Source: an uncultured Acidobacteriota bacterium (GTDB lineage: Bacteria > Acidobacteriota > Thermoanaerobaculia > UBA5066 > Gp7-AA6). Taken from it: a DNA stretch of 64,000 nucleotides. Made by a program: the position numbers and the translations under genes. The notes under the pieces are model-generated. The model did not search any database. It worked only from the letters and a program-made list of their open reading frames with translations, and had not been told where the DNA came from. Where the stretch lies: the NCBI GenBank assembly GCA_963742245.1, contig CAVULG010000007.1:572406-636405 (forward strand). The letters run 5' to 3'. Below, one piece after another: positions 1 to 64,000 of this stretch. How positions within the stretch are numbered: the first letter of the stretch is position 1; each line of letters opens with the position of its first letter.

Positions 1-25
1 CAGATAGTGTCTCCATGGAGACGCT

Positions 26-682
26 ATGACATTCCGATTTGGAACGTTCATTCTCGACACCGACTGCCGGGCGCTGACGCGCGACGGACGCAACGTCGCG
101 ATCTCGCCGAAAGCCTTCAAGCTGCTCCAGGTCCTGCTCGAGGGGCGGCCGCGGGCGATTCCGAAGGCGGAGCTGCACCAGAAGCTCTGGCCCGACACCA
201 TCGTCTCGGAGGTCAACCTCCCGACGCTCATCGCGGAAATCCGGCAGGCGACGGGCGACGACGCGCGGGCTCCCGAGTTCATCCGGACGGTCTATGGCTA
301 TGGCTACGCCTTCTCGGGCAATGCCGTGACGCTGCGCAAGGAGGGCGACCGCTCCGCCCACGGGGACCAGGTCTTCCGGTTGCTCTGGGGACAGCGCGAG
401 GTGGCGCTCGGGGACGGGGAGAACATCCTGGGTCGGGGCAACGACTCCCTCGTCTGGATCGATTCGAAGAGCGTCTCGCGCCGGCACGCGCGCGTCCACA
501 TCGACATGGGCCTGGCGACGCTCGAGGACCTGGGCTCGAAGAACGGCACGTTCGTCAACGGCATCCGCCTGGCACAGCCGATTGCCCTGCGCGACGGGGA
601 CGAGCTGCGCATCGGCACGGTGCCGATGACCATGAAAATCGCGGCCAAGCCGCACACGAGCGAAACCGCCACCGGCTACTGA
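26..682 (+). CDS. Transcriptional regulator: N-terminal OmpR/PhoB-type winged-helix DNA-binding domain fused to C-terminal FHA domain (no receiver domain)
   Basis: ORF 26..682; N-term FGTFILD...RNVAISPKAFKLLQVLLEGRPRAIPKAELHQKLWPD...LIAEIR matches trans_reg_C pattern; C-term ILGRGNDSLVWIDSKSVSRRHARV...GSKNGTFVNG matches FHA core. Confidence 0.75.
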   Translation: MTFRFGTFILDTDCRALTRDGRNVAISPKAFKLLQVLLEGRPRAIPKAELHQKLWPDTIVSEVNLPTLIAEIRQATGDDARAPEFIRTVYGYGYAFSGNAVTLRKEGDRSAHGDQVFRLLWGQREVALGDGENILGRGNDSLVWIDSKSVSRRHARVHIDMGLATLEDLGSKNGTFVNGIRLAQPIALRDGDELRIGTVPMTMKIAAKPHTSETATGY

Positions 683-2043
683 GGTTCGCGGCGGGCGTTC
701 TCCTCCTGCTCGCGGTGGCGCTGCCCGGCGCGCACGCGCAGGCGTCCGAATCGGCCGCAGACGCCACCAGCCCCACCCTCCCCGACGCCGAAGAGGCGGC
801 GGAGTTCGCCCGCCGGGCCGCTTCCGCCGCCCTTCACGGACCGCAGAAGATCTTCTCCGAATCGATCGATGCGCACAGCATCCTCCGCCGTCTGCTCTCG
901 GCGCCCGTCTGGGGAGAGCTGACCGAGCGGCAGAAAGCGCTGCTCGCGGCCACGGTGCGGGACCACTTCGCGCGCACGCTCGCTCCCCCGCGCGGCACTC
1001 CGGCCGAAGTCGCCTGGGCGGCGCTGCCGCCGGAGCCGTCGAGCGGGCCGCTGGTCGTGGATCTGGGGCTGCGGTACGGAACCCGCATTTTGAAGACGCG
1101 CTGGATCGTCCGAAAGGGCCCCCGGGGCTGGGCGGTCGAAGACGTCGTCCTCGCGGACCCCGGCATTTCGCTCGCCGAGGAGGTCGGCCGCCTCCTCGGG
1201 CCCGAGCCGGCGCGCCGCCGGGAAGGGGCGCGCGAGATCCGCGCGCGCGCCTGGCCGCGACTCGCGGGTCTCGCCGCGATCGCCGCGCTCGTGCTCGTCG
1301 TTCGCCCCCGTCTCCCGACAGAGCGTCGGAGCTTCCTCTGGCTGGCGTGTGTTCCCGCGGCGCTCTTCGCCGTCGACGGCATCCTGGCGGTCCGCCGATC
1401 GCTCTCGGAGCCCTACGCGCTCTCCGACCCACCGCCCCAGCCCTGGCGCCGCTTCGAAGAGGCCGCGCTCGATGCCCAGCGCGTGGGCGACTGGCCCTCC
1501 GCGCGCGAGAGCTGGGGACGCGCGCTGGAGTCGGGAGCGCCCCGGGCCCAGGTCGCCTACCAGATGGGGCTCGCGGCCCGGTCGGGAGGCGAGCCGGCGC
1601 TCGCCCGCGCCGACTTCGACCGCGCCCTCGCGGAACCGCCGCCGGCGCCGGGCGCCGCGAAGGAGCTCGCCGCGCTTTCTCTCGCCGAGGGCCGCAATCC
1701 CGAGGCCCGGGACCTTCTCGAGCGTTACCTGCGCGAGGCCGGGCCGGATCCCGAATCCCTGGCCACGCTCGCCGTCGTCGATGCCAACCTGGGCGACAGC
1801 GCGGCGGCCGTCGCCGCCATCCGCGAGGCGCGCGCGCTTCTTCCGGAGGGATGGCGGCGCGCGGAGCTCGAGGCCCAGATCTTCGCCCGCGCTGGCGATG
1901 CGCCGGCGGCCGTCGCCGCGCTTCGCACGCTCGGCGCCGAAGGGCGGATCGATCGCCAGGCGCTCCGGGCCGACCCGGCCTACGTCGCGATCGCCGCGGA
2001 TCCGGTCTGGGTGGCGTTCCTCGGAGAAGAAGAAGGCAACTAG
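679..2043 (+). CDS. Secreted MlaC-like (phospholipid-binding, Tgt2/MlaC family) domain + TPR repeat protein; start uncertain (only in-frame candidate is CTG at 679 overlapping upstream stop)
   Basis: Frame of ORF 7..2043 after the FHA gene stop; signal-peptide-like RFAAGVLLLLAVALPGAHA-QAS; WIVRKGPRGWAVEDVVLADPGISLAEEVGRLL resembles MlaC C-terminal motif; C-terminal half TPR-like. Confidence 0.5.
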   Translation: MRFAAGVLLLLAVALPGAHAQASESAADATSPTLPDAEEAAEFARRAASAALHGPQKIFSESIDAHSILRRLLSAPVWGELTERQKALLAATVRDHFARTLAPPRGTPAEVAWAALPPEPSSGPLVVDLGLRYGTRILKTRWIVRKGPRGWAVEDVVLADPGISLAEEVGRLLGPEPARRREGAREIRARAWPRLAGLAAIAALVLVVRPRLPTERRSFLWLACVPAALFAVDGILAVRRSLSEPYALSDPPPQPWRRFEEAALDAQRVGDWPSARESWGRALESGAPRAQVAYQMGLAARSGGEPALARADFDRALAEPPPAPGAAKELAALSLAEGRNPEARDLLERYLREAGPDPESLATLAVVDANLGDSAAAVAAIREARALLPEGWRRAELEAQIFARAGDAPAAVAALRTLGAEGRIDRQALRADPAYVAIAADPVWVAFLGEEEGN

Positions 2044-3245
2044 AGCGCCGCCCAGTCTCTCCAGCTCTCGAGGATCTCCGCCTCCCCCATCCCCGCTTCC
2101 GCACGAAGGGCCTCCTCCATCGCCGACCCCTCTTTCAGGCGCGCGACGATGCAGGTGAGCGCTCCCTCGCCCCGGAGGCGAACCAGGTGCTCGACGAGCG
2201 ACAACGCCTGGGCGTAGGCGGCGCGCGCCGTGCGGCGGTCGAGGGTGCCCCTCAGGCTCGCCTCGAGCTCCGCCACGGAGCCCTGCGGTGCTCCTCCGAG
2301 CGCGGCCGCGAGGTCTCGGTGCGGCATGCGGCGGCCCTCGCTCCACTGGGCGAATCCCTCGTGGAGCCAGGCCGGCGCGCGGTCCCCCGAGGCGTGGCGC
2401 AGCATCGCGTGCCCGAGCTCGTGCGCGAGAATGCGAGAGGACGCGAGGTCGTCCTCACCGCCGGGCGCGACGGCGACGCGGATCTTCCCGTCGTAGACCC
2501 CGGACCCCCAATCCGGCACCGAGACCAGCGAAAAGTAGGAGCGCCCGGCGTAGATCACGACGATCTGCGGTTGCTCCAGCGAGTTCGCGAGGCTCTCCGC
2601 AAGCGCTCCGTAGGAGACTTCGAGCTCCACCCCCGCCCGGCTCAGCACCGCCTGCGGCACGGCAGGGTCGGCGAAGAGCACAAAGTGATCGGTCGCGAGA
2701 GATCTTTGACCCCGGCTCACCGCCAGCTCGTCCCTCACCTTCGCGAGGCGCGCGAGCATCGCGGGATCCTGGCCGGAGAGCCTCGCGGCTTCGCTCCACG
2801 CCGCCGCGGCGTCTTCGAGCCGGTGCGCTTCGTAACAGGCGTCGCCCAGGCTGCGATAGAGGTCCGGTGGCGCCTCGCGCGCACGGGCTCCCGCGCGCGA
2901 GAGGTAGAAGCGGGCGGCGGCGAAGTCCTCCGCGCGCACGAAGGCGAGCGTCAGCTGCCCGAGCACGAGACCGTTCTGCTCGTCCAGAACGTGGGCCTCG
3001 CCCAGAAGCTCGATCGCGGGCCCGATCGCGCCCTCGGCGAGCAAAGTCGCACCCATGTCGCCCATCTCGCCGGCGAGCGCCCGAGATTCTCGAGAACCCG
3101 GCGCCGTCTGCGCGGACCGCGCGAGCAGCGCGGCGATCTCGGCCTCACGGTCGCCGGCGTGCGTGGCTGCGGCGAGCAGGGCCGCCGCGGCGACCGCTGC
3201 GGTCCATCGCCAGGCCGGACCCGCTTCGAACACCCGTTCCCTCAA
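2040..3245 (-). CDS. Secreted TPR-containing zinc metallopeptidase-like protein (HExxH, peptidase MA-like)
   Basis: ORF 2040..3245; N-terminal hydrophobic leader, TPR-like N-half, LAHELGHAML followed by HEGFAQW (HExxH...E). Confidence 0.6.
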   Translation of the reverse strand: MRERVFEAGPAWRWTAAVAAAALLAAATHAGDREAEIAALLARSAQTAPGSRESRALAGEMGDMGATLLAEGAIGPAIELLGEAHVLDEQNGLVLGQLTLAFVRAEDFAAARFYLSRAGARAREAPPDLYRSLGDACYEAHRLEDAAAAWSEAARLSGQDPAMLARLAKVRDELAVSRGQRSLATDHFVLFADPAVPQAVLSRAGVELEVSYGALAESLANSLEQPQIVVIYAGRSYFSLVSVPDWGSGVYDGKIRVAVAPGGEDDLASSRILAHELGHAMLRHASGDRAPAWLHEGFAQWSEGRRMPHRDLAAALGGAPQGSVAELEASLRGTLDRRTARAAYAQALSLVEHLVRLRGEGALTCIVARLKEGSAMEEALRAEAGMGEAEILESWRDWAAL

Positions 3246-5404
3246 GGAATGACGAACGACGCCGAGCTCTGCCGCGCCAGCCCGGCCGCCGTGGCCTCGA
3301 CCAGGATGCGAAGTCCGTACCGGCCCGGAGGCAAGTCAGGCGCCGTGAACGACAGCAGGAAGACGCGCCTGCCGTCCGCATCCGGCGCCACCTTGCCCAG
3401 GAGAGTCAGGGTCCCGGCCGAAAGGTAACGGCCGTCCGCGCCGAGCACCTGTCCCGCGATCTTGTACGTGTCCACCTCGGCTCCGAGGTGGTACGACACC
3501 ACGCACAGGCGCGCCGAGCCTCCCGGCACGATGCGCGGAGCGGCCGCCGGCACGTACCGTTCTCCGGCGAGGCCCCCGAACGGCGCCGGCCTCCCGCCGG
3601 GGTTGCCCGCGTCGGCGTCGTCCCGGCCCCGGAGGGTCGCCCAGTCCGGGGACACGGAGTCGAGGAAGATCGGCGGGAGCAGGTAGGGCGCGTCCGGGGT
3701 GAAAGCCGGAACGCGCACCGAGGTGACGGCGAGGCCGGCCCGTCCGGTGTTTGCGTTGCGGACCAGAGTGCGGAGGCGGAAGTCTCCCGGCGGCAGCCGC
3801 AGTTGCCCGAAGTATCGGAGACCGCCCGCTTCAAGCGTGTCGCGGCCGCGCACCACATCGAGAGCGATCGACTGCGCGAAATAGTCGCCCAGGCGGTCGG
3901 TACCGTCGAACGCGTAGGCGAATATCTCGATCGCCGTGTGGTCTCCCTTCTCGTCCGCCAGGAAGGGGCCGCCCGGCACCTCTACGAGAACCGAGATGAG
4001 CGCGGGATCGCCCGCCGCGGACGCCGGAAACGGCGCTGCCAGAACCCGCGCCGGCACGTCGCCGGCCGGTATTTCGTTGACGATGATGTCGGCGGCGGAG
4101 AGGGCCCGCTCGAGAGCCGTGCGCTGGCGGAAGTCGCGTCTCTCGAAGTAGCCCACGCGCGCGACGGCACGCGCGCCGGGGGCCGAGACCTTCACCTTAA
4201 GGGCGTGGTATTTGCCCTCACCCTCGGTGCGGTCCGGCCGGAAGGCCAGGACGTACACGAGGCTGGTGCGGCGGGTCAGCGCGGCCAGCTGCGGGCCGAA
4301 GTCGTTCGCGTTGCGGAGGGATTCGCCTCCCGTGTGCTCGGCCAGCTCGAAGAGCGCATTTTGCGTGAAGCGCGGGTAAGGCGAGCCGGAGTCGGCGACG
4401 CCTTCGGCATCGGCCTTCGTCGCGATGCCGGCGATGTCGACGGTGTGAATCAGGCAGTCGGTTCGACGGAGATGATCCGCCATTTCGGCGAGATCGTTGC
4501 GCAGCGCCACGTTGCCGAATCGCTTATCCGCGTCGACCTTCCAGGCGTCGCCCTGCAGCAGCCACGTTTGTTCCTCGGCGGTGTCGAGCGTGCCGACGAG
4601 AAAGCGGCTGTGAAAACCCTCGGACAGAAAGATGATCTCCTTGCGCCCTTCGACCGCGTTGAGCGTCCGCGCGAGCTCCCGCAGGGACTGGAGGAGCGCG
4701 CGGACCCGCCCGCGCTCGTAATCGTCGTCGCGCGCCTGCCTGAGGGACGACACCGTCCGGAGCCAGTCGTTGAGGAACGCTTGCCCTTCGCGCGGACCAC
4801 CGGGTCCCGCGCGCGCCTCGTCGCGGTTGCCCGTGCCGCCCGCATCGCCGCTTGCGGGGACGCGGCGCACGGTGTCGTAGGCGAACTGGAGCGGATCGCG
4901 ATGCTTGCGCCCGGGCTCCACGCCGAGCAGGTCGATCGCCCGCGCGAGCTCGGCCCGGTCGCCGGAGAACGTCAGGAGCAGGCGGACTCCGCGCTCGACC
5001 GAGTGCGTCGCAACCGCAGCGAGGTCGCCATCCTGCATGGCTTCCAGGACGAAGGTCCGCGCCGCGCGGCGCGCGGCGACGATCGTCGTCGGTCGCGCGA
5101 ACGAAAAGTCGAACAGGAGCAAGAAACGCCGGCGGGCCGCCGGCGCGACCAGCGTCCCTCGCCCGGGTTCCGCCGGCTCCCCGAGGTCGATCGCGTCGAA
5201 TCCCAGGATGGTCTGAGGGCGGCCCTGGTCGGTGAGGGTGAAGTCGTCGCGCGTCAGACCTCGGACGGGCTGGCCAGCCCGGTCGAGAACGCGGACGGGA
5301 ACTTCGACGAGCGAGACGTCGACACTCTCGCGGACGGCGCCGGGCTCCTGCGCGGTGCCTCCCGAGGCAGCCAGCGCGATGGCCAGCCCGAGCCTCAGCC
5401 TCAT
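3242..5404 (-). CDS. VWA domain protein (vWFA-related Acidobacterial-type), secreted
   Basis: ORF 3242..5404; signal peptide MRLRLGLAIALAASGGTAQE; N-terminal VDVSLVEVPVRVLDRAGQPVRGLTRDDFTLTDQGRPQ characteristic of the Acidobacterial VWFA-related family; 4-nt overlap with the downstream gene. Confidence 0.7.
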   Translation of the reverse strand: MRLRLGLAIALAASGGTAQEPGAVRESVDVSLVEVPVRVLDRAGQPVRGLTRDDFTLTDQGRPQTILGFDAIDLGEPAEPGRGTLVAPAARRRFLLLFDFSFARPTTIVAARRAARTFVLEAMQDGDLAAVATHSVERGVRLLLTFSGDRAELARAIDLLGVEPGRKHRDPLQFAYDTVRRVPASGDAGGTGNRDEARAGPGGPREGQAFLNDWLRTVSSLRQARDDDYERGRVRALLQSLRELARTLNAVEGRKEIIFLSEGFHSRFLVGTLDTAEEQTWLLQGDAWKVDADKRFGNVALRNDLAEMADHLRRTDCLIHTVDIAGIATKADAEGVADSGSPYPRFTQNALFELAEHTGGESLRNANDFGPQLAALTRRTSLVYVLAFRPDRTEGEGKYHALKVKVSAPGARAVARVGYFERRDFRQRTALERALSAADIIVNEIPAGDVPARVLAAPFPASAAGDPALISVLVEVPGGPFLADEKGDHTAIEIFAYAFDGTDRLGDYFAQSIALDVVRGRDTLEAGGLRYFGQLRLPPGDFRLRTLVRNANTGRAGLAVTSVRVPAFTPDAPYLLPPIFLDSVSPDWATLRGRDDADAGNPGGRPAPFGGLAGERYVPAAAPRIVPGGSARLCVVSYHLGAEVDTYKIAGQVLGADGRYLSAGTLTLLGKVAPDADGRRVFLLSFTAPDLPPGRYGLRILVEATAAGLARQSSASFVIP

Positions 5405-5428
5405 CGGGGATCCTCCCGGACGAGCGTT

Positions 5429-6397
5429 CTAGCGAATCGTCTTCAAAAGATCCTTGATGTCCGTCGCATCGGGACCGTCAGGCTCGAGCTCCAGGGCTTT
5501 CTGGAAGTCGGCCTTGGCCTCCGCGTTCTTCTTCTCCTGGAGCCGTGTCAACCCCCGGTAGTAGTACGCCGAGGCGTCCGGCTTGACGGCGATCGCCCTG
5601 TCGAAGGCGCCCTCCGCCTTGGCGAGCTGCTTCTTGTTGTACAGCAGGATCCCGGCGTTCATGTAGAGAACGGAATCGACGATCTTTTCCGGCGGGATCT
5701 TGTCGAGGGCGGCGAGCCCGGCCTCGGCGTTACCCTTCTCGATTTCCAGTTCCGCGATGATCTGCCAGGGCCCCGAGTCCTGCGGCGCCTTTTCCGAGGC
5801 CAGGCGCGCATAGCGCAGGGCCTCGTCCTTGTTGCCTTCGGCGAGGTACGCGACGGCTACCCGCTGGAGCAGCGGGGAGTTGTCCGGCAGCTCGGCGACG
5901 GCCTGGACGTAGCTCGCGCGGGCGGTCGCCCAGTCCTTGGCAGCCATCGCGGCGTTGCCGGCTTCGATCGCCTGGGCAGTCTCCGGAGAGATTTGCTTGC
6001 CGCCCACCAGAATCTGCGGAGCCGGAGTCGGGCCGGCCGGGGCGGCGGCCTGCGGCGCGGCCTCGAGGACCGTCTGGACGGTTTCGTTGCGGCCGCCTTC
6101 CAGGAGCGGGACCTGTATCTGCCGGGTCCGATAGCCCGGCGCTTCGAAGTCGATGTCCCAGGGCCCGCCCGCGATACCGAAGAGAGCCCACTTCCCGCCC
6201 TTGTCCGTGGTCACGTCCGTGCCCCCGCGGCCGCTCTTGCCCCAACGCAGCTTGACCGTGCAGCCGGCGACGGGCTCGCCCTTCTCGTTCTTGACGACTC
6301 CGTCTACGCGGCCCCTGCCGCGCCACTCTTGAGCCGCCGCCGTGGAGGCGACGAGCACGGCCCCGAGAACGGCCGCGACGATCGAGCGAGAGCGCAT
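5429..6397 (-). CDS. Secreted carboxypeptidase-regulatory-like (CarbopepD_reg) domain + TPR repeat protein
   Basis: Internal start MRSRSIVAAVLGAVLVASTAAAQ (ATG 6395-6397) preceded by GGAGGAA SD; VKNEKGEPVAGCTVKL motif; C-terminal TPR repeats. Confidence 0.65.
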   Translation of the reverse strand: MRSRSIVAAVLGAVLVASTAAAQEWRGRGRVDGVVKNEKGEPVAGCTVKLRWGKSGRGGTDVTTDKGGKWALFGIAGGPWDIDFEAPGYRTRQIQVPLLEGGRNETVQTVLEAAPQAAAPAGPTPAPQILVGGKQISPETAQAIEAGNAAMAAKDWATARASYVQAVAELPDNSPLLQRVAVAYLAEGNKDEALRYARLASEKAPQDSGPWQIIAELEIEKGNAEAGLAALDKIPPEKIVDSVLYMNAGILLYNKKQLAKAEGAFDRAIAVKPDASAYYYRGLTRLQEKKNAEAKADFQKALELEPDGPDATDIKDLLKTIR

Positions 6398-6435
6398 GCG
6401 GTTCCTCCGGGAAGGAAGTATATGAGCGGTGGCCC

Positions 6436-8187
6436 TCAGCGCGTGCCGGCTGCTGCGCCGCCGCGACGCGCCTTCTCGGCGCCCTGCCCGCCGTAGAAGT
6501 CGACGAGGGCGTCCGCGATCGCCTCGGCGACCTTCTCCCGGTAGGCCCGCGTCCGCAGGAGGCGGCGGTCGTCCGGGTTGTTGAGATTGCAGACCTCGAC
6601 GAGAACGCGCGCGGGGATCCGGTTGTAGCGGAGGATCGCCGGCACCCATTCCCGCCCGCCCCGGATCACGTTGCGGCGCACCGGCTGAAAGGGATGCAGC
6701 GGCAGCCCGGCCTCGCGGAACGAGGCCACCAGCCGGTCGGCGAGGTCGCGCGACACGCCCTCGGCCGCGATCCGCTCGCGCCGCGAGAAGGACACCCGCG
6801 GGGCCTCCCGGACCTCGCGGCGCGAAGCATAGGGCTCGCCGGATTTTCCGAAGGTGCCGTTCAGAAACTTCTCGCCGGGCACGTAGACCATCGTGCCGCG
6901 CACGGCGGGGTGGAGCGAGTCGGCGTGGAGCGAGATGAAGACCGTGCGCGCCTCTTCTCCCCCGTTCTTGTCGACGTTTTTCAGAACCGAGTTGGCGAGA
7001 TACCAGCGGAAGTTGACGCCGACCGCCGCGTCCTCGATCGGGTACGGCGGCGTCGTCAGGACGCGGGCGCTCCGCGACTCGCCGACTGCGTCCGACCGGG
7101 TCGGGGCGCAGGGGGCGTCCCGGCCGACCGTCGGAACCACGCGGGCCCGCGTCTTCGCCCGCACGATCCGCTCCACGCGGCAGGCGATGTCGTAGACGTA
7201 AGCCGCCTCCTGCATCCCCTCGACGATCGCGCCGGTGTCGCGTCCGCCGTGGCCGGCGTCGAGCACGAGGGTGACACCCGAGAGGTCCGCGGACTTCACG
7301 GTGTTGGCGAACTGGGACGCTTCGAGTCGGGCGTTCTGCTCTTCGATGCGGGTCGGATCGTCCGGAGGCCGGAACTCGGGAGCGAGGTCGGCGATCGGGA
7401 TCTTGATCGGAAACCCCACGGGAATCGCGTGCACGTCGGCGACGTCGCTGCGCGCCGCGATCTCCTTAGCCTTGGCGTTGACGTCCTCGGCATGGACGCG
7501 TCCCGTGAAACGGACGACGACCGCGGAATACAGGGCCTCCCCTTTCTGCAGCCGATACACGGCGTGGGGACCCCGCGCGTCGGAGGCAAACTCGAGCGGG
7601 GGCGGCGACTCCGGCTGCGGGACGGCGGCCGCGACCGCCTCGGCGAATGCGGGCGTCAGGATCTTTGCGGGCACGAGCACCACCTGCCCGGGCTGCGTCT
7701 CGAGCGACGTGATCGCCCGCGCCTCGCGGAGCTGCCGGTACGCCGTGCCGTCGCCGGTGAACCACTCGGCGATGCGCCACAGGCTCTCGGGCTTTCCGGC
7801 GAGGGCGGCCACCGTGTGCTCCCACCCGGCCGGGGTCGCGCGGTCGCCGGGAAACAGCGCTTCGATCGCGAGCTTGCGGAAGCCCTGCGAGAGCAACCGG
7901 TAGGGCACGCGGACGTACTTGTCGGCGCGCAGCCGGCGCACGCCTTCGTTGCCGAGCACGATCTCCTTCTTCGTCTTCGGGTCCTCCGTCAGCCTCTGGA
8001 CGAAGGCGTCGAGACCCTCCCCCGGCAGCGGCCGCGCCGCCAGCGTGATCTCGTCGCCGTCGGCGATCGTCACGCGGATCTCGGGCGAGACGACGACCGT
8101 CTTCTCCCGCGCCAGCGCCGCGGCGGGGACGGCGGCCGCGAGGAGGGCCGCCCGAAGCGCCCTAGCGCGCCGCGGAAGGAAGCGCAT
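6436..8187 (-). CDS. N-acetylmuramoyl-L-alanine amidase (Amidase_3 family) with N-terminal extension
   Basis: ORF 6436..8187; signal peptide; VTLVLDAGHGGRDTGA...FISLHADS amidase_3 catalytic motifs. Confidence 0.7.
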   Translation of the reverse strand: MRFLPRRARALRAALLAAAVPAAALAREKTVVVSPEIRVTIADGDEITLAARPLPGEGLDAFVQRLTEDPKTKKEIVLGNEGVRRLRADKYVRVPYRLLSQGFRKLAIEALFPGDRATPAGWEHTVAALAGKPESLWRIAEWFTGDGTAYRQLREARAITSLETQPGQVVLVPAKILTPAFAEAVAAAVPQPESPPPLEFASDARGPHAVYRLQKGEALYSAVVVRFTGRVHAEDVNAKAKEIAARSDVADVHAIPVGFPIKIPIADLAPEFRPPDDPTRIEEQNARLEASQFANTVKSADLSGVTLVLDAGHGGRDTGAIVEGMQEAAYVYDIACRVERIVRAKTRARVVPTVGRDAPCAPTRSDAVGESRSARVLTTPPYPIEDAAVGVNFRWYLANSVLKNVDKNGGEEARTVFISLHADSLHPAVRGTMVYVPGEKFLNGTFGKSGEPYASRREVREAPRVSFSRRERIAAEGVSRDLADRLVASFREAGLPLHPFQPVRRNVIRGGREWVPAILRYNRIPARVLVEVCNLNNPDDRRLLRTRAYREKVAEAIADALVDFYGGQGAEKARRGGAAAGTR

Positions 8188-9610
8188 CCGGAAACCGGGC
8201 GCTCGCTTCGAAGGCGCGCGCCGCGGCGAACATCGCCTCCTCCCCGAAGCGCGGGGCGAGCACCTGGATCGCGAGCGGCAATCCCTCCCGCGTCAGGCCC
8301 GAGGGGACCGAGATGGCCGGGAGGCCGGCGAGCGACGCCGGAACGGTGAAGACGTCGGAGAGGTACATGGTCAGCGGGTCATCCGTCCTCTCGCCGAGCC
8401 GGAACGCCGGGCCCGGAATCGACGGGCAGACGATCACGTCGGCACGAGCGAACGCACGATCGAAGTCGTCGCAGAGAAGCTGGCGCGCCCGCGCGGCGAG
8501 ACCGTAGTACGCCTCGTAGTACCCCGACGCGAGCGCAAAGGTCCCGAGCAGGATCCGGCGCTTGACCTCCGGACCGAAGCCCGCCGTCCGGCTCTCGACG
8601 TAGAGCGCGGCGAGATCCTTGCCCTCGACCCGCGGCCCGTACCGCACGCCGTCGAAGCGCGCCAGGTTCGACGACGCTTCGGCGCTCGCGATGACGTAGT
8701 AGATGGCGATGGCGGCTTTGGCCCGCGGGACCGAGACCGAGACGACCTCGGCTCCCGCTTCACGGAAGATCCGCCGCGCGCGGTCCAGGTCCGCCGCGAC
8801 TTCGGGATCGAGCCCTTCCTCTTCGGCTTCCGCCAGAAACCCGACGCGCAAGCCCTCGACCCCCCGGCCAAGGGCCTCCTCGGGGGCGCCGACGGGGCAA
8901 TCCGCCGTCGTCGAATCGAGCGGGTCGAGGCCCGAGACGACCCGGTAGAGCCGCGCCGCGTCGGCGACGCTGCGGGTCAGCGGCCCGATCTGGTCGAGGG
9001 ACGAGGCGAAGGCGACGAGGCCGTAGCGCGAGACCCGGCCGTAGGTGGGCTTGAGACCCACGACGCCGCAACACGCGGCCGGCTGGCGGATCGATCCCCC
9101 CGTGTCCGAGCCGAAGCCCGCGGGCACGAAGCGCGCGGCCACGGCCGCGGCGCTGCCTCCGGAGGAGCCGCCCGGGATCCGGGAGAGGTCCCACGGGTTT
9201 CGGGTCGCGTGCGAGGAGCTGTTCTCCGTCGAGGACCCCATCGCGAACTCGTCCATGTTCGCGCGCCCGACGAAGACGGCGCCCGCCTGGCGCAGGCGGC
9301 CCGCGACCGTCGAATCGCCGGGCGGCGCGAACCCTTCCAGAATCCGGGACGCGCAGGTCGTTTTACGGCCGGCCACCCACATGTTGTCTTTCATCGCCAG
9401 CGGCACGCCGGCCAGGGGCAGGTCCTCGCCGGCGGCCACCCGGCGGTCCACTTCTTCGGCCTCGGCGAGGGCCTGCGAGGAGGTGACCTCGAGGAACGCG
9501 CGCACCCGCTCGTCCCCGTCCGCGATCGCCTGGAGGCTCTCGCGCGCCACGTCGACGGCCGATCGCCGGCGGGAGCTGACCTCCGCCGCGGTCTCGATGA
9601 CGCCGGACAT
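8162..9610 (-). CDS. gatA: Glutamyl-tRNA(Gln) amidotransferase subunit A
   Basis: Internal start MSGVIETAAEV (ATG 9608-9610) within ORF 8162..10027; amidase signature GGSSGGSAAAVAA...GSDTGGSIRQPA. Confidence 0.9.
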   Translation of the reverse strand: MSGVIETAAEVSSRRRSAVDVARESLQAIADGDERVRAFLEVTSSQALAEAEEVDRRVAAGEDLPLAGVPLAMKDNMWVAGRKTTCASRILEGFAPPGDSTVAGRLRQAGAVFVGRANMDEFAMGSSTENSSSHATRNPWDLSRIPGGSSGGSAAAVAARFVPAGFGSDTGGSIRQPAACCGVVGLKPTYGRVSRYGLVAFASSLDQIGPLTRSVADAARLYRVVSGLDPLDSTTADCPVGAPEEALGRGVEGLRVGFLAEAEEEGLDPEVAADLDRARRIFREAGAEVVSVSVPRAKAAIAIYYVIASAEASSNLARFDGVRYGPRVEGKDLAALYVESRTAGFGPEVKRRILLGTFALASGYYEAYYGLAARARQLLCDDFDRAFARADVIVCPSIPGPAFRLGERTDDPLTMYLSDVFTVPASLAGLPAISVPSGLTREGLPLAIQVLAPRFGEEAMFAAARAFEASARFPDALPSAAR

Positions 9611-9612
9611 GC

Positions 9613-9918
9613 CTAGCTCCCGGAGCCGACGACGCGGGGAACGACGCCGTAGCCGTGGACCTGCGCCGGGGAATTCGCGGCAAACGACTCGGCGCCCCGG
9701 CCGTCTCGCGGCGCATCCTCCCGCGCCGGCGTCGCGGCGGAGGGTCGCGCAGCCGCAAAGGCGTCCTCGGGGATCTGCTTCAACTGCTCGATGTACCCGA
9801 CGATGCGCGAGAGCTGCTCGGTCCAGAGAGGCAGCTCGGCCGCCGGCAGGCGGAGTCGGGCGAGCGCCGCGACCGCGCGCACCACGTCGGGAGTGACAAC
9901 ACGCGACGAGGATGACAT
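9613..9918 (-). CDS. gatC: Asp/Glu-tRNA amidotransferase subunit C
   Basis: C-terminal 101 codons of ORF 9613..11130 beginning MSSSSRVVTPDVVRAVAALARLRL; immediately upstream of gatA. Confidence 0.8.
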   Translation of the reverse strand: MSSSSRVVTPDVVRAVAALARLRLPAAELPLWTEQLSRIVGYIEQLKQIPEDAFAAARPSAATPAREDAPRDGRGAESFAANSPAQVHGYGVVPRVVGSGS

Positions 9919-9939
9919 CCTCGAAATTGTACCAGCCCG

Positions 9940-11208
9940 ATGCGCCGACGCCCCTCGCGCGACCCCTCTCGAGACCTCTTCCGCCTGAGGCGGCGGGCCG
10001 ACGTCCGCGCGCTCGCCGCCGCGGCATCGCGCGCGCGCATCGAAGCCTGGATCGTCGGCGGCGCCGTGCGCGATGCCCGCCTCGGTCTGCCGGTGCCGGA
10101 CGTCGACGTCGCCGTGTCGCGCGACGCGGAGGGGCTCGCGCGGGCCCTCGAGGAAGCCGGCGCGGGCCGCGCGATCTTTCTCTCGCGCGACCGGCCCGGG
10201 CCGCGCGTCTACCGGGTTGCGGGCCGCCGCACCCTCGACATCGCCGAGGTCGAGGGCGGCTCGATCGAGGCGGACCTCGAACGACGCGACTTCACGGTGA
10301 ACGCGATTGCCGTCCCCGTCCAGGCCGGCGCGGTGCTCGACCCGTTCGGGGGTCTCGAGGACCTCGCCCGGCGACGCCTGACACCCGTGCGCGCCGCGAA
10401 CCTCCGCGACGATCCGCTCCGCGCCCTGCGTGCCGCGCGCTTCCTCGCGACGCACCGCCTCGTGCCCACCCGGGAAACGCTGGCCGCCTCCCGGGCCGCG
10501 GCTCCGCACCTGTCGGCCGCGGCCGCGGAACGCATCGGCGGCGAGATCGCGAGAATCCTCGGAGCTCCCCGCGCCGCGCCCGCCGCGGCGTGGGCCGCGC
10601 GGGCCGGCATCCTGGCCGCGGCCCTGGGCGTCTCGCCGGAGATGGTCGCGCGGGCAGTCCGGGCGCTTGCCCCGTTCGACGACGCGGCGACACGAGGTCT
10701 CGCGGAGCCGCGGCGGCGTCGCATCCGCCTCGGGGCGCTCGCGTTCGCGCTCGGGCTCGAAGGCCGGCAGACCCGTGAATGGCTCGCGGCGCGCCGGCTG
10801 CCTCGAACCGACGTCGAGACGGCGGCGCGCCTGACCGAGCTCGCGCTCCAGGCGCTCGCGGGTCCCGGGCGGGGTGCACCGCGCCGGGAGGCCTGGCGCT
10901 GGATCCTGGATGCGGGGGCGCTCGCCCCCGACGCCCTGCACCTGCTGTCCCGGCTGGGCCGGCGCGCGCGCGACCGGGCCCGGACGCTCGCGCCGCTCAC
11001 GCGCCGCAAACCGCGGCGGGTCCGCTTGAGCGGCGAAGACGTCATGCTCTGGCTCGGCATCCCGGCCGGCCCGCAGGTTGGGCGCTGGCTGGAGGAACTT
11101 GCCGTGGCCGCCGCCGCCGGCGAGGTGCAAAGCCGGCGTGAAGCGCGGAACTGGCTGACCGGACAGGTCCGGGAAGCGCCCGCAGCGGCTATAATCCCTC
11201 TACATTGA
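9940..11208 (+). CDS. CCA tRNA nucleotidyltransferase / poly(A) polymerase family protein (start may lie ~60 nt downstream)
   Basis: ORF 9940..11208; IVGGAVRDARLGLPVPDVDVAV head-domain motif; only 21 bp separates it from divergent gatC, so start is uncertain. Confidence 0.7.
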   Translation: MRRRPSRDPSRDLFRLRRRADVRALAAAASRARIEAWIVGGAVRDARLGLPVPDVDVAVSRDAEGLARALEEAGAGRAIFLSRDRPGPRVYRVAGRRTLDIAEVEGGSIEADLERRDFTVNAIAVPVQAGAVLDPFGGLEDLARRRLTPVRAANLRDDPLRALRAARFLATHRLVPTRETLAASRAAAPHLSAAAAERIGGEIARILGAPRAAPAAAWAARAGILAAALGVSPEMVARAVRALAPFDDAATRGLAEPRRRRIRLGALAFALGLEGRQTREWLAARRLPRTDVETAARLTELALQALAGPGRGAPRREAWRWILDAGALAPDALHLLSRLGRRARDRARTLAPLTRRKPRRVRLSGEDVMLWLGIPAGPQVGRWLEELAVAAAAGEVQSRREARNWLTGQVREAPAAAIIPLH

Positions 11209-12659
11209 CTCTCGCCGAATTGCTCAAGTTCATGGCCAAGAAGGAGGCCTCCGACCTCCACTTGAAGCCCATGCGGCCGCCCTTGCTGCGCATCAAGGGC
11301 CGGCTGATCCCCTTGAACGCAGAGGCTTTGCAGCCCAAAGACCTCGAGGAGATGCTGCTCGCGATCCTCACTCCGGCGCAGCGCGAGCGCCTCGAGAAGA
11401 ACCAGTCCGTCGACGTCGGCTACGGCCTGACCGGGGTCGCCCGTTTCCGCTGCAACATTTTCGTCCAGCGGGGCTCGTACGCCGCGGTCTTCCGGCGGAT
11501 CCCGTTCAAGCTGCCCTCGATCTCCGAGCTCAACCTTCCCGACGTTCTCGAGACCTTCGTCCACCTGCCCAAGGGTCTGGTCCTCATCACCGGACCCACG
11601 GGCTCGGGCAAGTCGACGACGCTCGCGGGAATCATGCGCTCGATCATCGAAAAGCGGCCGGTCCACATCGTGACGATCGAGGATCCCATCGAGTTCCTCT
11701 TCGCCGACGGGAAGGCCGCCGTCTCGCAGCGCGAGGTCTCGACCGACTCCCCCAGCTTCGGCGAGGCGCTCAAGAACATGTTCCGGCAGGACCCGGACGT
11801 GATCATGGTCGGCGAGATGCGCGACTGGGGAACGATGCAGACCGCCATCACGGCGGCTGAGACCGGCCACCTCGTCTTCTCGACCCTCCACACCAACAGC
11901 GCCGCGCAGTCGATCGACCGCATCATCGATTCCTGTCCCCAGGAGCAGCAGGCCCAGGTCCGCTCGCAGCTTTCGATCGTCCTGCGCGCCATCGTCTCGA
12001 TGAACCTCATCGAGATCTCCGACGGGACCGGGCGCGCCGCGGTCGTCGAAGTCATGATCAACAGCCCGAAGGTCGAGAAGCACATCCTCTCCGGCGAGGT
12101 CAAAGAGATCCACGAGGAGATGGAGAACTCGGTCAATTACTACAAGATGCAGTCGATGAACCAATCCCTCATCGCGCTGCTCGTGAACAAGCGCATCACC
12201 TACGCGAAGGCGATGGAGATCTCGGTGGATCCGGAAGATCTGTCGCTCAAGCTGCGGAAACTCTTCCCGCAGATCGAGGAGAACCAGCGAGGAGGCCTCA
12301 TGGCGTCCGACAACGACTTTTCGCAGATCACCCAGTTGATCGAGATCAAGCGTCTGTACGAGGAGCAGGAAGAGAAGTGGAAACTGCGCCTCACGGAGAA
12401 AGAGGAAGAGCTCAACAAGTACCAGATGGAGCTGCGCGATCAGCGCAAGATCATCGAGGGCCGCGATCAGGTTCTGGGCGACGTCGAGGGCGAGAACAAC
12501 CGCCTCAAGGCCGACAACGACCGCGTCAGCCGCGAGTTCCAGCAGAAGATCGCGCAGTTGAACGAGCGGATCAAGGAGCTCAACCAGCGCCTCGTGGGTT
12601 CGGAGGGTGGCGGCCCCAAGGCCGCGGCCGGACAGGGCGGCGGCTTCTTCAAGAAGTAG
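11205..12659 (+). CDS. pilT: Type IV pilus retraction ATPase PilT family with ~130-aa C-terminal coiled-coil extension
   Basis: ORF 11205..12659; Walker A GPTGSGKSTT, PilT N-term MTLAELLKFMAKKEASDLHL; residues ~350-484 are E/K/R/Q-rich heptad-like (EEQEEKWKLRLTEKEEELNKYQMELRDQRK...) ending in Gly-rich tail; ATGA overlap with upstream cca gene. Confidence 0.8.
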   Translation: MTLAELLKFMAKKEASDLHLKPMRPPLLRIKGRLIPLNAEALQPKDLEEMLLAILTPAQRERLEKNQSVDVGYGLTGVARFRCNIFVQRGSYAAVFRRIPFKLPSISELNLPDVLETFVHLPKGLVLITGPTGSGKSTTLAGIMRSIIEKRPVHIVTIEDPIEFLFADGKAAVSQREVSTDSPSFGEALKNMFRQDPDVIMVGEMRDWGTMQTAITAAETGHLVFSTLHTNSAAQSIDRIIDSCPQEQQAQVRSQLSIVLRAIVSMNLIEISDGTGRAAVVEVMINSPKVEKHILSGEVKEIHEEMENSVNYYKMQSMNQSLIALLVNKRITYAKAMEISVDPEDLSLKLRKLFPQIEENQRGGLMASDNDFSQITQLIEIKRLYEEQEEKWKLRLTEKEEELNKYQMELRDQRKIIEGRDQVLGDVEGENNRLKADNDRVSREFQQKIAQLNERIKELNQRLVGSEGGGPKAAAGQGGGFFKK

Positions 12660-12727
12660 CGCCTTCCGCCGGAAGCGCGACACCGCGTCGGGTCCGGCCC
12701 CCTCGCAGCTCCGCCTCGCGCACTAGA

Positions 12728-14134
12728 ATGCGCGGTGTGACGGCCGCCGCCGCGTTGCGCGCAACAGTTCTCTCGATCCTCTCGATCTTCCCGCTCCTCC
12801 CGGTCCGCCCGCTTTTCGCGGTCCCGGCAACCCCCGGGCCGGACTCGTTCGCTCTCACGCAGGCCGAGGCGCTCCTGGAGCGCCGCGACTACCGGGGCGC
12901 CGAGATCGCCCTGCGGAAGATTCTCGAGGCCGACCCGTCCAATGCCCGCGCCCACGGCAACCTCGCCCTGGCCCTCCTCGAACAGAAGCGCCTGCCGGAA
13001 GCCATCGACGAGGGCCGTCTGGCCGCGGCCTTCGCTCCGGATCTGCCGGAGGCCCGCTACATCTACGGGATGACCCTGTCGCGCGGCGGACGCCCGGTCG
13101 ACGCCGCCCGGGAGTTCGAGAAGGCCGTCGCCGGCCGACCCGACTCCCCGGGCCTCCTCGGCGCCCTCGCCGCGGCCTACGCCGCGACCGGGGACGACCG
13201 CACCGTGGCGACCTACACCCGGCTCATCGCCCTCAAGCCCGACGATCGCCGCGCGTACGTGGAGCTGTCCGAGTACCTCTGGCGGATCGACCGCCACGCC
13301 GAGGGCAACCGGGTCATCGCCGACGCGCGCAAGGCGTTTCCCGAGGATCGGGACGTCGCGCTGAGACAGGGGCGCGCCTTCGTCCACCAGGACCTCGCCG
13401 TCGACGCCGTCGCCGCCCTCGAGGCCGCCCGCCGCCTCGGAGCCGGGGACGCGGCGACGTTCGAGCTCCTGGCGAGCGCCTACGCGCGGACGAACACTCC
13501 CGGCGCGGCGCGGGGAGCCCTGGAGGCCGGGATCGCGGCGCACCCCGACGACGCGGCGCTGCGCCACGACCTCGGCCGCCTGTTGCTTTCGGAGGGAATG
13601 AGCGCCGAGGCCCTGCCGCAGCTCGAAAAGGCGGCCGCCTCCCCGGGAGCCACGGCGGCCATGGCGTTGGACCTCGGCCGGGCGCTCGAGGCGCTCGGAC
13701 GGCCCGCGGAGGCCGAGGCGGCCTTCCGGAGTGCGATCCGCCTCTCGCCCGGGCTGGCCGGCGCCCACTTCGCCCTGGGACGCCTGCTCCAGCGCCAGGG
13801 CCGCAAGGACGAGGCCGAGCGGGAGCTCGCGGCGCATCGCGATCTCTACGAGAAGGGCCTCCAGCGCGTGGCCGCGGCCGATGCGCGGTCGGCCGAGCTT
13901 AATCACGCCTGGGCCGAGCTCAATCACGGCAACGCGGTCTCCTCCCTGGCGCGCTTCCAGGCCCTGCCCGAGACGGCCGAGGTCCTGCGCGGGCGCGCCC
14001 TCGCCCTCTCGCGCATGGGCAAGCATCGCGACGCCGCGGCTTCGATCGCGCGGGCGCTCGAGCTCGCGCCCGGCGATCCCCGTCTCGAGCTCCTCCTCGT
14101 CACCGAGCGGTCCCGCGCGGGCACCGGTCCGTGA
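12728..14134 (+). CDS. Secreted TPR repeat protein
   Basis: Internal start MRGVTAAAALRATVLSILSIFPLLP (ATG 12728) in ORF 12377..14134; multiple TPR-like repeats. Confidence 0.65.
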   Translation: MRGVTAAAALRATVLSILSIFPLLPVRPLFAVPATPGPDSFALTQAEALLERRDYRGAEIALRKILEADPSNARAHGNLALALLEQKRLPEAIDEGRLAAAFAPDLPEARYIYGMTLSRGGRPVDAAREFEKAVAGRPDSPGLLGALAAAYAATGDDRTVATYTRLIALKPDDRRAYVELSEYLWRIDRHAEGNRVIADARKAFPEDRDVALRQGRAFVHQDLAVDAVAALEAARRLGAGDAATFELLASAYARTNTPGAARGALEAGIAAHPDDAALRHDLGRLLLSEGMSAEALPQLEKAAASPGATAAMALDLGRALEALGRPAEAEAAFRSAIRLSPGLAGAHFALGRLLQRQGRKDEAERELAAHRDLYEKGLQRVAAADARSAELNHAWAELNHGNAVSSLARFQALPETAEVLRGRALALSRMGKHRDAAASIARALELAPGDPRLELLLVTERSRAGTGP

Positions 14135-15792
14135 GCTTCCTCTCCCTCGCGCTCCTCGCGCTCCTCGGAGCTCCTCTCGGCGGCACGGCCGCGGCGGCGA
14201 CCGCGACGGCGACAGACTGCCCCGTAACGTTCTCCGACGTCGCTGCGGCGGCGGGGCTGCGATTCGTGCACGACCGCGGCGCCGCGGGCGAGCACCGGCT
14301 GCCGGAGATGATCGGCTCCGGAGTCGCCTGGCTCGACTACGACAACGACGGCTGGATGGACCTGTACGTCGTGCAGAGCGGCCCCTTCCCGCCCGCCGGA
14401 AGCATGAAGGCGCGCGACCGTCTCTACCGCAACCGCGGCGACGGCACGTTCGCCGACGTCACGGAACGCGCGGGCCTCGCCGACACGGCCTACGGGATGG
14501 GCGCGATCGCCGCCGACTTCGACAACGACGGCTTCGCCGACGTCTACGTCACCAACTGGGGCGGCAACCTCCTGCTCCGCAACCGGGGCGACGGTACGTT
14601 TGCCGACGTGACCGCGAAAGCCGGAGTGGCGGGCCCGCGCTGGGGCACGAGCGGCGCCTGGGGCGACGCGGACGGCGACGGACTCCTCGACCTCTTCGTC
14701 GCGCAGTACGCCGACGACCGCAAGGACAAGACGCTCTTCTGCGGCGACGCGACGACCGGCGAACGCGACTACTGCCCGCCGATCATGTACGACCCCACCG
14801 TCAGTGTCTTCTACCGCAACGCCGGAGGCGGGACCTTCCGGGATGCCACGCGCGAGGCCGGCCTCGACAAGGCGCAGGGCAAGGCGCTCGGGGTGGTCTT
14901 CGCCGACCTCGACCTCGACGGGAGGCAGGACGTCTACGTCGCCAACGACCAGATGATGAACCTTCTCTTCCGCAACCTCGGAGGCGGACGGTTCGAAGAT
15001 GCGTCTGTAACCTCCGGAACCGGCTTCGGTCTCGAGGGCCAGCCCCAGGGCGGCATGGGCGTCGACGCCGGCGATCTCGACGGCGACGGCCTGCCGGACC
15101 TCGCGGTGGCCAACTACGAGTACGAGACCAACGAGTACTACCGCAACCTCGGCGCGGGTGTGTTCGAGGACCTCTCGGTCTCCTCGAACTTCGGGCCGCC
15201 GACCCTGCCCTACGTGAAGTTCGGGCTCAATCTCGTCGACGTCGACAACGACGGCGACCTCGACGCGTTCATGGCCAACGGCCACATCTACGCGAAGCCC
15301 AAACGCCAGGGGGCCACGGCCGAGCAGAAGCCGCTGCTCCTGTGGAACGACGGCAAGGGCCGGTTCCGCTCACAGGGCTGCGGCCCGGTCTTCGAGGTCG
15401 CGCTCGTCGGCCGCGGCTCGGCCGTGGCGGACTACGACAACGACGGCGATCCCGACATCGCGGTGTCGAACTCCGGCGGGCAGCTGCAGCTTCTCCGAAA
15501 CGACGGCCGCGCCGGCCGCTGGGTCGGCGTCGCCCTGAAGGGCCGCAAGTCCAACCGCCAGGGGATCGGCGCGCGGCTCACCGCCGAGCTGCCGTCGGGC
15601 CGGAAGCTCCAACGGCTCGTGCAGGCCGGGTCGAGCTACCTCTCGACGTCGGACCCGCGCGTGCTTTTCGGCCTCGGGAACGAGGCGTCGATCCGCAAGC
15701 TCACGATCACATGGCCGTCCGGGATGGTCCAGACGGTGGCGGACCTTCCGGCGGGGAAGTACGCGACCATCGAAGAAACCGCTGCGAAATAG
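14131..15792 (+). CDS. CRTAC1 family protein (FG-GAP/VCBS repeats + ASPIC/UnbV C-terminal domain)
   Basis: ORF 14131..15792; signal peptide; repeated DxDxDGxxD-containing FG-GAP-like units (LDYDNDGWMDLYV, ADFDNDGFADVYV, GDADGDGLLDLFV); ATGA overlap with TPR gene. Confidence 0.8.
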   Translation: MSFLSLALLALLGAPLGGTAAAATATATDCPVTFSDVAAAAGLRFVHDRGAAGEHRLPEMIGSGVAWLDYDNDGWMDLYVVQSGPFPPAGSMKARDRLYRNRGDGTFADVTERAGLADTAYGMGAIAADFDNDGFADVYVTNWGGNLLLRNRGDGTFADVTAKAGVAGPRWGTSGAWGDADGDGLLDLFVAQYADDRKDKTLFCGDATTGERDYCPPIMYDPTVSVFYRNAGGGTFRDATREAGLDKAQGKALGVVFADLDLDGRQDVYVANDQMMNLLFRNLGGGRFEDASVTSGTGFGLEGQPQGGMGVDAGDLDGDGLPDLAVANYEYETNEYYRNLGAGVFEDLSVSSNFGPPTLPYVKFGLNLVDVDNDGDLDAFMANGHIYAKPKRQGATAEQKPLLLWNDGKGRFRSQGCGPVFEVALVGRGSAVADYDNDGDPDIAVSNSGGQLQLLRNDGRAGRWVGVALKGRKSNRQGIGARLTAELPSGRKLQRLVQAGSSYLSTSDPRVLFGLGNEASIRKLTITWPSGMVQTVADLPAGKYATIEETAAK

Positions 15793-16150
15793 ACGCCCGC
15801 GACGCGGCGAGCGCTCCGGCGAATCCGCCGACCGTATCGAGGACCGCGTCCAGGCCCTCCATGAAACGGCCCGGGATCCAGGCCTGGTGGATCTCGTCGA
15901 GCGTCCCCCAGACGGCGAGGATGCCCGCCACGGCGAGCGCCCGGAGAAGCGAGAAGCGCGGCCCGCCGCGCCAGGCGATCGCGAAATAGAGAAGGAATCC
16001 CTCGACGCCGTAGAGGAACGCGTGGCCCGCCTTGTCGACGCTCGGGATCCAGGAGATGGCCGGGATGTCGGGCGGCGACGGCCAGGATGTGAGCGCGAGC
16101 AGAAAGACGCCCCAGGCGACGGCCGCGCGGCGGGCGAAGCGGCGGGTCAT
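15707..16150 (-). CDS. VanZ-like family membrane protein
   Basis: Internal start MTRRFARRAAVAWGVFLLALTSW (ATG 16148-16150); DKAGHAFLYG...DEIHQAWIPGR VanZ motif; 86-nt convergent overlap with CRTAC1 gene. Confidence 0.55.
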   Translation of the reverse strand: MTRRFARRAAVAWGVFLLALTSWPSPPDIPAISWIPSVDKAGHAFLYGVEGFLLYFAIAWRGGPRFSLLRALAVAGILAVWGTLDEIHQAWIPGRFMEGLDAVLDTVGGFAGALAASRASISQRFLRWSRTSPPEGPPPSGPSRTAM

Positions 16151-16152
16151 CA

Positions 16153-16193
16153 GAAAGGGAAAAGGAAAAGGGCGCCGCGCGAACGCGACGCCC
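16153..16193 (-). terminator. Rho-independent terminator after rplQ (end of alpha operon)
   Basis: Minus-strand RNA GGGCGUCGCG-UUCG-CGCGGCGCCC (10-bp GC stem, UUCG loop) followed by UUUUCCUUUUCCCUUUCU. Confidence 0.65.
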
Positions 16194-16235
16194 CCTTCTC
16201 GAGTCGGCCCGGAATGCCGGAAACGTTTCGAACCG

Positions 16236-16835
16236 TCAGGCTCCACGCTTGGACGGGCCCGTCCGCGACGGACCCTTCTTGGGAGCGGGCTTGGCGGCCG
16301 GCTTGACCCGCTCGGCCTTCGGCGAGGCCGCCTTGCGCGGCTTCTGCTCGCGCGCGGCGTCCTCCCCGCCCTCGCCCTCGGACTTCTGCTTGCGGACCGT
16401 CTCGACCCGGCCGCCCGATGCGCGGCGCGCCCGGTCGGAGAGGGACTCCTTCTTCGGCCCGCGTTCCTTCGGCTCGAACTTGTAGTCGACGAACTCGAGG
16501 ATCGCAGCCTCCGCGGCGTCGCCCTTGCGGGCGCCGAGACGCAGGATCCGGGTGTACCCGCCGGGCCGGTCGACGAAGCGCGGCGCGATCGATTCGAAGA
16601 GCTTCTTGACGGTCGTGCGGTCCGGAATCCAGCGGGCGACCTGGCGGCGGGCCGCCACGCCGTCGTTCTTCGCCCGGGTGACCAGGCGCTCGGCGAGGGG
16701 CCGGAGCTCCTTGGCCTTGCTCAGCGTCGTCTCGATCCGCTCGTGCGTCATCAGGGACGCGAGCTGGTTCGAGAACATCGCCAGCCGATGGGACGTGGTG
16801 CGGCGGAGCTTGCGCCCCGCCCGATTGTGCTGCAT
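16236..16835 (-). CDS. rplQ: 50S ribosomal protein L17 with ~70-aa K/A/P-rich C-terminal extension
   Basis: ORF 16236..16835; N-terminal 125 aa match L17; C-terminal tail [35 protein letters not shown]. Confidence 0.9.
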
Positions 16836-16838
16836 GAG

Positions 16839-17819
16839 TTACTCGCTCTTGGCTTCGACCGGCTCGAGCTCCATCCCGAGGGACAGGCCCATGGGCCGGA
16901 GGATGTCTTTGATCTCGTTGAGGGACTTGCGGCCGAAGTTCTTGGTCTCGAGCATTTCCTTCTCGCTCCGCTGGACGAGGTCGCGGATCGTGCGGATGCC
17001 CGCGTTCTTGAGACAGTTCGCGCTGCGGACCGAGAGCTCCAGCTCGTCGACCGACTTGTTGAGGTACTCCGCCAGGTTCTCCGGCAGCTCTCCCTCTCCC
17101 GCGCCCTCGAGCGCCGTCTCGTGATCGGCGTTGACGAAGATCGTGAGGTGGTCGCGGAGCAGCGTGGCCGCCAGGCCCACGGCGTCCGTGGGCGAGATGG
17201 TGCCGTTGGTCCAGACCTCGAGGACGAGGCGGTCGTAGTCGGTGGCCTGGCCGATGCGGGCGGCCTCGACGTGGTAGTTCACGCGCCGCACGGGCGAGTG
17301 GACGGAGTCGATCGGAATGTAGCCGATGCCCATGTCGTCGTCGAAGTTCTTGTCGGCCGAGACGTAGCCGCGGCCCGTCGAGACGCGAAGCTCCGCCCGC
17401 AGGCGCCCGTTCTCCGAGAGCGTCGCGATCGGGGCATCCGGCTCGAGGATGTCGATCGCCGAGTCGCCCTGGAGGTCCGACGCGGTGACCTTGCCCTTGC
17501 GCTCGACGTCGATGGTCAGGAGCTTCTCGTCGGTGGTGTGCATCTTGATGGGGATCTGCTTGAGATTCAGGATGATGTCCGTCACGTCCTCGACGACGCC
17601 CGGCAGCGACGAGAACTCGTGGAGCACGCCCTCGATCTTCACGGCCGTGATGGCCGCCCCTTCGATCGAGGACAGCAGCACGCGCCGCAAGGCGTTGCCG
17701 ATGGTCGTCCCGAAGCCCCTCTCGAAGGGCTGGGCATAGAACTTTCCGTATGTCGATGTCAGCGTCTCGGTATCGATCTCGAGGCGCTTGGGCTTCTGAA
17801 AACCTTTCCAAAGCGTCAT
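16839..17819 (-). CDS. rpoA: DNA-directed RNA polymerase subunit alpha
   Basis: ORF 16839..17819, 326 aa, full-length alpha subunit homology. Confidence 0.95.
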
Positions 17820-17844
17820 GACTTCTCCTCTCGGACTTCCCCGG

Positions 17845-18471
17845 TTACTTCGAGTACAGCTCGACGATCAGCTGCTCCTGGATGGGCAGCTTGATGTCTT
17901 CGCGCTTCGGCAGCTCCACGACCTTGCCGGAGAAAGCCTCCGGAGTCAGATCCAGCCAGGACGGGACGCCGCGGGCGCGGGCCGTTTCGACGGACGCCTT
18001 GATCTGCTCGTTGGCGCGGCTCTTTTCCTTGATGGCGACGACCTGGCCCTTGCCGACGCGGAAGGACGGGATGGAAACCTTCCTGCCATCCACCGTGACG
18101 TGGCCGTGGCGCACGAGCTGGCGTGCCTGCGCGCGCGAGGCCGCGAAGCCGAGCGCGAAGGTCACGTTGTCGAGACGGCGCTCCAGCTCCTCGAGCAGGT
18201 TGGCGCCGGTGATGCCCTTGCGGCGCTCCGCGCGCCCGAAGGCCAGACGAAACTGGCTCTCGAGCAGGCCGTAGATCCGCTTGACCTTCTGCTTTTCCCG
18301 AAGCTGAATGCCGTAGCCGAGCAGCTTCGAGCGCCGCCGGCCGTGCTGGCCGGGCGGGTAGTTGCGCCGCTCGATGGCGCACTTGTCCTTGAAACAGCGG
18401 TCCCCCTTGAGGAACAGCTTCATTCCTTCGCGCCGGCACAGCCGGCAGACCGATTCGCTGTATCGGGCCAA
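17845..18471 (-). CDS. rpsD: 30S ribosomal protein S4
   Basis: ORF 17845..18471; [16 protein letters not shown] zinc-type S4 N-terminus. Confidence 0.95.
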
Positions 18472-18602
18472 ACCCTTTTACCTCCTCAGCCCCATCATCG
18501 TGTTTTACGTCCTTCCTCCCGGCCGGGACCGAAGCGCCGGTTTACAGACGAGCCGCAGCCCGGAGGCTGGCGGCTATCGAAACAAACCCGTATTCCCCGG
18601 CG

Positions 18603-19049
18603 CTACACCCGCCGGCGCTTGCGCGGCCGGCAGCCGTTGTGGGGAATCGGGGTCGTATCCTTGATGGACTTGATGTCGATGCCGTTGGCCTGGAGTGCCC
18701 GGATGGCCGACTCGCGGCCGGCACCGGGGCCCGTCACGCGGACGTCGACCGAGCGCACGCCGTGCTCCTTGGCGTGCTCGGCGCAGTTGGCCGCGGCGAG
18801 CTGGGCGGCGAAGGGCGTGCCCTTGCGGGAGCCCTTGAACCCGATCCTCCCGGCCGAGGACCAGCCGAGCACGTTGCCCTCGGCGTCCGCGATCGAGACG
18901 ATCGTGTTGTTGAACGACGCGTTGACCGTCGCCGTCCCGTGCGGGATGTTCTTCTTTTCTTTCTTGGCCGCGCGTGCGCGCTTGCCCTTGGCGGGCTTGG
19001 CGCCTTTGTCCTTCTCGGGAACGGCGGATGCGGATGTGGGTTCAGCCAT
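18603..19049 (-). CDS. rpsK: 30S ribosomal protein S11
   Basis: ORF 18603..19049. Confidence 0.95.
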
Positions 19050-19082
19050 GTCGTCCTCTTGCTTCTACTTCTTCCTGTTCGC

Positions 19083-19466
19083 CTACTTCTTCGTGGCCTT
19101 CTTCTTACCGGCGATCGTCTGCTTGCGCGGGCCCTTGCGGGTCCGGGCGTTGGTATGGGTGCGCTGCCCGCGCACCGGCAGGTTGCGCCGATGACGGAGT
19201 CCGCGGTAGCACCCGATGTCCATGAGGCGCTTGATGTCCACCGAGGTGTCCCGGCGCAGATCGCCCTCGACCTTGACGTCGTCGGTGATCACCTTGCGGA
19301 TCCGGACGACCTCCTCCTCGGACAGGTCCTTGACGCGCGTGTCGGGACGCACGTCGGCCTTCTCGAGGATGAAGTTCGACTTGGGCCGCCCGATCCCGAA
19401 GATGTAGGTCAGGCCGATCTCGACGCGCTTGTTGAGCGGCAGATCGACTCCCGCGATACGTGCCAT
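19083..19466 (-). CDS. rpsM: 30S ribosomal protein S13
   Basis: ORF 19083..19466. Confidence 0.95.
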
Positions 19467-19469
19467 GGC

Positions 19470-19583
19470 TTACCCCTGCCTCTGCTTGTGCTTGGGCGTC
19501 ACGCAGATGATCCGCACGACTCCCTTGCGGTGCACGATCTTGCACTTGGCGCAAATTTTCTTGACCGATGCTCGGACTTTCAC
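19470..19583 (-). CDS. rpmJ: 50S ribosomal protein L36 (GTG start)
   Basis: Hand translation of minus strand: [37 protein letters not shown]; below ORF-track length cutoff. Confidence 0.85.
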
Positions 19584-19594
19584 GACGGACTCCC

Positions 19595-19813
19595 CTATTT
19601 GTACCGGTAGATGATCCGGCCCCGCGTCAAATCGTAGGGCGACAGCTCCACGAGAACCTTGTCGCCCGGCAGGATGCGGATGAAATTCTTCCGCATCTTG
19701 CCCGAGATGTGCGCCAGAACCTGATGTTTGTTCTCCAGCTCCACTTTGAACATCGCGTTCGGCAACGGTTCGACGACCGTCGCCATGACCTCGATTGCGT
19801 CGTCCTTCGACAT
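19595..19813 (-). CDS. infA: Translation initiation factor IF-1
   Basis: ORF 19595..19813, 72 aa. Confidence 0.95.
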
Positions 19814-19819
19814 GCGCTC

Positions 19820-20602
19820 CTACGCCGACACCGCGGCCGCCCGAAGCGCCGCGAGACTGCCGGTGCCCAGGATGACCGCCCCGTGCGGCTCCAGCGCCAC
19901 CGTGAACTCGAAATGGGCCGACGTCGACTTGTCGCGCGTCCGCACGGTCCAGCCGTCGGCGTCGACGGAAACCTCGGCGCGCCCCAGATTGAACATCGGC
20001 TCGATCGCCAGAACCATCCCGGCCTTGAGCACGCTTCCGCGGCCGCCCGGTCCGTAGTTGGGAATCTGCGGCTCCTCGTGGAGCGCCGTGCCGACGCCGT
20101 GGCCCACGAAGTCCCGGACGACGCCGTATCCGTGCACCAGGGCGACCGCTTCGACCGCCGCGCCGATGTCCGAGACGCGGGCTCCCGGGCGCGCGGCCTC
20201 GATGCCGGCGTGGAGCGCCTTGCGGGTGACCTCGATGAGCTTCGTCTTTTCCGCCCCGACCCTTCCGACCGGAACCGTCCGCGCCGCATCGCCGTAATAC
20301 CCGCCCGCCACGGCGCCGCAGTCGATCCCGACGACGTCGCCGTCGGAGAGCACGCGCTTGCCGGGGATTCCATGCACGACCTCGTCGTTGATCGACGTGC
20401 AGAGGGTCTTCGGGTAGCCGCGGTATCCGACGAATGCCGGACGGCCGCCGCGCGCGCGGATCTCGGTCTCCGCGATCCGATCGAGGTCGTCGGTCGTCAC
20501 GCCGGGGGCCACCGCCTTCTCGACGGCGTCGAGCGTCTCGAGCACGATGCGCGAGGCTTCCTCGAGCTTCAAGAGCTCGCTCTGGCTGCGGATCGTGATC
20601 AC
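19820..20602 (-). CDS. map: Methionine aminopeptidase type I
   Basis: ORF 19820..20602. Confidence 0.9.
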
Positions 20603-21174
20603 GAGCGGCTCCTCTCGGAGATCGCTTCGTCGATGCGGGCGGCGACCGCGTCCACGGTCCCGACGCCGTCGATGTCGGCCAGAAGGGCGCGGTCGCGGTA
20701 GAAGCCGACGAGAGGCTCCGTCTTCTCGCGATACACGCGGAACCGCTCGCGGATCGTCTCGGGCCGGTCGTCGGCGCGGCCCTCGGCCTGCGCCCGGCCG
20801 AGCATGCGCGCGGTCAGCTGCTCCTCGGGAACGGTGAAGTTCAGAACCGCCGAGAGCGCCTCGCCGCCGTCGGCGAGCGTCGCGTCGAAGGCGCGCGCCT
20901 GCGCGAGCGTGCGCGGAAAACCGTCCAGGATGAACCCGCCGCGCGCGTCCGGCGCGGCGACGCGCTCGCCGACCAGGGCGAGGATCAGGTCGTCGGAGAC
21001 GAGCTCGCCCTTCTCCATCACCGCCTGGGCCTGCTGGCCGAGGGCGGTCTTCCGGCGCACGGCGTCGCGGAGGATCTCGCCGGTCGAGATCGCGGGCACA
21101 CCGAGCCTCTTCGCGAGGAGGCTCGCCTGAGTGCCCTTGCCGCTGCCCGGAGGCCCGAGAAAGACGACTCGCAT
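20599..21174 (-). CDS. adk: Adenylate kinase
   Basis: Internal start [16 protein letters not shown] (ATG 21172-21174) within ORF 20599..22050; ATGA overlap with secY stop. Confidence 0.9.
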
Positions 21175-22562
21175 CAGCCCCGCCGTCCCCGGATCCGGCT
21201 CTTCTTGAGGAACCCGGTGTAGTGGTGCTCGACGAGCTTGGACTCGACCTGCTGGACCGTGTCCATGGCCACGCCGACGACGATGAGGAGCGACGTTCCG
21301 CCGAAGTAGAAGTTGAAGCCGAAGCCCTGCGTCAGGAACCGGGGCAGGATCCCGTCCACCCAGGGCCCGACGAACGGGACGCCCTGGACCTTGAGGCCGT
21401 TGTTGAGGATGTCCGGCAGCAGGGCCACGAAGGTGAGGTACGCCGCGCCGACGATCGTGATCCGCGACAGCACCGTGTCGATGTAGTCGGCCGTCTTCTT
21501 GCCGGGCCGGATGCCCGGGATGAAGCCGCCGTACTTGCGCATGTTGTCGGCCGTGTCCGTCGGATTGAAGACAATCGACGTGTAGAAGTAGCAGAAGAAC
21601 AGGATGCCCGCCGCGTAGAGAAGCAGGTAGAGCGGATGCCCCATGGCCAGCGACTCGGCGACCCGCTTCACCCAGTCCGCGCCCGAGATCTGCGCGAGAT
21701 AGGCCGGAAGCTGAAGGATCGAGATCGCGAAGATGATCGGGATGACGCCGCCGGTGTTCACGCGCAGCGGCAGGTACGTGTTCTGGCCGCCGTAGACCCG
21801 TCGTCCCACGACCCGCTTGGCGTACTGAACGGGGATTCGCCTCTGCGCGCGCTCGACAAAGACGACGAGGGCCACGATGCCCACCATGAAGACGATCACG
21901 AAGAGCAGCGCCAGGATCGAAATCGACTGGTTCCGGATCTGCTGGAAGAGGCCGAAGATCGCCACGGGCAGGTTCGCCACGATGCCCGCGAAGATGATGA
22001 GCGAGATGCCGTTGCCGATGCCGCGCTCGGTGATCTGTTCGCCGAGCCACATGATGAAGATCGTGCCGGTCGTCAGCGTCAGCACGGTCATCAGACGGAA
22101 GCCCCAGCCCGGGTGCGGCACGAGCGGCGCGCCGCCCGGGGCCGACTGCTTCTCGAGCCAGATCGCGATGCCGCTCGCCTGGATGAACGAGAGGAGCACC
22201 GTGCCGTAGCGGGTGTACTGCGTGATCTTCTTGCGGCCCATCTCGCCTTCCTTCGAGAGCTTCTCGAGGTAGGGCCAGACGACCGTCAGCAGCTGCAGGA
22301 TGATCGAGCTCGAGATGTAGGGCATGATCCCGAGGGCGAACACGGAGAGCCTCCGGAGCGCGCCTCCCGAGAAGATGTCGAGGAACCCGAAGATGGAGCC
22401 GGCCGACGCCTTGAAGAAGGCGTTGATCGCCTCGGGATCGACGCCGGGCGTGGGGATGTGCGCCCCGAGCCGGTAGACGGCGAGGACCAGGAACGTGAAG
22501 ATGACCCGCTTGCGCAGGTCCGGCACGTTGAAGACGTTCGCGAAGCTCTGAAGGGCGCTCAA
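21174..22562 (-). CDS. secY: Preprotein translocase subunit SecY
   Basis: ORF 21174..22562, 462 aa. Confidence 0.95.
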
Positions 22563-23191
22563 CGGGAGAGAACCTCGCAGCTCCCGCCGGCGGCCTCGAT
22601 CCGGGCCTTGGCCGAAGCGGAGAACTTGTGGGCCGAGACGGTCAGCGCCTTCTTCAACTCCCCGTCGCCGAGGATCTTGACGAGGCGGTTCCTGCGCGCC
22701 AGGCGCAGCTCCGCGAGTGCGGCCGGGTTGACCGCGGTTCCCGCGTCGAAGCGGTCGAGATCGCCGATGTTCACGATGTCGTACTCGACCCGGAAGATGT
22801 TGGTGAAGCCGCGCTTGGGCAGCCGGCGGTGGAGCGGCATCTGGCCGCCCTCGAATCCGCGCTGGTGCCGGTATCCGCTGCGGGACTTCTGGCCCTTGTT
22901 ACCGCGTCCGGCGGTCTTGCCGTGGCCCGAACCGGGACCGCGGCCGACACGCTTGCGGTAGTGCGTGGCCCCGGAAGCCGGCGCGAGGTCATGCACGCCC
23001 GTCGCGGCAGGCCGCGAGGGAGCCGGAGCCGCCTTTCGGGCGGCCTTGACGGGCTTGGCGGCCTTCGGAGGAGCCGCCGGCTTGGACTTGGCCGCGGCGG
23101 CCTTCGCAGGCGCCTTCGGCGCGGCCTTGGACGGCGCCGGCTTCTTCCTGGCCACCGGGGCCTTGGATGTCGGTTTCTTCTTTTCCACCAT
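22559..23191 (-). CDS. rplO: 50S ribosomal protein L15 with ~65-aa K/A/P-rich N-terminal extension
   Basis: ORF 22559..23191; L15 core begins ~[28 protein letters not shown]; N-terminal [59 protein letters not shown]. Confidence 0.85.
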
Positions 23192-23217
23192 GACTGCTCT
23201 TTACCCCTACCCTTGTC

Positions 23218-23445
23218 TCAACCCTTCGCCACTTCGACGAGGTGGCGGACCTTGCGAATCATGCCGCGCACGGCCGGCGAGTCCTCGCGGACGACCCGGT
23301 CCCCGCGCTTGCGGAAACCGAGGCCCACGAGCGTCGCCTTCTGATCCTTGGGCGTGCAGATGCCGCTTCGGACCTGCGTGATCGCGATCTTGCCGGAGTC
23401 CTTGCGTGCCTTCGGCTTCTCGGCCGTCTTGCCCGCTTCCGTCAC
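23218..23445 (-). CDS. rpmD: 50S ribosomal protein L30
   Basis: ORF 23218..23445. Confidence 0.9.
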
Positions 23446-24014
23446 GCCTTCTCCTCCGCCCCGGTTCCGGGCGCCGGCGCCGCCGGGGCGCTCGGGGCGC
23501 GCCCGCGCCGCCGCGCGAACTCGTCCTCGTTCTTCAAGCGCATCAGGCCCTCGAACGTCGCCTTGATGACGTTGTGCGGGTTGGTCGTCCGAAGCGACTT
23601 CGTCAGGATGTCCTGGATGCCGACCGACTCGAGCACCGCCCGAACGGGACCGCCCGCGATGACTCCGGTGCCGGCCGCGGCCGGCTTCAGGAGAACGCGG
23701 CCCGCGCCGTACGCGCCGATGATCGCGTGCGGGATGGTCGTGCCCTTCAGCGACACCTTCTGCATGTTCTTCTTGGCCATCTCGATCCCCTTCTTGATGG
23801 CCATCGGAACTTCCTTCGCCTTGCCCGAGCCGTAGCCCACGCGCCCCTGGCCGTCGCCGACGACGACGAGCGCGGAGAACGAGAAGTTCTTGCCGCCCTT
23901 GACGACCTTCGTCACGCGGTTGATGTGGACGACGCGGTCGATCAGCTCGCGACCCTGCGCGTCCCGCTCTTTTTCGCGCTCGCGCGGCGCCCGCGGTCCC
24001 CGGTTGCTGCTCAT
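23442..24014 (-). CDS. rpsE: 30S ribosomal protein S5 (start at MSSNRG; ORF track extends to 24059 overlapping rplR)
   Basis: ORF 23442..24059; chose internal ATG to avoid 32-nt overlap with L18; A/P-rich C-terminal tail [18 protein letters not shown]. Confidence 0.85.
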
Positions 24015-24027
24015 CTTTCCGTTCTCC

Positions 24028-24396
24028 CTAGAATTCCAAGCCGCCCGAGCGCGCGCCATCGGCGAGCGCCTTGACCCGGCCGTGGTACCGGTATCCGCCG
24101 CGGTCGAAGACGACCTTCGTCACGCCGGCCTTCTTCGCGCGTTCCGCGACGAGCGCGCCGACCTTGCCGGCGGCGTCGCGCGAGGCTCCTTTCGGAGACT
24201 CCTTCTTCAGCCCCGCGTCGAGCGACGAGGCATGCGCGAGGGTCGAGCCCTGGCCGTCGTCGATGACCTGGGCGTAGATGTGACGCCCGCTCTTGAAGAC
24301 GGCCAGTCGTGGCCGCTCCGTGGCGCCCCGCACCTTGTGCCGCACGCGGATGCGCACGCGGCCCCGCGCCTCTGTCCGTGCCTGCGATCGGTTCAT
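24028..24396 (-). CDS. rplR: 50S ribosomal protein L18
   Basis: C-terminal 122 aa of ORF 24028..24987 from [21 protein letters not shown] (ATG 24394-24396). Confidence 0.9.
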
Positions 24397-24398
24397 GG

Positions 24399-24941
24399 CT
24401 ACTTCCCGCCCGCCTTTCCGACCTTGCGCCGGATCGTCTCTTCGGCGTATTTGATGCCCTTCGCCTTGTAAGGGTCCGGCACGCGGAGCTTCCGGATCTC
24501 CGCCGCCGTCTGCCCGACGCGCTGCTTGTCCGCGCCCGTGACCGTCATCTTGCCGGCCTTCGCATCGATCGCCACCGCGATCCCCTCGGGGATCGGGAAG
24601 TCGACGGGGTGCGAATAGCCGAGCGAGAAGAGGATCGACTTCCCCTTGACCTCGGCCTTGTAGCCGACGCCGGAGATCTCGAGCTCGCGGGTGAAGCCCT
24701 TCGTGACGCCCTCGACGTTGTTGGCGACGAGGCTGCGCAGCAGTCCGTGGACGGCGCGCGCCTTCGGCTCGTCGGAGCCGCGGGCGATCGTCACCGCGCC
24801 GTCCGCGATCGACACGGTCAGGCCGGCCGGGATCGCGCTCGAGAGCTCCCCCTTGGGCCCCTTGACCTTGACCCGGCCGCCCTCGGCCCTGACCTCGACC
24901 CCCTTGGGGATCGTCACCGGCATTTTCCCTATGCGCGACAC
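24399..24941 (-). CDS. rplF: 50S ribosomal protein L6
   Basis: ORF 24399..24941. Confidence 0.95.
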
Positions 24942-24958
24942 AAGTGCTCCTTTGACCC

Positions 24959-25357
24959 TTACCAGATGTTGCAGAGAACTTCGCCACCCAGGCGCGACTG
25001 GCGCGCCGCCTTGTCGGTGACGATGCCCTTGGACGTCGAGACGATCGACACGCCGAGGCCGCCCAGAACCTGCGGAATCGCGTCGGCCTTGGCGTAGACG
25101 CGGCGGCCGGGACGCGAAACCCGCTCGAGGCCCGAAACGATCGGCTCGCCTTCGTGGTCGTACTTCAGCCCGACGCGGAGGATCGGGCGTCCGGCCTCCT
25201 GGACCTTTCGGAAGGAGGCCACGAAGCCTTCTTCCTCGAGGACCTTGAGGACCGCCTCCTTGAGGCGCGAGGACGGCATGTCGACGCGCTCGTGGCCGGC
25301 CCGCATGCCGTTCCTCAGGCGCGTCAGCAGGTCGCTGATGGGATCGTTGATCTTCAT
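24959..25357 (-). CDS. rpsH: 30S ribosomal protein S8
   Basis: ORF 24959..25357. Confidence 0.95.
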
Positions 25358-25361
25358 CGCA

Positions 25362-25547
25362 TCACCACGAAGCCTTCAGAACGCCCGGGATGTAGCCCTG
25401 GTTGGCGTTCTGACGGAAACAGATGCGGCAGAGCCCGAACTTGCGGTAGACCGACCGCGCCCGGCCGCACACCTGGCACCGCCGGATCGTCCGGGTCATG
25501 AACTTCGGCTTCCTCGCCGCCTTGATTCGCATTGCACGTGTGGCCAT
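25362..25547 (-). CDS. rpsN: 30S ribosomal protein S14 type Z (zinc-binding, 61 aa)
   Basis: ORF 25362..25547; CQVCGR...CRICFR. Confidence 0.9.
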
Positions 25548-25560
25548 CGCTTGTTCCTGT

Positions 25561-26103
25561 CTACTTGGCGAAGGGCATGCCGAGCTCGGCGAGCAGCGCC
25601 TTCGCCCGGTCGTCCCGTCCCGCCGTCGTCACGATCGTCACGTTCAAGCCCTTCGACTTGTCGGTTTTCGCGTAGTCGATCTCCGGAAAGATGAAGTGGT
25701 CGCGCACGCCCAGGGTGTAGTTTCCCCGACCGTCGAACGCCTTGCTCGACACGCCCCGGAAGTCGCGGACGCGCGGCAGGGCGATGTTGATGAGCCGGTC
25801 GAGGAACTCCCACATGCGGTCGCCGCGCAGCGTCACGCGGGCGCCGATCGGCATCCCCGTGCGCAGCTTGTACGTCGCGATGGACTTCTTGGCCTTCGTC
25901 ACGTTCGCGCGCTGGCCCGCGATCGAGGACAGCTCCTCGGCCGCGCCCTCGAGCATCTTCGGGTTGGCGACGGCCTCGCCGAGCCCCATGTTGAGGACGA
26001 CCTTCTCGATCCGTGGGATGGCCATGACGTTCTCGATCGCGAACTCCTTCTTCAGAGCGGGCGCGACGTCCTTGGCGTACTTGTCTTTGAGTCTTGCTGC
26101 CAT
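25561..26103 (-). CDS. rplE: 50S ribosomal protein L5
   Basis: ORF 25561..26103. Confidence 0.95.
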
Positions 26104-26135
26104 TTCTCTTCGTCCTCTAACCTATGACCTGCGAC

Positions 26136-26465
26136 CTACGACGCCAGGACCGCGCCGCTCTTCTTGGCGACCCGCTCCGGCTTGCCGTCCGCGTCCCGGC
26201 GGCGGCCGATGCGCGTCCCGACGTTGCGATCCGGATCCACGAGCATCACGTTGGAAATGTGGATCGTGGCTTCCCTCTCGGAGATTCCGCCCGCGATGTT
26301 CTTCGAAGGGTTCGGGCGCGTGTGGCGCTTGATCATGTTGACGCGCTCGACGATCACGCGGCCCTTCTCGGGAAGGACGCGCAGGATCCGGCCCTGCCGC
26401 CCGCGGTCGCGGCCCGCGATGACCACGACCATGTCGTTCTTCTTGAGCTTCGGTTTGGCCATCAC
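26136..26465 (-). CDS. rplX: 50S ribosomal protein L24
   Basis: ORF 26136..26465. Confidence 0.9.
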
Positions 26466-26839
26466 AGCACTTCCGGTGCGAGCGAAATGATCTTCATGAA
26501 CTTCTTCTCACGGAGCTCCCGGGCCACCGGCCCGAAGACGCGCGTCCCGATGGGCTCCCCCTCGGGGGATACCAGGACCGCAGCGTTGTCGTCGAAGCGG
26601 ATGTAGGAGCCGTCCTTGCGCCGGTGATTGCGGCGCGTGCGGACGATGACCGCCCGGACGACGCGCTTCCCGTGCTTCTCGACGAACGGCGAATCCGGGG
26701 CGGCCTCCTTGACCGAGGCCGTGATGATGTCGCCGAGGCCCGCGTACTGCCCGGCCGAACCGCCGCGCATGCGGATGCACGCGATCTTGCGCGCTCCGGA
26801 ATTGTCCGCCACCTCGAGGATGGTGCCCATCTGAATCAT
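26462..26839 (-). CDS. rplN: 50S ribosomal protein L14
   Basis: ORF 26462..26839. Confidence 0.95.
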
Positions 26840-26849
26840 GGCGTTCTCC

Positions 26850-27131
26850 TCAAGCCTGGGCCTTCACGAGGATCTCCCGCAGCCGCCAGCGCTTGCGCTT
26901 GGACAGCGGGCGGGTCTCCTCGATCCGGACGCGGTCGCCGACGTGGGCCGTGTTGCCCTCATCGTGCGCATGGAACCGGCTCGTCCGCTTGATCGTCCGG
27001 GTGTACTCCGCGTGCTGGACGCGGCGCTCCACCTCCACGACGATCGTCTTCTGCATCTTGTCGGAAACGACCCGGCCGACCTTGGTCGCCCGGTCCTTGC
27101 GTTCCTCGGTCTCGTTCATGACCTCGTTCAC
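26850..27131 (-). CDS. rpsQ: 30S ribosomal protein S17
   Basis: ORF 26850..27131. Confidence 0.9.
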
Positions 27132-27343
27132 TTCGACGCCTCCGCCTTCCTCTCCAGGGCCCGCTGGTACGTCTTGACGCGGGCGATGTCCCGCCGCAGC
27201 ACCTTCAGGCGGCTCGGGTTCTCGAGCTGTCCCGTCGACTTCTGGAGCCGCAGCTTCCAGCTCGACTCTTTCAACTGCTTTTCCTTCTCGAGCAGGTCCC
27301 CGTGGCCCTGCTGGGCGAGCGTCTCCCGCTCCTTCTTCTTCAT
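27128..27343 (-). CDS. rpmC: 50S ribosomal protein L29
   Basis: ORF 27128..27343. Confidence 0.9.
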
Positions 27344-27765
27344 CGGATCTCCATTTCAGACGCGCGCGTCACGAGGCGCGTCTTGAGCCCGAGCTTGTCG
27401 GCTGCGAGCTCGAGCGCTTCCTTGCCCGTGACGTGATCGACGCCCTCCATCTCGTAGAGGATGCGGCCCGGCTTGACCACGGCGACCCAACCCTCGGGCG
27501 CGCCCTTGCCCTTGCCCATGCGCGTTTCGGCGGGCTTCTTCGTGTACGGCTTGTCGGGGAAGATCCGGATCCAGATCTTTCCGCCGCGCTTGACGGCGCG
27601 GGTCATCGCGATGCGGCCGGCCTCGATCTGGCGGGCGGTGATCCAGCCGGGCTCCAGCACCTGGAGACCCATGTCGCCGAACGCGAGGTCGCCGCCGCGC
27701 CACGCCTTGCCGCGGCGCCGTCCGCGCTGCTGCTTCCGGTATTTGACCTTGGAGGGCATCAACAT
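27340..27765 (-). CDS. rplP: 50S ribosomal protein L16
   Basis: ORF 27340..27765. Confidence 0.95.
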
Positions 27766-27788
27766 GACGAGATTCCTCTGCCTCTAGC

Positions 27789-28442
27789 TCAGGCCGCCGA
27801 CTTGCGGCGGTTCTTGGCCTTGTGCTGTTCGCCGCGGTAGATCCAGACCTTCACGCCGATCTTCCCGTAGGTCGTGTTCGCTTCGGCGAAGCCGTAGTCG
27901 ATGTCGGCCTTCAGGGTATGGAGCGGGAGCCGGCCCTCCTGGTACCACTCGGAGCGCGCGATCTCGGCGCCGTTGAGCCGACCGGCGCAGCGGATCTTGA
28001 TGCCCTGCGCGCCGAACCGGAACGCGGACTCGATCCCCTTCTTCATGGCGCGCCGGAACGCCACGCGGCGCTCGAGCTGGAGAGCGATCGACTCGGAGAC
28101 GAGCTGGGCATCGGTCTCGGGGCGCTGGATCTCGATGATGTTGATGTGCACCTCACCGCCCGTGCGCTTCTGGAGCTCGTCGCGCAGCCGGTCGACCTCC
28201 GCGCCTCGCTTGCCGATGATGATTCCCGGCCGCGAGGTCTGGATGTTGACCTTGAGCTTTCCCGAGAAACGCTCGATGTCGATCTCCGAGACGCCGGCGT
28301 GCGACAGCCGCTTCTTGAGCTCCCGCCGCAGCTTCAGGTCGTCGTGGAGGAACTTCAGGTACTCCTTCTCGGAGAACCAGCGCGAGTGCCACGTCCGGTT
28401 GAAGCCCAGCCGGAAGCCGTAGGGATGTACTTTCTGGCCCAT
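27789..28442 (-). CDS. rpsC: 30S ribosomal protein S3
   Basis: ORF 27789..28442. Confidence 0.95.
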
Positions 28443-28457
28443 AAGCGGTAGCGCTCC

Positions 28458-28796
28458 TTACGCCTCGTCCGAGAGCTCGATCGTCAGGTGACTCTTGCGG
28501 TGCAGGACGCGGTACGCACGGCCCATGGGCGCCGGACGGACCCGCTTCTCCTGCGGCCCCTTGTCGACGGTGATCCGGCGGACGACGAGCCGGTCGACGT
28601 CGAGCTGGGCTTCCTTCTGCTCCGCGTTGGCGACGGCCGAGCGGAGCGTCTTGAGGACGTCCCGGGCGGCGACCTTCTTCGCGTGGCGCAGGATCGCGAC
28701 GGCGTCGTTGACCGACTTGCCGCGCACGAGGTCCGCCACCAGGCGCACCTTCTGCGCCGAGCCCTTCATGTACTTCAGCTTCGCTGTGGCTCTCAT
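28458..28796 (-). CDS. rplV: 50S ribosomal protein L22
   Basis: C-terminal 112 aa of ORF 28458..30107 from MRATAKLKYMKGSAQKVRLV (ATG 28794-28796). Confidence 0.9.
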   Translation of the reverse strand: MRATAKLKYMKGSAQKVRLVADLVRGKSVNDAVAILRHAKKVAARDVLKTLRSAVANAEQKEAQLDVDRLVVRRITVDKGPQEKRVRPAPMGRAYRVLHRKSHLTIELSDEA

Positions 28797-28804
28797 GTCG
28801 CTGC

Positions 28805-29152
28805 TCACGCCTTCGGCGCCGGAGCGGCGCCCGGAGCCGGCCGCGGCGCCGCGCCCGGAGCTCCGGCGACGGCGGCTCCCGCCTCGGCAGCCTTCTTGCC
28901 GCCGTGGCCCTTGAAGATCCGCGTCGGCGCGAACTCGCCGAGCTTGTGCCCGACCATGTTCTCGGCGACGTAGACGGGGATGAACTTGCGGCCGTTGTGC
29001 ACGGCGATCGTGTGGCCGACCATGTCCGGCACGACGGTGGAGCGGCGCGACCAGGTCTTCACGACCTTCTTGTCCCGCGTCGCGTTCAACGCGGCAACCT
29101 TCTTGGAAAGGTGCTCGTCCACGAAAGGACCCTTTTTGACGGAACGTGCCAT
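28805..29152 (-). CDS. rpsS: 30S ribosomal protein S19 with ~25-aa A/P-rich C-terminal extension
   Basis: ORF 28805..29152; tail [30 protein letters not shown]. Confidence 0.9.
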
Positions 29153-29155
29153 CGC

Positions 29156-29986
29156 TTAGACCTTCGACTTGCGCCGGCGGACGATGAATCCGTCGGTGCG
29201 CTTGTTGTTGCGGGTCTTCATTCCCTTGGTCTTCCAGCCCCACGGCGAAGTGGGGTGGCGGCCGCCCGAGGTCTTGCCCTCGCCGCCGCCCATCGGATGG
29301 TCGACCGGGTTCATCGAGACTCCGCGGTTGTGCGGACGCCAGCCCAGCCAGCGGTTGCGGCCCGCCTTGCCGATCGAAACGTTCTCGTGCTCGAGGTTGC
29401 CGACCTGGCCGATGGTCGCGTAGCACTCGACGTGCACTTCGCGGACCTCGCCCGAGGGCAGGCGCACCTGCGCGTACGAGCCTTCGCGGGCCATCAGCTG
29501 CGCCGCCGCGCCGGCCGAGCGCACGAGCTGGCCGCCCTTGCCGCGGGTCAGCTCGAGGTTGTGGATCGTCGTGCCGAGCGGGATCGACTTCAGGGGCAGC
29601 GCGTTGCCCGGCAGAATGTCGGCCGCGGGGCCGGACACGATCGTCGCGCCCACCTTCAGGCCGTTGGGCGCGAGGATGTAGCGCTTCTCGCCGTCGGCGT
29701 AGTGGAGCAGCGCGATGCGCGCCGTCCGGTTCGGGTCGTACTCGATCGTGGCGACCTTGGCCGGAATGTCCTGCTTGTCGCGCCGGAAGTCGATGATCCG
29801 GTAGAGGCGCTTGTGGCCGCCGCCCATGAACCGGGAAGTCGCCCGGCCCGAGTTGTTGCGGCCGCCCGTCGCGCGCAACCCGACCGTCAGGCGCTTCTCC
29901 GGTCGAACCGGAGACAGGTCCTTGAAGTCGAGCTTGGTCTGGAACCGGACTCCCGGGGAGGTCGGTTTGAACTTCTTTACAGCCAT
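29156..29986 (-). CDS. rplB: 50S ribosomal protein L2
   Basis: Internal start [15 protein letters not shown] (ATG 29984-29986) in ORF 29156..30088. Confidence 0.95.
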
Positions 29987-30276
29987 TACACGCCCTCGAA
30001 GAACTCGATCTTCTGATCCGGCGCCAGCCGGACCCAGGCCTTCTTCCAGGCCTTTCGCTGTCCGACGAAGCGGCCCATGCGCTTCCACTTACCCTGCCGA
30101 TTGGCAACCCGCACGTCGAGCACCTTGACGCCGAAGAGTTTCTCCACGGCGCGGTGCACCTCGATCTTGTTGGCCGTTCGGTCGACCTCGAAGCAGATCG
30201 TGTTGGTCGCTTCCTTCGCCCGCGTCGCCTTCTCGGTGATGAGAGGCCGGCGAATCACCCGCTGCGCTTCCATCAT
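29986..30276 (-). CDS. rplW: 50S ribosomal protein L23
   Basis: C-terminal 96 aa of ORF 29986..30804 from [17 protein letters not shown]. Confidence 0.9.
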
Positions 30277-30908
30277 TCGCCTCCCAGGGTCTTGACGACG
30301 CGCGCCAGCGCCTGCTTGGTCAGCACGAGCGTCCCGTGCGCGAGCACGTCGTAGGCGTTGACGGCGAGCGGGTCGACGAGCTTCCAGCTCTTCACGTTGC
30401 GGGAGGCGCGCTCGAAGTTCTCGTTGCCGCGCGCGTCGACGAAGAGGGTCTTCCCCTCGATGCCGAGCGCGCCGACGGCGTTCCGGAGGTCCTTCGTCTT
30501 GTGGCTCGCGAGGTCCATCTTCTCGACGACGACGATCCGCTCTTCCGCGGCGCGGCGCGAGAGAACCGCCTTCAGGGCGTTCTTCTTCTCGCCCTTCGAC
30601 ACCCCCTGGGCGTACGACCGCGGCACCGGGCCGTGGACGGTTCCGCCGTGGCGGTGGATCGGGGGCCGGCCGCCGCCCTGACGGGCGCGCCCGGTGCCCT
30701 TCTGCTTGAAGGGCTTCTTGCCGGAGCCCGAGACCTCGGAGCGGACCTTCGTCTTGTGCGTTCCGGCGCGCTCGCCCGCGAGGTAGGCCTTGACGACCTC
30801 CCACACGAGGTGGCGGCGGTACGGGTACGCGAAGACGTCGGCCGGGAGGGAGACCTCGCCGACCTGTTCCTTCTTCCAGTTCCAGACGGGAATCTTGGCC
30901 ATGCTCAC
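30273..30908 (-). CDS. rplD: 50S ribosomal protein L4
   Basis: ORF 30273..30908. Confidence 0.95.
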
Positions 30909-31552
30909 GCCCTCTTCCTGCCGAAGCTCGAGCGCACGATCTTCACGATCGCGTTGCGGGCGCCGGGCACGGCGCCGGAGATGTAGAGGAGGTTCTTCTC
31001 GGCGTCCACACGCACGACGACCAGGTTCTTCGAAGTCGACTGCCGCCCGCCGAGCCGGCCCGAGGATCGCGTGCCCGGGTAGACGCGCGACGGAAAAGCC
31101 GACGGGCCGATCGAGCCCGGAGCGCGGTGGAACATCGAACCGTGGGTCGCGGCGCCCCCGCGAAACCCGTGGCGGGCGACGACGCCCATGAAGCCCTTGC
31201 CCTTGGACGTCCCGATGACGTCGACGTGGTCCTGCTCGGCGAACGTGTCGCAGAGAACCTTGTCGCCGGGCTTCAGCTCGTCGCCTTTGTCGGCCTTCAC
31301 TTCCATGAGGGTCCGCATCGGGGCCACGCCGGCCTTCTCGAAGTGGCCCTTCGCGGCGCCGTTGGCGCGGCGGTCGGGCCGCGCGCCGACGAACCCGATC
31401 TGGAGTGCGTCGTAGCCATCGTTGTCGGCGGACTTCTTCTGGACGACGAGGCAGGGCCCCGCCTGGACGACCGTGACCGGCACGACCGTGCCGTCGGCCG
31501 TGAAGATCTGGGTCATGCCCACTTTTTTACCGATGATTCCGTGTACGGCCAT
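30905..31552 (-). CDS. rplC: 50S ribosomal protein L3
   Basis: ORF 30905..31552. Confidence 0.95.
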
Positions 31553-31555
31553 GGC

Positions 31556-31876
<321 letters not shown>

Positions 31877-31912
31877 TACTGCTCGCTACGCTCACGCGAA
31901 AAAAGGAATCCA

Positions 31913-33106
<1,194 letters not shown>

Positions 33107-33161
33107 CGCTCCTCACCAATTTCACTAAACGCTGGACGTCCTCATCGGGACGCCATCGTCC

Positions 33162-35247
<2,086 letters not shown>

Positions 35248-35292
35248 AGTTAAGGTTCTGGCTCGTTGGTCGTCGGTCTTCGGTTCGTTCTC

Positions 35293-35763
35293 TTACCAGC
35301 GATAGTGGGCGAAGGCCTTGTTGGCCTCGGCCATCTTGTGCGTGTCGTCCTTCTTCTTCACGGCCCCGCCACGGAGGTTGGAGGCGTCGAGGAACTCGGA
35401 CGCGAGCTTCTCGCGCATCGTCTTCTCGCCGCGGGCGCTCGCGTGCTCGATGATCCACCGGATCGCGAGGGAGGTCCGGCGGTTGGGCCGCACCTCGACG
35501 GGAACCTGGTAGGTCGAGCCGCCGACGCGCCGGGACTTGACCTCGAGCGCGGGCTTGACGTTCTCGATCGCCTTCTTGAAGGTCTTCATCGGGTCGTCCT
35601 GCGTCTTCTCGGCGACGCGGTTGAGCGCGCCGTACAGGATCCCCTCGGCGGTCGACTTCTTGCCCTGCGACATCACGGAGTTGATGAACTTCGTGACCAG
35701 CTGGGAGTTGTAGAGCGGATCCGGCAGGATCTCGCGCTTGGCGACGACTCGGCGTCTCGGCAT
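35293..35763 (-). CDS. rpsG: 30S ribosomal protein S7
   Basis: ORF 35293..35763. Confidence 0.95.
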
Positions 35764-35779
35764 CGTTCTTCCCTTCCCC

Positions 35780-36154
35780 TTACGCCTTCGGACGCTTGGC
35801 GCCGTACTTGGAGCGCCCCTGCTTGCGGTTGGCGACGCCGACCGCGTCGAGCGTTCCGCGGATCACGTGGTAGCGCACGCCCGGGAGGTCCTTCACGCGG
35901 CCCCCGCGGATCATGACGATCGAGTGTTCCTGGAGGTTGTGGCCGACGCCCGGGATGTAGGTGGTGACCTCGATCCCGTTGGTCAGGCGCACGCGCGCGA
36001 CTTTGCGCAGCGCCGAGTTCGGCTTCTTCGGCGTCGTCGTGTACACGCGCGTGCAGACGCCGCGGCGCTGCGGCGAACGCTGGAGCGCGGGCGACGCGGT
36101 CTTCACCGCGAGCCGCTCGCGGCCCTTCCGGACGAGTTGAGAAATTGTCGGCAT
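35780..36154 (-). CDS. rpsL: 30S ribosomal protein S12
   Basis: ORF 35780..36154. Confidence 0.95.
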
Positions 36155-36480
36155 CGACTCTCCTGATCTCCCCGAGTCCCCCGGAGCCGTGGAAGGACTC
36201 GAGATCGACCGTAAACCGCTTTACTTCGGGTCGGGCGAGACAGGCCCACCGGCCCGCCCGAGTCCTGAGGAAAAACCCGCGAATCTTACGCGCCGAACGG
36301 GGGCCTGTCAACCGAAAACCCCTACCCCAGAGCGACTTCCCCCGAATCGACACCGGGCGGGCGCGTTCCCCCCGGGGCATGTGGCGCAGACTGGGACGCG
36401 CAGTATATGCGATCGCGTACGCAGCGCACCCCTATTTTGCTGTGGAGTCGAGGGTTAATTCACTCGACCTCGACAGGTCC

Positions 36481-37299
36481 TTACGGGAAGTACAACCCCA
36501 ACGCGATGGACAGGAAGGCGGCCATCTGGCCGCGCGTCACGGGGGCGGCCGGACAGAAGTTGCCCCCGCCGCAGCCGGCCGTGATCCCGGATGCCGCCAA
36601 GGCCTCGATGTGCTGGAAGAACTGGTGATTCGTAGGCACGTCGGCGAACGTGGCTGTGCCGGGCGGCGTCGAGATCTGGCGCTTCCACTGAACGCGGAGC
36701 TTGTTGACTCTGTGGTCGGGGTACACGCCGTCCAGCTGCAGCCGAACGGTGTAGTAGCAATCGCGGTTGTTGACCGTAAAACCGCCGCCGCTGAGGAGGC
36801 CGGACTGGTACCCGGAGGAACCGGTGGTAGCGCCATCCGCCAGAACCGTGACGGTGGGCGGGCCGGGCGCGAAACTCGGCTGGCAGGTCGAGGTGACCGA
36901 AAAGAACACGTCCTCGTCGGCATCCGAATCGTAGGCCCACCAACGGAATGCTTCGACCTGCACCCCCGTCGGAAGGACCATGGGCGCGAAGCAATAACCC
37001 GTACAGACGATGTCCGTCGTGCCGCTGATCCATCCATCGGATTCAAACTGGGCAACGAATTCGGCCGGCATCACCGTGGTGAAGTGGGTATCCGCGCCCC
37101 AGTCTTCGGGCAACTCCGAGGGGGTCCCGTCCAGGCTCTTGGCGCGATAGACGTTCGTCGCGTCACGCGGGAAGCCCAGCGCCTCGAGCTGGTCCGGATC
37201 GGTCACGGGCGTACGCTCGATCTCGGGAACCTGCGCGAGGCCATTGGCCTCCAGGACGGCCGCGAGAACCGGGAGCAGTAACCAGCGAAGACGGTTCAT
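36481..37299 (-). CDS. Secreted Cys-containing beta-rich protein with single C-terminal SLH-like domain (GCGGGNFCP variant)
   Basis: Internal start MNRLRWLLLPVLAAVLEANGLAQ (ATG 37297-37299) in ORF 36481..37359; C-term FADVPTNHQFFQHIEALAASGITAGCGGGNFCPAAPVTRGQMAAFLSIAL. Confidence 0.6.
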   Translation of the reverse strand: MNRLRWLLLPVLAAVLEANGLAQVPEIERTPVTDPDQLEALGFPRDATNVYRAKSLDGTPSELPEDWGADTHFTTVMPAEFVAQFESDGWISGTTDIVCTGYCFAPMVLPTGVQVEAFRWWAYDSDADEDVFFSVTSTCQPSFAPGPPTVTVLADGATTGSSGYQSGLLSGGGFTVNNRDCYYTVRLQLDGVYPDHRVNKLRVQWKRQISTPPGTATFADVPTNHQFFQHIEALAASGITAGCGGGNFCPAAPVTRGQMAAFLSIALGLYFP

Positions 37300-37368
37300 G
37301 AAGGCCCCCTTGTCGAATGAGCGTTCATCTCCCTGCCCTTGACTCGGCGAAAACGGCACCCCAGGGCC

Positions 37369-37397
37369 AAAAAAAAGGGGCCCGTAGGCCGGGCCCC
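37369..37397 (-). terminator. Rho-independent terminator after rpoC
   Basis: Minus-strand GGGGCCCG-GCCUA-CGGGCCCC (8-bp GC stem) followed by UUUUUUUU. Confidence 0.75.
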
Positions 37398-37427
37398 TTC
37401 CATCACGAGTGAAAATCCTCGCGAAGA

Positions 37428-41645
<4,218 letters not shown>

Positions 41646-41771
41646 CGCGACCTAGTGAGAGCAGACGATCTGAGCGGTCGCTCGACGCGACCGAAGTGAG
41701 CAAGCGGCCGCGGCTCACCATCCCATGGTGAGGAATCTGCGGTCGCGGCAATTCGAGAATGAGATCTCCGC

Positions 41772-46023
<4,252 letters not shown>

Positions 46024-46041
46024 TCAGAGACTCCCTGTACC

Positions 46042-46065
46042 GCGGGGGACGCTGCGCGCCCCCGC
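46042..46065 (-). promoter_or_regulatory. GC-rich hairpin in rplL-rpoB intergenic region (possible attenuator)
   Basis: GCGGGGG-10 nt loop-CCCCCGC inverted repeat within the 135-bp rplL-rpoB spacer; no U-tract. Confidence 0.3.
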
Positions 46066-46158
46066 AATTGAGCACCCGTCGCGAGACAGAAACATTCGGC
46101 GGGAGGACGCCCCGAGGGCGCCCACCTTCCGAAACACGGTCGTATTCCAGGGAGAGAT

Positions 46159-46539
46159 CTACTTGATCTCCACCTTGGCGCCGACTTCCTCGAACTTCTT
46201 CTTGATCGCGGCGGCCTCGTCCTTGGTGGCGCCCTCCTTGAGGATGCCCGGAGCGCCGTCGACGAGGTCCTTGGCCTCCTTGAGGCCGAGGCTGGTGACC
46301 TCACGGACGGCCTTGATCGTCTTGATCTTGTCGCCCGCCGCCACCAGATGAACGATGAACTCGGTCTTCTCTTCCTCGGCCGGGGCCGCAGCCGCGGCCG
46401 GGCCCGCCGCCGCCATCGGCATCGCCATGGCGGCCGCCGAGACGCCGAACTCCTCCTCGAGCGCCTTCACGAACGTGTTCAGCTCGAGAACCGTCATCTC
46501 CTTGATGCTGTTGACCAGATTCTCAGTGGACGTTGCCAT
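46159..46539 (-). CDS. rplL: 50S ribosomal protein L7/L12
   Basis: ORF 46159..46539. Confidence 0.95.
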
Positions 46540-46570
46540 GATCTCTCCCTCTCCTCTTTTCCTTAAAAAC

Positions 46571-47125
46571 TCAGTTGGCAGGCGCGGCGTCTTCGGTCGC
46601 CGGCCCGGATTTCGACTTCTGCTCCGCGATCTGCGAAACGACGACCGCCAGGTTGCGGACGGGCCCGCTCAGGGCCGTCACCAGGCGGCGCATCGGGGAC
46701 TGGAGCACGAAGAGCAGCTTCGCCACGAGCTCCTCGCGGCTCGGCAGCTCGGCGATCGTCTTGATCTCGGCGGCGGGCACGGCCCGTCCCTCGATCACGG
46801 CCGCCTTGAACACCAGGTTGGGGTTGGCCTTGGCGAAGTTCGTCAGGACCTTGGCGAGCGCCACCGGGTTGTCCCGGGTGTACGCCACCGCCGTGGCACC
46901 GACGAAGTGCTCGGCCACCGCCTCGAGCGCCGTCCCCTTGGTCGCCCGCAGCGCCAGCGTGTTCTTCACGACGAGGTACTCCGACTGCGCCCCGCGCACC
47001 TGGCGCCGCAACTCGGTGACCTCGGGGACCTTGAGCCCTGCGAACGCGAACAGGATCGCGTTGGGAGACTTCGCCAGACCTTCGCCCAGCGCCGCGACCG
47101 CTTCGGTTTTCTCGGTTCGATTCAT
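46571..47125 (-). CDS. rplJ: 50S ribosomal protein L10
   Basis: ORF 46571..47125. Confidence 0.95.
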
Positions 47126-47137
47126 CGTAGGACCTCG

Positions 47138-47839
47138 CTATGCCGGGACGGCTTCGATCGACGTGGTGTCGATCTCCACCCCCGGCCCCATCGTCGACGA
47201 GACCGAGACGGTCCGGAAGTACTTGCCCTTGGCCGCGGCGGGCTTCGCCTTGAGCACGGCCTTCAGGAACGCCGAGGCGTTCTCCTCGAGCTTTTTCTCG
47301 TCGAAGGAGATCTTTCCGATCGGAGCGTGAATGATCGAAGTCTTGTCCACGCGGAACTCGATCTTGCCGCCCTTGATCTCCTTGACCGCCTTGCCGACGT
47401 CCATGGTCACGGTCCCGGCCTTGGGATTGGGCATCAGGCCCTTGGGCCCGAGGACCTTTCCGAGCTTGCCGACCAGGCGCATCATGTCCGGAGTCGCGAC
47501 GAGCGCCTCGAACTCGAGGAACCCGTTCTGGATCTTCTCCACGAGATCTTCGGCTCCGACGTGATCCGCTCCGGCCTCCTGCGCCTCCTTGGCCTTCTCG
47601 CCCCCGGCGATCACGGCCACGCGCTTGGACTTTCCGGTCCCGTGGGGCAGCACGACCGTGCCGCGGACCATCTGGTCCGCATGCTTCGGGTCGACGCCGA
47701 GGAGCATCGCGACGTCGACGGACTCGTCGAACTTCGCGTAGCGCACCTCGCGCACGAGCTTCACCGCTTCGGGGAGCGGATAGAGGCGCTCTTCGACCTT
47801 CGCCTTGGCCGCCCGGAACTTCTTACCGCTTTTGGGCAT
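47138..47839 (-). CDS. rplA: 50S ribosomal protein L1
   Basis: Internal start [20 protein letters not shown] (ATG 47837-47839) in ORF 47138..48652; only 12 bp to rplJ start. Confidence 0.95.
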
Positions 47840-47904
47840 CGTCCTCCTTCGTCGTGCAAGCGATCGAGTGGTGGCTCGATCTCCGACTTTGACCGACCCG
47901 ATAA

Positions 47905-48327
47905 CTAAACGACTTCGATTCCCATCGACCGCGCCGTGCCCTCGATGACTCGGATCGCCGCGGGCAGATCCGCAGCGTTCAGGTCCGGCATCTTCGTCTT
48001 CGCGATCTCTTCGACCTGCTTCTTGGTCACCTTGCCGACCTTCTCCTTGTTCGGCGTCCCGGAGCCCTTCGGCACGCCCGCCGCCTTGAGCAGCAGGATC
48101 GCAGCCGGCGGGGTCTTCGTGATGAACGTGTACGAGCGGTCGGCGTACACCGTGATGACGACGGGGATGATCAGGCCCTTCTGCGGCGCGGTCTTCGCGT
48201 TGAAGTTCTTGCAGAAGTCCATGATGTTGACGCCCTGCTGACCCAGTGCCGGGCCGACCGGCGGGGCGGGAGTCGCCTCGCCCGCGGGAATCTGCAGCTT
48301 GACGTAGCCGGTGATCTTCTTGGCCAT
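47905..48327 (-). CDS. rplK: 50S ribosomal protein L11
   Basis: ORF 47905..48327. Confidence 0.95.
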
Positions 48328-48345
48328 GCGCGTCCTCTTCCTCGC

Positions 48346-48891
48346 TTAGAGCTTCTGGACCTGAAGGAACTCGAGCTCCACCGGCGTCGAGCGTCCGAAG
48401 ATCGTGACCATGACCTTGAGCGTCGAGCGGTCGAGGTTGATCTCTTCGACGATACCCGTGAAGTTCGTGAACGGGCCGTCCGTGATCCGGACGTGCTCGC
48501 CCTTCTCGAAAGTGTGCTTGGGCTTGGGCTTTTCCTTCGTCGACGTGACCCGGTGGAGGATCTGCTCGACCTCCTCGGCCGTCAGGGGCGTGGGCTCCTT
48601 GCCCGAGCCCACGAAGCCCGTCACCTTGGGCGTGTTCTTGACGAGATGCCACGCCTCGTCGGACATCTCCATCTCGACGATGATGTAGCCGGGGAAGAAC
48701 TTGCGCTGGATCTCGCGGCGCTTCCCGCCCTTCATCTCGACGAGCGTCTCGGTCGGGATGCGGATGTCCCCGAACTTCTCCTGCATCCCCATTGCTTCGA
48801 TGCGCTGCCGGAGGTTCTGCCGGACGCGCTCCTCGAATCCCGAGTACGTATGAACGATGTACCAGTTCTTGGTCTTCGTCTCCGTGATCAT
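48346..48891 (-). CDS. nusG: Transcription termination/antitermination factor NusG
   Basis: Internal start [23 protein letters not shown] in ORF 48346..49092; KOW motif region; ATGA overlap with secE. Confidence 0.9.
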
Positions 48892-49109
48892 CCGACCACC
48901 CCCGCGGCGCGGAAAAGTTTGTCGACGACCCACGCGAGGCCGCTGTCGACCAGGAACAGGTAGAAGCCGAAGAGGAAGCAGGCGACGATCACGACGACCG
49001 TCGTCCCCACGACCTCGCTCCGGGCGGGCCAGCTCACCTTCTTCACTTCGGACCAGACGTCGCGGAAAAAATCCCGCGTCCGCGGCCACCACTCTTTGAT
49101 CGGCGTCAT
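48888..49109 (-). CDS. secE: Preprotein translocase subunit SecE
   Basis: ORF 48888..49109, 73 aa, single TM helix [17 protein letters not shown]. Confidence 0.8.
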
Positions 49110-49143
49110 GTCTGTTTCTTACTCGTTCCCGTCGATGCGTCTA

Positions 49144-49220
<77 letters not shown>

Positions 49221-49232
49221 ATCGATTCCCTT

Positions 49233-49385
49233 CTAGACCTTGCCTTCTTTGTGCGCCGTGTGCTTGCGGCAGAAGCGGCAGTACTTCGCCAGCTCCAGCT
49301 TCTCGGTGTTGGTTTTCTTGTTCTTGGTCGTCGTGTAGTTCCGGCGCTTGCACTCGGCGCAGGCGAGGCTGATGTTTTCTTGCAT
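49233..49385 (-). CDS. rpmG: 50S ribosomal protein L33 (zinc-binding type)
   Basis: Hand translation [50 protein letters not shown]; below ORF-track cutoff. Confidence 0.85.
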
Positions 49386-49391
49386 GTGCGC

Positions 49392-50585
<1,194 letters not shown>

Positions 50586-50618
50586 CGTCCGTTCCTTACC
50601 CCTCGACCTTTCGACCTC

Positions 50619-50694
50619 TGGAGCCCACGACCAGGATTGAACTGGTGACCTCGTCCTTACCAAGGACGTGCTCTACCGACTGAGCTACGTGGGC
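50619..50694 (-). tRNA. tRNA-Thr (anticodon GGU)
   Basis: Minus-strand GCCCACGTAGCTCAGTCGGTAGAGCACGTCCTTGGTAAGGACG...GTTCAATCC...GTGGGCTCCA. Confidence 0.85.
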
Positions 50695-50813
50695 GCTCAC
50701 GCCGCCAGGCGTGAGGCCGGAGATGGAAGGCGTACCGATATCCGTTACCTGCTTCATCGGATCCCTTCCGTCCCTCGCCTCACGTCTTGCGCCCGCCTTC
50801 CGTCCGCCGTTTG

Positions 50814-50888
50814 TGGAGCGGGAGACGGGATTCGAACCCGCGACCAACAGCTTGGAAGGCTGTGACTCTACCCCTGAGTTACTCCCGC
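50814..50888 (-). tRNA. tRNA-Gly (anticodon UCC)
   Basis: Minus-strand GCGGGAGTAACTCAGGGGTAGAGTCACAGCCTTCCAAGCTGT...GGTTCGAATCCCGTCTCCCGCTCCA. Confidence 0.85.
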
Positions 50889-50927
50889 GTTTTCTTGCCC
50901 CGACGTCCTCTCGCACTCTTGCAAAGT

Positions 50928-51014
50928 TGGTGGGCAGTGAAGGATTCGAACCTCCGTAGCGACAAGCGCGGCAGATTTACAGTCTGCTGCCATTAACCAC
51001 TCGGCCAACTGCCC
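50928..51014 (-). tRNA. tRNA-Tyr (anticodon GUA, long variable arm)
   Basis: Minus-strand GGGCAGTTGGCCGAGTGGTTAATGGCAGCAGACTGTAAATCTGC...GGTTCGAATCC...CTGCCCACCA. Confidence 0.85.
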
Positions 51015-51060
51015 GTGCTCGGAAACGAAAGCCGAACCGACTGACTGCCGTTGGAATCAC

Positions 51061-51136
51061 TGGAGCCGGCGAAGGGACTCGAACCCGCAACCTTCCGATT
51101 ACAAATCGGATGCTCTACCCGTTGAGCTACGCCGGC
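51061..51136 (-). tRNA. tRNA-Thr (anticodon UGU)
   Basis: Minus-strand GCCGGCGTAGCTCAACGGGTAGAGCATCCGATTTGTAATCGGAAG...GGTTCGAGTCCC...GCCGGCTCCA. Confidence 0.85.
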
Positions 51137-51240
51137 GCGCACACGTCTTCACCGGACGCCGCGATTTGACCCGCGACAAGGTGTCCCTGCCGGCATTCAA
51201 AGAACACACCAAGAGCTACCCCCACCGGCGTGAATCGCGG

Positions 51241-51269
51241 AGTCTAGCAGCGGCAAACCACTCGATCAA
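51241..51269 (-). promoter_or_regulatory. Candidate sigma70-type promoter for the tRNA-tuf operon (TTGATC-17 nt-TAGACT)
   Basis: Minus-strand cTTGATCgagtggtttgccgctgcTAGACTccg about 105 nt upstream of tRNA-Thr(UGU); -35 overlaps rlmB stop codon. Confidence 0.3.
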
Positions 51270-51997
51270 GACCTCTTTTGCGCCTTCTGGCCTCGCTGAC
51301 GGACAGCCTCGTACCCGGCCGCCGCGGCCGCCGTGGACACGTTCAGGGAACCGACGGAACCCGCCATCGGGAGCCGGGCGAGAGCGTCGCAGCCCTCCCG
51401 GACGAGCCGCCGGATCCCCTTACCCTCTGCTCCCAGGACCAGCGCCAGGTCTCCGGTCAGGTCGAGCTCGTAGAGCAGGCTTCCCGAGGGGTCCAGGCCG
51501 AAGACCTGAAACCCTTCATTCTTAAGGCGATCGACGAATCGGCGGAGGTTCTTGGCGCGAATCACCCGGACCCGCTCGACCGCCCCCGCCGAGCTTCGCG
51601 AAACCGCCTCCGAGAGAGGGGCGGTGCCCCGTTCGGGCACCACGACCGAGGCCCCGACGCCCTCCGCGACCCGGATCGCCGCCCCGAGATTCTGGGGATC
51701 CTGGATCTCGTCGAGGATGAGGAGGAACCGGGATCCGGGCAGCCCCTCGAGCGCCGCGTCTTCCTCGAGGTAGCCGCGAACGGCGACCCGGGCCACGGCC
51801 CCCTGATGCCTCTGCCCGGCCGCCCGGTCGACGGCCTCGCGGGTCCCGTGGCGCACGGACACCCCCTGGGCGCGGCAGAGGCTCTTGAGATCGTTGATCG
51901 CACGGTCGCGCCGCTCCGCGTCGAACAGGACCCACTCGATCTCGCGCGGACGCGCGCGGACGGCTTCCTCGATGGGATGGAGCCTTGCAATAATCAT
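51266..51997 (-). CDS. rlmB: 23S rRNA (guanosine-2'-O-)-methyltransferase RlmB (SpoU/TrmH family)
   Basis: ORF 51266..51997; SpoU motifs LILDEIQDPQNLGAAIRVAEGVG...GAEGKGIRRLV...PMAGSVGSLNVS. Confidence 0.8.
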   Translation of the reverse strand: MIIARLHPIEEAVRARPREIEWVLFDAERRDRAINDLKSLCRAQGVSVRHGTREAVDRAAGQRHQGAVARVAVRGYLEEDAALEGLPGSRFLLILDEIQDPQNLGAAIRVAEGVGASVVVPERGTAPLSEAVSRSSAGAVERVRVIRAKNLRRFVDRLKNEGFQVFGLDPSGSLLYELDLTGDLALVLGAEGKGIRRLVREGCDALARLPMAGSVGSLNVSTAAAAAGYEAVRQRGQKAQKRS

Positions 51998-52041
51998 GAC
52001 TCCTTGCCTACCCTCCCCCCGCGCCGCGCAGACGCCCGAAC

Positions 52042-53160
52042 ATGACCGGCTTCATCATAGCGACAGGCTACGGCAACAAGTCCGTTCCGAACTACTTCTT
52101 CGCGCTCGGCCGGGAGCTGGCCCGCCGCGGCCACGAGGTCCTCCTCCTCGTCGACGGCCAACGCCACGACGCCGAGGTCACCGCGGGCAACCCGCGGGTC
52201 CTGACCTGGCCCTCGCGCCGCCCGACCCGCTTGCGCGATGCCCTCTTCCTGCGTCGGCAGATCCGTGCGATGCGGCCGGGCGCCGTGCTGGCAAACTTCG
52301 GGTCCGTCAACGTCTCCCTGCTCGTCGCGTCCTGGAGCGGGGTGCCGACGCGCGTCGCCTGGTACCACACGCTGACACGGCAACTCCAGATCGACCATTC
52401 GGAGCACCGGCTCAAGCGCAGCCTGCAAGCATGGCGCAAGAGGCTGGTGTACCGGCTCGCCACAAACCTGATCGCCGTCAGCGAAGCCGCGCGGGCGGAC
52501 CTCGTGCAGAGCTTTCGCGTCGATCCCGCCCGGACGCTCGCGCTGCCGCTTCTGCTCCCCGACCCGGCGCCCGCCGTGCCCGTTTCGGCGACGTCCCAGC
52601 GCATCATCTGTGTCGGCCGACTCGACGAATCCAAAGGCCAGGCGACGCTGATTCGCGCCCTTCCTGCCGTCCGCGCCGCCGTTCCGGGCGCCTCTCTGGA
52701 GCTCGTCGGCGACGGCCCCGCGCGCCCGGACTACGAGGGGCTCGCCGCGTCGCTCGGCCTGGGCCCGGCCTGCGCATTTCTCGGCTGGCGCCCGTTCGAG
52801 GAAACGATGGCGCGGCTGGCATCCGCGCGGGCGGCCGTCGTCGCGAGCCAGTCCGAAGCGCTGGGCCTCGCGGCGATCGAAGCCCTCGCGCTGGGCGTCC
52901 CCGTCGTCGCGTCGCGGGTCGACGGACTCGCGGAGATCGTCGTCGATGGGAGCACGGGCTATCTCGTCACTCCCGGAGATCCGGCAGCGCTCGCCGACCG
53001 GCTCATCCTCCTCCTGCGCGACGACGATCTGCGCCGGCGCCTCGGCGCGAACGCGCGCCAGCGTTTCCTCGACGTCTTCTCGAGCGGAGGCATCGGCCGG
53101 CACGCCGACGTCCTGGAGAACCTCTGCGGGGGCGGCCCGCGCCTTTTCCCCCAGCCCTAG
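52042..53160 (+). CDS. Glycosyltransferase family 4 (GT-B, glycos_transf_1)
   Basis: ORF 52042..53160; C-terminal ...EALGLAAIEALALGVPVVASRVDGLAEIVVDGSTGYLV typical GT4 EX7E region; only plus-strand gene within the core block. Confidence 0.8.
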   Translation: MTGFIIATGYGNKSVPNYFFALGRELARRGHEVLLLVDGQRHDAEVTAGNPRVLTWPSRRPTRLRDALFLRRQIRAMRPGAVLANFGSVNVSLLVASWSGVPTRVAWYHTLTRQLQIDHSEHRLKRSLQAWRKRLVYRLATNLIAVSEAARADLVQSFRVDPARTLALPLLLPDPAPAVPVSATSQRIICVGRLDESKGQATLIRALPAVRAAVPGASLELVGDGPARPDYEGLAASLGLGPACAFLGWRPFEETMARLASARAAVVASQSEALGLAAIEALALGVPVVASRVDGLAEIVVDGSTGYLVTPGDPAALADRLILLLRDDDLRRRLGANARQRFLDVFSSGGIGRHADVLENLCGGGPRLFPQP

Positions 53161-53630
53161 GTCAGAAGCACGACGGCCATGACGGCGACCCCGTCACGGC
53201 GTCCCGTGAAGCCCAGCCCGTTGGAGCTCGTTCCGCGAATGCTGACGGCTTCCACGGGCGCACCGAGAATCTCGGCGACGCGTGCCCGGATCGCCTCCAC
53301 GTGCGGGGCGATCTTGGGCGCCTCGGCGACGACGACCGCGTCGGCGTTGCCGATCGTGAGTCCGCGATCGCGCGCCAGCGCGACGGCTCGCCGCAGAAAC
53401 GTCGCGCTGTCGGCGCCCTTCCACGACGGGTCGCTCGGCGGAAAGTGATCGCCGATCGACCCCGCCCCGGCGGCGCCGAGCACCGCATCGGTCAGGGCGT
53501 GGAGGAGGGCGTCCCCGTCGGAATGGCCCTCGAGCCCCGCATCGTGCGGGATGGCCACACCCCCGAGGCGCAGCTCCCGACCCTTCGCAAAAGGATGCGC
53601 GTCGAAGCCCAGCCCGACGCGCGGCGTCAA
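53157..53630 (-). CDS. ispF: 2-C-methyl-D-erythritol 2,4-cyclodiphosphate synthase
   Basis: ORF 53157..53630; GLGFDAHPF...GHSDGDALLHALTDAVLGA. Confidence 0.9.
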   Translation of the reverse strand: MTPRVGLGFDAHPFAKGRELRLGGVAIPHDAGLEGHSDGDALLHALTDAVLGAAGAGSIGDHFPPSDPSWKGADSATFLRRAVALARDRGLTIGNADAVVVAEAPKIAPHVEAIRARVAEILGAPVEAVSIRGTSSNGLGFTGRRDGVAVMAVVLLT

Positions 53631-54322
53631 GCGGGCCCTCGACGGGCGTGGGCGCGCGCCGCGATGATCGCTTCTGCGAGCTCGAGGTCCTCGGGCGTCG
53701 TGATCTTGAACGTTCGGCGTGAGACGGGCACCGCCGCGACCGGCAGGTCCAGAGCCTCGCAGAGCGCCGCCTCGTCGGTCGCGTCGCGACCGGTCGAGAG
53801 GGCACGCCGGAGAACCGATCCCCGGAAGGCCTGCGGCGTCGCGGCGCCGGCGAGCTCCGCCCGGTCGAGCGTGCCGAGAACGCGCCCCTCCCCCACCCGC
53901 TTGACCGTGTCGACGATCGGGGTCACGGCGATCGCAGCGCCAGTGCGCTCGGCGGCCTCGATCACCGCCCGAATCTCGGAGGCCTCCGGAAAGGGCCGCG
54001 CCGCATCGTGAATACAGACGATGTCGTCGTCCTCCGGAGCAAGGGCCTCGAGCCCGCGCCGCACCGACGCAGAGCGGGTTTCGCCGCCCGCGACGACCCG
54101 AACGGATCTCCCCCCCCGGTTCGACACGTCGGCCAGGTGCGACACTTCGTCGATGCGGCCGGGCGGCGCCGCGACGACGGTCCGCGCGAACGCAACCGTC
54201 GAGAGGCTTTCGAGCGTCCAGGCGAGAAGCGGCCGACCGGCCACGGGAACGAGCGCTTTGGGCTCGGGCCGGCCGAGGCGCGTGCCTCCTCCCGCCGCAA
54301 CGACCAGCAGCAGCGCCGCCAC
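53627..54322 (-). CDS. ispD: 2-C-methyl-D-erythritol 4-phosphate cytidylyltransferase (GTG start overlapping frr stop by 1 nt)
   Basis: C-terminal 231 aa of ORF 53627..54982 from [33 protein letters not shown]; GTG at 54320-54322 within taGtg overlap. Confidence 0.85.
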   Translation of the reverse strand: MAALLLVVAAGGGTRLGRPEPKALVPVAGRPLLAWTLESLSTVAFARTVVAAPPGRIDEVSHLADVSNRGGRSVRVVAGGETRSASVRRGLEALAPEDDDIVCIHDAARPFPEASEIRAVIEAAERTGAAIAVTPIVDTVKRVGEGRVLGTLDRAELAGAATPQAFRGSVLRRALSTGRDATDEAALCEALDLPVAAVPVSRRTFKITTPEDLELAEAIIAARAHARRGPA

Positions 54323-54876
54323 TAGACGGCCAGGATCTCCTGCTCCTTGGCCTTCAGCAGGTCGTCGACTTCCTTGATCTTCCGGTCGGTGATCTTCTGG
54401 GACTCCTCGAGGCCGCGGCGCTCGTCGTCCTCGGAGATCGCCTTGTCCTTGAACATCTTCTTGATCCGGTCGTTGCCCTCGTGGCGATACCGGCGGACCT
54501 CGACGCGGGCCTCTTCGGACATGTGGTGGGCGGTCTTGGCGAGGTCCTTGCGCCGCTCCTCGGTCAGGGGCGGGATCGGCACGCGCACGAGCTTGCCGTC
54601 GTTCTGCGGATTCAGACCGAGCTCCGACTTGCGAATGGCCCGCTCGATCTCGACCGCCATCTTCGGGTCCCACGGCGCGGCGACGATGAGCGTCGGCTCC
54701 GGAACCGACAGATTCGCGACCTGGTTGATCGGAACGTCGGTGCCGTACGCGGAGACCATGATCCCGTCGAGCATGCCGAGGTTCGCGCGACCCGTGCGGA
54801 GCGTCTTGAAGCGCTCCTTCAGGGCCGCGACCGCGTCGGACATGTGTTTTTCGACGTCCTTCAGCTCCTGCCTCAT
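54322..54876 (-). CDS. frr: Ribosome recycling factor
   Basis: ORF 54322..54876. Confidence 0.95.
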
Positions 54877-55613
54877 GCTTCGGCTCCCCCTGCGGAGACC
54901 AGCGAGCCGATGTCCTCGCCGGACACGACACGCTGGATGTTGCCCCGGACCTTGAGGTTGAAGACCTTGATGGGAATTCCATTGTCCATGCAGAGCGCCA
55001 CGGCGGCCGCGTCCATGACCTGCAGGCCCTTCTCGAGTGCCTGCCGGTAGGACAGCGTTTTCAGAAACTTCGCGCTGGCATCCCGATTGGGATCCGCGTC
55101 GTAGACGCCGTCGACCTTCGTCGCCTTCAGGAGCACGTCGGCGTGGATCTCGTTGGCGCGCAGGGCCGCCGCCGAGTCCGTCGTGAAGAACGGATTGCCC
55201 GTGCCCGCCACGAAGAGCACGACGCGCCCCTTCTCGAGGTGGCGCAGCGCCCGGCGGCGGATGAAGGGCTCGGCAATCTGCCGGATCTCGACCGCGGACA
55301 TCAGCCGCGTCGTCACTCCCCGCTTCTCGAGAGCATCCTGGAGGGCGAGGCCGTTGATCACGGTCGCGAGCAGGCCCATGTGGTCGCCGGCGACGCGGTC
55401 GATTCCCTGTGCCGCCGCGGAGACGCCCCGGATGATGTTCCCGCCGCCGAGGACGACGGCCGTCTCGACACCGAGCGCGTGCACGTCCTTGATCTCGTCG
55501 GCGAGGCGGGCCACGACGTCCGGCGCGATGCCGAACTTCTGATCGCCCATCAACGCCTCCCCCGAGAGCTTCAGGAGGATGCGGCGGTATACGGAGCCGG
55601 AGCGCTCAGCCAT
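54873..55613 (-). CDS. pyrH: UMP kinase
   Basis: ORF 54873..55613. Confidence 0.95.
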
Positions 55614-55642
55614 GCGTTGCGGCGATTATGTCCGAAACGCCC

Positions 55643-56518
55643 TTAAGCGGCTTCTTCGGCTCTTCCGAGGCCCTCGCCGAGCTTGAAGCGGACGAATCGC
55701 AGATCGAGCGCGCCCTTGCCGGCCCGCTCGACGACGACCTGCCCGACCGTCTTTTCGGGGTCCTTGACGAAGGCCTGCTCGACGAGCACGGCGTCCTGGT
55801 AGAACTTCTCGACCTTGCCTTCGGCGATCCGCTCGACGACGTTGGCGGGCTTGCCCGCGGCGGTGGCCTGGGCGCGCGCGATCTCCCGTTCGGTCTCGAG
55901 GACCTGTCCCGAAACCTCGCTGCGCGACGCGAAACGCGGATCCGACGCCGCGATGTGCATCGCGAGGTCCTTTCCGAGGGCCTCGTCGCCGCCCGGAAGC
56001 CCGACCACGACCCCGATCCGGCCGTTGCCGTGGATGTAGCTCGCGAAGATCTCGCCCGCCCGCGGTGTCAGCCGCGCGAACCGGCGGATCTGGATGTTCT
56101 CCTTCAGGACCGCGACCAGCTGCGTGACGGCGTCGCCGACCGTCTCGCCGCCCGGCCAGGACAGCTTCGAAAGCTCCGCCGTGTCGCCCGCGCGGCTGTC
56201 GCCGAAGGCGTCGTGGGCGGCGATGCGGTCCGCGAGCTTTTCCGCGAAGACGCGGAAGTCCTCGGTGCGCGCCACGAAGTCCGTCTCGCAGTTGACCTCC
56301 ACGAGCACCGCGCCCTTGACGGTGACGTGGGCGACGACGAGCCCCTCGGAGGCGGCGCGGCCGGCCTTCGAAGCCGCCGCGGCGAGGCCCTTCTTGCGCA
56401 GGATTTTCTTGGCCTCGTCGAAATTGCCCTGGGCCTCGACGAGCGCCTTCTTGCAGTCCATCATGCCGGCGCCCGTCTCGGTGCGCAGGTCGGACACGAG
56501 CTTGGAGTTGATTTCCAT
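55643..56518 (-). CDS. tsf: Elongation factor Ts
   Basis: ORF 55643..56518. Confidence 0.95.
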   Translation of the reverse strand: MEINSKLVSDLRTETGAGMMDCKKALVEAQGNFDEAKKILRKKGLAAAASKAGRAASEGLVVAHVTVKGAVLVEVNCETDFVARTEDFRVFAEKLADRIAAHDAFGDSRAGDTAELSKLSWPGGETVGDAVTQLVAVLKENIQIRRFARLTPRAGEIFASYIHGNGRIGVVVGLPGGDEALGKDLAMHIAASDPRFASRSEVSGQVLETEREIARAQATAAGKPANVVERIAEGKVEKFYQDAVLVEQAFVKDPEKTVGQVVVERAGKGALDLRFVRFKLGEGLGRAEEAA

Positions 56519-56611
56519 GATCCCTCTAAGTCTGACGAGATGGGAACCGGGCGCAGTCGCCGGGCCGCAGGCGCTCGCCTGCCTTCCGACGCCCGCCCCT
56601 GCTTCCCGGCC

Positions 56612-57370
56612 TTACGATGCGTCGGCGACGACGGCCGTCTGGGAGAGCTCCGGCGTGCGCGGCCGGTCCTCCGAGGGCGCCTCTTCGGCGTTGCGCTCCC
56701 CGTGGGCGTGCAGGCCTTCGAGGGCGGAGTCCGCGATTTTCTGCGCGAAGAGCCGGATGGCGCGAATGGCGTCGTCGTTGCCCGGGATGACGTAGTCGAC
56801 GAGGTCCGGATCGCAGTTCGTGTCGACGACCGCCACCACCGGAATGCCGAGAATGTTGGCTTCCTTGACCGCGATGTACTCCTGCTTGGGATCGATCACG
56901 AAAAGCGCGTCCGGAAGCTCGTCCATCTCCTTGATGCCGGTGAGATTCTTCTCGAGCTTCTGCTTCTCCCGCTCCAGCCGCAGCCGTTCTTTCTTGGTCA
57001 GGTTGTCGTTGTCACCCTGCGCGAGGATGCCTTCGATTTCCTTGAGCCGGTGGATCGACTTGCGGATCGTGGAGAAGTTGGTGAGCGTGCCGCCGAGCCA
57101 ACGCGTGTTCACGTAGAACATGCCGCAGCGGTTGGCCTCTTCGTAGATCGCATCCTGGGCCTGGCGCTTCGTGCCGACGAACAGCAGGTTCTTGCCCGCG
57201 GAGGCAAGGTCGGTCACGAACTTCGAGGCTTCCTTGAACTGCTTGAGCGTCTTCTGCAGGTCAATGATGTAGATCCCATTGCGCTTGCCGAAGATGAACT
57301 TCTTCATCTTGGGATTCCAGCGCTTGGTCTGATGACCGAAGTGGACGCCAGCCTCGAGCAGTTCCTTCAT
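56612..57370 (-). CDS. rpsB: 30S ribosomal protein S2
   Basis: ORF 56612..57370. Confidence 0.95.
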
Positions 57371-57437
57371 CGAAATAGATGCCAGATCACACCTGCCTTT
57401 CTGTCGCCGGAGCGACGCGTCTCGTCGAATCCACCGC

Positions 57438-57845
57438 CTAGCGCTTGCTGAACTGGAACCGGGCCCGCGCGCCGCGCTGACCGTACTTCTTGCGTTCCTT
57501 CATCCGCGGGTCGCGCGTCAGGAAGCCTTCCTTCTTGAGCTTCTTGCGCAGCTCCGCGTTGTACTCGGTCAGGGCCCGCGCGATTCCGTGACGGATGGCG
57601 CCGGCCTGCCCGCTCGGGCCGCCGCCTGCGACCGTGACGTGGATGTCGAACTTCTCCACGGTCTCCGTCGACTGAAGCGGCTGCTTGATGACCATCTTCA
57701 GGACGTTGTTGGGAAAGTAGTCGTCGAAGGATCGTTTGTTGACCGTGATCGCGCCGGTCCCCGGGACGAGCCGGACGCGCGCCATCGACGACTTCCGCCG
57801 TCCGGTGGCCCTGTGCTGGATGTCGACTGCCAAGACTCCTCCCAA
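57438..57845 (-). CDS. rpsI: 30S ribosomal protein S9
   Basis: ORF 57438..57845. Confidence 0.9.
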
Positions 57846-57861
57846 GCTCCTGTCGCGCGGC

Positions 57862-58305
57862 CTAAGCGGCCGGGACCTTCAGTGGCCGAGGCTGCTGCGC
57901 CTCGTGCGGGTGCTTCGCCCCGCGATAAACCTTCAACTTCTTCAGCTGCTTGCGGCCGAGCTTCGACTTCGGAAGCATGCCGCGGACGGCGGCTTCGATC
58001 ATCCGCTCCGGGTACTTGGCCTGTTGCTCGCGCGCGGCGACCGTCTTGAGCCCGCCGGGAAATCCCGTGTGGCGCCGGTACACCTTGACGTCGAGCTTGG
58101 CGCCCGTCAGCTTCACCTTCTCGGCGTTCGTCACGACGACGAAATCGCCCATGTCCAGATATGGCACCCAGTTCACGCGGTGCTTGCCCGACAGGATGCG
58201 GGCGACGCGCGTCGCGAGACGACCGAGGACCAGACCGGAGGCATCCACCACGAACCAGTCGTGGCGGACGTCCGCAATCGAAACTCTTCCCGTGCCAGAA
58301 GCCAT
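57862..58305 (-). CDS. rplM: 50S ribosomal protein L13
   Basis: ORF 57862..58305. Confidence 0.95.
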
Positions 58306-58479
58306 CGCGTAACCCCTAATTCCGGACTCTCAAGGTTGGCCCGCCTCGGGGCGGACCGGTCGGAGCCCCCGTTTCGAGGGCGCGTAAGAATACGTAAGCA
58401 GGCCGGACCTGTCAACAACGCAGGAGACACCGGCCCGGAGCCGGCCCCGTGGGTGTCCTCGGCCTCTGCCTGAGCGCCC

Positions 58480-61362
58480 TCAGCGGCCCGGGGGTCGGGC
58501 TCCGGGGATGCGGCGAACGGGCCGGGCCGGTCTGGCCGTCGGGCCCAACCCGAAGGTCCTCACCAGGAACGTGGACATCTGCCCGCGCGGGGTGGCCGCC
58601 GTCGGGCAGTAGTTCCCGCCCCCGCAGCCGACCGTGATGCCCTCGGCCGCGAGCTGATTGATCCAGTTCACGTTCGGTCCGCTCGGGCACGGGACGTCGT
58701 CGAAGACCGTGCCGGAGCAGGCGGGCGGCTCATAGCTCGAGCCGTGCTCGCCGAGCAGGAGGAAGACGGCCATCTGGGCCCGCGTCAGCGGGCTGCCCGG
58801 GCAATAGTTGCCGCCCCCGCAGCCGCCCGTGATGCCCTCCGCCGCGAGCTGATTGATCCAGTCGACGTTCAGGCCGCTCGGGCACGGCACGTCGGCGAAA
58901 ACCGTCCCGCTGCAGGCCGGCGGCGTGTAGCCGCCTCCGTGCACCCCCTTCAGAAGGAACACCGCCATCTGCGCGCGCGTGACGAGATTCGCGGGGCAGT
59001 AGTTGCCTCCCCCGCATCCCGCCGTGACGCTGGCCCGGAAGATCGACTCGATGTCGCCGTGGAAGATGTTCGACGACGGAACGTCCGAAAAGTCGGCGAA
59101 CCAGGCGTTCGCGAGCGTGCCGATCGGCGCGCTGGCGGGGTTGTCGACCGTCACGTCGTTGAGGGTGCCGGCCACGAGCGCGGGCGCCGAGGCGGTGAGG
59201 GAGCCCGGGCCGACGACCACGACTCCCGAAGCCGGAACGCCGCCGATCGCCAGCGTCGCCCCGCTCGCAAAGCCCGACCCGGACACGGTCACCGGTGTCC
59301 CTCCCGCGGCCGCGCCCGACGTCGGGGCGATGCTGGTGACGGCGGTTCCGCCCGGAGTCGTCGTCGGAGTCGGCGTCGGGGTCCGCGTGGGGGTCCGCGT
59401 CGGCGTGGGCGTCCGGCTGGGCGTCGGCGTGTTGGTCGGTGTGGCGGTGGTGAAGCTCGCGGTGTACGTCGTGTCGTCCGCGGGTGTCGCGATGTCGTGC
59501 GTCTGGCTTCCGCCGTCGGACCACGACTGGAAGTGGTACGTGTTGCCGCCCGACGACTGGGGCGAGGGAGCGCCGATCGCGCGCGTCACGTTCTCGACGC
59601 TCACGACCGTCTGCGGCGCCGTGAACGGCTGCCCGTCGAGCGTCAGCTGAAGCCCGGTCGGGCCCGTCCCCAGCGTGAGCGAGGAGGTCCGCGGGATCAC
59701 GTCCACGAACTTCTCGTCCGTGAGCGTCGCCGGATCCTTCACCGAGAGATAGAGCCGGTACCAGACGTTCGGCGACGTTTCGCCGACCGTCGGAATCGTG
59801 AAGGCGCCCGTCGCCGAACCGGTGGTCGGCGGCAGGAACGGGTGAAAGTGGGTATCGTGATGGAAGTTCACCCACCACGTGAAGGCGCTTCCCGGCAGCG
59901 CGCCCGTTTCCGGATCCGAGCCCGTTCCCGAGTAGTTGATCGTGTCCCCGGCGGCGTAGGTCGTGCCCGCCGGCGGCGCCGTGATCGTCGCCACGGGCGG
60001 CTGGTTGGTCGTCACCGACAGGGTCGCGGCCGCGCTCGTGTCGTCGCCGGAGGCGTTCGACACGACGCAGCGGAACTGGTCGCCGTCGTCGCCGATCACG
60101 ACGGAGGCGATCGTGTACGAGGAGGAGGTCGCACCGCCGATGTCCGCACCCTCGCGCTGCCATTGATAGGACAGCGGCGCGTCGCCCGTCGCGCTCACCG
60201 TGAACGTCACGGGATGTCCGGTCGAGATCAGCTGGCTCTGCGGGTCCTCGGTGACGACCGGATCCCCGGTGCCGGTGTAATTGACCTTGTAGACGCGACC
60301 CTGGCCCCGGGCGATGTAGTAGAGGTTGCCGTTGAAGTCCACGTGGACGTCGACGGGACTCGAGATGCCGGTCGCGAACGTCGTCGCCGAGGGATTACCG
60401 GAAGCCGGATCGACGTATCGGATCCAGCCCGCGCAATAGTCGGCGTAGAAGTACTTGCCGACGTAGCTCGCCGGAAACTGCGGCACGTCCGGGGCGTAGA
60501 AGTCTCCGCCGGCGATCGAGCAGGCGCCCCCGCTGTGGGGATAGAAGAAAAAGGGATCGGTGAACTCGGGGTCCGGCGGGCTGCAATCGCCTTCGCAATC
60601 CGGCCATCCGTAGTTCGCCCCCGCGCTCCCGACGTTGATCTCCTCCCAGGTCACCTGGCCGACGTCGTTGATGAAGATGACGCCCGTGTCGGGATGCACG
60701 GCGAAGGTGAACGGATTGCGAAGCCCGAGCGTCCAGATGGCGCGGTTGTTCCCGGTCGTGTCGTTGAAAAAGGGGTTGTCGGTCGGGATGAGCGCCTCCG
60801 GCGGTACGCCGACGCGGAGCACCTTGCCGAGGAGGTTGCCGAGCGTCTGCGAGTTCGACCCGTTCGCGTTGTCGCCGACCGCGACGTAGAGTTTGCCGTC
60901 CGCGCCGAAGTGGATCGCTCCCCCGTTGTGGTTCGTCGCACCCGACAGGTTGTTGAGCTCGAGCAGATTGACCTGGCTTCCGGCGAGGGCGACGTCGCCG
61001 TTGGCCGTCAGCCGCGCCAGCCGGTTGTGGGGCGGCGACCCGGGCACCGTGTAATAGACGTAGACGTACTGATTGAGCAGGAAGTTGGGGTCGAAGGCCA
61101 CGCCGAGAAGCCCGCGCTCCCCCATCGGATCGACCGAGAGCGTGACGAAGGGCGTCGCGAGTAAGGCGCCGTTCTTGATGATGCGGAGCTGTCCCCCCTG
61201 CTGGCAGACGAAAAGGCGCCCGTCGGGAGCCACGGCCATGGCCGTCGCGTTGGAGAGGCCCGAATAGGACACCTCGGTGAAGCCCGTGGGCAGCGTGGCG
61301 CCTCCCGAGAAGACGGCGAGGGCGAGCGCGGCCGCCGCGGCGGAAAGAACACGGGATCTCAT
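58480..61362 (-). CDS. Large cell-surface protein: signal peptide + PQQ-dependent sugar dehydrogenase-like beta-propeller + Ig-like + PKD-like + T/P linker + IPT/TIG + 3x SLH-like repeats (GCGGGNYCP variant)
   Basis: Internal start MRSRVLSAAAAALALAVFSGGA (ATG 61360-61362) in ORF 58480..62046; GSDH-like GLLGVAFDPNF...VYVYYT; Ig PVVTEDPQSQLISTGHPVTFTVSATG...FRCVVSN; IPT GGTPVTVSGSGFASGATLAIGGVPASGVVVVG; three repeats F.DVP...GITxGCGGGNYCP...TRAQMAVFLL. Confidence 0.75.
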   Translation of the reverse strand: MRSRVLSAAAAALALAVFSGGATLPTGFTEVSYSGLSNATAMAVAPDGRLFVCQQGGQLRIIKNGALLATPFVTLSVDPMGERGLLGVAFDPNFLLNQYVYVYYTVPGSPPHNRLARLTANGDVALAGSQVNLLELNNLSGATNHNGGAIHFGADGKLYVAVGDNANGSNSQTLGNLLGKVLRVGVPPEALIPTDNPFFNDTTGNNRAIWTLGLRNPFTFAVHPDTGVIFINDVGQVTWEEINVGSAGANYGWPDCEGDCSPPDPEFTDPFFFYPHSGGACSIAGGDFYAPDVPQFPASYVGKYFYADYCAGWIRYVDPASGNPSATTFATGISSPVDVHVDFNGNLYYIARGQGRVYKVNYTGTGDPVVTEDPQSQLISTGHPVTFTVSATGDAPLSYQWQREGADIGGATSSSYTIASVVIGDDGDQFRCVVSNASGDDTSAAATLSVTTNQPPVATITAPPAGTTYAAGDTINYSGTGSDPETGALPGSAFTWWVNFHHDTHFHPFLPPTTGSATGAFTIPTVGETSPNVWYRLYLSVKDPATLTDEKFVDVIPRTSSLTLGTGPTGLQLTLDGQPFTAPQTVVSVENVTRAIGAPSPQSSGGNTYHFQSWSDGGSQTHDIATPADDTTYTASFTTATPTNTPTPSRTPTPTRTPTRTPTPTPTTTPGGTAVTSIAPTSGAAAGGTPVTVSGSGFASGATLAIGGVPASGVVVVGPGSLTASAPALVAGTLNDVTVDNPASAPIGTLANAWFADFSDVPSSNIFHGDIESIFRASVTAGCGGGNYCPANLVTRAQMAVFLLKGVHGGGYTPPACSGTVFADVPCPSGLNVDWINQLAAEGITGGCGGGNYCPGSPLTRAQMAVFLLLGEHGSSYEPPACSGTVFDDVPCPSGPNVNWINQLAAEGITVGCGGGNYCPTAATPRGQMSTFLVRTFGLGPTARPARPVRRIPGARPPGR

Positions 61363-61424
61363 GGAAGACCCGCAGGCTAAGCCCGCCGGAGGCCGGGAGT
61401 CAACCTGTATGCCCCGGCCCGAGC

Positions 61425-64000
61425 CTAAGGGCGCGGCGAACGCGGCCGCACGGGCGGCCGGGCGACCGGTCCCTGGCGCAAGGTCGAACCGAGGCCGAAC
61501 GTGCGGACCAGGAAAGTCGCCATCTGCTGGCGCGGGGTCGCGGCGAGCGGGCAGAAGTTGCCGCCGCCGCAGCCCGCCGAGATGCCCTCGGCCGCGAGCT
61601 GGCCGATCCAGGCGGCGTACTGGCTGGGGCACGCCACGTCGCCGAAGACCTGCTGGCAGTCGGGCGGCACATAGGCGGACCCGTGCTCGCCGCGGAGGAG
61701 GAACACCGACATCTGCTGGCGGGTGACCGGGGTGTCGGGACAATAGAGGAGCGGGCTCGTCGCGCAACCCGACGTGATGCCCCGGTTGTAGAAGTCCTCG
61801 ATCCAGGCTGCGGCGAATGCATTGGCCGGAACGTCCGCGAAGAGGGTTCCGGTCGCCGCAGGCGGCTGGTATCCCGCACCGAGAGCGGACTTGAGGATGA
61901 GCACGGCCATCTGGGCCCGCGTGACGAGCCCCAGCGGGCAGTAGAGGCCGCCGCCGCATCCGCCCGTCACGCCGTTCCGGAAGGTCGCCTCGATGTCGTC
62001 GTGGAAGGGGTTCGTCTGGGGAACGTCGGCGAAGTCGGCGAACCACCCGTCGTCGAGGGTTCCACTCAGCGTCACGCGCTTGCCCAGCGCGAGCGCGGTC
62101 GTCACGGTGACGTCATTGAGCGTTCCGGCGGTCAACGATGGAATCGCGGCCGTAATGTTCGTCGGGCCGTGAACCACCACGGCCGTCGCCGGCGCGCCGC
62201 CCACCGAAACCGTAGCGCTCGCGGCAAAGTTGGTTCCGTCGATCGCGACCACGGTGCCTCCGCCCGCGGGGCCCGAGTTCGGCGCGATCCCCGAAACCGA
62301 CGGCGCTCCGGGCACCGGCGTCAGAGTCGCCGTCGGCGTCGCTGAGGCGGTCGGGGTGCGCGAAGGCGTTCGCGTCGGGGTCATGGACGGCGTCGTGGTC
62401 GTGGGCACGGCGGTGGCCGTCCAGGTCGGAGTCGCGGTGTTCGTCGCGGTGAAGGTCCGCGTGGCCGTGAACGAGGCTGTGGTCGTGGGAGGGATCGGCG
62501 TCGGCGTGTGGGTCGGCGTATTCGTCGGTGGCTGGGCAGTCAGCGTCGGCGTCGCGGTTTGCGTCGGCGTCGGGCCGCCAGCAACCGTCACATCCACCCC
62601 GTCGAAGACGCTCGTGCAAAGCAGAGAGTCGTTGTGGCTCGTGAGGGACAGACCCACGAGGACCGAAGCTGCCATCGGGATGGAATCGGAGCCGACGAGC
62701 GTCCAGGCCAGGCCGTCCGGCGAGTGAAACGCGCTGACGGTCGATCCCGTCCGCGTGAGACGCACCCAATACGGCGCCGCAACGAGCGGTCCCGGCGTGT
62801 GCGAAGTCGTGCCGCCGGTGCTGCTGCGCCGCTGGAAGGCGAGGCCGTTGACCGGCGTCATCGCCAGCATCGCGTGCCGGGAATCGGCGTTGAGCGACTC
62901 GCGGATCATGACGCCCCCCTTGGCCCAGGCGTCGGTGTTCTGGATGCTCGCGACCCGCGCGGTGATCGTCCCGTCGCCGGTGAGCGGCTGATAGACGAAG
63001 CCGAACTCGTCGGACTGCCCCTCGATGTCCTCGCCCGAGGCGAGGGCCGTGAACGCCCCCGACCCGAAAGTCGCGGTCCCCGCCACCCCCACCGGTCCGA
63101 CGTCCAGCCGGAGCCAGGGTGCCGGAAGCGGAAGCGGCGTCGCGGTCGCGGTCGGCGTTCGGGAGGGGGTGAACGACGCCGTCACCGTCGGGTGCAGCGG
63201 CGTCGGCGTCCGTGTCGCCGTGTTCGTCGGCGGCTGCGGCGTGGTCGTAACGGTTGGAGTCCGCGACGGCGTGAACGACGCCGTCACCGTCGGCGGCAGC
63301 GGCGTCGGCGTCCGTGTCGCGGTGTTCGTCGGCGGCTGCGGCGTGGTCGTAACGGTTGGAGTCCGCGACGGCGTGAACGACGCCGTCACCGTCGGCGGCA
63401 GCGGCGTCGGTGTCCGTGTCGCGGTGTTCGTCGGCGGCAGCGGCGTGGTCGTGACGGTCGGCGTCCGGGACGGGGTAAAGGACGCCGTCACCGTCGGCGG
63501 CAGCGGCGTCGGCGTGCGCGTCGCCGTATTCGTCGGCGGCTGCGGCGTGACCGTGGAAGTCGTGGTCGGCGTCCGGCTCGCGGTCGCCGTGAGCGTCGGC
63601 GTCGCGGTCTGTGTCGGCGTCGGACCCCCGGAGGCCGCGGTCACGGCGTCGAAGACGGCCGTGCCCAGAAGGGAGTCGTTGTGACTCGTGTAGGCCAGCC
63701 CGACGAGGACCGAAGCCGCCATCGAGATCGTATCGGACCCGACGAGGGTCCAGGCCACGCCGTCCGGCGAACGAAACGCGGCGATGCCCGTTCCCGCGCG
63801 CGTCACGCGCACCCAGTACGGCGCGCCGACGAGTGGTCCGGGCGTGTGCGCGGTCGTCCCCCCGGTGCTGGTGCGCCGCTGGAAGGCCATCCCGTTGAGA
63901 GGCGTCAGCGCCAGCATCGCGTGCTTCGAATTGGCGGCCAGCGACTCGCGGATCATCACGCCGCCCTTGGCCCAGGGGTTGGTGTTCTGGATGCTCGCCA
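61425..64000 (-). CDS. Large cell-surface protein, 5'-partial (continues beyond window): tandem ConA-like/DUF1349-like lectin modules separated by Thr/Pro-rich repeats + IPT/TIG + 3x SLH-like repeats
   Basis: ORF 61425..63959 remains open to window end (…ASIQNTNPWAKGGVMIRESL); duplicated module AWAKGGVMIRESLxAxSxHAML...PYWVRxTRxG; IPT GGTVVAIDGTNFAASATVSVGG; SLH-like repeats with GCGGGLYCP / GCATSPLLYCP / GCGGGNFCP. Confidence 0.7.
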   Translation of the reverse strand, partial: ASIQNTNPWAKGGVMIRESLAANSKHAMLALTPLNGMAFQRRTSTGGTTAHTPGPLVGAPYWVRVTRAGTGIAAFRSPDGVAWTLVGSDTISMAASVLVGLAYTSHNDSLLGTAVFDAVTAASGGPTPTQTATPTLTATASRTPTTTSTVTPQPPTNTATRTPTPLPPTVTASFTPSRTPTVTTTPLPPTNTATRTPTPLPPTVTASFTPSRTPTVTTTPQPPTNTATRTPTPLPPTVTASFTPSRTPTVTTTPQPPTNTATRTPTPLHPTVTASFTPSRTPTATATPLPLPAPWLRLDVGPVGVAGTATFGSGAFTALASGEDIEGQSDEFGFVYQPLTGDGTITARVASIQNTDAWAKGGVMIRESLNADSRHAMLAMTPVNGLAFQRRSSTGGTTSHTPGPLVAAPYWVRLTRTGSTVSAFHSPDGLAWTLVGSDSIPMAASVLVGLSLTSHNDSLLCTSVFDGVDVTVAGGPTPTQTATPTLTAQPPTNTPTHTPTPIPPTTTASFTATRTFTATNTATPTWTATAVPTTTTPSMTPTRTPSRTPTASATPTATLTPVPGAPSVSGIAPNSGPAGGGTVVAIDGTNFAASATVSVGGAPATAVVVHGPTNITAAIPSLTAGTLNDVTVTTALALGKRVTLSGTLDDGWFADFADVPQTNPFHDDIEATFRNGVTGGCGGGLYCPLGLVTRAQMAVLILKSALGAGYQPPAATGTLFADVPANAFAAAWIEDFYNRGITSGCATSPLLYCPDTPVTRQQMSVFLLRGEHGSAYVPPDCQQVFGDVACPSQYAAWIGQLAAEGISAGCGGGNFCPLAATPRQQMATFLVRTFGLGSTLRQGPVARPPVRPRSPRP
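63169..63576. repeat. Tandem repeat, 102-bp unit x 4 (encodes PQPPTNTATRTPTPLPPTVTASFTPSRTPTVTTT linker units)
   Basis: Unit gtgaacgacgccgtcaccgtcgg..gcagcggcgtcggcgtccgtgtcgc.gtgttcgtcggcggctgcggcgtggtcgtaacggttggagtccgcgacggc starts at 63169, 63271, 63373, 63475 (last copy diverged). Confidence 0.85.

Follow-up and report, generated by a model that had tools for sequence, protein, structure and literature searches.

For type IV pili, it is not yet settled how retraction ATPases reach the pilus base, are held there and are exchanged. Canonical PilT proteins have about 340-375 aa and no extra domain, and pilT often lies apart from the remaining pil genes. To our knowledge, the short C-terminal wrap of PilU, the accessory retraction ATPase of Proteobacteria, is the main known case of a PilT-type motor gaining a docking appendage. 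The AIRNLIRE motif sits at the PilT–PilC interface; PilU lacks this motif and uses instead a C-terminal extension that mediates the PilT–PilU contact (preprint 10.1101/2025.10.30.685630). In cyanobacteria, a C-terminal extension of PilB recruits Hfq (review PMC12288463). SctQ, a cytoplasmic component of the type III secretion machine, carries a conserved in-frame internal start with its own ribosome-binding site. Function requires the resulting short C-terminal product (SctQC), which co-assembles with full-length SctQ. CheA-L/CheA-S and ClpB also give two products from one ORF by in-frame internal initiation.

The ATPase core and its PilT and PilU relatives

We analyzed a 64-kb stretch of DNA from an uncultured member of the Acidobacteriota, referred to as the window, which contains a pilT-family gene with the following core features:

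11205..12659, + strand: full pilT-family ORF, 484 aa plus stop codon, TTG start (TIGR01420 match, aligned start)
11205..12239, + strand: PilT N-terminal domain and ATPase core, residues 1-345 (TIGR01420, PilT4 match, AF2 superposition)
11592..11615, + strand: Walker A GPTGSGKS, residues 130-137 (sequence; invariant in alignments A3 and A5)
12069..12092, + strand: KVEKHILS at the AIRNLIRE position, residues 289-296, then PilU-like GEVKEI (residue-by-residue alignments to PilT4 and PilU)

The original prediction had read this ORF as a PilT-family ATPase with an intact catalytic core, and both statements were confirmed. Residues 3-345 covered positions 2-343 of the 343 positions in the TIGR01420 PilT/PilU model with 413 bits (cutoff 319.1, E 1e-123), and the corresponding proteins of two further lineages, described below as lineages 2 and 3, scored 405 and 417 bits. 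The Pfam T2SSE family matched the core at 2e-43. The best solved relative was PilT4 of Geobacter metallireducens (334 bits, 46% identity over residues 4-350), and the match to PilU was lower (252 bits, 39% identity). The AF2 model superposed on 6ok2_F with a TM-score of 0.90 at 46% identity, and the monomer superposed on PilT4 and PilU chains with TM-scores of 0.87-0.90, all normalised by target length. The protein shares the two-domain fold, as modelled, and all catalytic motifs of PilT (G. metallireducens PilT4, PDB 6OJX/6OK2; P. aeruginosa PilT, 3JVV), and its N-terminus aligns with PilT residue for residue. Walker A, the Asp box EDPIE (159-163), Walker B DVIMVGEMRD (198-207) and the His box (H222 and H229) were invariant in 60-63 homologues. 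These alignments show that the catalytic core is intact and under purifying selection.

Unlike PilT, however, the protein has KVEKHILS in place of AIRNLIRE and 139 extra C-terminal residues, and its gene has no pil genes nearby, a predicted leaderless non-AUG start and a predicted internal second start. KVEKHILS is identical to the AIRNLIRE of PilT4 at about 2 of 8 positions, P. aeruginosa PilU reads LAADLIRKGEVHEL there by residue-by-residue alignment, and canonical AIRNLIRE is also absent from the tailed pilT of lineages 2 and 3. The missing motif argues against a canonical PilT role. Like PilU (PDB 9N32), the protein lacks AIRNLIRE, has GEV(H/K)E after that position and carries a C-terminal extension peculiar to its family; PilU uses its own extension to dock to another component of the machine (10.1101/2025.10.30.685630). 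In contrast to PilU, the extension is about four times longer and unrelated in sequence, with a predicted rod and terminal peptide instead of a wrap-around segment; the overall identity is lower than that to PilT, and no pilT gene lies alongside. The tailed pilT appears to be an independent, convergent PilU-like derivative within Acidobacteriota.

The relatives, namely the best 120 clusters of 8,000 scored and 80 genome loci at 67-95% identity, were mostly 460-510 aa long. Tailed pilT genes were found in three Acidobacteriota lineages (Thermoanaerobaculia and Polarisedimenticolia-like), numbered 1 to 3 here, with the window in lineage 1. These organisms are known from metagenomes only. The gene is a real pilus-retraction-type ATPase gene of soil Acidobacteriota, probably inherited vertically in Thermoanaerobaculia, and conservation of the tailed subfamily extends over at least two classes of this phylum, which is plentiful in soil and sediment.

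The C-terminal tail

The solved PilT and PilU chains (356-402 residues as deposited) aligned only to residues 1-353, and residues 354-484 had no counterpart in them. The tail, residues 346-484, ends in GGGPKAAAGQGGGFFKK and is composed as follows:

12261..12314, + strand: hinge, residues 353-370 (residues 363-370 predicted disordered by AF2)
12315..12602, + strand: one unbroken 96-residue alpha-helix (371-466), heptad-periodic (AF2, pLDDT 87-93)
12603..12641, + strand: disordered Gly/Ala/Pro-rich linker, residues 467-479 (pLDDT <50)
12642..12656, + strand: terminal peptide GFFKK (family consensus (K/R)(K/R)GFF(K/R)(K/R) at the extreme C-terminus)

The long helical, Gly-tailed extension that had been predicted is thus present. 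In the hinge, both AF2 models gave pLDDT values below 50 at residues 363-372. The helix is about 14 nm long and has a hydrophobic periodicity of 3.52 over its full length, and its profile matches in the PDB were generic coiled coils only. Conserved blocks lie at its N end (DFSxIxxLxEIKxLYEEQEE) and its C end (KIxxLNxRIKELNQ); in 271 of 298 sequences they are spaced by 81 residues, so the helix has a fixed length. The stretch between the final block and the C-terminus has 14 to 37 residues among homologues, which means that the linker length is variable. In lineage 2, almost every complete gene closes with GFFRR, GFFKK or GLFRR.

GC contents at codon positions 1/2/3 mark the ORF as coding, with 0.59/0.38/0.92 for the core and 0.65/0.29/0.89 for the tail. 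A long ORF (12377-14134) shares DNA with the tail region in a different frame, which would suit a tail that arose by mis-assembly or by a frameshift joining a downstream ORF to a normal pilT. However, GC3 of that frame is only 0.32 across the tail region, and all related loci of the three lineages that offer sufficient sequence have the tail in frame and conserved (80 + 48 + 1 independent loci, many assemblies); in lineage 2, it is fused in frame to PilT in 48 of 48 loci with enough upstream DNA. These comparative data refute an artefact, which had been named as a danger to the original prediction and now has a probability close to nil.

A profile search with the tail retrieved only 176 proteins among 1.84 billion representatives, and curated families do not include it. 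The three lineages yielded no stand-alone tail gene; all the 'stand-alone' tail proteins of about 115 aa that were checked proved to be contig-edge, frameshift or scaffold-gap artefacts. The compared loci, which span three acidobacterial lineages, show that the tail module is always joined to PilT. The original prediction would have been refuted by an extension that is common and annotated in the clade, with canonical pil genes nearby elsewhere: it is common (more than 120 clusters), but these proteins are annotated simply as PilT/PilU and the extension is uncharacterised. The rod-and-peptide tail is conserved and undescribed so far.

We also observed that the databases hold a few dozen representative clusters of spurious 'hypothetical coiled-coil proteins' of about 115 aa, and all those checked were fragments of tailed pilT.

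Predicted starts and gene neighbourhood

The upstream junction and the hinge contain the following elements:

9940..11208, + strand: gene of the CCA-adding enzyme/poly(A) polymerase family (PF01743 6.7e-19, PF12627 5e-4)
11190..11195, + strand: perfect TATAAT (-10 box), 9 nt before the pilT start (comparative conservation; predicted promoter)
12290..12295, + strand: internal Shine-Dalgarno (SD) sequence AGGAGG, in codons CGA-GGA-GG(C) of R362-G363-G364, 4 nt before ATG366
12300..12302, + strand: in-frame ATG (M366), predicted start of a 119-aa tail-only isoform, 12300-12659 (conservation)

The true start of the upstream gene probably lies downstream of 9940. Its best NCBIfam match, PRK13299, reached 106.7 bits against a cutoff of 290, and because it fell below every NCBIfam equivalog cutoff for CCA-adding enzymes, the gene can be called only a member of the CCA-adding/poly(A) polymerase family. 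Its last codons contain the -10 box of pilT, and its TGA stop overlaps the TTG start of pilT. The 4-base overlap is TTGA and not ATGA, as had been read originally, and it occurs in only 29 of the 77 measurable lineage-1 loci, with spacings of +2 to +519 nt in the others. The translational coupling proposed from the original reading was not supported, nor was a conserved cca-pilT linkage, since cca is convergent or absent in the distant tailed relatives.

In the alignment, the pilT start codon falls on Met1 of canonical PilT, third positions are variable in codons 2-9, and an in-frame stop lies 6 nt upstream of the start in five orthologous loci. The start codons across loci were TTG (64), CTG (10) and GTG (4). 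The TATAAT is the sole copy on either strand of the window; in related loci, it lies 7-11 nt before the start in 75 of 79 (9 nt in 63), and such start-proximal copies account for 75 of the 81 TATAAT in 1.416 Mb. A conserved G at -14 precedes the -10 box; this G, at -2 of the hexamer, is 96% conserved. Neither a -35 element nor an SD sequence was found at the pilT start in related loci (SD score 2/6 here), whereas three lineage-1 loci without any -10-like element carry an SD sequence instead. In lineage 3, the region upstream of pilT reads TGATACAAT-N6-GTG. A TANNNT about 10-12 bp before the start codon is the accepted signature of leaderless genes, and TATAAT-N9-TTG without an SD sequence fits the pattern of such genes (-10 box roughly 6-12 nt before the start; PMC3160421). 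The perfect TATAAT before the start and the missing SD sequence suggest that pilT has its own promoter and a near-leaderless mRNA rather than coupling to cca, with a predicted transcription start 2-3 nt upstream of the start codon. Two observations speak against this: in the model bacteria investigated to date, leaderless mRNAs make poor use of UUG and CUG as start codons, and a standard promoter scan found no -35/-10 pair.

Within the hinge, bases -10 to -5 before ATG366 read A-GG-(A/T)-GG in 81 of 81 lineage-1 sequences and are built from rare codons in every one of them. Among 152 four-fold-degenerate columns, only codons 362 and 363 had a third-position A/T share of 50% or more; each reached 100% against a background of about 9% at four-fold sites (77 unique genes). 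Lineage 2 keeps GGAG at -9..-6 although the linker amino acids differ, and lineage 3 has AAGGAGG-N5-GTG at the internal site. M366 was at least 90% conserved in alignments A3 and A5, and its codon is GTG, still a start codon, in lineage 3. The internal site matches AGGAGG 6/6, better than 38 of the 39 annotated gene starts in the window. AGGAGG is commoner than expected inside genes of the window (68 copies vs 38 expected), so that a single occurrence would be meaningless without comparative data. Taken across loci, the nucleotide comparisons show a strong SD sequence and an in-frame start exactly in the hinge, kept by nucleotide-level selection, and suggest that the tail is also made as a separate 119-aa protein. 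The arrangement resembles that of SctQ, but the family and fold are different, the short product is here only predicted, and the proposed co-assembly would proceed via a coiled coil and not via SPOA domains.

Downstream of pilT, three features were found:

12659..12678, + strand: GC-rich hairpin GCGCCTTCCGCCGGAAGCGC, beginning with the final stop-codon base (T-run absent from the + strand; the scan reports it on the minus strand only)
12728..14134, + strand: TPR-repeat protein with an N-terminal hydrophobic, signal-peptide-like segment (Pfam TPR families)
14131..15792, + strand: FG-GAP/ASPIC-UnbV (CRTAC1-like) protein (PF13517 2.7e-58, PF07593 3.1e-18)

The hairpin is possibly a terminator. 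The TPR and CRTAC1-like genes do follow pilT on the same strand, as had been noted originally, but they are not conserved neighbours: the TPR protein had no match in 50 of 80 lineage-1 loci, and full-length CRTAC1-like matches occurred only in lineage-1 loci that also carry the TPR gene. Judged from these loci, the pair is an insertion in part of lineage 1 only. The results also agreed with the earlier statement that pil genes are not adjacent. No pilus genes were present among the 34 window ORFs scanned against Pfam, a scan that covered only a sample of the minus-strand ORFs at about 16-50 kb; those sampled were ribosomal-protein and translation genes, and we assume from position and size that the remaining ones are of the same type. 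Neither pil genes nor a second T2SSE-type ATPase occurred within 10 kb in 146 related loci of the three lineages. The tailed pilT lies in three housekeeping contexts, one per lineage: gatCA-cca / ribosomal operon; mutS2 / hfq-miaA; and a PF03706 gene (lysylphosphatidylglycerol synthase transmembrane-domain gene) / acpP-fabF. In lineage 2, hfq is a conserved convergent neighbour of tailed pilT, and it is absent from the window. Cyanobacterial PilB is likewise a motor ATPase of type IV pili whose C-terminal extension is specific to a clade and serves as a docking site for a partner; however, PilB is the extension motor and not a PilT-type protein, and the two extensions share no sequence similarity. 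The hfq adjacency may be plain synteny.

A proposed tethered motor and the alternatives

The explanation that we favour as a whole, at a probability of about one in two, is a PilT-family hexameric ATPase with a clade-specific tail, its own promoter, two products and tethering rods. The gene would be transcribed from its own promoter as a near-leaderless mRNA, uncoupled from cca, and would yield two products, the 484-aa motor and the 119-aa free tail. Two motor tails, or a motor tail and a free tail, would combine through their helices into coiled-coil rods; this pairing is read from heptad periodicity, the AF2 models being of the monomer. At the ends of their flexible linkers, the terminal peptides would bind weakly but multivalently to the anionic inner membrane or a machine-base partner, and this anchoring would tether or place a motor that, in the manner of PilU, has given up docking to PilC via AIRNLIRE. 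By analogy with basic-aromatic peptides that bind membranes, GFFKK may bind the membrane or a partner; for the tail itself, we infer a function in tethering or docking. A more specific version is conceivable but doubtful: a weakly translated leaderless motor with a non-AUG start and an efficiently translated free tail would co-assemble into GFF(K/R)(K/R)-tipped rods that tether the AIRNLIRE-less hexameric motor to the membrane or machine base.

The lost AIRNLIRE, the GEVxE that follows it and the C-terminal extension, a PilU hallmark through which PilT and PilU make contact, would also fit a PilU-like accessory motor. Such a motor would stack beneath a canonical AIRNLIRE PilT encoded elsewhere, and its tails, as an extended version of the PilU C-terminus wrapping PilT, would reach round the PilT hexamer to the membrane or machine base; by our own geometric estimate, a 14-nm rod plus linker can pass a hexamer about 5-6 nm thick. 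However, the protein is closer to PilT than to PilU, and the tail is not homologous to the PilU C-terminus. Moreover, pilT and pilU are usually in tandem, whereas here no pilT is adjacent and the 146 loci contain no second ATPase of this type within 10 kb, and we regard such a motor as rather unlikely. The original reading, an orphan retraction-type ATPase in a non-pilus function that is co-expressed with cca by translational coupling, is improbable. It would account for the absence of pil genes from three housekeeping contexts, the lost AIRNLIRE and the 29 TTGA overlaps, but the distance to cca varies between -4 and +519 nt, the other lineages have cca in convergent orientation or lack it, and pilT has its own conserved -10 box. 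In addition, pilT is commonly unlinked from other pil genes, the protein lies well above the PilT/PilU family cutoff, and no conserved neighbour points to an alternative substrate or partner.

The internal AGG(A/T)GG-ATG could also belong to a gene with a single product, either as a pause element that aids folding of the core before the tail emerges, or as an inert relic of an ancient fusion between pilT and a small downstream gene. SD-like sequences within genes have been proposed to pause ribosomes, which is disputed; the element lies exactly at the domain boundary, and a stand-alone tail gene is absent from every lineage checked. Against this, a relic would not keep A/T at two four-fold sites in every one of 77 unique genes, and the SD sequence persists in lineage 2 despite different linker amino acids. 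The M-to-V change of the residue leaves a start codon (ATG or GTG) in place, which fits a start codon better than a pause site, and a single product seems to us unlikely as well.

Returning to the tethered motor with two products, the tailed subfamily is an independent natural experiment in which the PilC-facing motif was lost and a fixed-length rod with a terminal peptide was gained. The -10 box, the internal SD/ATG, the helix length and the FF peptide are each precise mutation targets. As a practical lesson, small hypothetical coiled-coil entries in databases can be pilT-gene fragments, as all those checked were. The layout of the gene predicts separate dosing of motor and tail, and the tailed pilT suggests a new mode of anchorage or control for such motors. 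If the co-assembly is true, it would be an undescribed way to recruit and dose a type IV filament ATPase, convergent with PilU, and the motor may work on something other than a pilus.

The ATPase core and the tail module

The PilT/PilU-family ATPase gene encodes a protein of 484 aa, composed of a core and a C-terminal tail.

9940-11208, plus strand: cca, a PolyA_pol-family gene
11205-12659, plus strand: tailed pilT
residues 1-345: ATPase core
residues 346-484: tail (hinge with M366, 96-residue heptad helix at 371-466, Gly/Ala linker, terminal GFFKK)

The GC content at codon positions 1, 2 and 3 was 0.59, 0.38 and 0.92 in the core and 0.65, 0.29 and 0.89 in the tail, in a window of about 70% GC. 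This fits the other genes of the window and confirms the reading frame as real; a long ORF overlapping the tail from 12377 showed a third-position GC of 0.32 within the overlap. Residues 3-345 covered the whole TIGR01420 PilT/PilU model with 413 bits (curated cutoff, 319.1 bits) and Pfam T2SSE was matched at 2e-43, in agreement with the PilT-family core of the original prediction. The nearest solved relative was PilT4 of Geobacter metallireducens (334 bits, 46% identity), followed by the PilT proteins of Aquifex, Thermus and Pseudomonas, and then by Pseudomonas PilU (252 bits, 39% identity).

The tailed protein is closer overall to PilT than to PilU, yet it does not carry the AIRNLIRE motif of canonical PilT. 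We found KVEKHILS followed by GEVKEI at this position, where PilT4 has AIRNLIRE and Pseudomonas PilU has LAADLIRKGEVHEL; the motif was also missing from the two other acidobacterial groups with a tailed pilT (lineages 2 and 3; lineage 1 includes the window). From a recent report, AIRNLIRE is located at the PilT-PilC interface, and PilU, which is without it, grips PilT by its own C-terminal extension (preprint 10.1101/2025.10.30.685630). Loss of AIRNLIRE and a C-terminal appendage are common to PilU and the tailed PilT. Because of the greater overall similarity to PilT, the sequences make this look like an independent loss of the motif and gain of an appendage, convergent with PilU.

Among the best 120 of 8,000 scored protein clusters, most were 460-510 aa long, and all came from MAGs of Thermoanaerobaculia/Acidobacteriota and were annotated solely as "PilT/PilU family". 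The same gene was present in 80 genome loci at 67-95% identity. Alignment of the tails revealed three invariant or nearly invariant blocks: DPEDLSLKLRK-FP-IEE..GG.M..NDFS.I..L...K.LYE.QE, KI..LN.RI..LNQ, and the C-terminal GFFK(K/R), which in lineage 2 reads (K/R)(K/R)GFFRR. A tail profile searched against 1.84 billion representative proteins gave only 176 matches at E <= 1e-3, which were members of this PilT subfamily or its fragments except for a few giant multi-stretch coiled-coil proteins. Assignment of the tail to a known family was rejected, as profile searches of Pfam, NCBIfam and PDB returned only generic coiled-coil matches below threshold.

Two AF2 runs (63 and 117 sequences) agreed with each other: the PilT core was well modelled, residues 363-370 formed a disordered hinge, 371-466 a single unbroken helix (pLDDT 87-93 in the deeper run), and the end, 467-484, was disordered. 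Hydrophobicity averaged over the alignment peaked at a period of 3.52 residues along the whole helix, and the power at 3.50 residues exceeded that at 3.60 by a factor of 2.2 and that at 3.67 by a factor of almost 10. Such long-range heptad coherence is the behaviour of a left-handed coiled coil and not of a single amphipathic or charged helix, in line with the coiled coil predicted for the extension. In 271 of 298 sequences the DFS and L..RI..L blocks lie 81 residues apart, despite a poorly conserved mid-helix, and the distal linker varied from 14 to 37 residues among homologues. Because the block spacing is kept while the linker varies, the tail is almost certainly a rod of fixed length (about 14 nm by our estimate of 96 residues x 1.5 Å) that leads into a flexible leash with a conserved peptide at its end.

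The 176 matches included a few dozen representative clusters of 102-122 aa beginning exactly at the hinge Met, which raised the possibility of a separate small PilT partner that became fused in this clade (a Rosetta-stone case). All nine of the short proteins checked proved to be artefacts.

The nine short tail proteins checked
P0182, P0207, P0155, P0300, P0334, P0248: at a contig edge, frame open to the edge (6 of 9)
P0331, P0272: frameshifted long-read assemblies, PilT core just upstream in another frame
P0233: spans a scaffold gap of Ns (1 of 9)

A metagenome scan for the more divergent lineage 2 yielded 77 loci. Of these, 48 had sufficient DNA upstream, and every one of them showed an in-frame fusion of the tail to a PilT core; the remaining 29 reached a contig end. 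The nine artefacts and these 48 fused loci together indicate that the tail occurs solely within PilT.

In public collections, a few dozen clusters of about 115 aa are named "hypothetical/chromosome segregation ATPase" (P0125-P0263, P0271-P0382; loci L081-L087, L165, L166), and the nine of their proteins that were checked are C-terminal fragments of tailed pilT. Contigs were systematically split at the core/tail boundary, where gene callers choose the internal Shine-Dalgarno (SD)/ATG; the breaks probably reflect collapse of the conserved ATPase core in metagenome assemblies. Another tail-profile match, P0122 (472 aa), joins a PilB/GspE-like N-terminal part at the Walker A motif to tailed PilT and is most likely a mis-assembly across the conserved P-loop. 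A search for the type IV pilus genes of the clade with this PilB-like N-terminus found only fragments from other phyla.

Predicted start signals of pilT and of the hinge

The pilT gene starts with TTG, so the four bases that it shares with the end of the PolyA_pol-family gene, stop codon included, read TTGA instead of the ATGA originally proposed. A perfect TATAAT is located at 11190-11195, 9 nt upstream of the TTG. Neither strand of the window has another TATAAT, which is not significant by itself (30 of 100 shuffles contained at least one). Of 79 lineage-1 loci, 75 have the hexamer 7-11 nt ahead of the start (63 of them at 9 nt), accounting for 75 of all 81 TATAAT in 1.416 Mb of loci, and the G two bases before it (extended -10 G) was 96% conserved. 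The element was kept both inside the last cca codons and in intergenic spacers of up to 519 nt. Neither a conserved -35 element nor an SD sequence was found upstream of the start in these loci, and a sigma-70 -35/-10 scan had no match, so it is the conserved extended -10-like element that carries the promoter call. Four loci have no perfect TATAAT: L040 carries the near-match TTATAC, and in the three most divergent a purine-rich SD takes its place. Lineage 3 has TGATACAAT-N6-GTG.

The start codon was TTG in 64 lineage-1 loci, CTG in 10 and GTG in 4, and codons 2-9 showed third-position variation. An earlier start is excluded because five loci have an in-frame stop 6 nt upstream. TANNNT about 10-12 bp before the start codon is the accepted signature of leaderless genes (PMC3160421). 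These results suggest a promoter of its own for pilT and an mRNA predicted to be leaderless or to have a leader of 2-3 nt. The proposed translational coupling to cca gives way to this conserved -10 box and would be at most accessory in some strains. A non-AUG start on a nearly leaderless mRNA also suggests a low output of the full-length protein. The ten orthologues with CTG at the start position (L051, L062, L064-L067, L069-L071, L073) have TATAAT 8-11 nt upstream, and some have no alternative start owing to a close in-frame stop; CUG initiation there, if used, would be unusual. At the other end of the gene, a GC-rich hairpin, GCGCCTTCCGCCGGAAGCGC, lies at 12659-12678 and starts at the last base of the stop codon; it is followed by no T-run on the plus strand and could be a terminator without a U-tract.

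The hinge codons Q361-A367 read CAG CGA GGA GGC CTC ATG GCG, placing AGGAGG at 12290-12295, 4 nt before the ATG of M366 at 12300. Many annotated ribosomal-protein genes in the window have similar SD sequences, and only 1 of 39 gene starts equals the internal match. AGGAGG is also frequent in the coding DNA of the window (68 copies), and for this reason the argument for an internal start is built on comparative data. The six SD bases were A-GG-(A/T)-GG in 81 of 81 lineage-1 sequences, and CGA is used for 1 of the 32 Arg codons of the gene. Across 77 unique genes, 152 conserved codon columns are four-fold degenerate. Their mean third-position A/T was 9%; only codons 362 and 363 reached 50%, and both were at 100%. 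The linker residues differ in lineage 2 (EHGEP, EEGEP, QGDS and others) and GGAG is kept at -9 to -6, with GGA used in 29 of 39 genes versus 18% among all Gly codons, and 61% of sequences reaching an SD score of 5/6 or better, versus 4.8% of background positions. The lineage-3 hinge reads AAGGAGG-N5-GTG, in which Met is replaced by Val, yet the codon is still a start codon. From these comparisons we consider it likely, with a probability of roughly 60%, that translation also initiates in frame at M366 and that the gene has two products, the second a predicted tail-only protein of 119 aa. Such a protein would be analogous to SctQC of type III secretion, a short internal-start product that assembles with the long SctQ.

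Genomic neighbourhoods of the tailed pilT

9613-9940: divergent gatC (minus strand, end near 9915) and first cca ATG (9940)
12728-15792, plus strand: TPR protein and FG-GAP/ASPIC-UnbV (CRTAC1-like) protein
26-682, plus strand: small protein with OmpR-type winged-helix DNA-binding (Trans_reg_C) and FHA domains
36481-37359, minus strand: SLH-domain protein, 292 aa
58480-62046, minus strand: SLH protein, 1188 aa, with glucose/sorbosone dehydrogenase and Ig/TIG domains

In lineage 1 (Thermoanaerobaculia), nearly all 80 loci have the order amiC-gatA-gatC on the minus strand, cca and pilT on the plus strand, and vanZ-rplQ-rpoA-rpsD on the minus strand. Lineage 2 (45-54% identical), whose only named members carry Candidatus Polarisedimenticolaceae and Ca. 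Sulfotelmatobacter labels (both Acidobacteriota), has pilT without cca, between mutS2 and a convergent hfq-miaA-spoIID/SPOR-folE block. In lineage 3 (P0135, Thermoanaerobaculia, 55% identical), pilT lies between acpP-fabF and a PF03706 gene, for a lysylphosphatidylglycerol synthase transmembrane domain. In some other relatives, cca is downstream and convergent. The rest of the window comprises gatCA, an amidase gene, a large ribosomal-protein/rpoBC/tuf region that encloses the smaller SLH protein, tsf-rpsB-pyrH-frr and a few other genes.

As noted earlier, pil genes are not adjacent: no lineage links tailed pilT to pilus genes, no second T2SSE-type ATPase was found within 10 kb in 146 loci, and none of the 34 window ORFs scanned against Pfam, with only some of those between 16 and 50 kb among them, was a pilus gene. 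Since canonical pilT is also commonly unlinked from pilus genes, this absence is not by itself evidence for an orphan function.

A functional link to cca was rejected. Where kept, in lineage 1 and some distant relatives, the gene has variable spacing and orientation; because cca is absent in lineages 2 and 3 and convergent downstream in some relatives, the gene orders mark the linkage as lineage-specific synteny. The first ATG of cca is about 25 bp from divergent gatC; the real start of cca probably lies further downstream than 9940, unless the leaders of both genes are minimal. The TPR and CRTAC1-like genes do follow pilT on the same strand, and a functional link to them was also rejected, the TPR match being absent in 50 of 80 lineage-1 loci. 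Comparison of the window with L003, L004, L006, L010 and others showed that only some lineage-1 loci have this pair, which there separates pilT from vanZ, with full-length CRTAC1-like matches confined to loci also having the TPR gene; it behaves as an inserted two-gene cassette beside the ribosomal-protein operon. In the Polarisedimenticolia-like lineage 2 (L089-L158, e.g., L139 8667-10204), at least 11 of the long loci, 18 in all, have a convergent hfq-miaA pair after tailed pilT. The C-terminal extension of cyanobacterial PilB serves to recruit Hfq (PMC12288463); the hfq adjacency in lineage 2 may be coincidental synteny.

Possible role of the tail

Tailed pilT belongs to a known protein family and routinely receives the annotation PilT/PilU. 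No earlier account of an acidobacterial tailed PilT was found in the literature examined, and the tail module, its restriction to this phylum, the AIRNLIRE loss and the dual-start gene layout appear to be undescribed.

The order of hinge, helix, leash and terminal peptide is hardly in doubt, while a tether function is a reasoned guess that we hold only tentatively. Six tails would exit the hexamer on the C-terminal-domain side, which, by analogy with the model of preprint 10.1101/2025.10.30.685630, would hold the AIRNLIRE position and face PilC. The heptad helices would pair among themselves or with free tails, and the basic-aromatic tips on their flexible leashes would provide multivalent, individually weak attachment to the anionic membrane or to a base component. 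Such attachment may keep the motor close to where it acts, or arrange it around another ATPase.

Follow-up and report, generated by a model that had tools for sequence, protein, structure and literature searches.

Gram-positive bacteria and diderm Terrabacteria attach proteins to their walls non-covalently through S-layer homology (SLH) domains, a textbook anchor. Three genes (A, B, and C) in the 64,000-nucleotide stretch of DNA analysed here (the window) encode proteins that end in SLH-like repeats with conserved extra cysteines. A sequence-only reading of this DNA assigned it to a probable Acidobacteriota-like host, in agreement with its lineage, Thermoanaerobaculia. The locus raises the questions of whether these repeats are genuine SLH domains, what their cysteines do, and which target the proteins are held on.

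Results

Seven cysteine-containing repeats in three genes

The window contains seven repeats with a G-C-x5(7)-C-P loop, which are spread over the minus-strand genes A, B, and C (Table 1). Their places and their arrangement, with one repeat in A and three each in B and C, are as the sequence-only reading had described them. The regular expression GC.{3,8}[YFW]CP matches the six-frame translation of the window seven times and finds nothing outside the three genes, whereas shuffled windows yield a mean of 0.1–0.34 matches and at most two.

The loop itself is real, but it is not the uniform Cys-Gly3-Asn-Tyr/Phe-Cys-Pro motif first proposed, as one loop has the spacing C-x7-C and another carries L instead of N. 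In the phmmer alignment, the Sap segment GNDKGMFEP matches GCGGGNYCP column by column and free of gaps. The loop is of canonical length and retains its aromatic residue and its Pro; Cys has been introduced at SLH positions 30 and 36 alone. The usual G(Y)xDGTFRP segment is thus not replaced wholesale, as had been suggested, but its two flanking positions are now cysteines. A second motif, PPxC-x8/9-C-P (PPxC…DVPC), is located at the junctions between repeats. The claim that PPACSGT…DVPCP cysteines mark the repeat boundaries holds for three of the four junctions in B and C; at the exception, between SLH1 and SLH2 of C, both cysteines are absent as a pair. The SLH modules of B and C (the latter at 61428-62057) share 63% identity, and a 195-nt tandem period at 58603-59027 identifies SLH2 and SLH3 of B as duplicates.

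Protein B is composed of a Sec signal peptide, a PQQ-type glucose/sorbosone dehydrogenase β-propeller, an Ig domain, a region without assignment, a PT-rich linker, an IPT/TIG domain, the three Cys-SLH repeats, and an Arg/Pro-rich tail (Pfam matches GSDH, 5e-49; Ig_3; TIG; SLH). Most homologues stop 0–4 aa past SLH3, in contrast to the 18-aa tail of B. In C, Pfam places two DUF1349 domains (ConA-like), repeated PT-rich linkers, and an IPT/TIG domain before the three Cys-SLH repeats and an Arg/Pro tail, and the gene harbors a 102-bp tandem repeat at 63169-63549. The second domain of A is a β-sandwich of ~140 aa weakly resembling carbohydrate-binding modules. Gene A is flanked by rpoC and rpsL, with matching synteny in L082. 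The description of these proteins as 'giant' does not fit their lengths (Table 1).

Table 1 Positions of genes A, B, and C and of their domains in the window.
Feature	Position	Strand	Details
Gene A	36481..37299	minus	272 aa; signal peptide, β-sandwich, one C-terminal Cys-SLH repeat
A Cys-SLH repeat	36484-36669 (aa ~211-272)	minus	Loop GCGGGNFCP at 36550-36576; PF00395 37.5 bits
Gene B	58480..61362	minus	960 aa ORF
B GSDH (PF07995) β-propeller cargo	60409..61251 (aa 38-318)	minus	167.8 bits; TIGR03606 sub-threshold
B IPT/TIG domain	59137..59340 (aa 675-742)	minus	Pfam; immediately upstream of the SLH triplet
B SLH1	58924..59100	minus	Loop pair C783/C789, GCGGGNYCP 58993-59019; TRAQ; Asp at the SLH-Trp13 position
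B SLH2	58729..58923	minus	Junction pair C817/C827, PPACSGTVFADVPCP; loop pair C848/C854, GCGGGNYCP 58798-58824; Trp13, Gly29, Arg43 present
B SLH3	58537..58728	minus	Junction pair C882/C892; loop pair C913/C919, GCGGGNYCP 58603-58629; PRGQ; Trp13 present
B C-terminal Arg/Pro-rich 18-aa tail	58483..58536	minus	ARPARPVRRIPGARPPGR
Gene C	61425..64000	minus	>857 aa; N-terminus (5' end) beyond the window
C SLH1	61866..62057	minus	Loop pair GCGGGLYCP 61935-61961; TRAQ
C SLH2	61668..61865	minus	Both junction Cys missing (PPAATG…DVPANA); longer loop C-x7-C, GCATSPLLYCP 61737-61769; TRQQ
C SLH3	61482..61667	minus	Junction pair PPDCQQVFGDVACP; loop pair GCGGGNFCP 61548-61574; PRQQ

The repeats are SLH domains

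The proposed assignment to the SLH domain (Pfam PF00395, PROSITE PS51272) is borne out by profile and fold. In the profile-HMM comparison that the sequence-only reading had suggested, all three proteins exceed the PF00395 gathering threshold of 20.8 bits (B, 39.4; C, 24.2; A, 37.5), and 58 of 60 homologues match the same profile (best E 3e-27). Searches with phmmer recover the Sap SLH domains (6bt4 and 3pyw). The AlphaFold model of the triplet (pLDDT 92.2, pTM 0.86) shows two helices per repeat, and the strongest of its Foldseek matches are to 3pyw (E 5e-9, TMt 0.83), to 6bt4, and to SpaA-SLH structures, including 6CWC (TMt 0.72–0.81). The alignment of the B module behind the model and the homologue search holds 49 true homologue rows besides the query, and one row of C is out of frame, with marginal effect. 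In a plasmid collection, tblastn retrieves only canonical Bacillus-type SLH, the Bacillus and Lysinibacillus matches spanning 86–93% of the triplet at 26–30% identity. A dedicated NCBIfam model for the Cys variant was not found; the matches are weak ones to the SLH part of NF033190.

The window has a GC content of 68% and the Gly/Cys-rich motif uses GC-rich codons, as a chance or compositional artefact would. Such an artefact is highly improbable, and so is a new anchoring family with a mere resemblance to SLH, given the seven motif matches against at most 0.34 expected from shuffling, the agreement of Pfam, phmmer, tblastn, and fold searches on the SLH family, and the large number of homologues described below. 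The repeats of A, B, and C are genuine SLH domains.

SLH domains bind their ligand through Trp13, a GIIxG motif ending in Gly29, and a TRAE motif with Arg43 (Blackler 2018, PMC6081394). Each of the seven window repeats retains both Gly29 and Arg43, which are found in 490 of 492 and 489 of 494 repeats, respectively, from 148 cluster representatives (gaps excluded). Trp13 is present in four of the seven and is substituted by Asp or His in the first repeat of B and C and the sole repeat of A; in relatives, 409 of 500 repeats have an aromatic residue there. A comparable inequality between repeats in the ligand motifs is found in natural SLH domains (PMC6081394). Among relatives, 423 of 500 repeats have Q as the fourth TRAE residue, and SLH3 of SpaA carries TRAQ as a functional natural variant (PMC6081394).

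Two cysteine pairs per repeat

The cysteines of each pair occur jointly or not at all. Among relatives, the loop pair is complete in 387 repeats, absent in 11, and single in one, whereas the junction pair is complete in 185, absent in 122, and single in five, most of the latter being alignment artefacts. A separate set, taken from a library of 50%-identity clusters, gives the same picture (both/neither/one: loop, 472/12/2; junction, 163/197/5). Over the ~900 repeats in all, which come from related, non-independent sequences, loop pair and junction pair vary independently of each other, and in 116 repeats of relatives the loop pair is present but the junction pair is not. The exported cargo domains are likewise rich in Cys. 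An odd count of module cysteines in one sub-clade speaks against complete pairing. The all-or-none occurrence within pairs, together with independent variation between pairs, supports two disulfides per repeat and not a metal site. The two extra Cys pairs are probably disulfide staples, a reading for which covariation speaks.

The sequence-only reading had left the choice between a disulfide and a metal clasp, and the covariation strongly favors the former. The four cysteines in each of repeats 2 and 3 and the Gly-rich C-x5-C loop, which could enclose a metal ion, would suit a metal clasp such as Zn-Cys4, or redox or catalytic thiols. Such a role is nevertheless improbable. The loop pair stands alone in at least 116 repeats, leaving no conserved four-ligand site, and Zn-Cys4 was rejected because loop and junction pairs occur independently. 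The Cys pairs of different repeats cannot combine, since the three loops of the SLH fold each line a separate groove (PMC6081394). In addition, export and Cys-rich cargo are as expected of disulfide-bonded extracytoplasmic proteins.

A literature search on cysteines or disulfides in SLH domains, or on SLH domains in Acidobacteriota, returned nothing relevant. A paper on LysBT1, which has SLH domains and cysteines, reports that the cysteines of this enzyme form no disulfides and does not describe the Cys-SLH variant. The variant is a common, yet apparently undescribed, form of a well-known anchor.

Distribution and cargo of the Cys-SLH module

With a limit of E ≤ 1e-30, 7,753 cluster representatives are Cys-SLH homologues, and the module occurs in thousands of metagenomic proteins, mainly from Acidobacteriota and some from Chloroflexi. 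The sub-family is paralogue-rich and centered on Acidobacteriota. A triplet is present in 125 of 147 ORFs, and the module lies at most 60 aa from the C-terminus in 135 of them. The cargo among homologues includes M12 and S8 proteases, GH44, β-helix, propellers, and LamG, and TIG is combined with SLH in 20 of 60 homologues. Thousands of these homologues are already annotated with PF00395 and listed by NCBI as 'S-layer homology domain-containing protein', so the module belongs to a known, annotated domain family, an outcome that the sequence-only reading had itself named as refuting its proposal. Cys-SLH thus falls within the SLH family as a sub-type, and is neither a new envelope-anchoring family, as had been suggested, nor a new anchoring principle.

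CsaB and the anchoring target

In three related Acidobacteriota MAGs, csaB genes are located 4.7 kb from tandem Cys-SLH genes. Their products all match PF04230 and score 214.5 (L021), 202.6 (L038), and 202.2 (L048) bits with TIGR03609, at or near its equivalog cut-off of 213.1. The three loci are syntenic and thus count as one independent linkage event. A protein named 'CsaB [Thermoanaerobaculia bacterium]' by NCBI is among the CsaB homologues, and equivalog-level matches are found in Anaerolineales as well. These CsaB orthologues in related genomes, in one instance 4.7 kb from Cys-SLH genes, make canonical anchoring on a pyruvylated glycan the best explanation.

The alternative that the SLH fold serves another target here, such as an anionic glycan of LPS, capsule, or EPS, a polyamine-modified peptidoglycan as for OmpM of Negativicutes, or an S-layer or sheath protein, is unlikely, although several observations fit it. 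Published surveys describe SLH and CsaB as practically absent from Gracilicutes and lost in Chloroflexi. A Pfam scan of 20 window genes, among them ribosomal and housekeeping genes, a GT4 glycosyltransferase, Amidase_3, and a T2SSE ATPase, turned up neither csaB nor PF04230, and the 1.27-Mb contig of the window carries none of the CsaB homologues among the best 120 matches. The prevalent Q in TRAE and the missing Trp13 of repeat 1 would also agree with a changed ligand, for which SLH binding to cadaverine-modified peptidoglycan provides a precedent. Against this, the pyruvate-contacting Gly29 and Arg43 are almost invariant, TRAQ is functional in SpaA, and CsaB matches occur both beside Cys-SLH genes of the same clade and in Anaerolineales.

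Discussion

A probable Cys-stapled anchor on a pyruvylated glycan

We consider it likely that A, B, and C are exported via Sec and that their C-termini, a Cys-stapled SLH sub-type, tether the cargo, by non-covalent binding, to a peptidoglycan-associated glycan that a CsaB pyruvyltransferase has helped to pyruvylate. The three tandem repeats of B and C fold into the usual pseudo-threefold 'three-pronged spindle', whereas A, with its single repeat, could build such a spindle only as a trimer. The ligand would be bound by the backbone of Gly29 and the side chain of Arg43, and by stacking of Trp13 in repeats 2 and 3. The first repeats of B and C and the only repeat of A have no Trp13, which counts against this explanation. 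As cargo, B carries a PQQ-type sugar dehydrogenase propeller and C carries ConA-like lectin domains, whereas that of A is a β-sandwich with a weak likeness to carbohydrate-binding modules.

The SLH glycine beside the loop Cys flips on binding pyruvate. Two disulfides per repeat may be made in the oxidising extracytoplasmic compartment. The first, between SLH-30 and SLH-36 (C-x5-C), would close the groove-lining loop right after the ligand-binding Gly29, and the second (C-x8/9-C) would staple the inter-repeat junction around F-x-D-V-P. Together they may keep binding grooves and linkers rigid and stable. In a diderm cell, the proteins would reside either on the wall's periplasmic face or at the outer surface. 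GH44 and protease cargo would be expected outside the outer membrane, a point against this explanation.

Comparison with known systems

The Cys-SLH triplet resembles the SLH domains of Sap (3PYW, 6BT4) and SpaA (6CWC and others) in its three tandem repeats of ~60–65 aa, the two-helix-plus-loop fold, and the spindle (TMt 0.77–0.84). It also shares with them the loop length, GIIxG/Gly29, TRAE/Arg43, and Trp13 in repeats 2 and 3, whereas identity in the structural alignments is just 12–22%. Cysteines occupy SLH-30 and SLH-36, where polar residues stand in Sap and SpaA, a junction Cys pair is added, and TRAQ is usual instead of TRAE. Moreover, the module is C-terminal and its host belongs to Gracilicutes and is presumed diderm, while the SLH domains of Sap and SpaA are N-terminal and come from monoderm Firmicutes.

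A similar arrangement is that of Cel5I from Ruminiclostridium cellulolyticum (PMC4976890) and Xyn10B from Caldicellulosiruptor (PMC6556019), in which an enzyme or carbohydrate-binding module is likewise followed by a linker and a C-terminal SLH triplet that keeps hydrolases on the cell. Such exoenzymes of Clostridia and Thermoanaerobacterales also occur as many paralogues per genome. Their SLH domains, however, are free of Cys and their hosts are monoderm, and the Cys-SLH cargo consists mainly of propellers, M12 proteases, and lectin-like domains, with IPT/TIG often preceding the triplet.

The OmpM, SlpA, and Slp tethers of diderm Terrabacteria share with Cys-SLH the presence of SLH in a diderm envelope. 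They have an N-terminal SLH domain, whose wall-linked ligand is bound in the periplasm, and these single-SLH proteins act as trimers, a possible model for A. In contrast, A, B, and C have neither a β-barrel nor a coiled coil, and B and C contain the full triplet in one chain. An outer-membrane tether of the OmpM/SlpA type was ruled out for all three, as their SLH is C-terminal and their cargo comprises GSDH, Ig, TIG, DUF1349, and a β-sandwich. The CsaB/SLH anchoring system (Mesnage 2000) is reported to be practically absent from Gracilicutes, the group in which CsaB is now found near Cys-SLH genes.

A broader, tentative proposal is that Thermoanaerobaculia and some Anaerolineae run a full SLH/CsaB display with a disulfide-locked module, exchanged horizontally between phyla and anchoring many exoenzymes and lectin-like proteins per cell, and that its rigid grooves differ from the Firmicute prototype in affinity, stability, or specificity. 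If true, such a display would overturn the view of SLH/CsaB as restricted to Terrabacteria, and the disulfide-locked module would be a redox-dependent, hyperstable anchoring tag. The novelty of the module lies in its two covarying Cys pairs per repeat, one of them adjoining the ligand-binding Gly29. If the disulfides are confirmed, they would widen the known range of SLH/CsaB, give a clue to how hydrolases are retained on abundant uncultured Acidobacteriota of soil and sediment, and provide a naturally stapled SLH scaffold for relating loop rigidity to ligand binding and for surface-display engineering.

The cysteine-containing repeats are SLH domains

The repeats at the C-termini of the three window proteins A, B, and C are genuine SLH domains, as the sequence-only reading proposed from their layout. 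The Pfam profile PF00395 scores 39.4, 24.2, and 37.5 bits for the three proteins (gathering cut-off 20.8), and the B. anthracis Sap SLH is the only phmmer match among PDB sequences. Among plasmids, tblastn finds Bacillus and Lysinibacillus "S-layer homology domain-containing proteins" covering 86–93% of the triplet at 26–30% identity. The AlphaFold model of the B triplet (SLH1–SLH3) contains two helices per repeat (pLDDT 92.2, pTM 0.86), and its significant PDB fold matches are exclusively the Sap and SpaA SLH trimers (3pyw, E 5e-9, TMt 0.83; 6bt4; entries beginning 6cw and 7sv). The model input was a 51-row alignment, also used for the GTDB-genome and 50%-cluster profile searches, in which one row is an out-of-frame translation of C and the others are true homologues.

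The repeats occur as described earlier, singly in A and as triplets in B and C. A loose loop expression gives seven matches in the six-frame translation of the window and none outside genes A, B, and C; shuffled windows give 0.1–0.34 on average and 2 at most. Six loops have the form G-C-x5-C-P (GCGGGN[YF]CP, once GCGGGLYCP), and one has G-C-x7-C-P (GCATSPLLYCP). Aligned with Sap, GCGGGNYCP matches GNDKGMFEP position by position; the canonical loop length, aromatic residue, and proline are thus retained, with cysteines at the flanking positions only. Following the numbering of Blackler et al. 2018 (PMC6081394), the glycine preceding the first loop cysteine is SLH-Gly29 and the arginine of TRAQ/PRGQ/TRQQ is SLH-Arg43, both present in all seven repeats. 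Gly29 is the most conserved SLH residue, whose backbone flip allows a hydrogen bond to the pyruvate carboxylate, while Arg43 forms a salt bridge with pyruvate (PMC6081394). Repeats 2 and 3 of B and C also have the stacking SLH-Trp13; first or only repeats have Asp or His there, so two fully equipped grooves per triplet are predicted. A similar inequality between repeats is known for SpaA and SlhA (PMC6081394).

The B and C modules share 63% identity, and SLH2 and SLH3 of B form a 195-nt tandem repeat at the DNA level. Both proteins end in an Arg/Pro-rich 18-aa tail after SLH3, common to a few close relatives (P0003, P0006); most homologues end 0–4 residues past SLH3.

Features of the window and of related loci (L-numbers; positions within the locus)
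Feature	Position	Strand	Remark
Gene A	36481..37299	-	272 aa, 1 repeat
Gene B	58480..61362	-	960 aa, 3 repeats
Gene C	61425..>64000	-	3 repeats; N-terminus beyond window
C SLH module	61428-62057	-	reference coordinates in frame
B tail	58483-58536	-	ARPARPVRRIPGARPPGR
C tail	61428-61481	-	LRQGPVARPPVRPRSPRP
B PT-linker repeats	59353-59430		12 and 18 bp
C PT-linker repeat	63169-63549		102 bp, 3.7 copies, 93% matches
Amidase_3	6439-8292	-	long N-terminal extension
T2SSE-type ATPase	11142-12656	+	
FG-GAP/ASPIC repeat protein	13903-15789	+	
GT4 glycosyltransferase	52000-53157	+	
Gene A counterpart	L082 6001-6864		
csaB-type gene	L021 11260-12537		TIGR03609
csaB-type gene	L038 11156-12547		TIGR03609
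csaB-type gene	L048 within 9036-12542		TIGR03609
GVGGGNYGV sub-clade	L078 3763-6543		
GVGGGNYGV sub-clade	L071 4099-6543		
GVGGGNYGV sub-clade	L027 937-3537		
GVGGGNYGV sub-clade	L077 572-3067		
GVGGGNYGV sub-clade	L039 9618-11882		

Paired cysteines point to two disulfides per repeat

Besides the loop pair (SLH-30/SLH-36), a junction pair, PPxC-x8/9-C-P, flanks the F-x-D-V-P segment at three of the four inter-repeat junctions of B and C; at the SLH1/SLH2 junction of C both cysteines are gone together. Searching the window and 80 related genomic loci with a custom HMM built from the seven window repeats yields 404 unique repeats in 147 ORFs; a second, separate set comprises 500 repeats, taken from 148 cluster representatives (50% identity). 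The sequences are related and the counts are not independent events: both loop cysteines are found in 387 repeats of the first set, neither in 11, and one in 1 (472, 12, and 2 in the second), while the corresponding junction numbers are 185, 122, and 5 (163, 197, and 5). Most of the five single-cysteine junctions of the first set are alignment artefacts with the cysteine in an insert column.

The two pairs vary independently of each other: in 116 repeats the loop pair occurs without the junction pair. Two separate disulfides per repeat would be expected to give this pattern, and the proposed cysteine lock is well supported, as a disulfide, by paired presence and absence. The metal clasp offered as its alternative is disfavoured, because a four-ligand site does not fit pairs that vary independently. 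The loop disulfide would link SLH-30 to SLH-36, closing the groove-lining loop, which in SpaA is mobile in conformation and limits binding in groove 1 (PMC6081394). In our reading, this bond would pre-organise the groove for binding and add to its stability, and the one at the junction would make the inter-domain linker stiffer.

The SLH1 of one sub-clade is without its two loop cysteines, lost at once (GVGGGNYGV), and a single cysteine has been gained in HG(L/S/I)C(Y/F) just ahead of the next junction; the module there has an odd cysteine count, 9.

A C-terminal module with varied cargo

Protein B consists of a signal peptide, a PQQ-type glucose/sorbosone dehydrogenase propeller (5e-49), an Ig domain, a PT linker, a TIG domain, and the triplet. 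Protein C has two or more DUF1349 (ConA-like) domains with PT-rich linkers between them, then TIG and the triplet. The linkers are coded by short repeats in B and a near-perfect tandem repeat in C, which likely vary in length among strains.

Protein A combines a signal peptide, a β-sandwich weakly similar to CBM6, CBM22, and CBM35 modules (pLDDT 79; Foldseek E ~1e-4, TMt <=0.55), and a single repeat; it is a member of a ~285-aa protein family that is represented by several paralogues in each genome. OmpM/SlpA and LysBT1, likewise single-SLH proteins, function as trimers. Gene A lies between rpoC and rpsL, and a second Thermoanaerobaculia genome has a gene in the same place whose protein is 50–52% identical, suggesting a conserved, possibly highly expressed envelope protein within the rpoBC-str region.

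Of the 147 ORFs, 125 carry the module as a triplet and 135 have it <=60 aa from the C-terminus. The cargo includes IPT/TIG, M12 reprolysin-like and S8 proteases, GH44, β-helix, LamG, GSDH, and Vgb-lyase/SGL/NHL propellers. This position and varied cargo mark the module as a C-terminal tag of general use for retaining exported proteins.

Distribution of Cys-SLH proteins

The triplet matches 3,178 proteins of a 90%-clustered collection (E <= 1e-3); among the 120 matches listed, PF00395 is precomputed for nearly all, and SLH appears in the names of several. Among 1.84 billion 50%-cluster representatives, the profile finds 7,753 matches at E <= 1e-30; relaxing the threshold to E <= 1e-3 gives 127,086, which take in canonical SLH too. 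GTDB species genomes give at least 557 matches. Acidobacteriota or Thermoanaerobaculia MAGs account for nearly all of the best 80; a genome often contributes several loci, and often the genes form tandem arrays (five Cys-SLH genes in L077). The acidobacterial host guessed earlier agrees with these relatives and with the window ribosomal protein S12, identical to Thermoanaerobaculia entries.

Robust Chloroflexi matches lie on long contigs (Ca. Villigracilis, CFX5, groundwater MAGs), and the Cys-SLH triplets of this phylum suggest inter-phylum transfer. Anaerolineae-type triplets (L022, L040, L073 (Ca. Villigracilis), L056, L066, L079 (Chloroflexi)) are 56–61% identical to those of Acidobacteriota. 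The sole gammaproteobacterial match, in a Sedimenticola MAG (L074), may be a binning error.

No dedicated model for the Cys sub-type exists in Pfam or NCBIfam, and we found no paper on it or on SLH proteins in Acidobacteriota. The repeats do not define a new envelope-anchoring family, being a variant of SLH already auto-annotated as PF00395; from their sequences, Cys-SLH appears to be a common, apparently undescribed, disulfide-stapled form.

CsaB in the clade and a model for anchoring

The suggested search for csaB-like genes succeeded in three related MAGs and found no PF04230 gene among the 20 window genes scanned. The envelope- or secretion-related window genes (Amidase_3, T2SSE-type, FG-GAP/ASPIC, GT4) include no pyruvyltransferase. 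A phmmer search seeded with E. coli WcaK and covering every ORF of the 80 related loci gives three matches, all with PF04230, scoring 214.5, 202.6, and 202.2 bits against the CsaB equivalog TIGR03609 (cut-off 213.1). In L021, L038, and L048, two tandem Cys-SLH genes are followed by an OmpR-type regulator, more genes, and csaB, 4.7 kb downstream of the second Cys-SLH gene. The three loci are syntenic and count as a single linkage event, in three Acidobacteriota/Thermoanaerobaculia MAGs. In L048, a GT2 glycosyltransferase follows CsaB in the same reading frame. Among the homologues of this CsaB are a protein that NCBI names [quoted passage not shown] and one from Anaerolineales. None of the matches listed is on the contig of the window itself (1.27 Mb), so that CsaB is attributable to the clade, not to this genome.

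We propose that A, B, and C would be exported by Sec, on the strength of the N-terminal signal peptides of A and B, and folded oxidatively with two disulfides per repeat, as covariation and the Cys-rich cargo domains suggest. The triplet is predicted with high confidence to assemble into an SLH spindle. Its grooves would hold a pyruvylated glycan through the observed Gly29, Arg43, and Trp13, a ligand suggested by CsaB in the clade, keeping the cargo at the wall, periplasmic or at the outer surface. A published survey describes CsaB and SLH as all but absent from Gracilicutes and as lost in Chloroflexi, whereas this clade has both CsaB and Cys-SLH. Cys-SLH is thus found in a phylum where SLH/CsaB was thought nearly absent.
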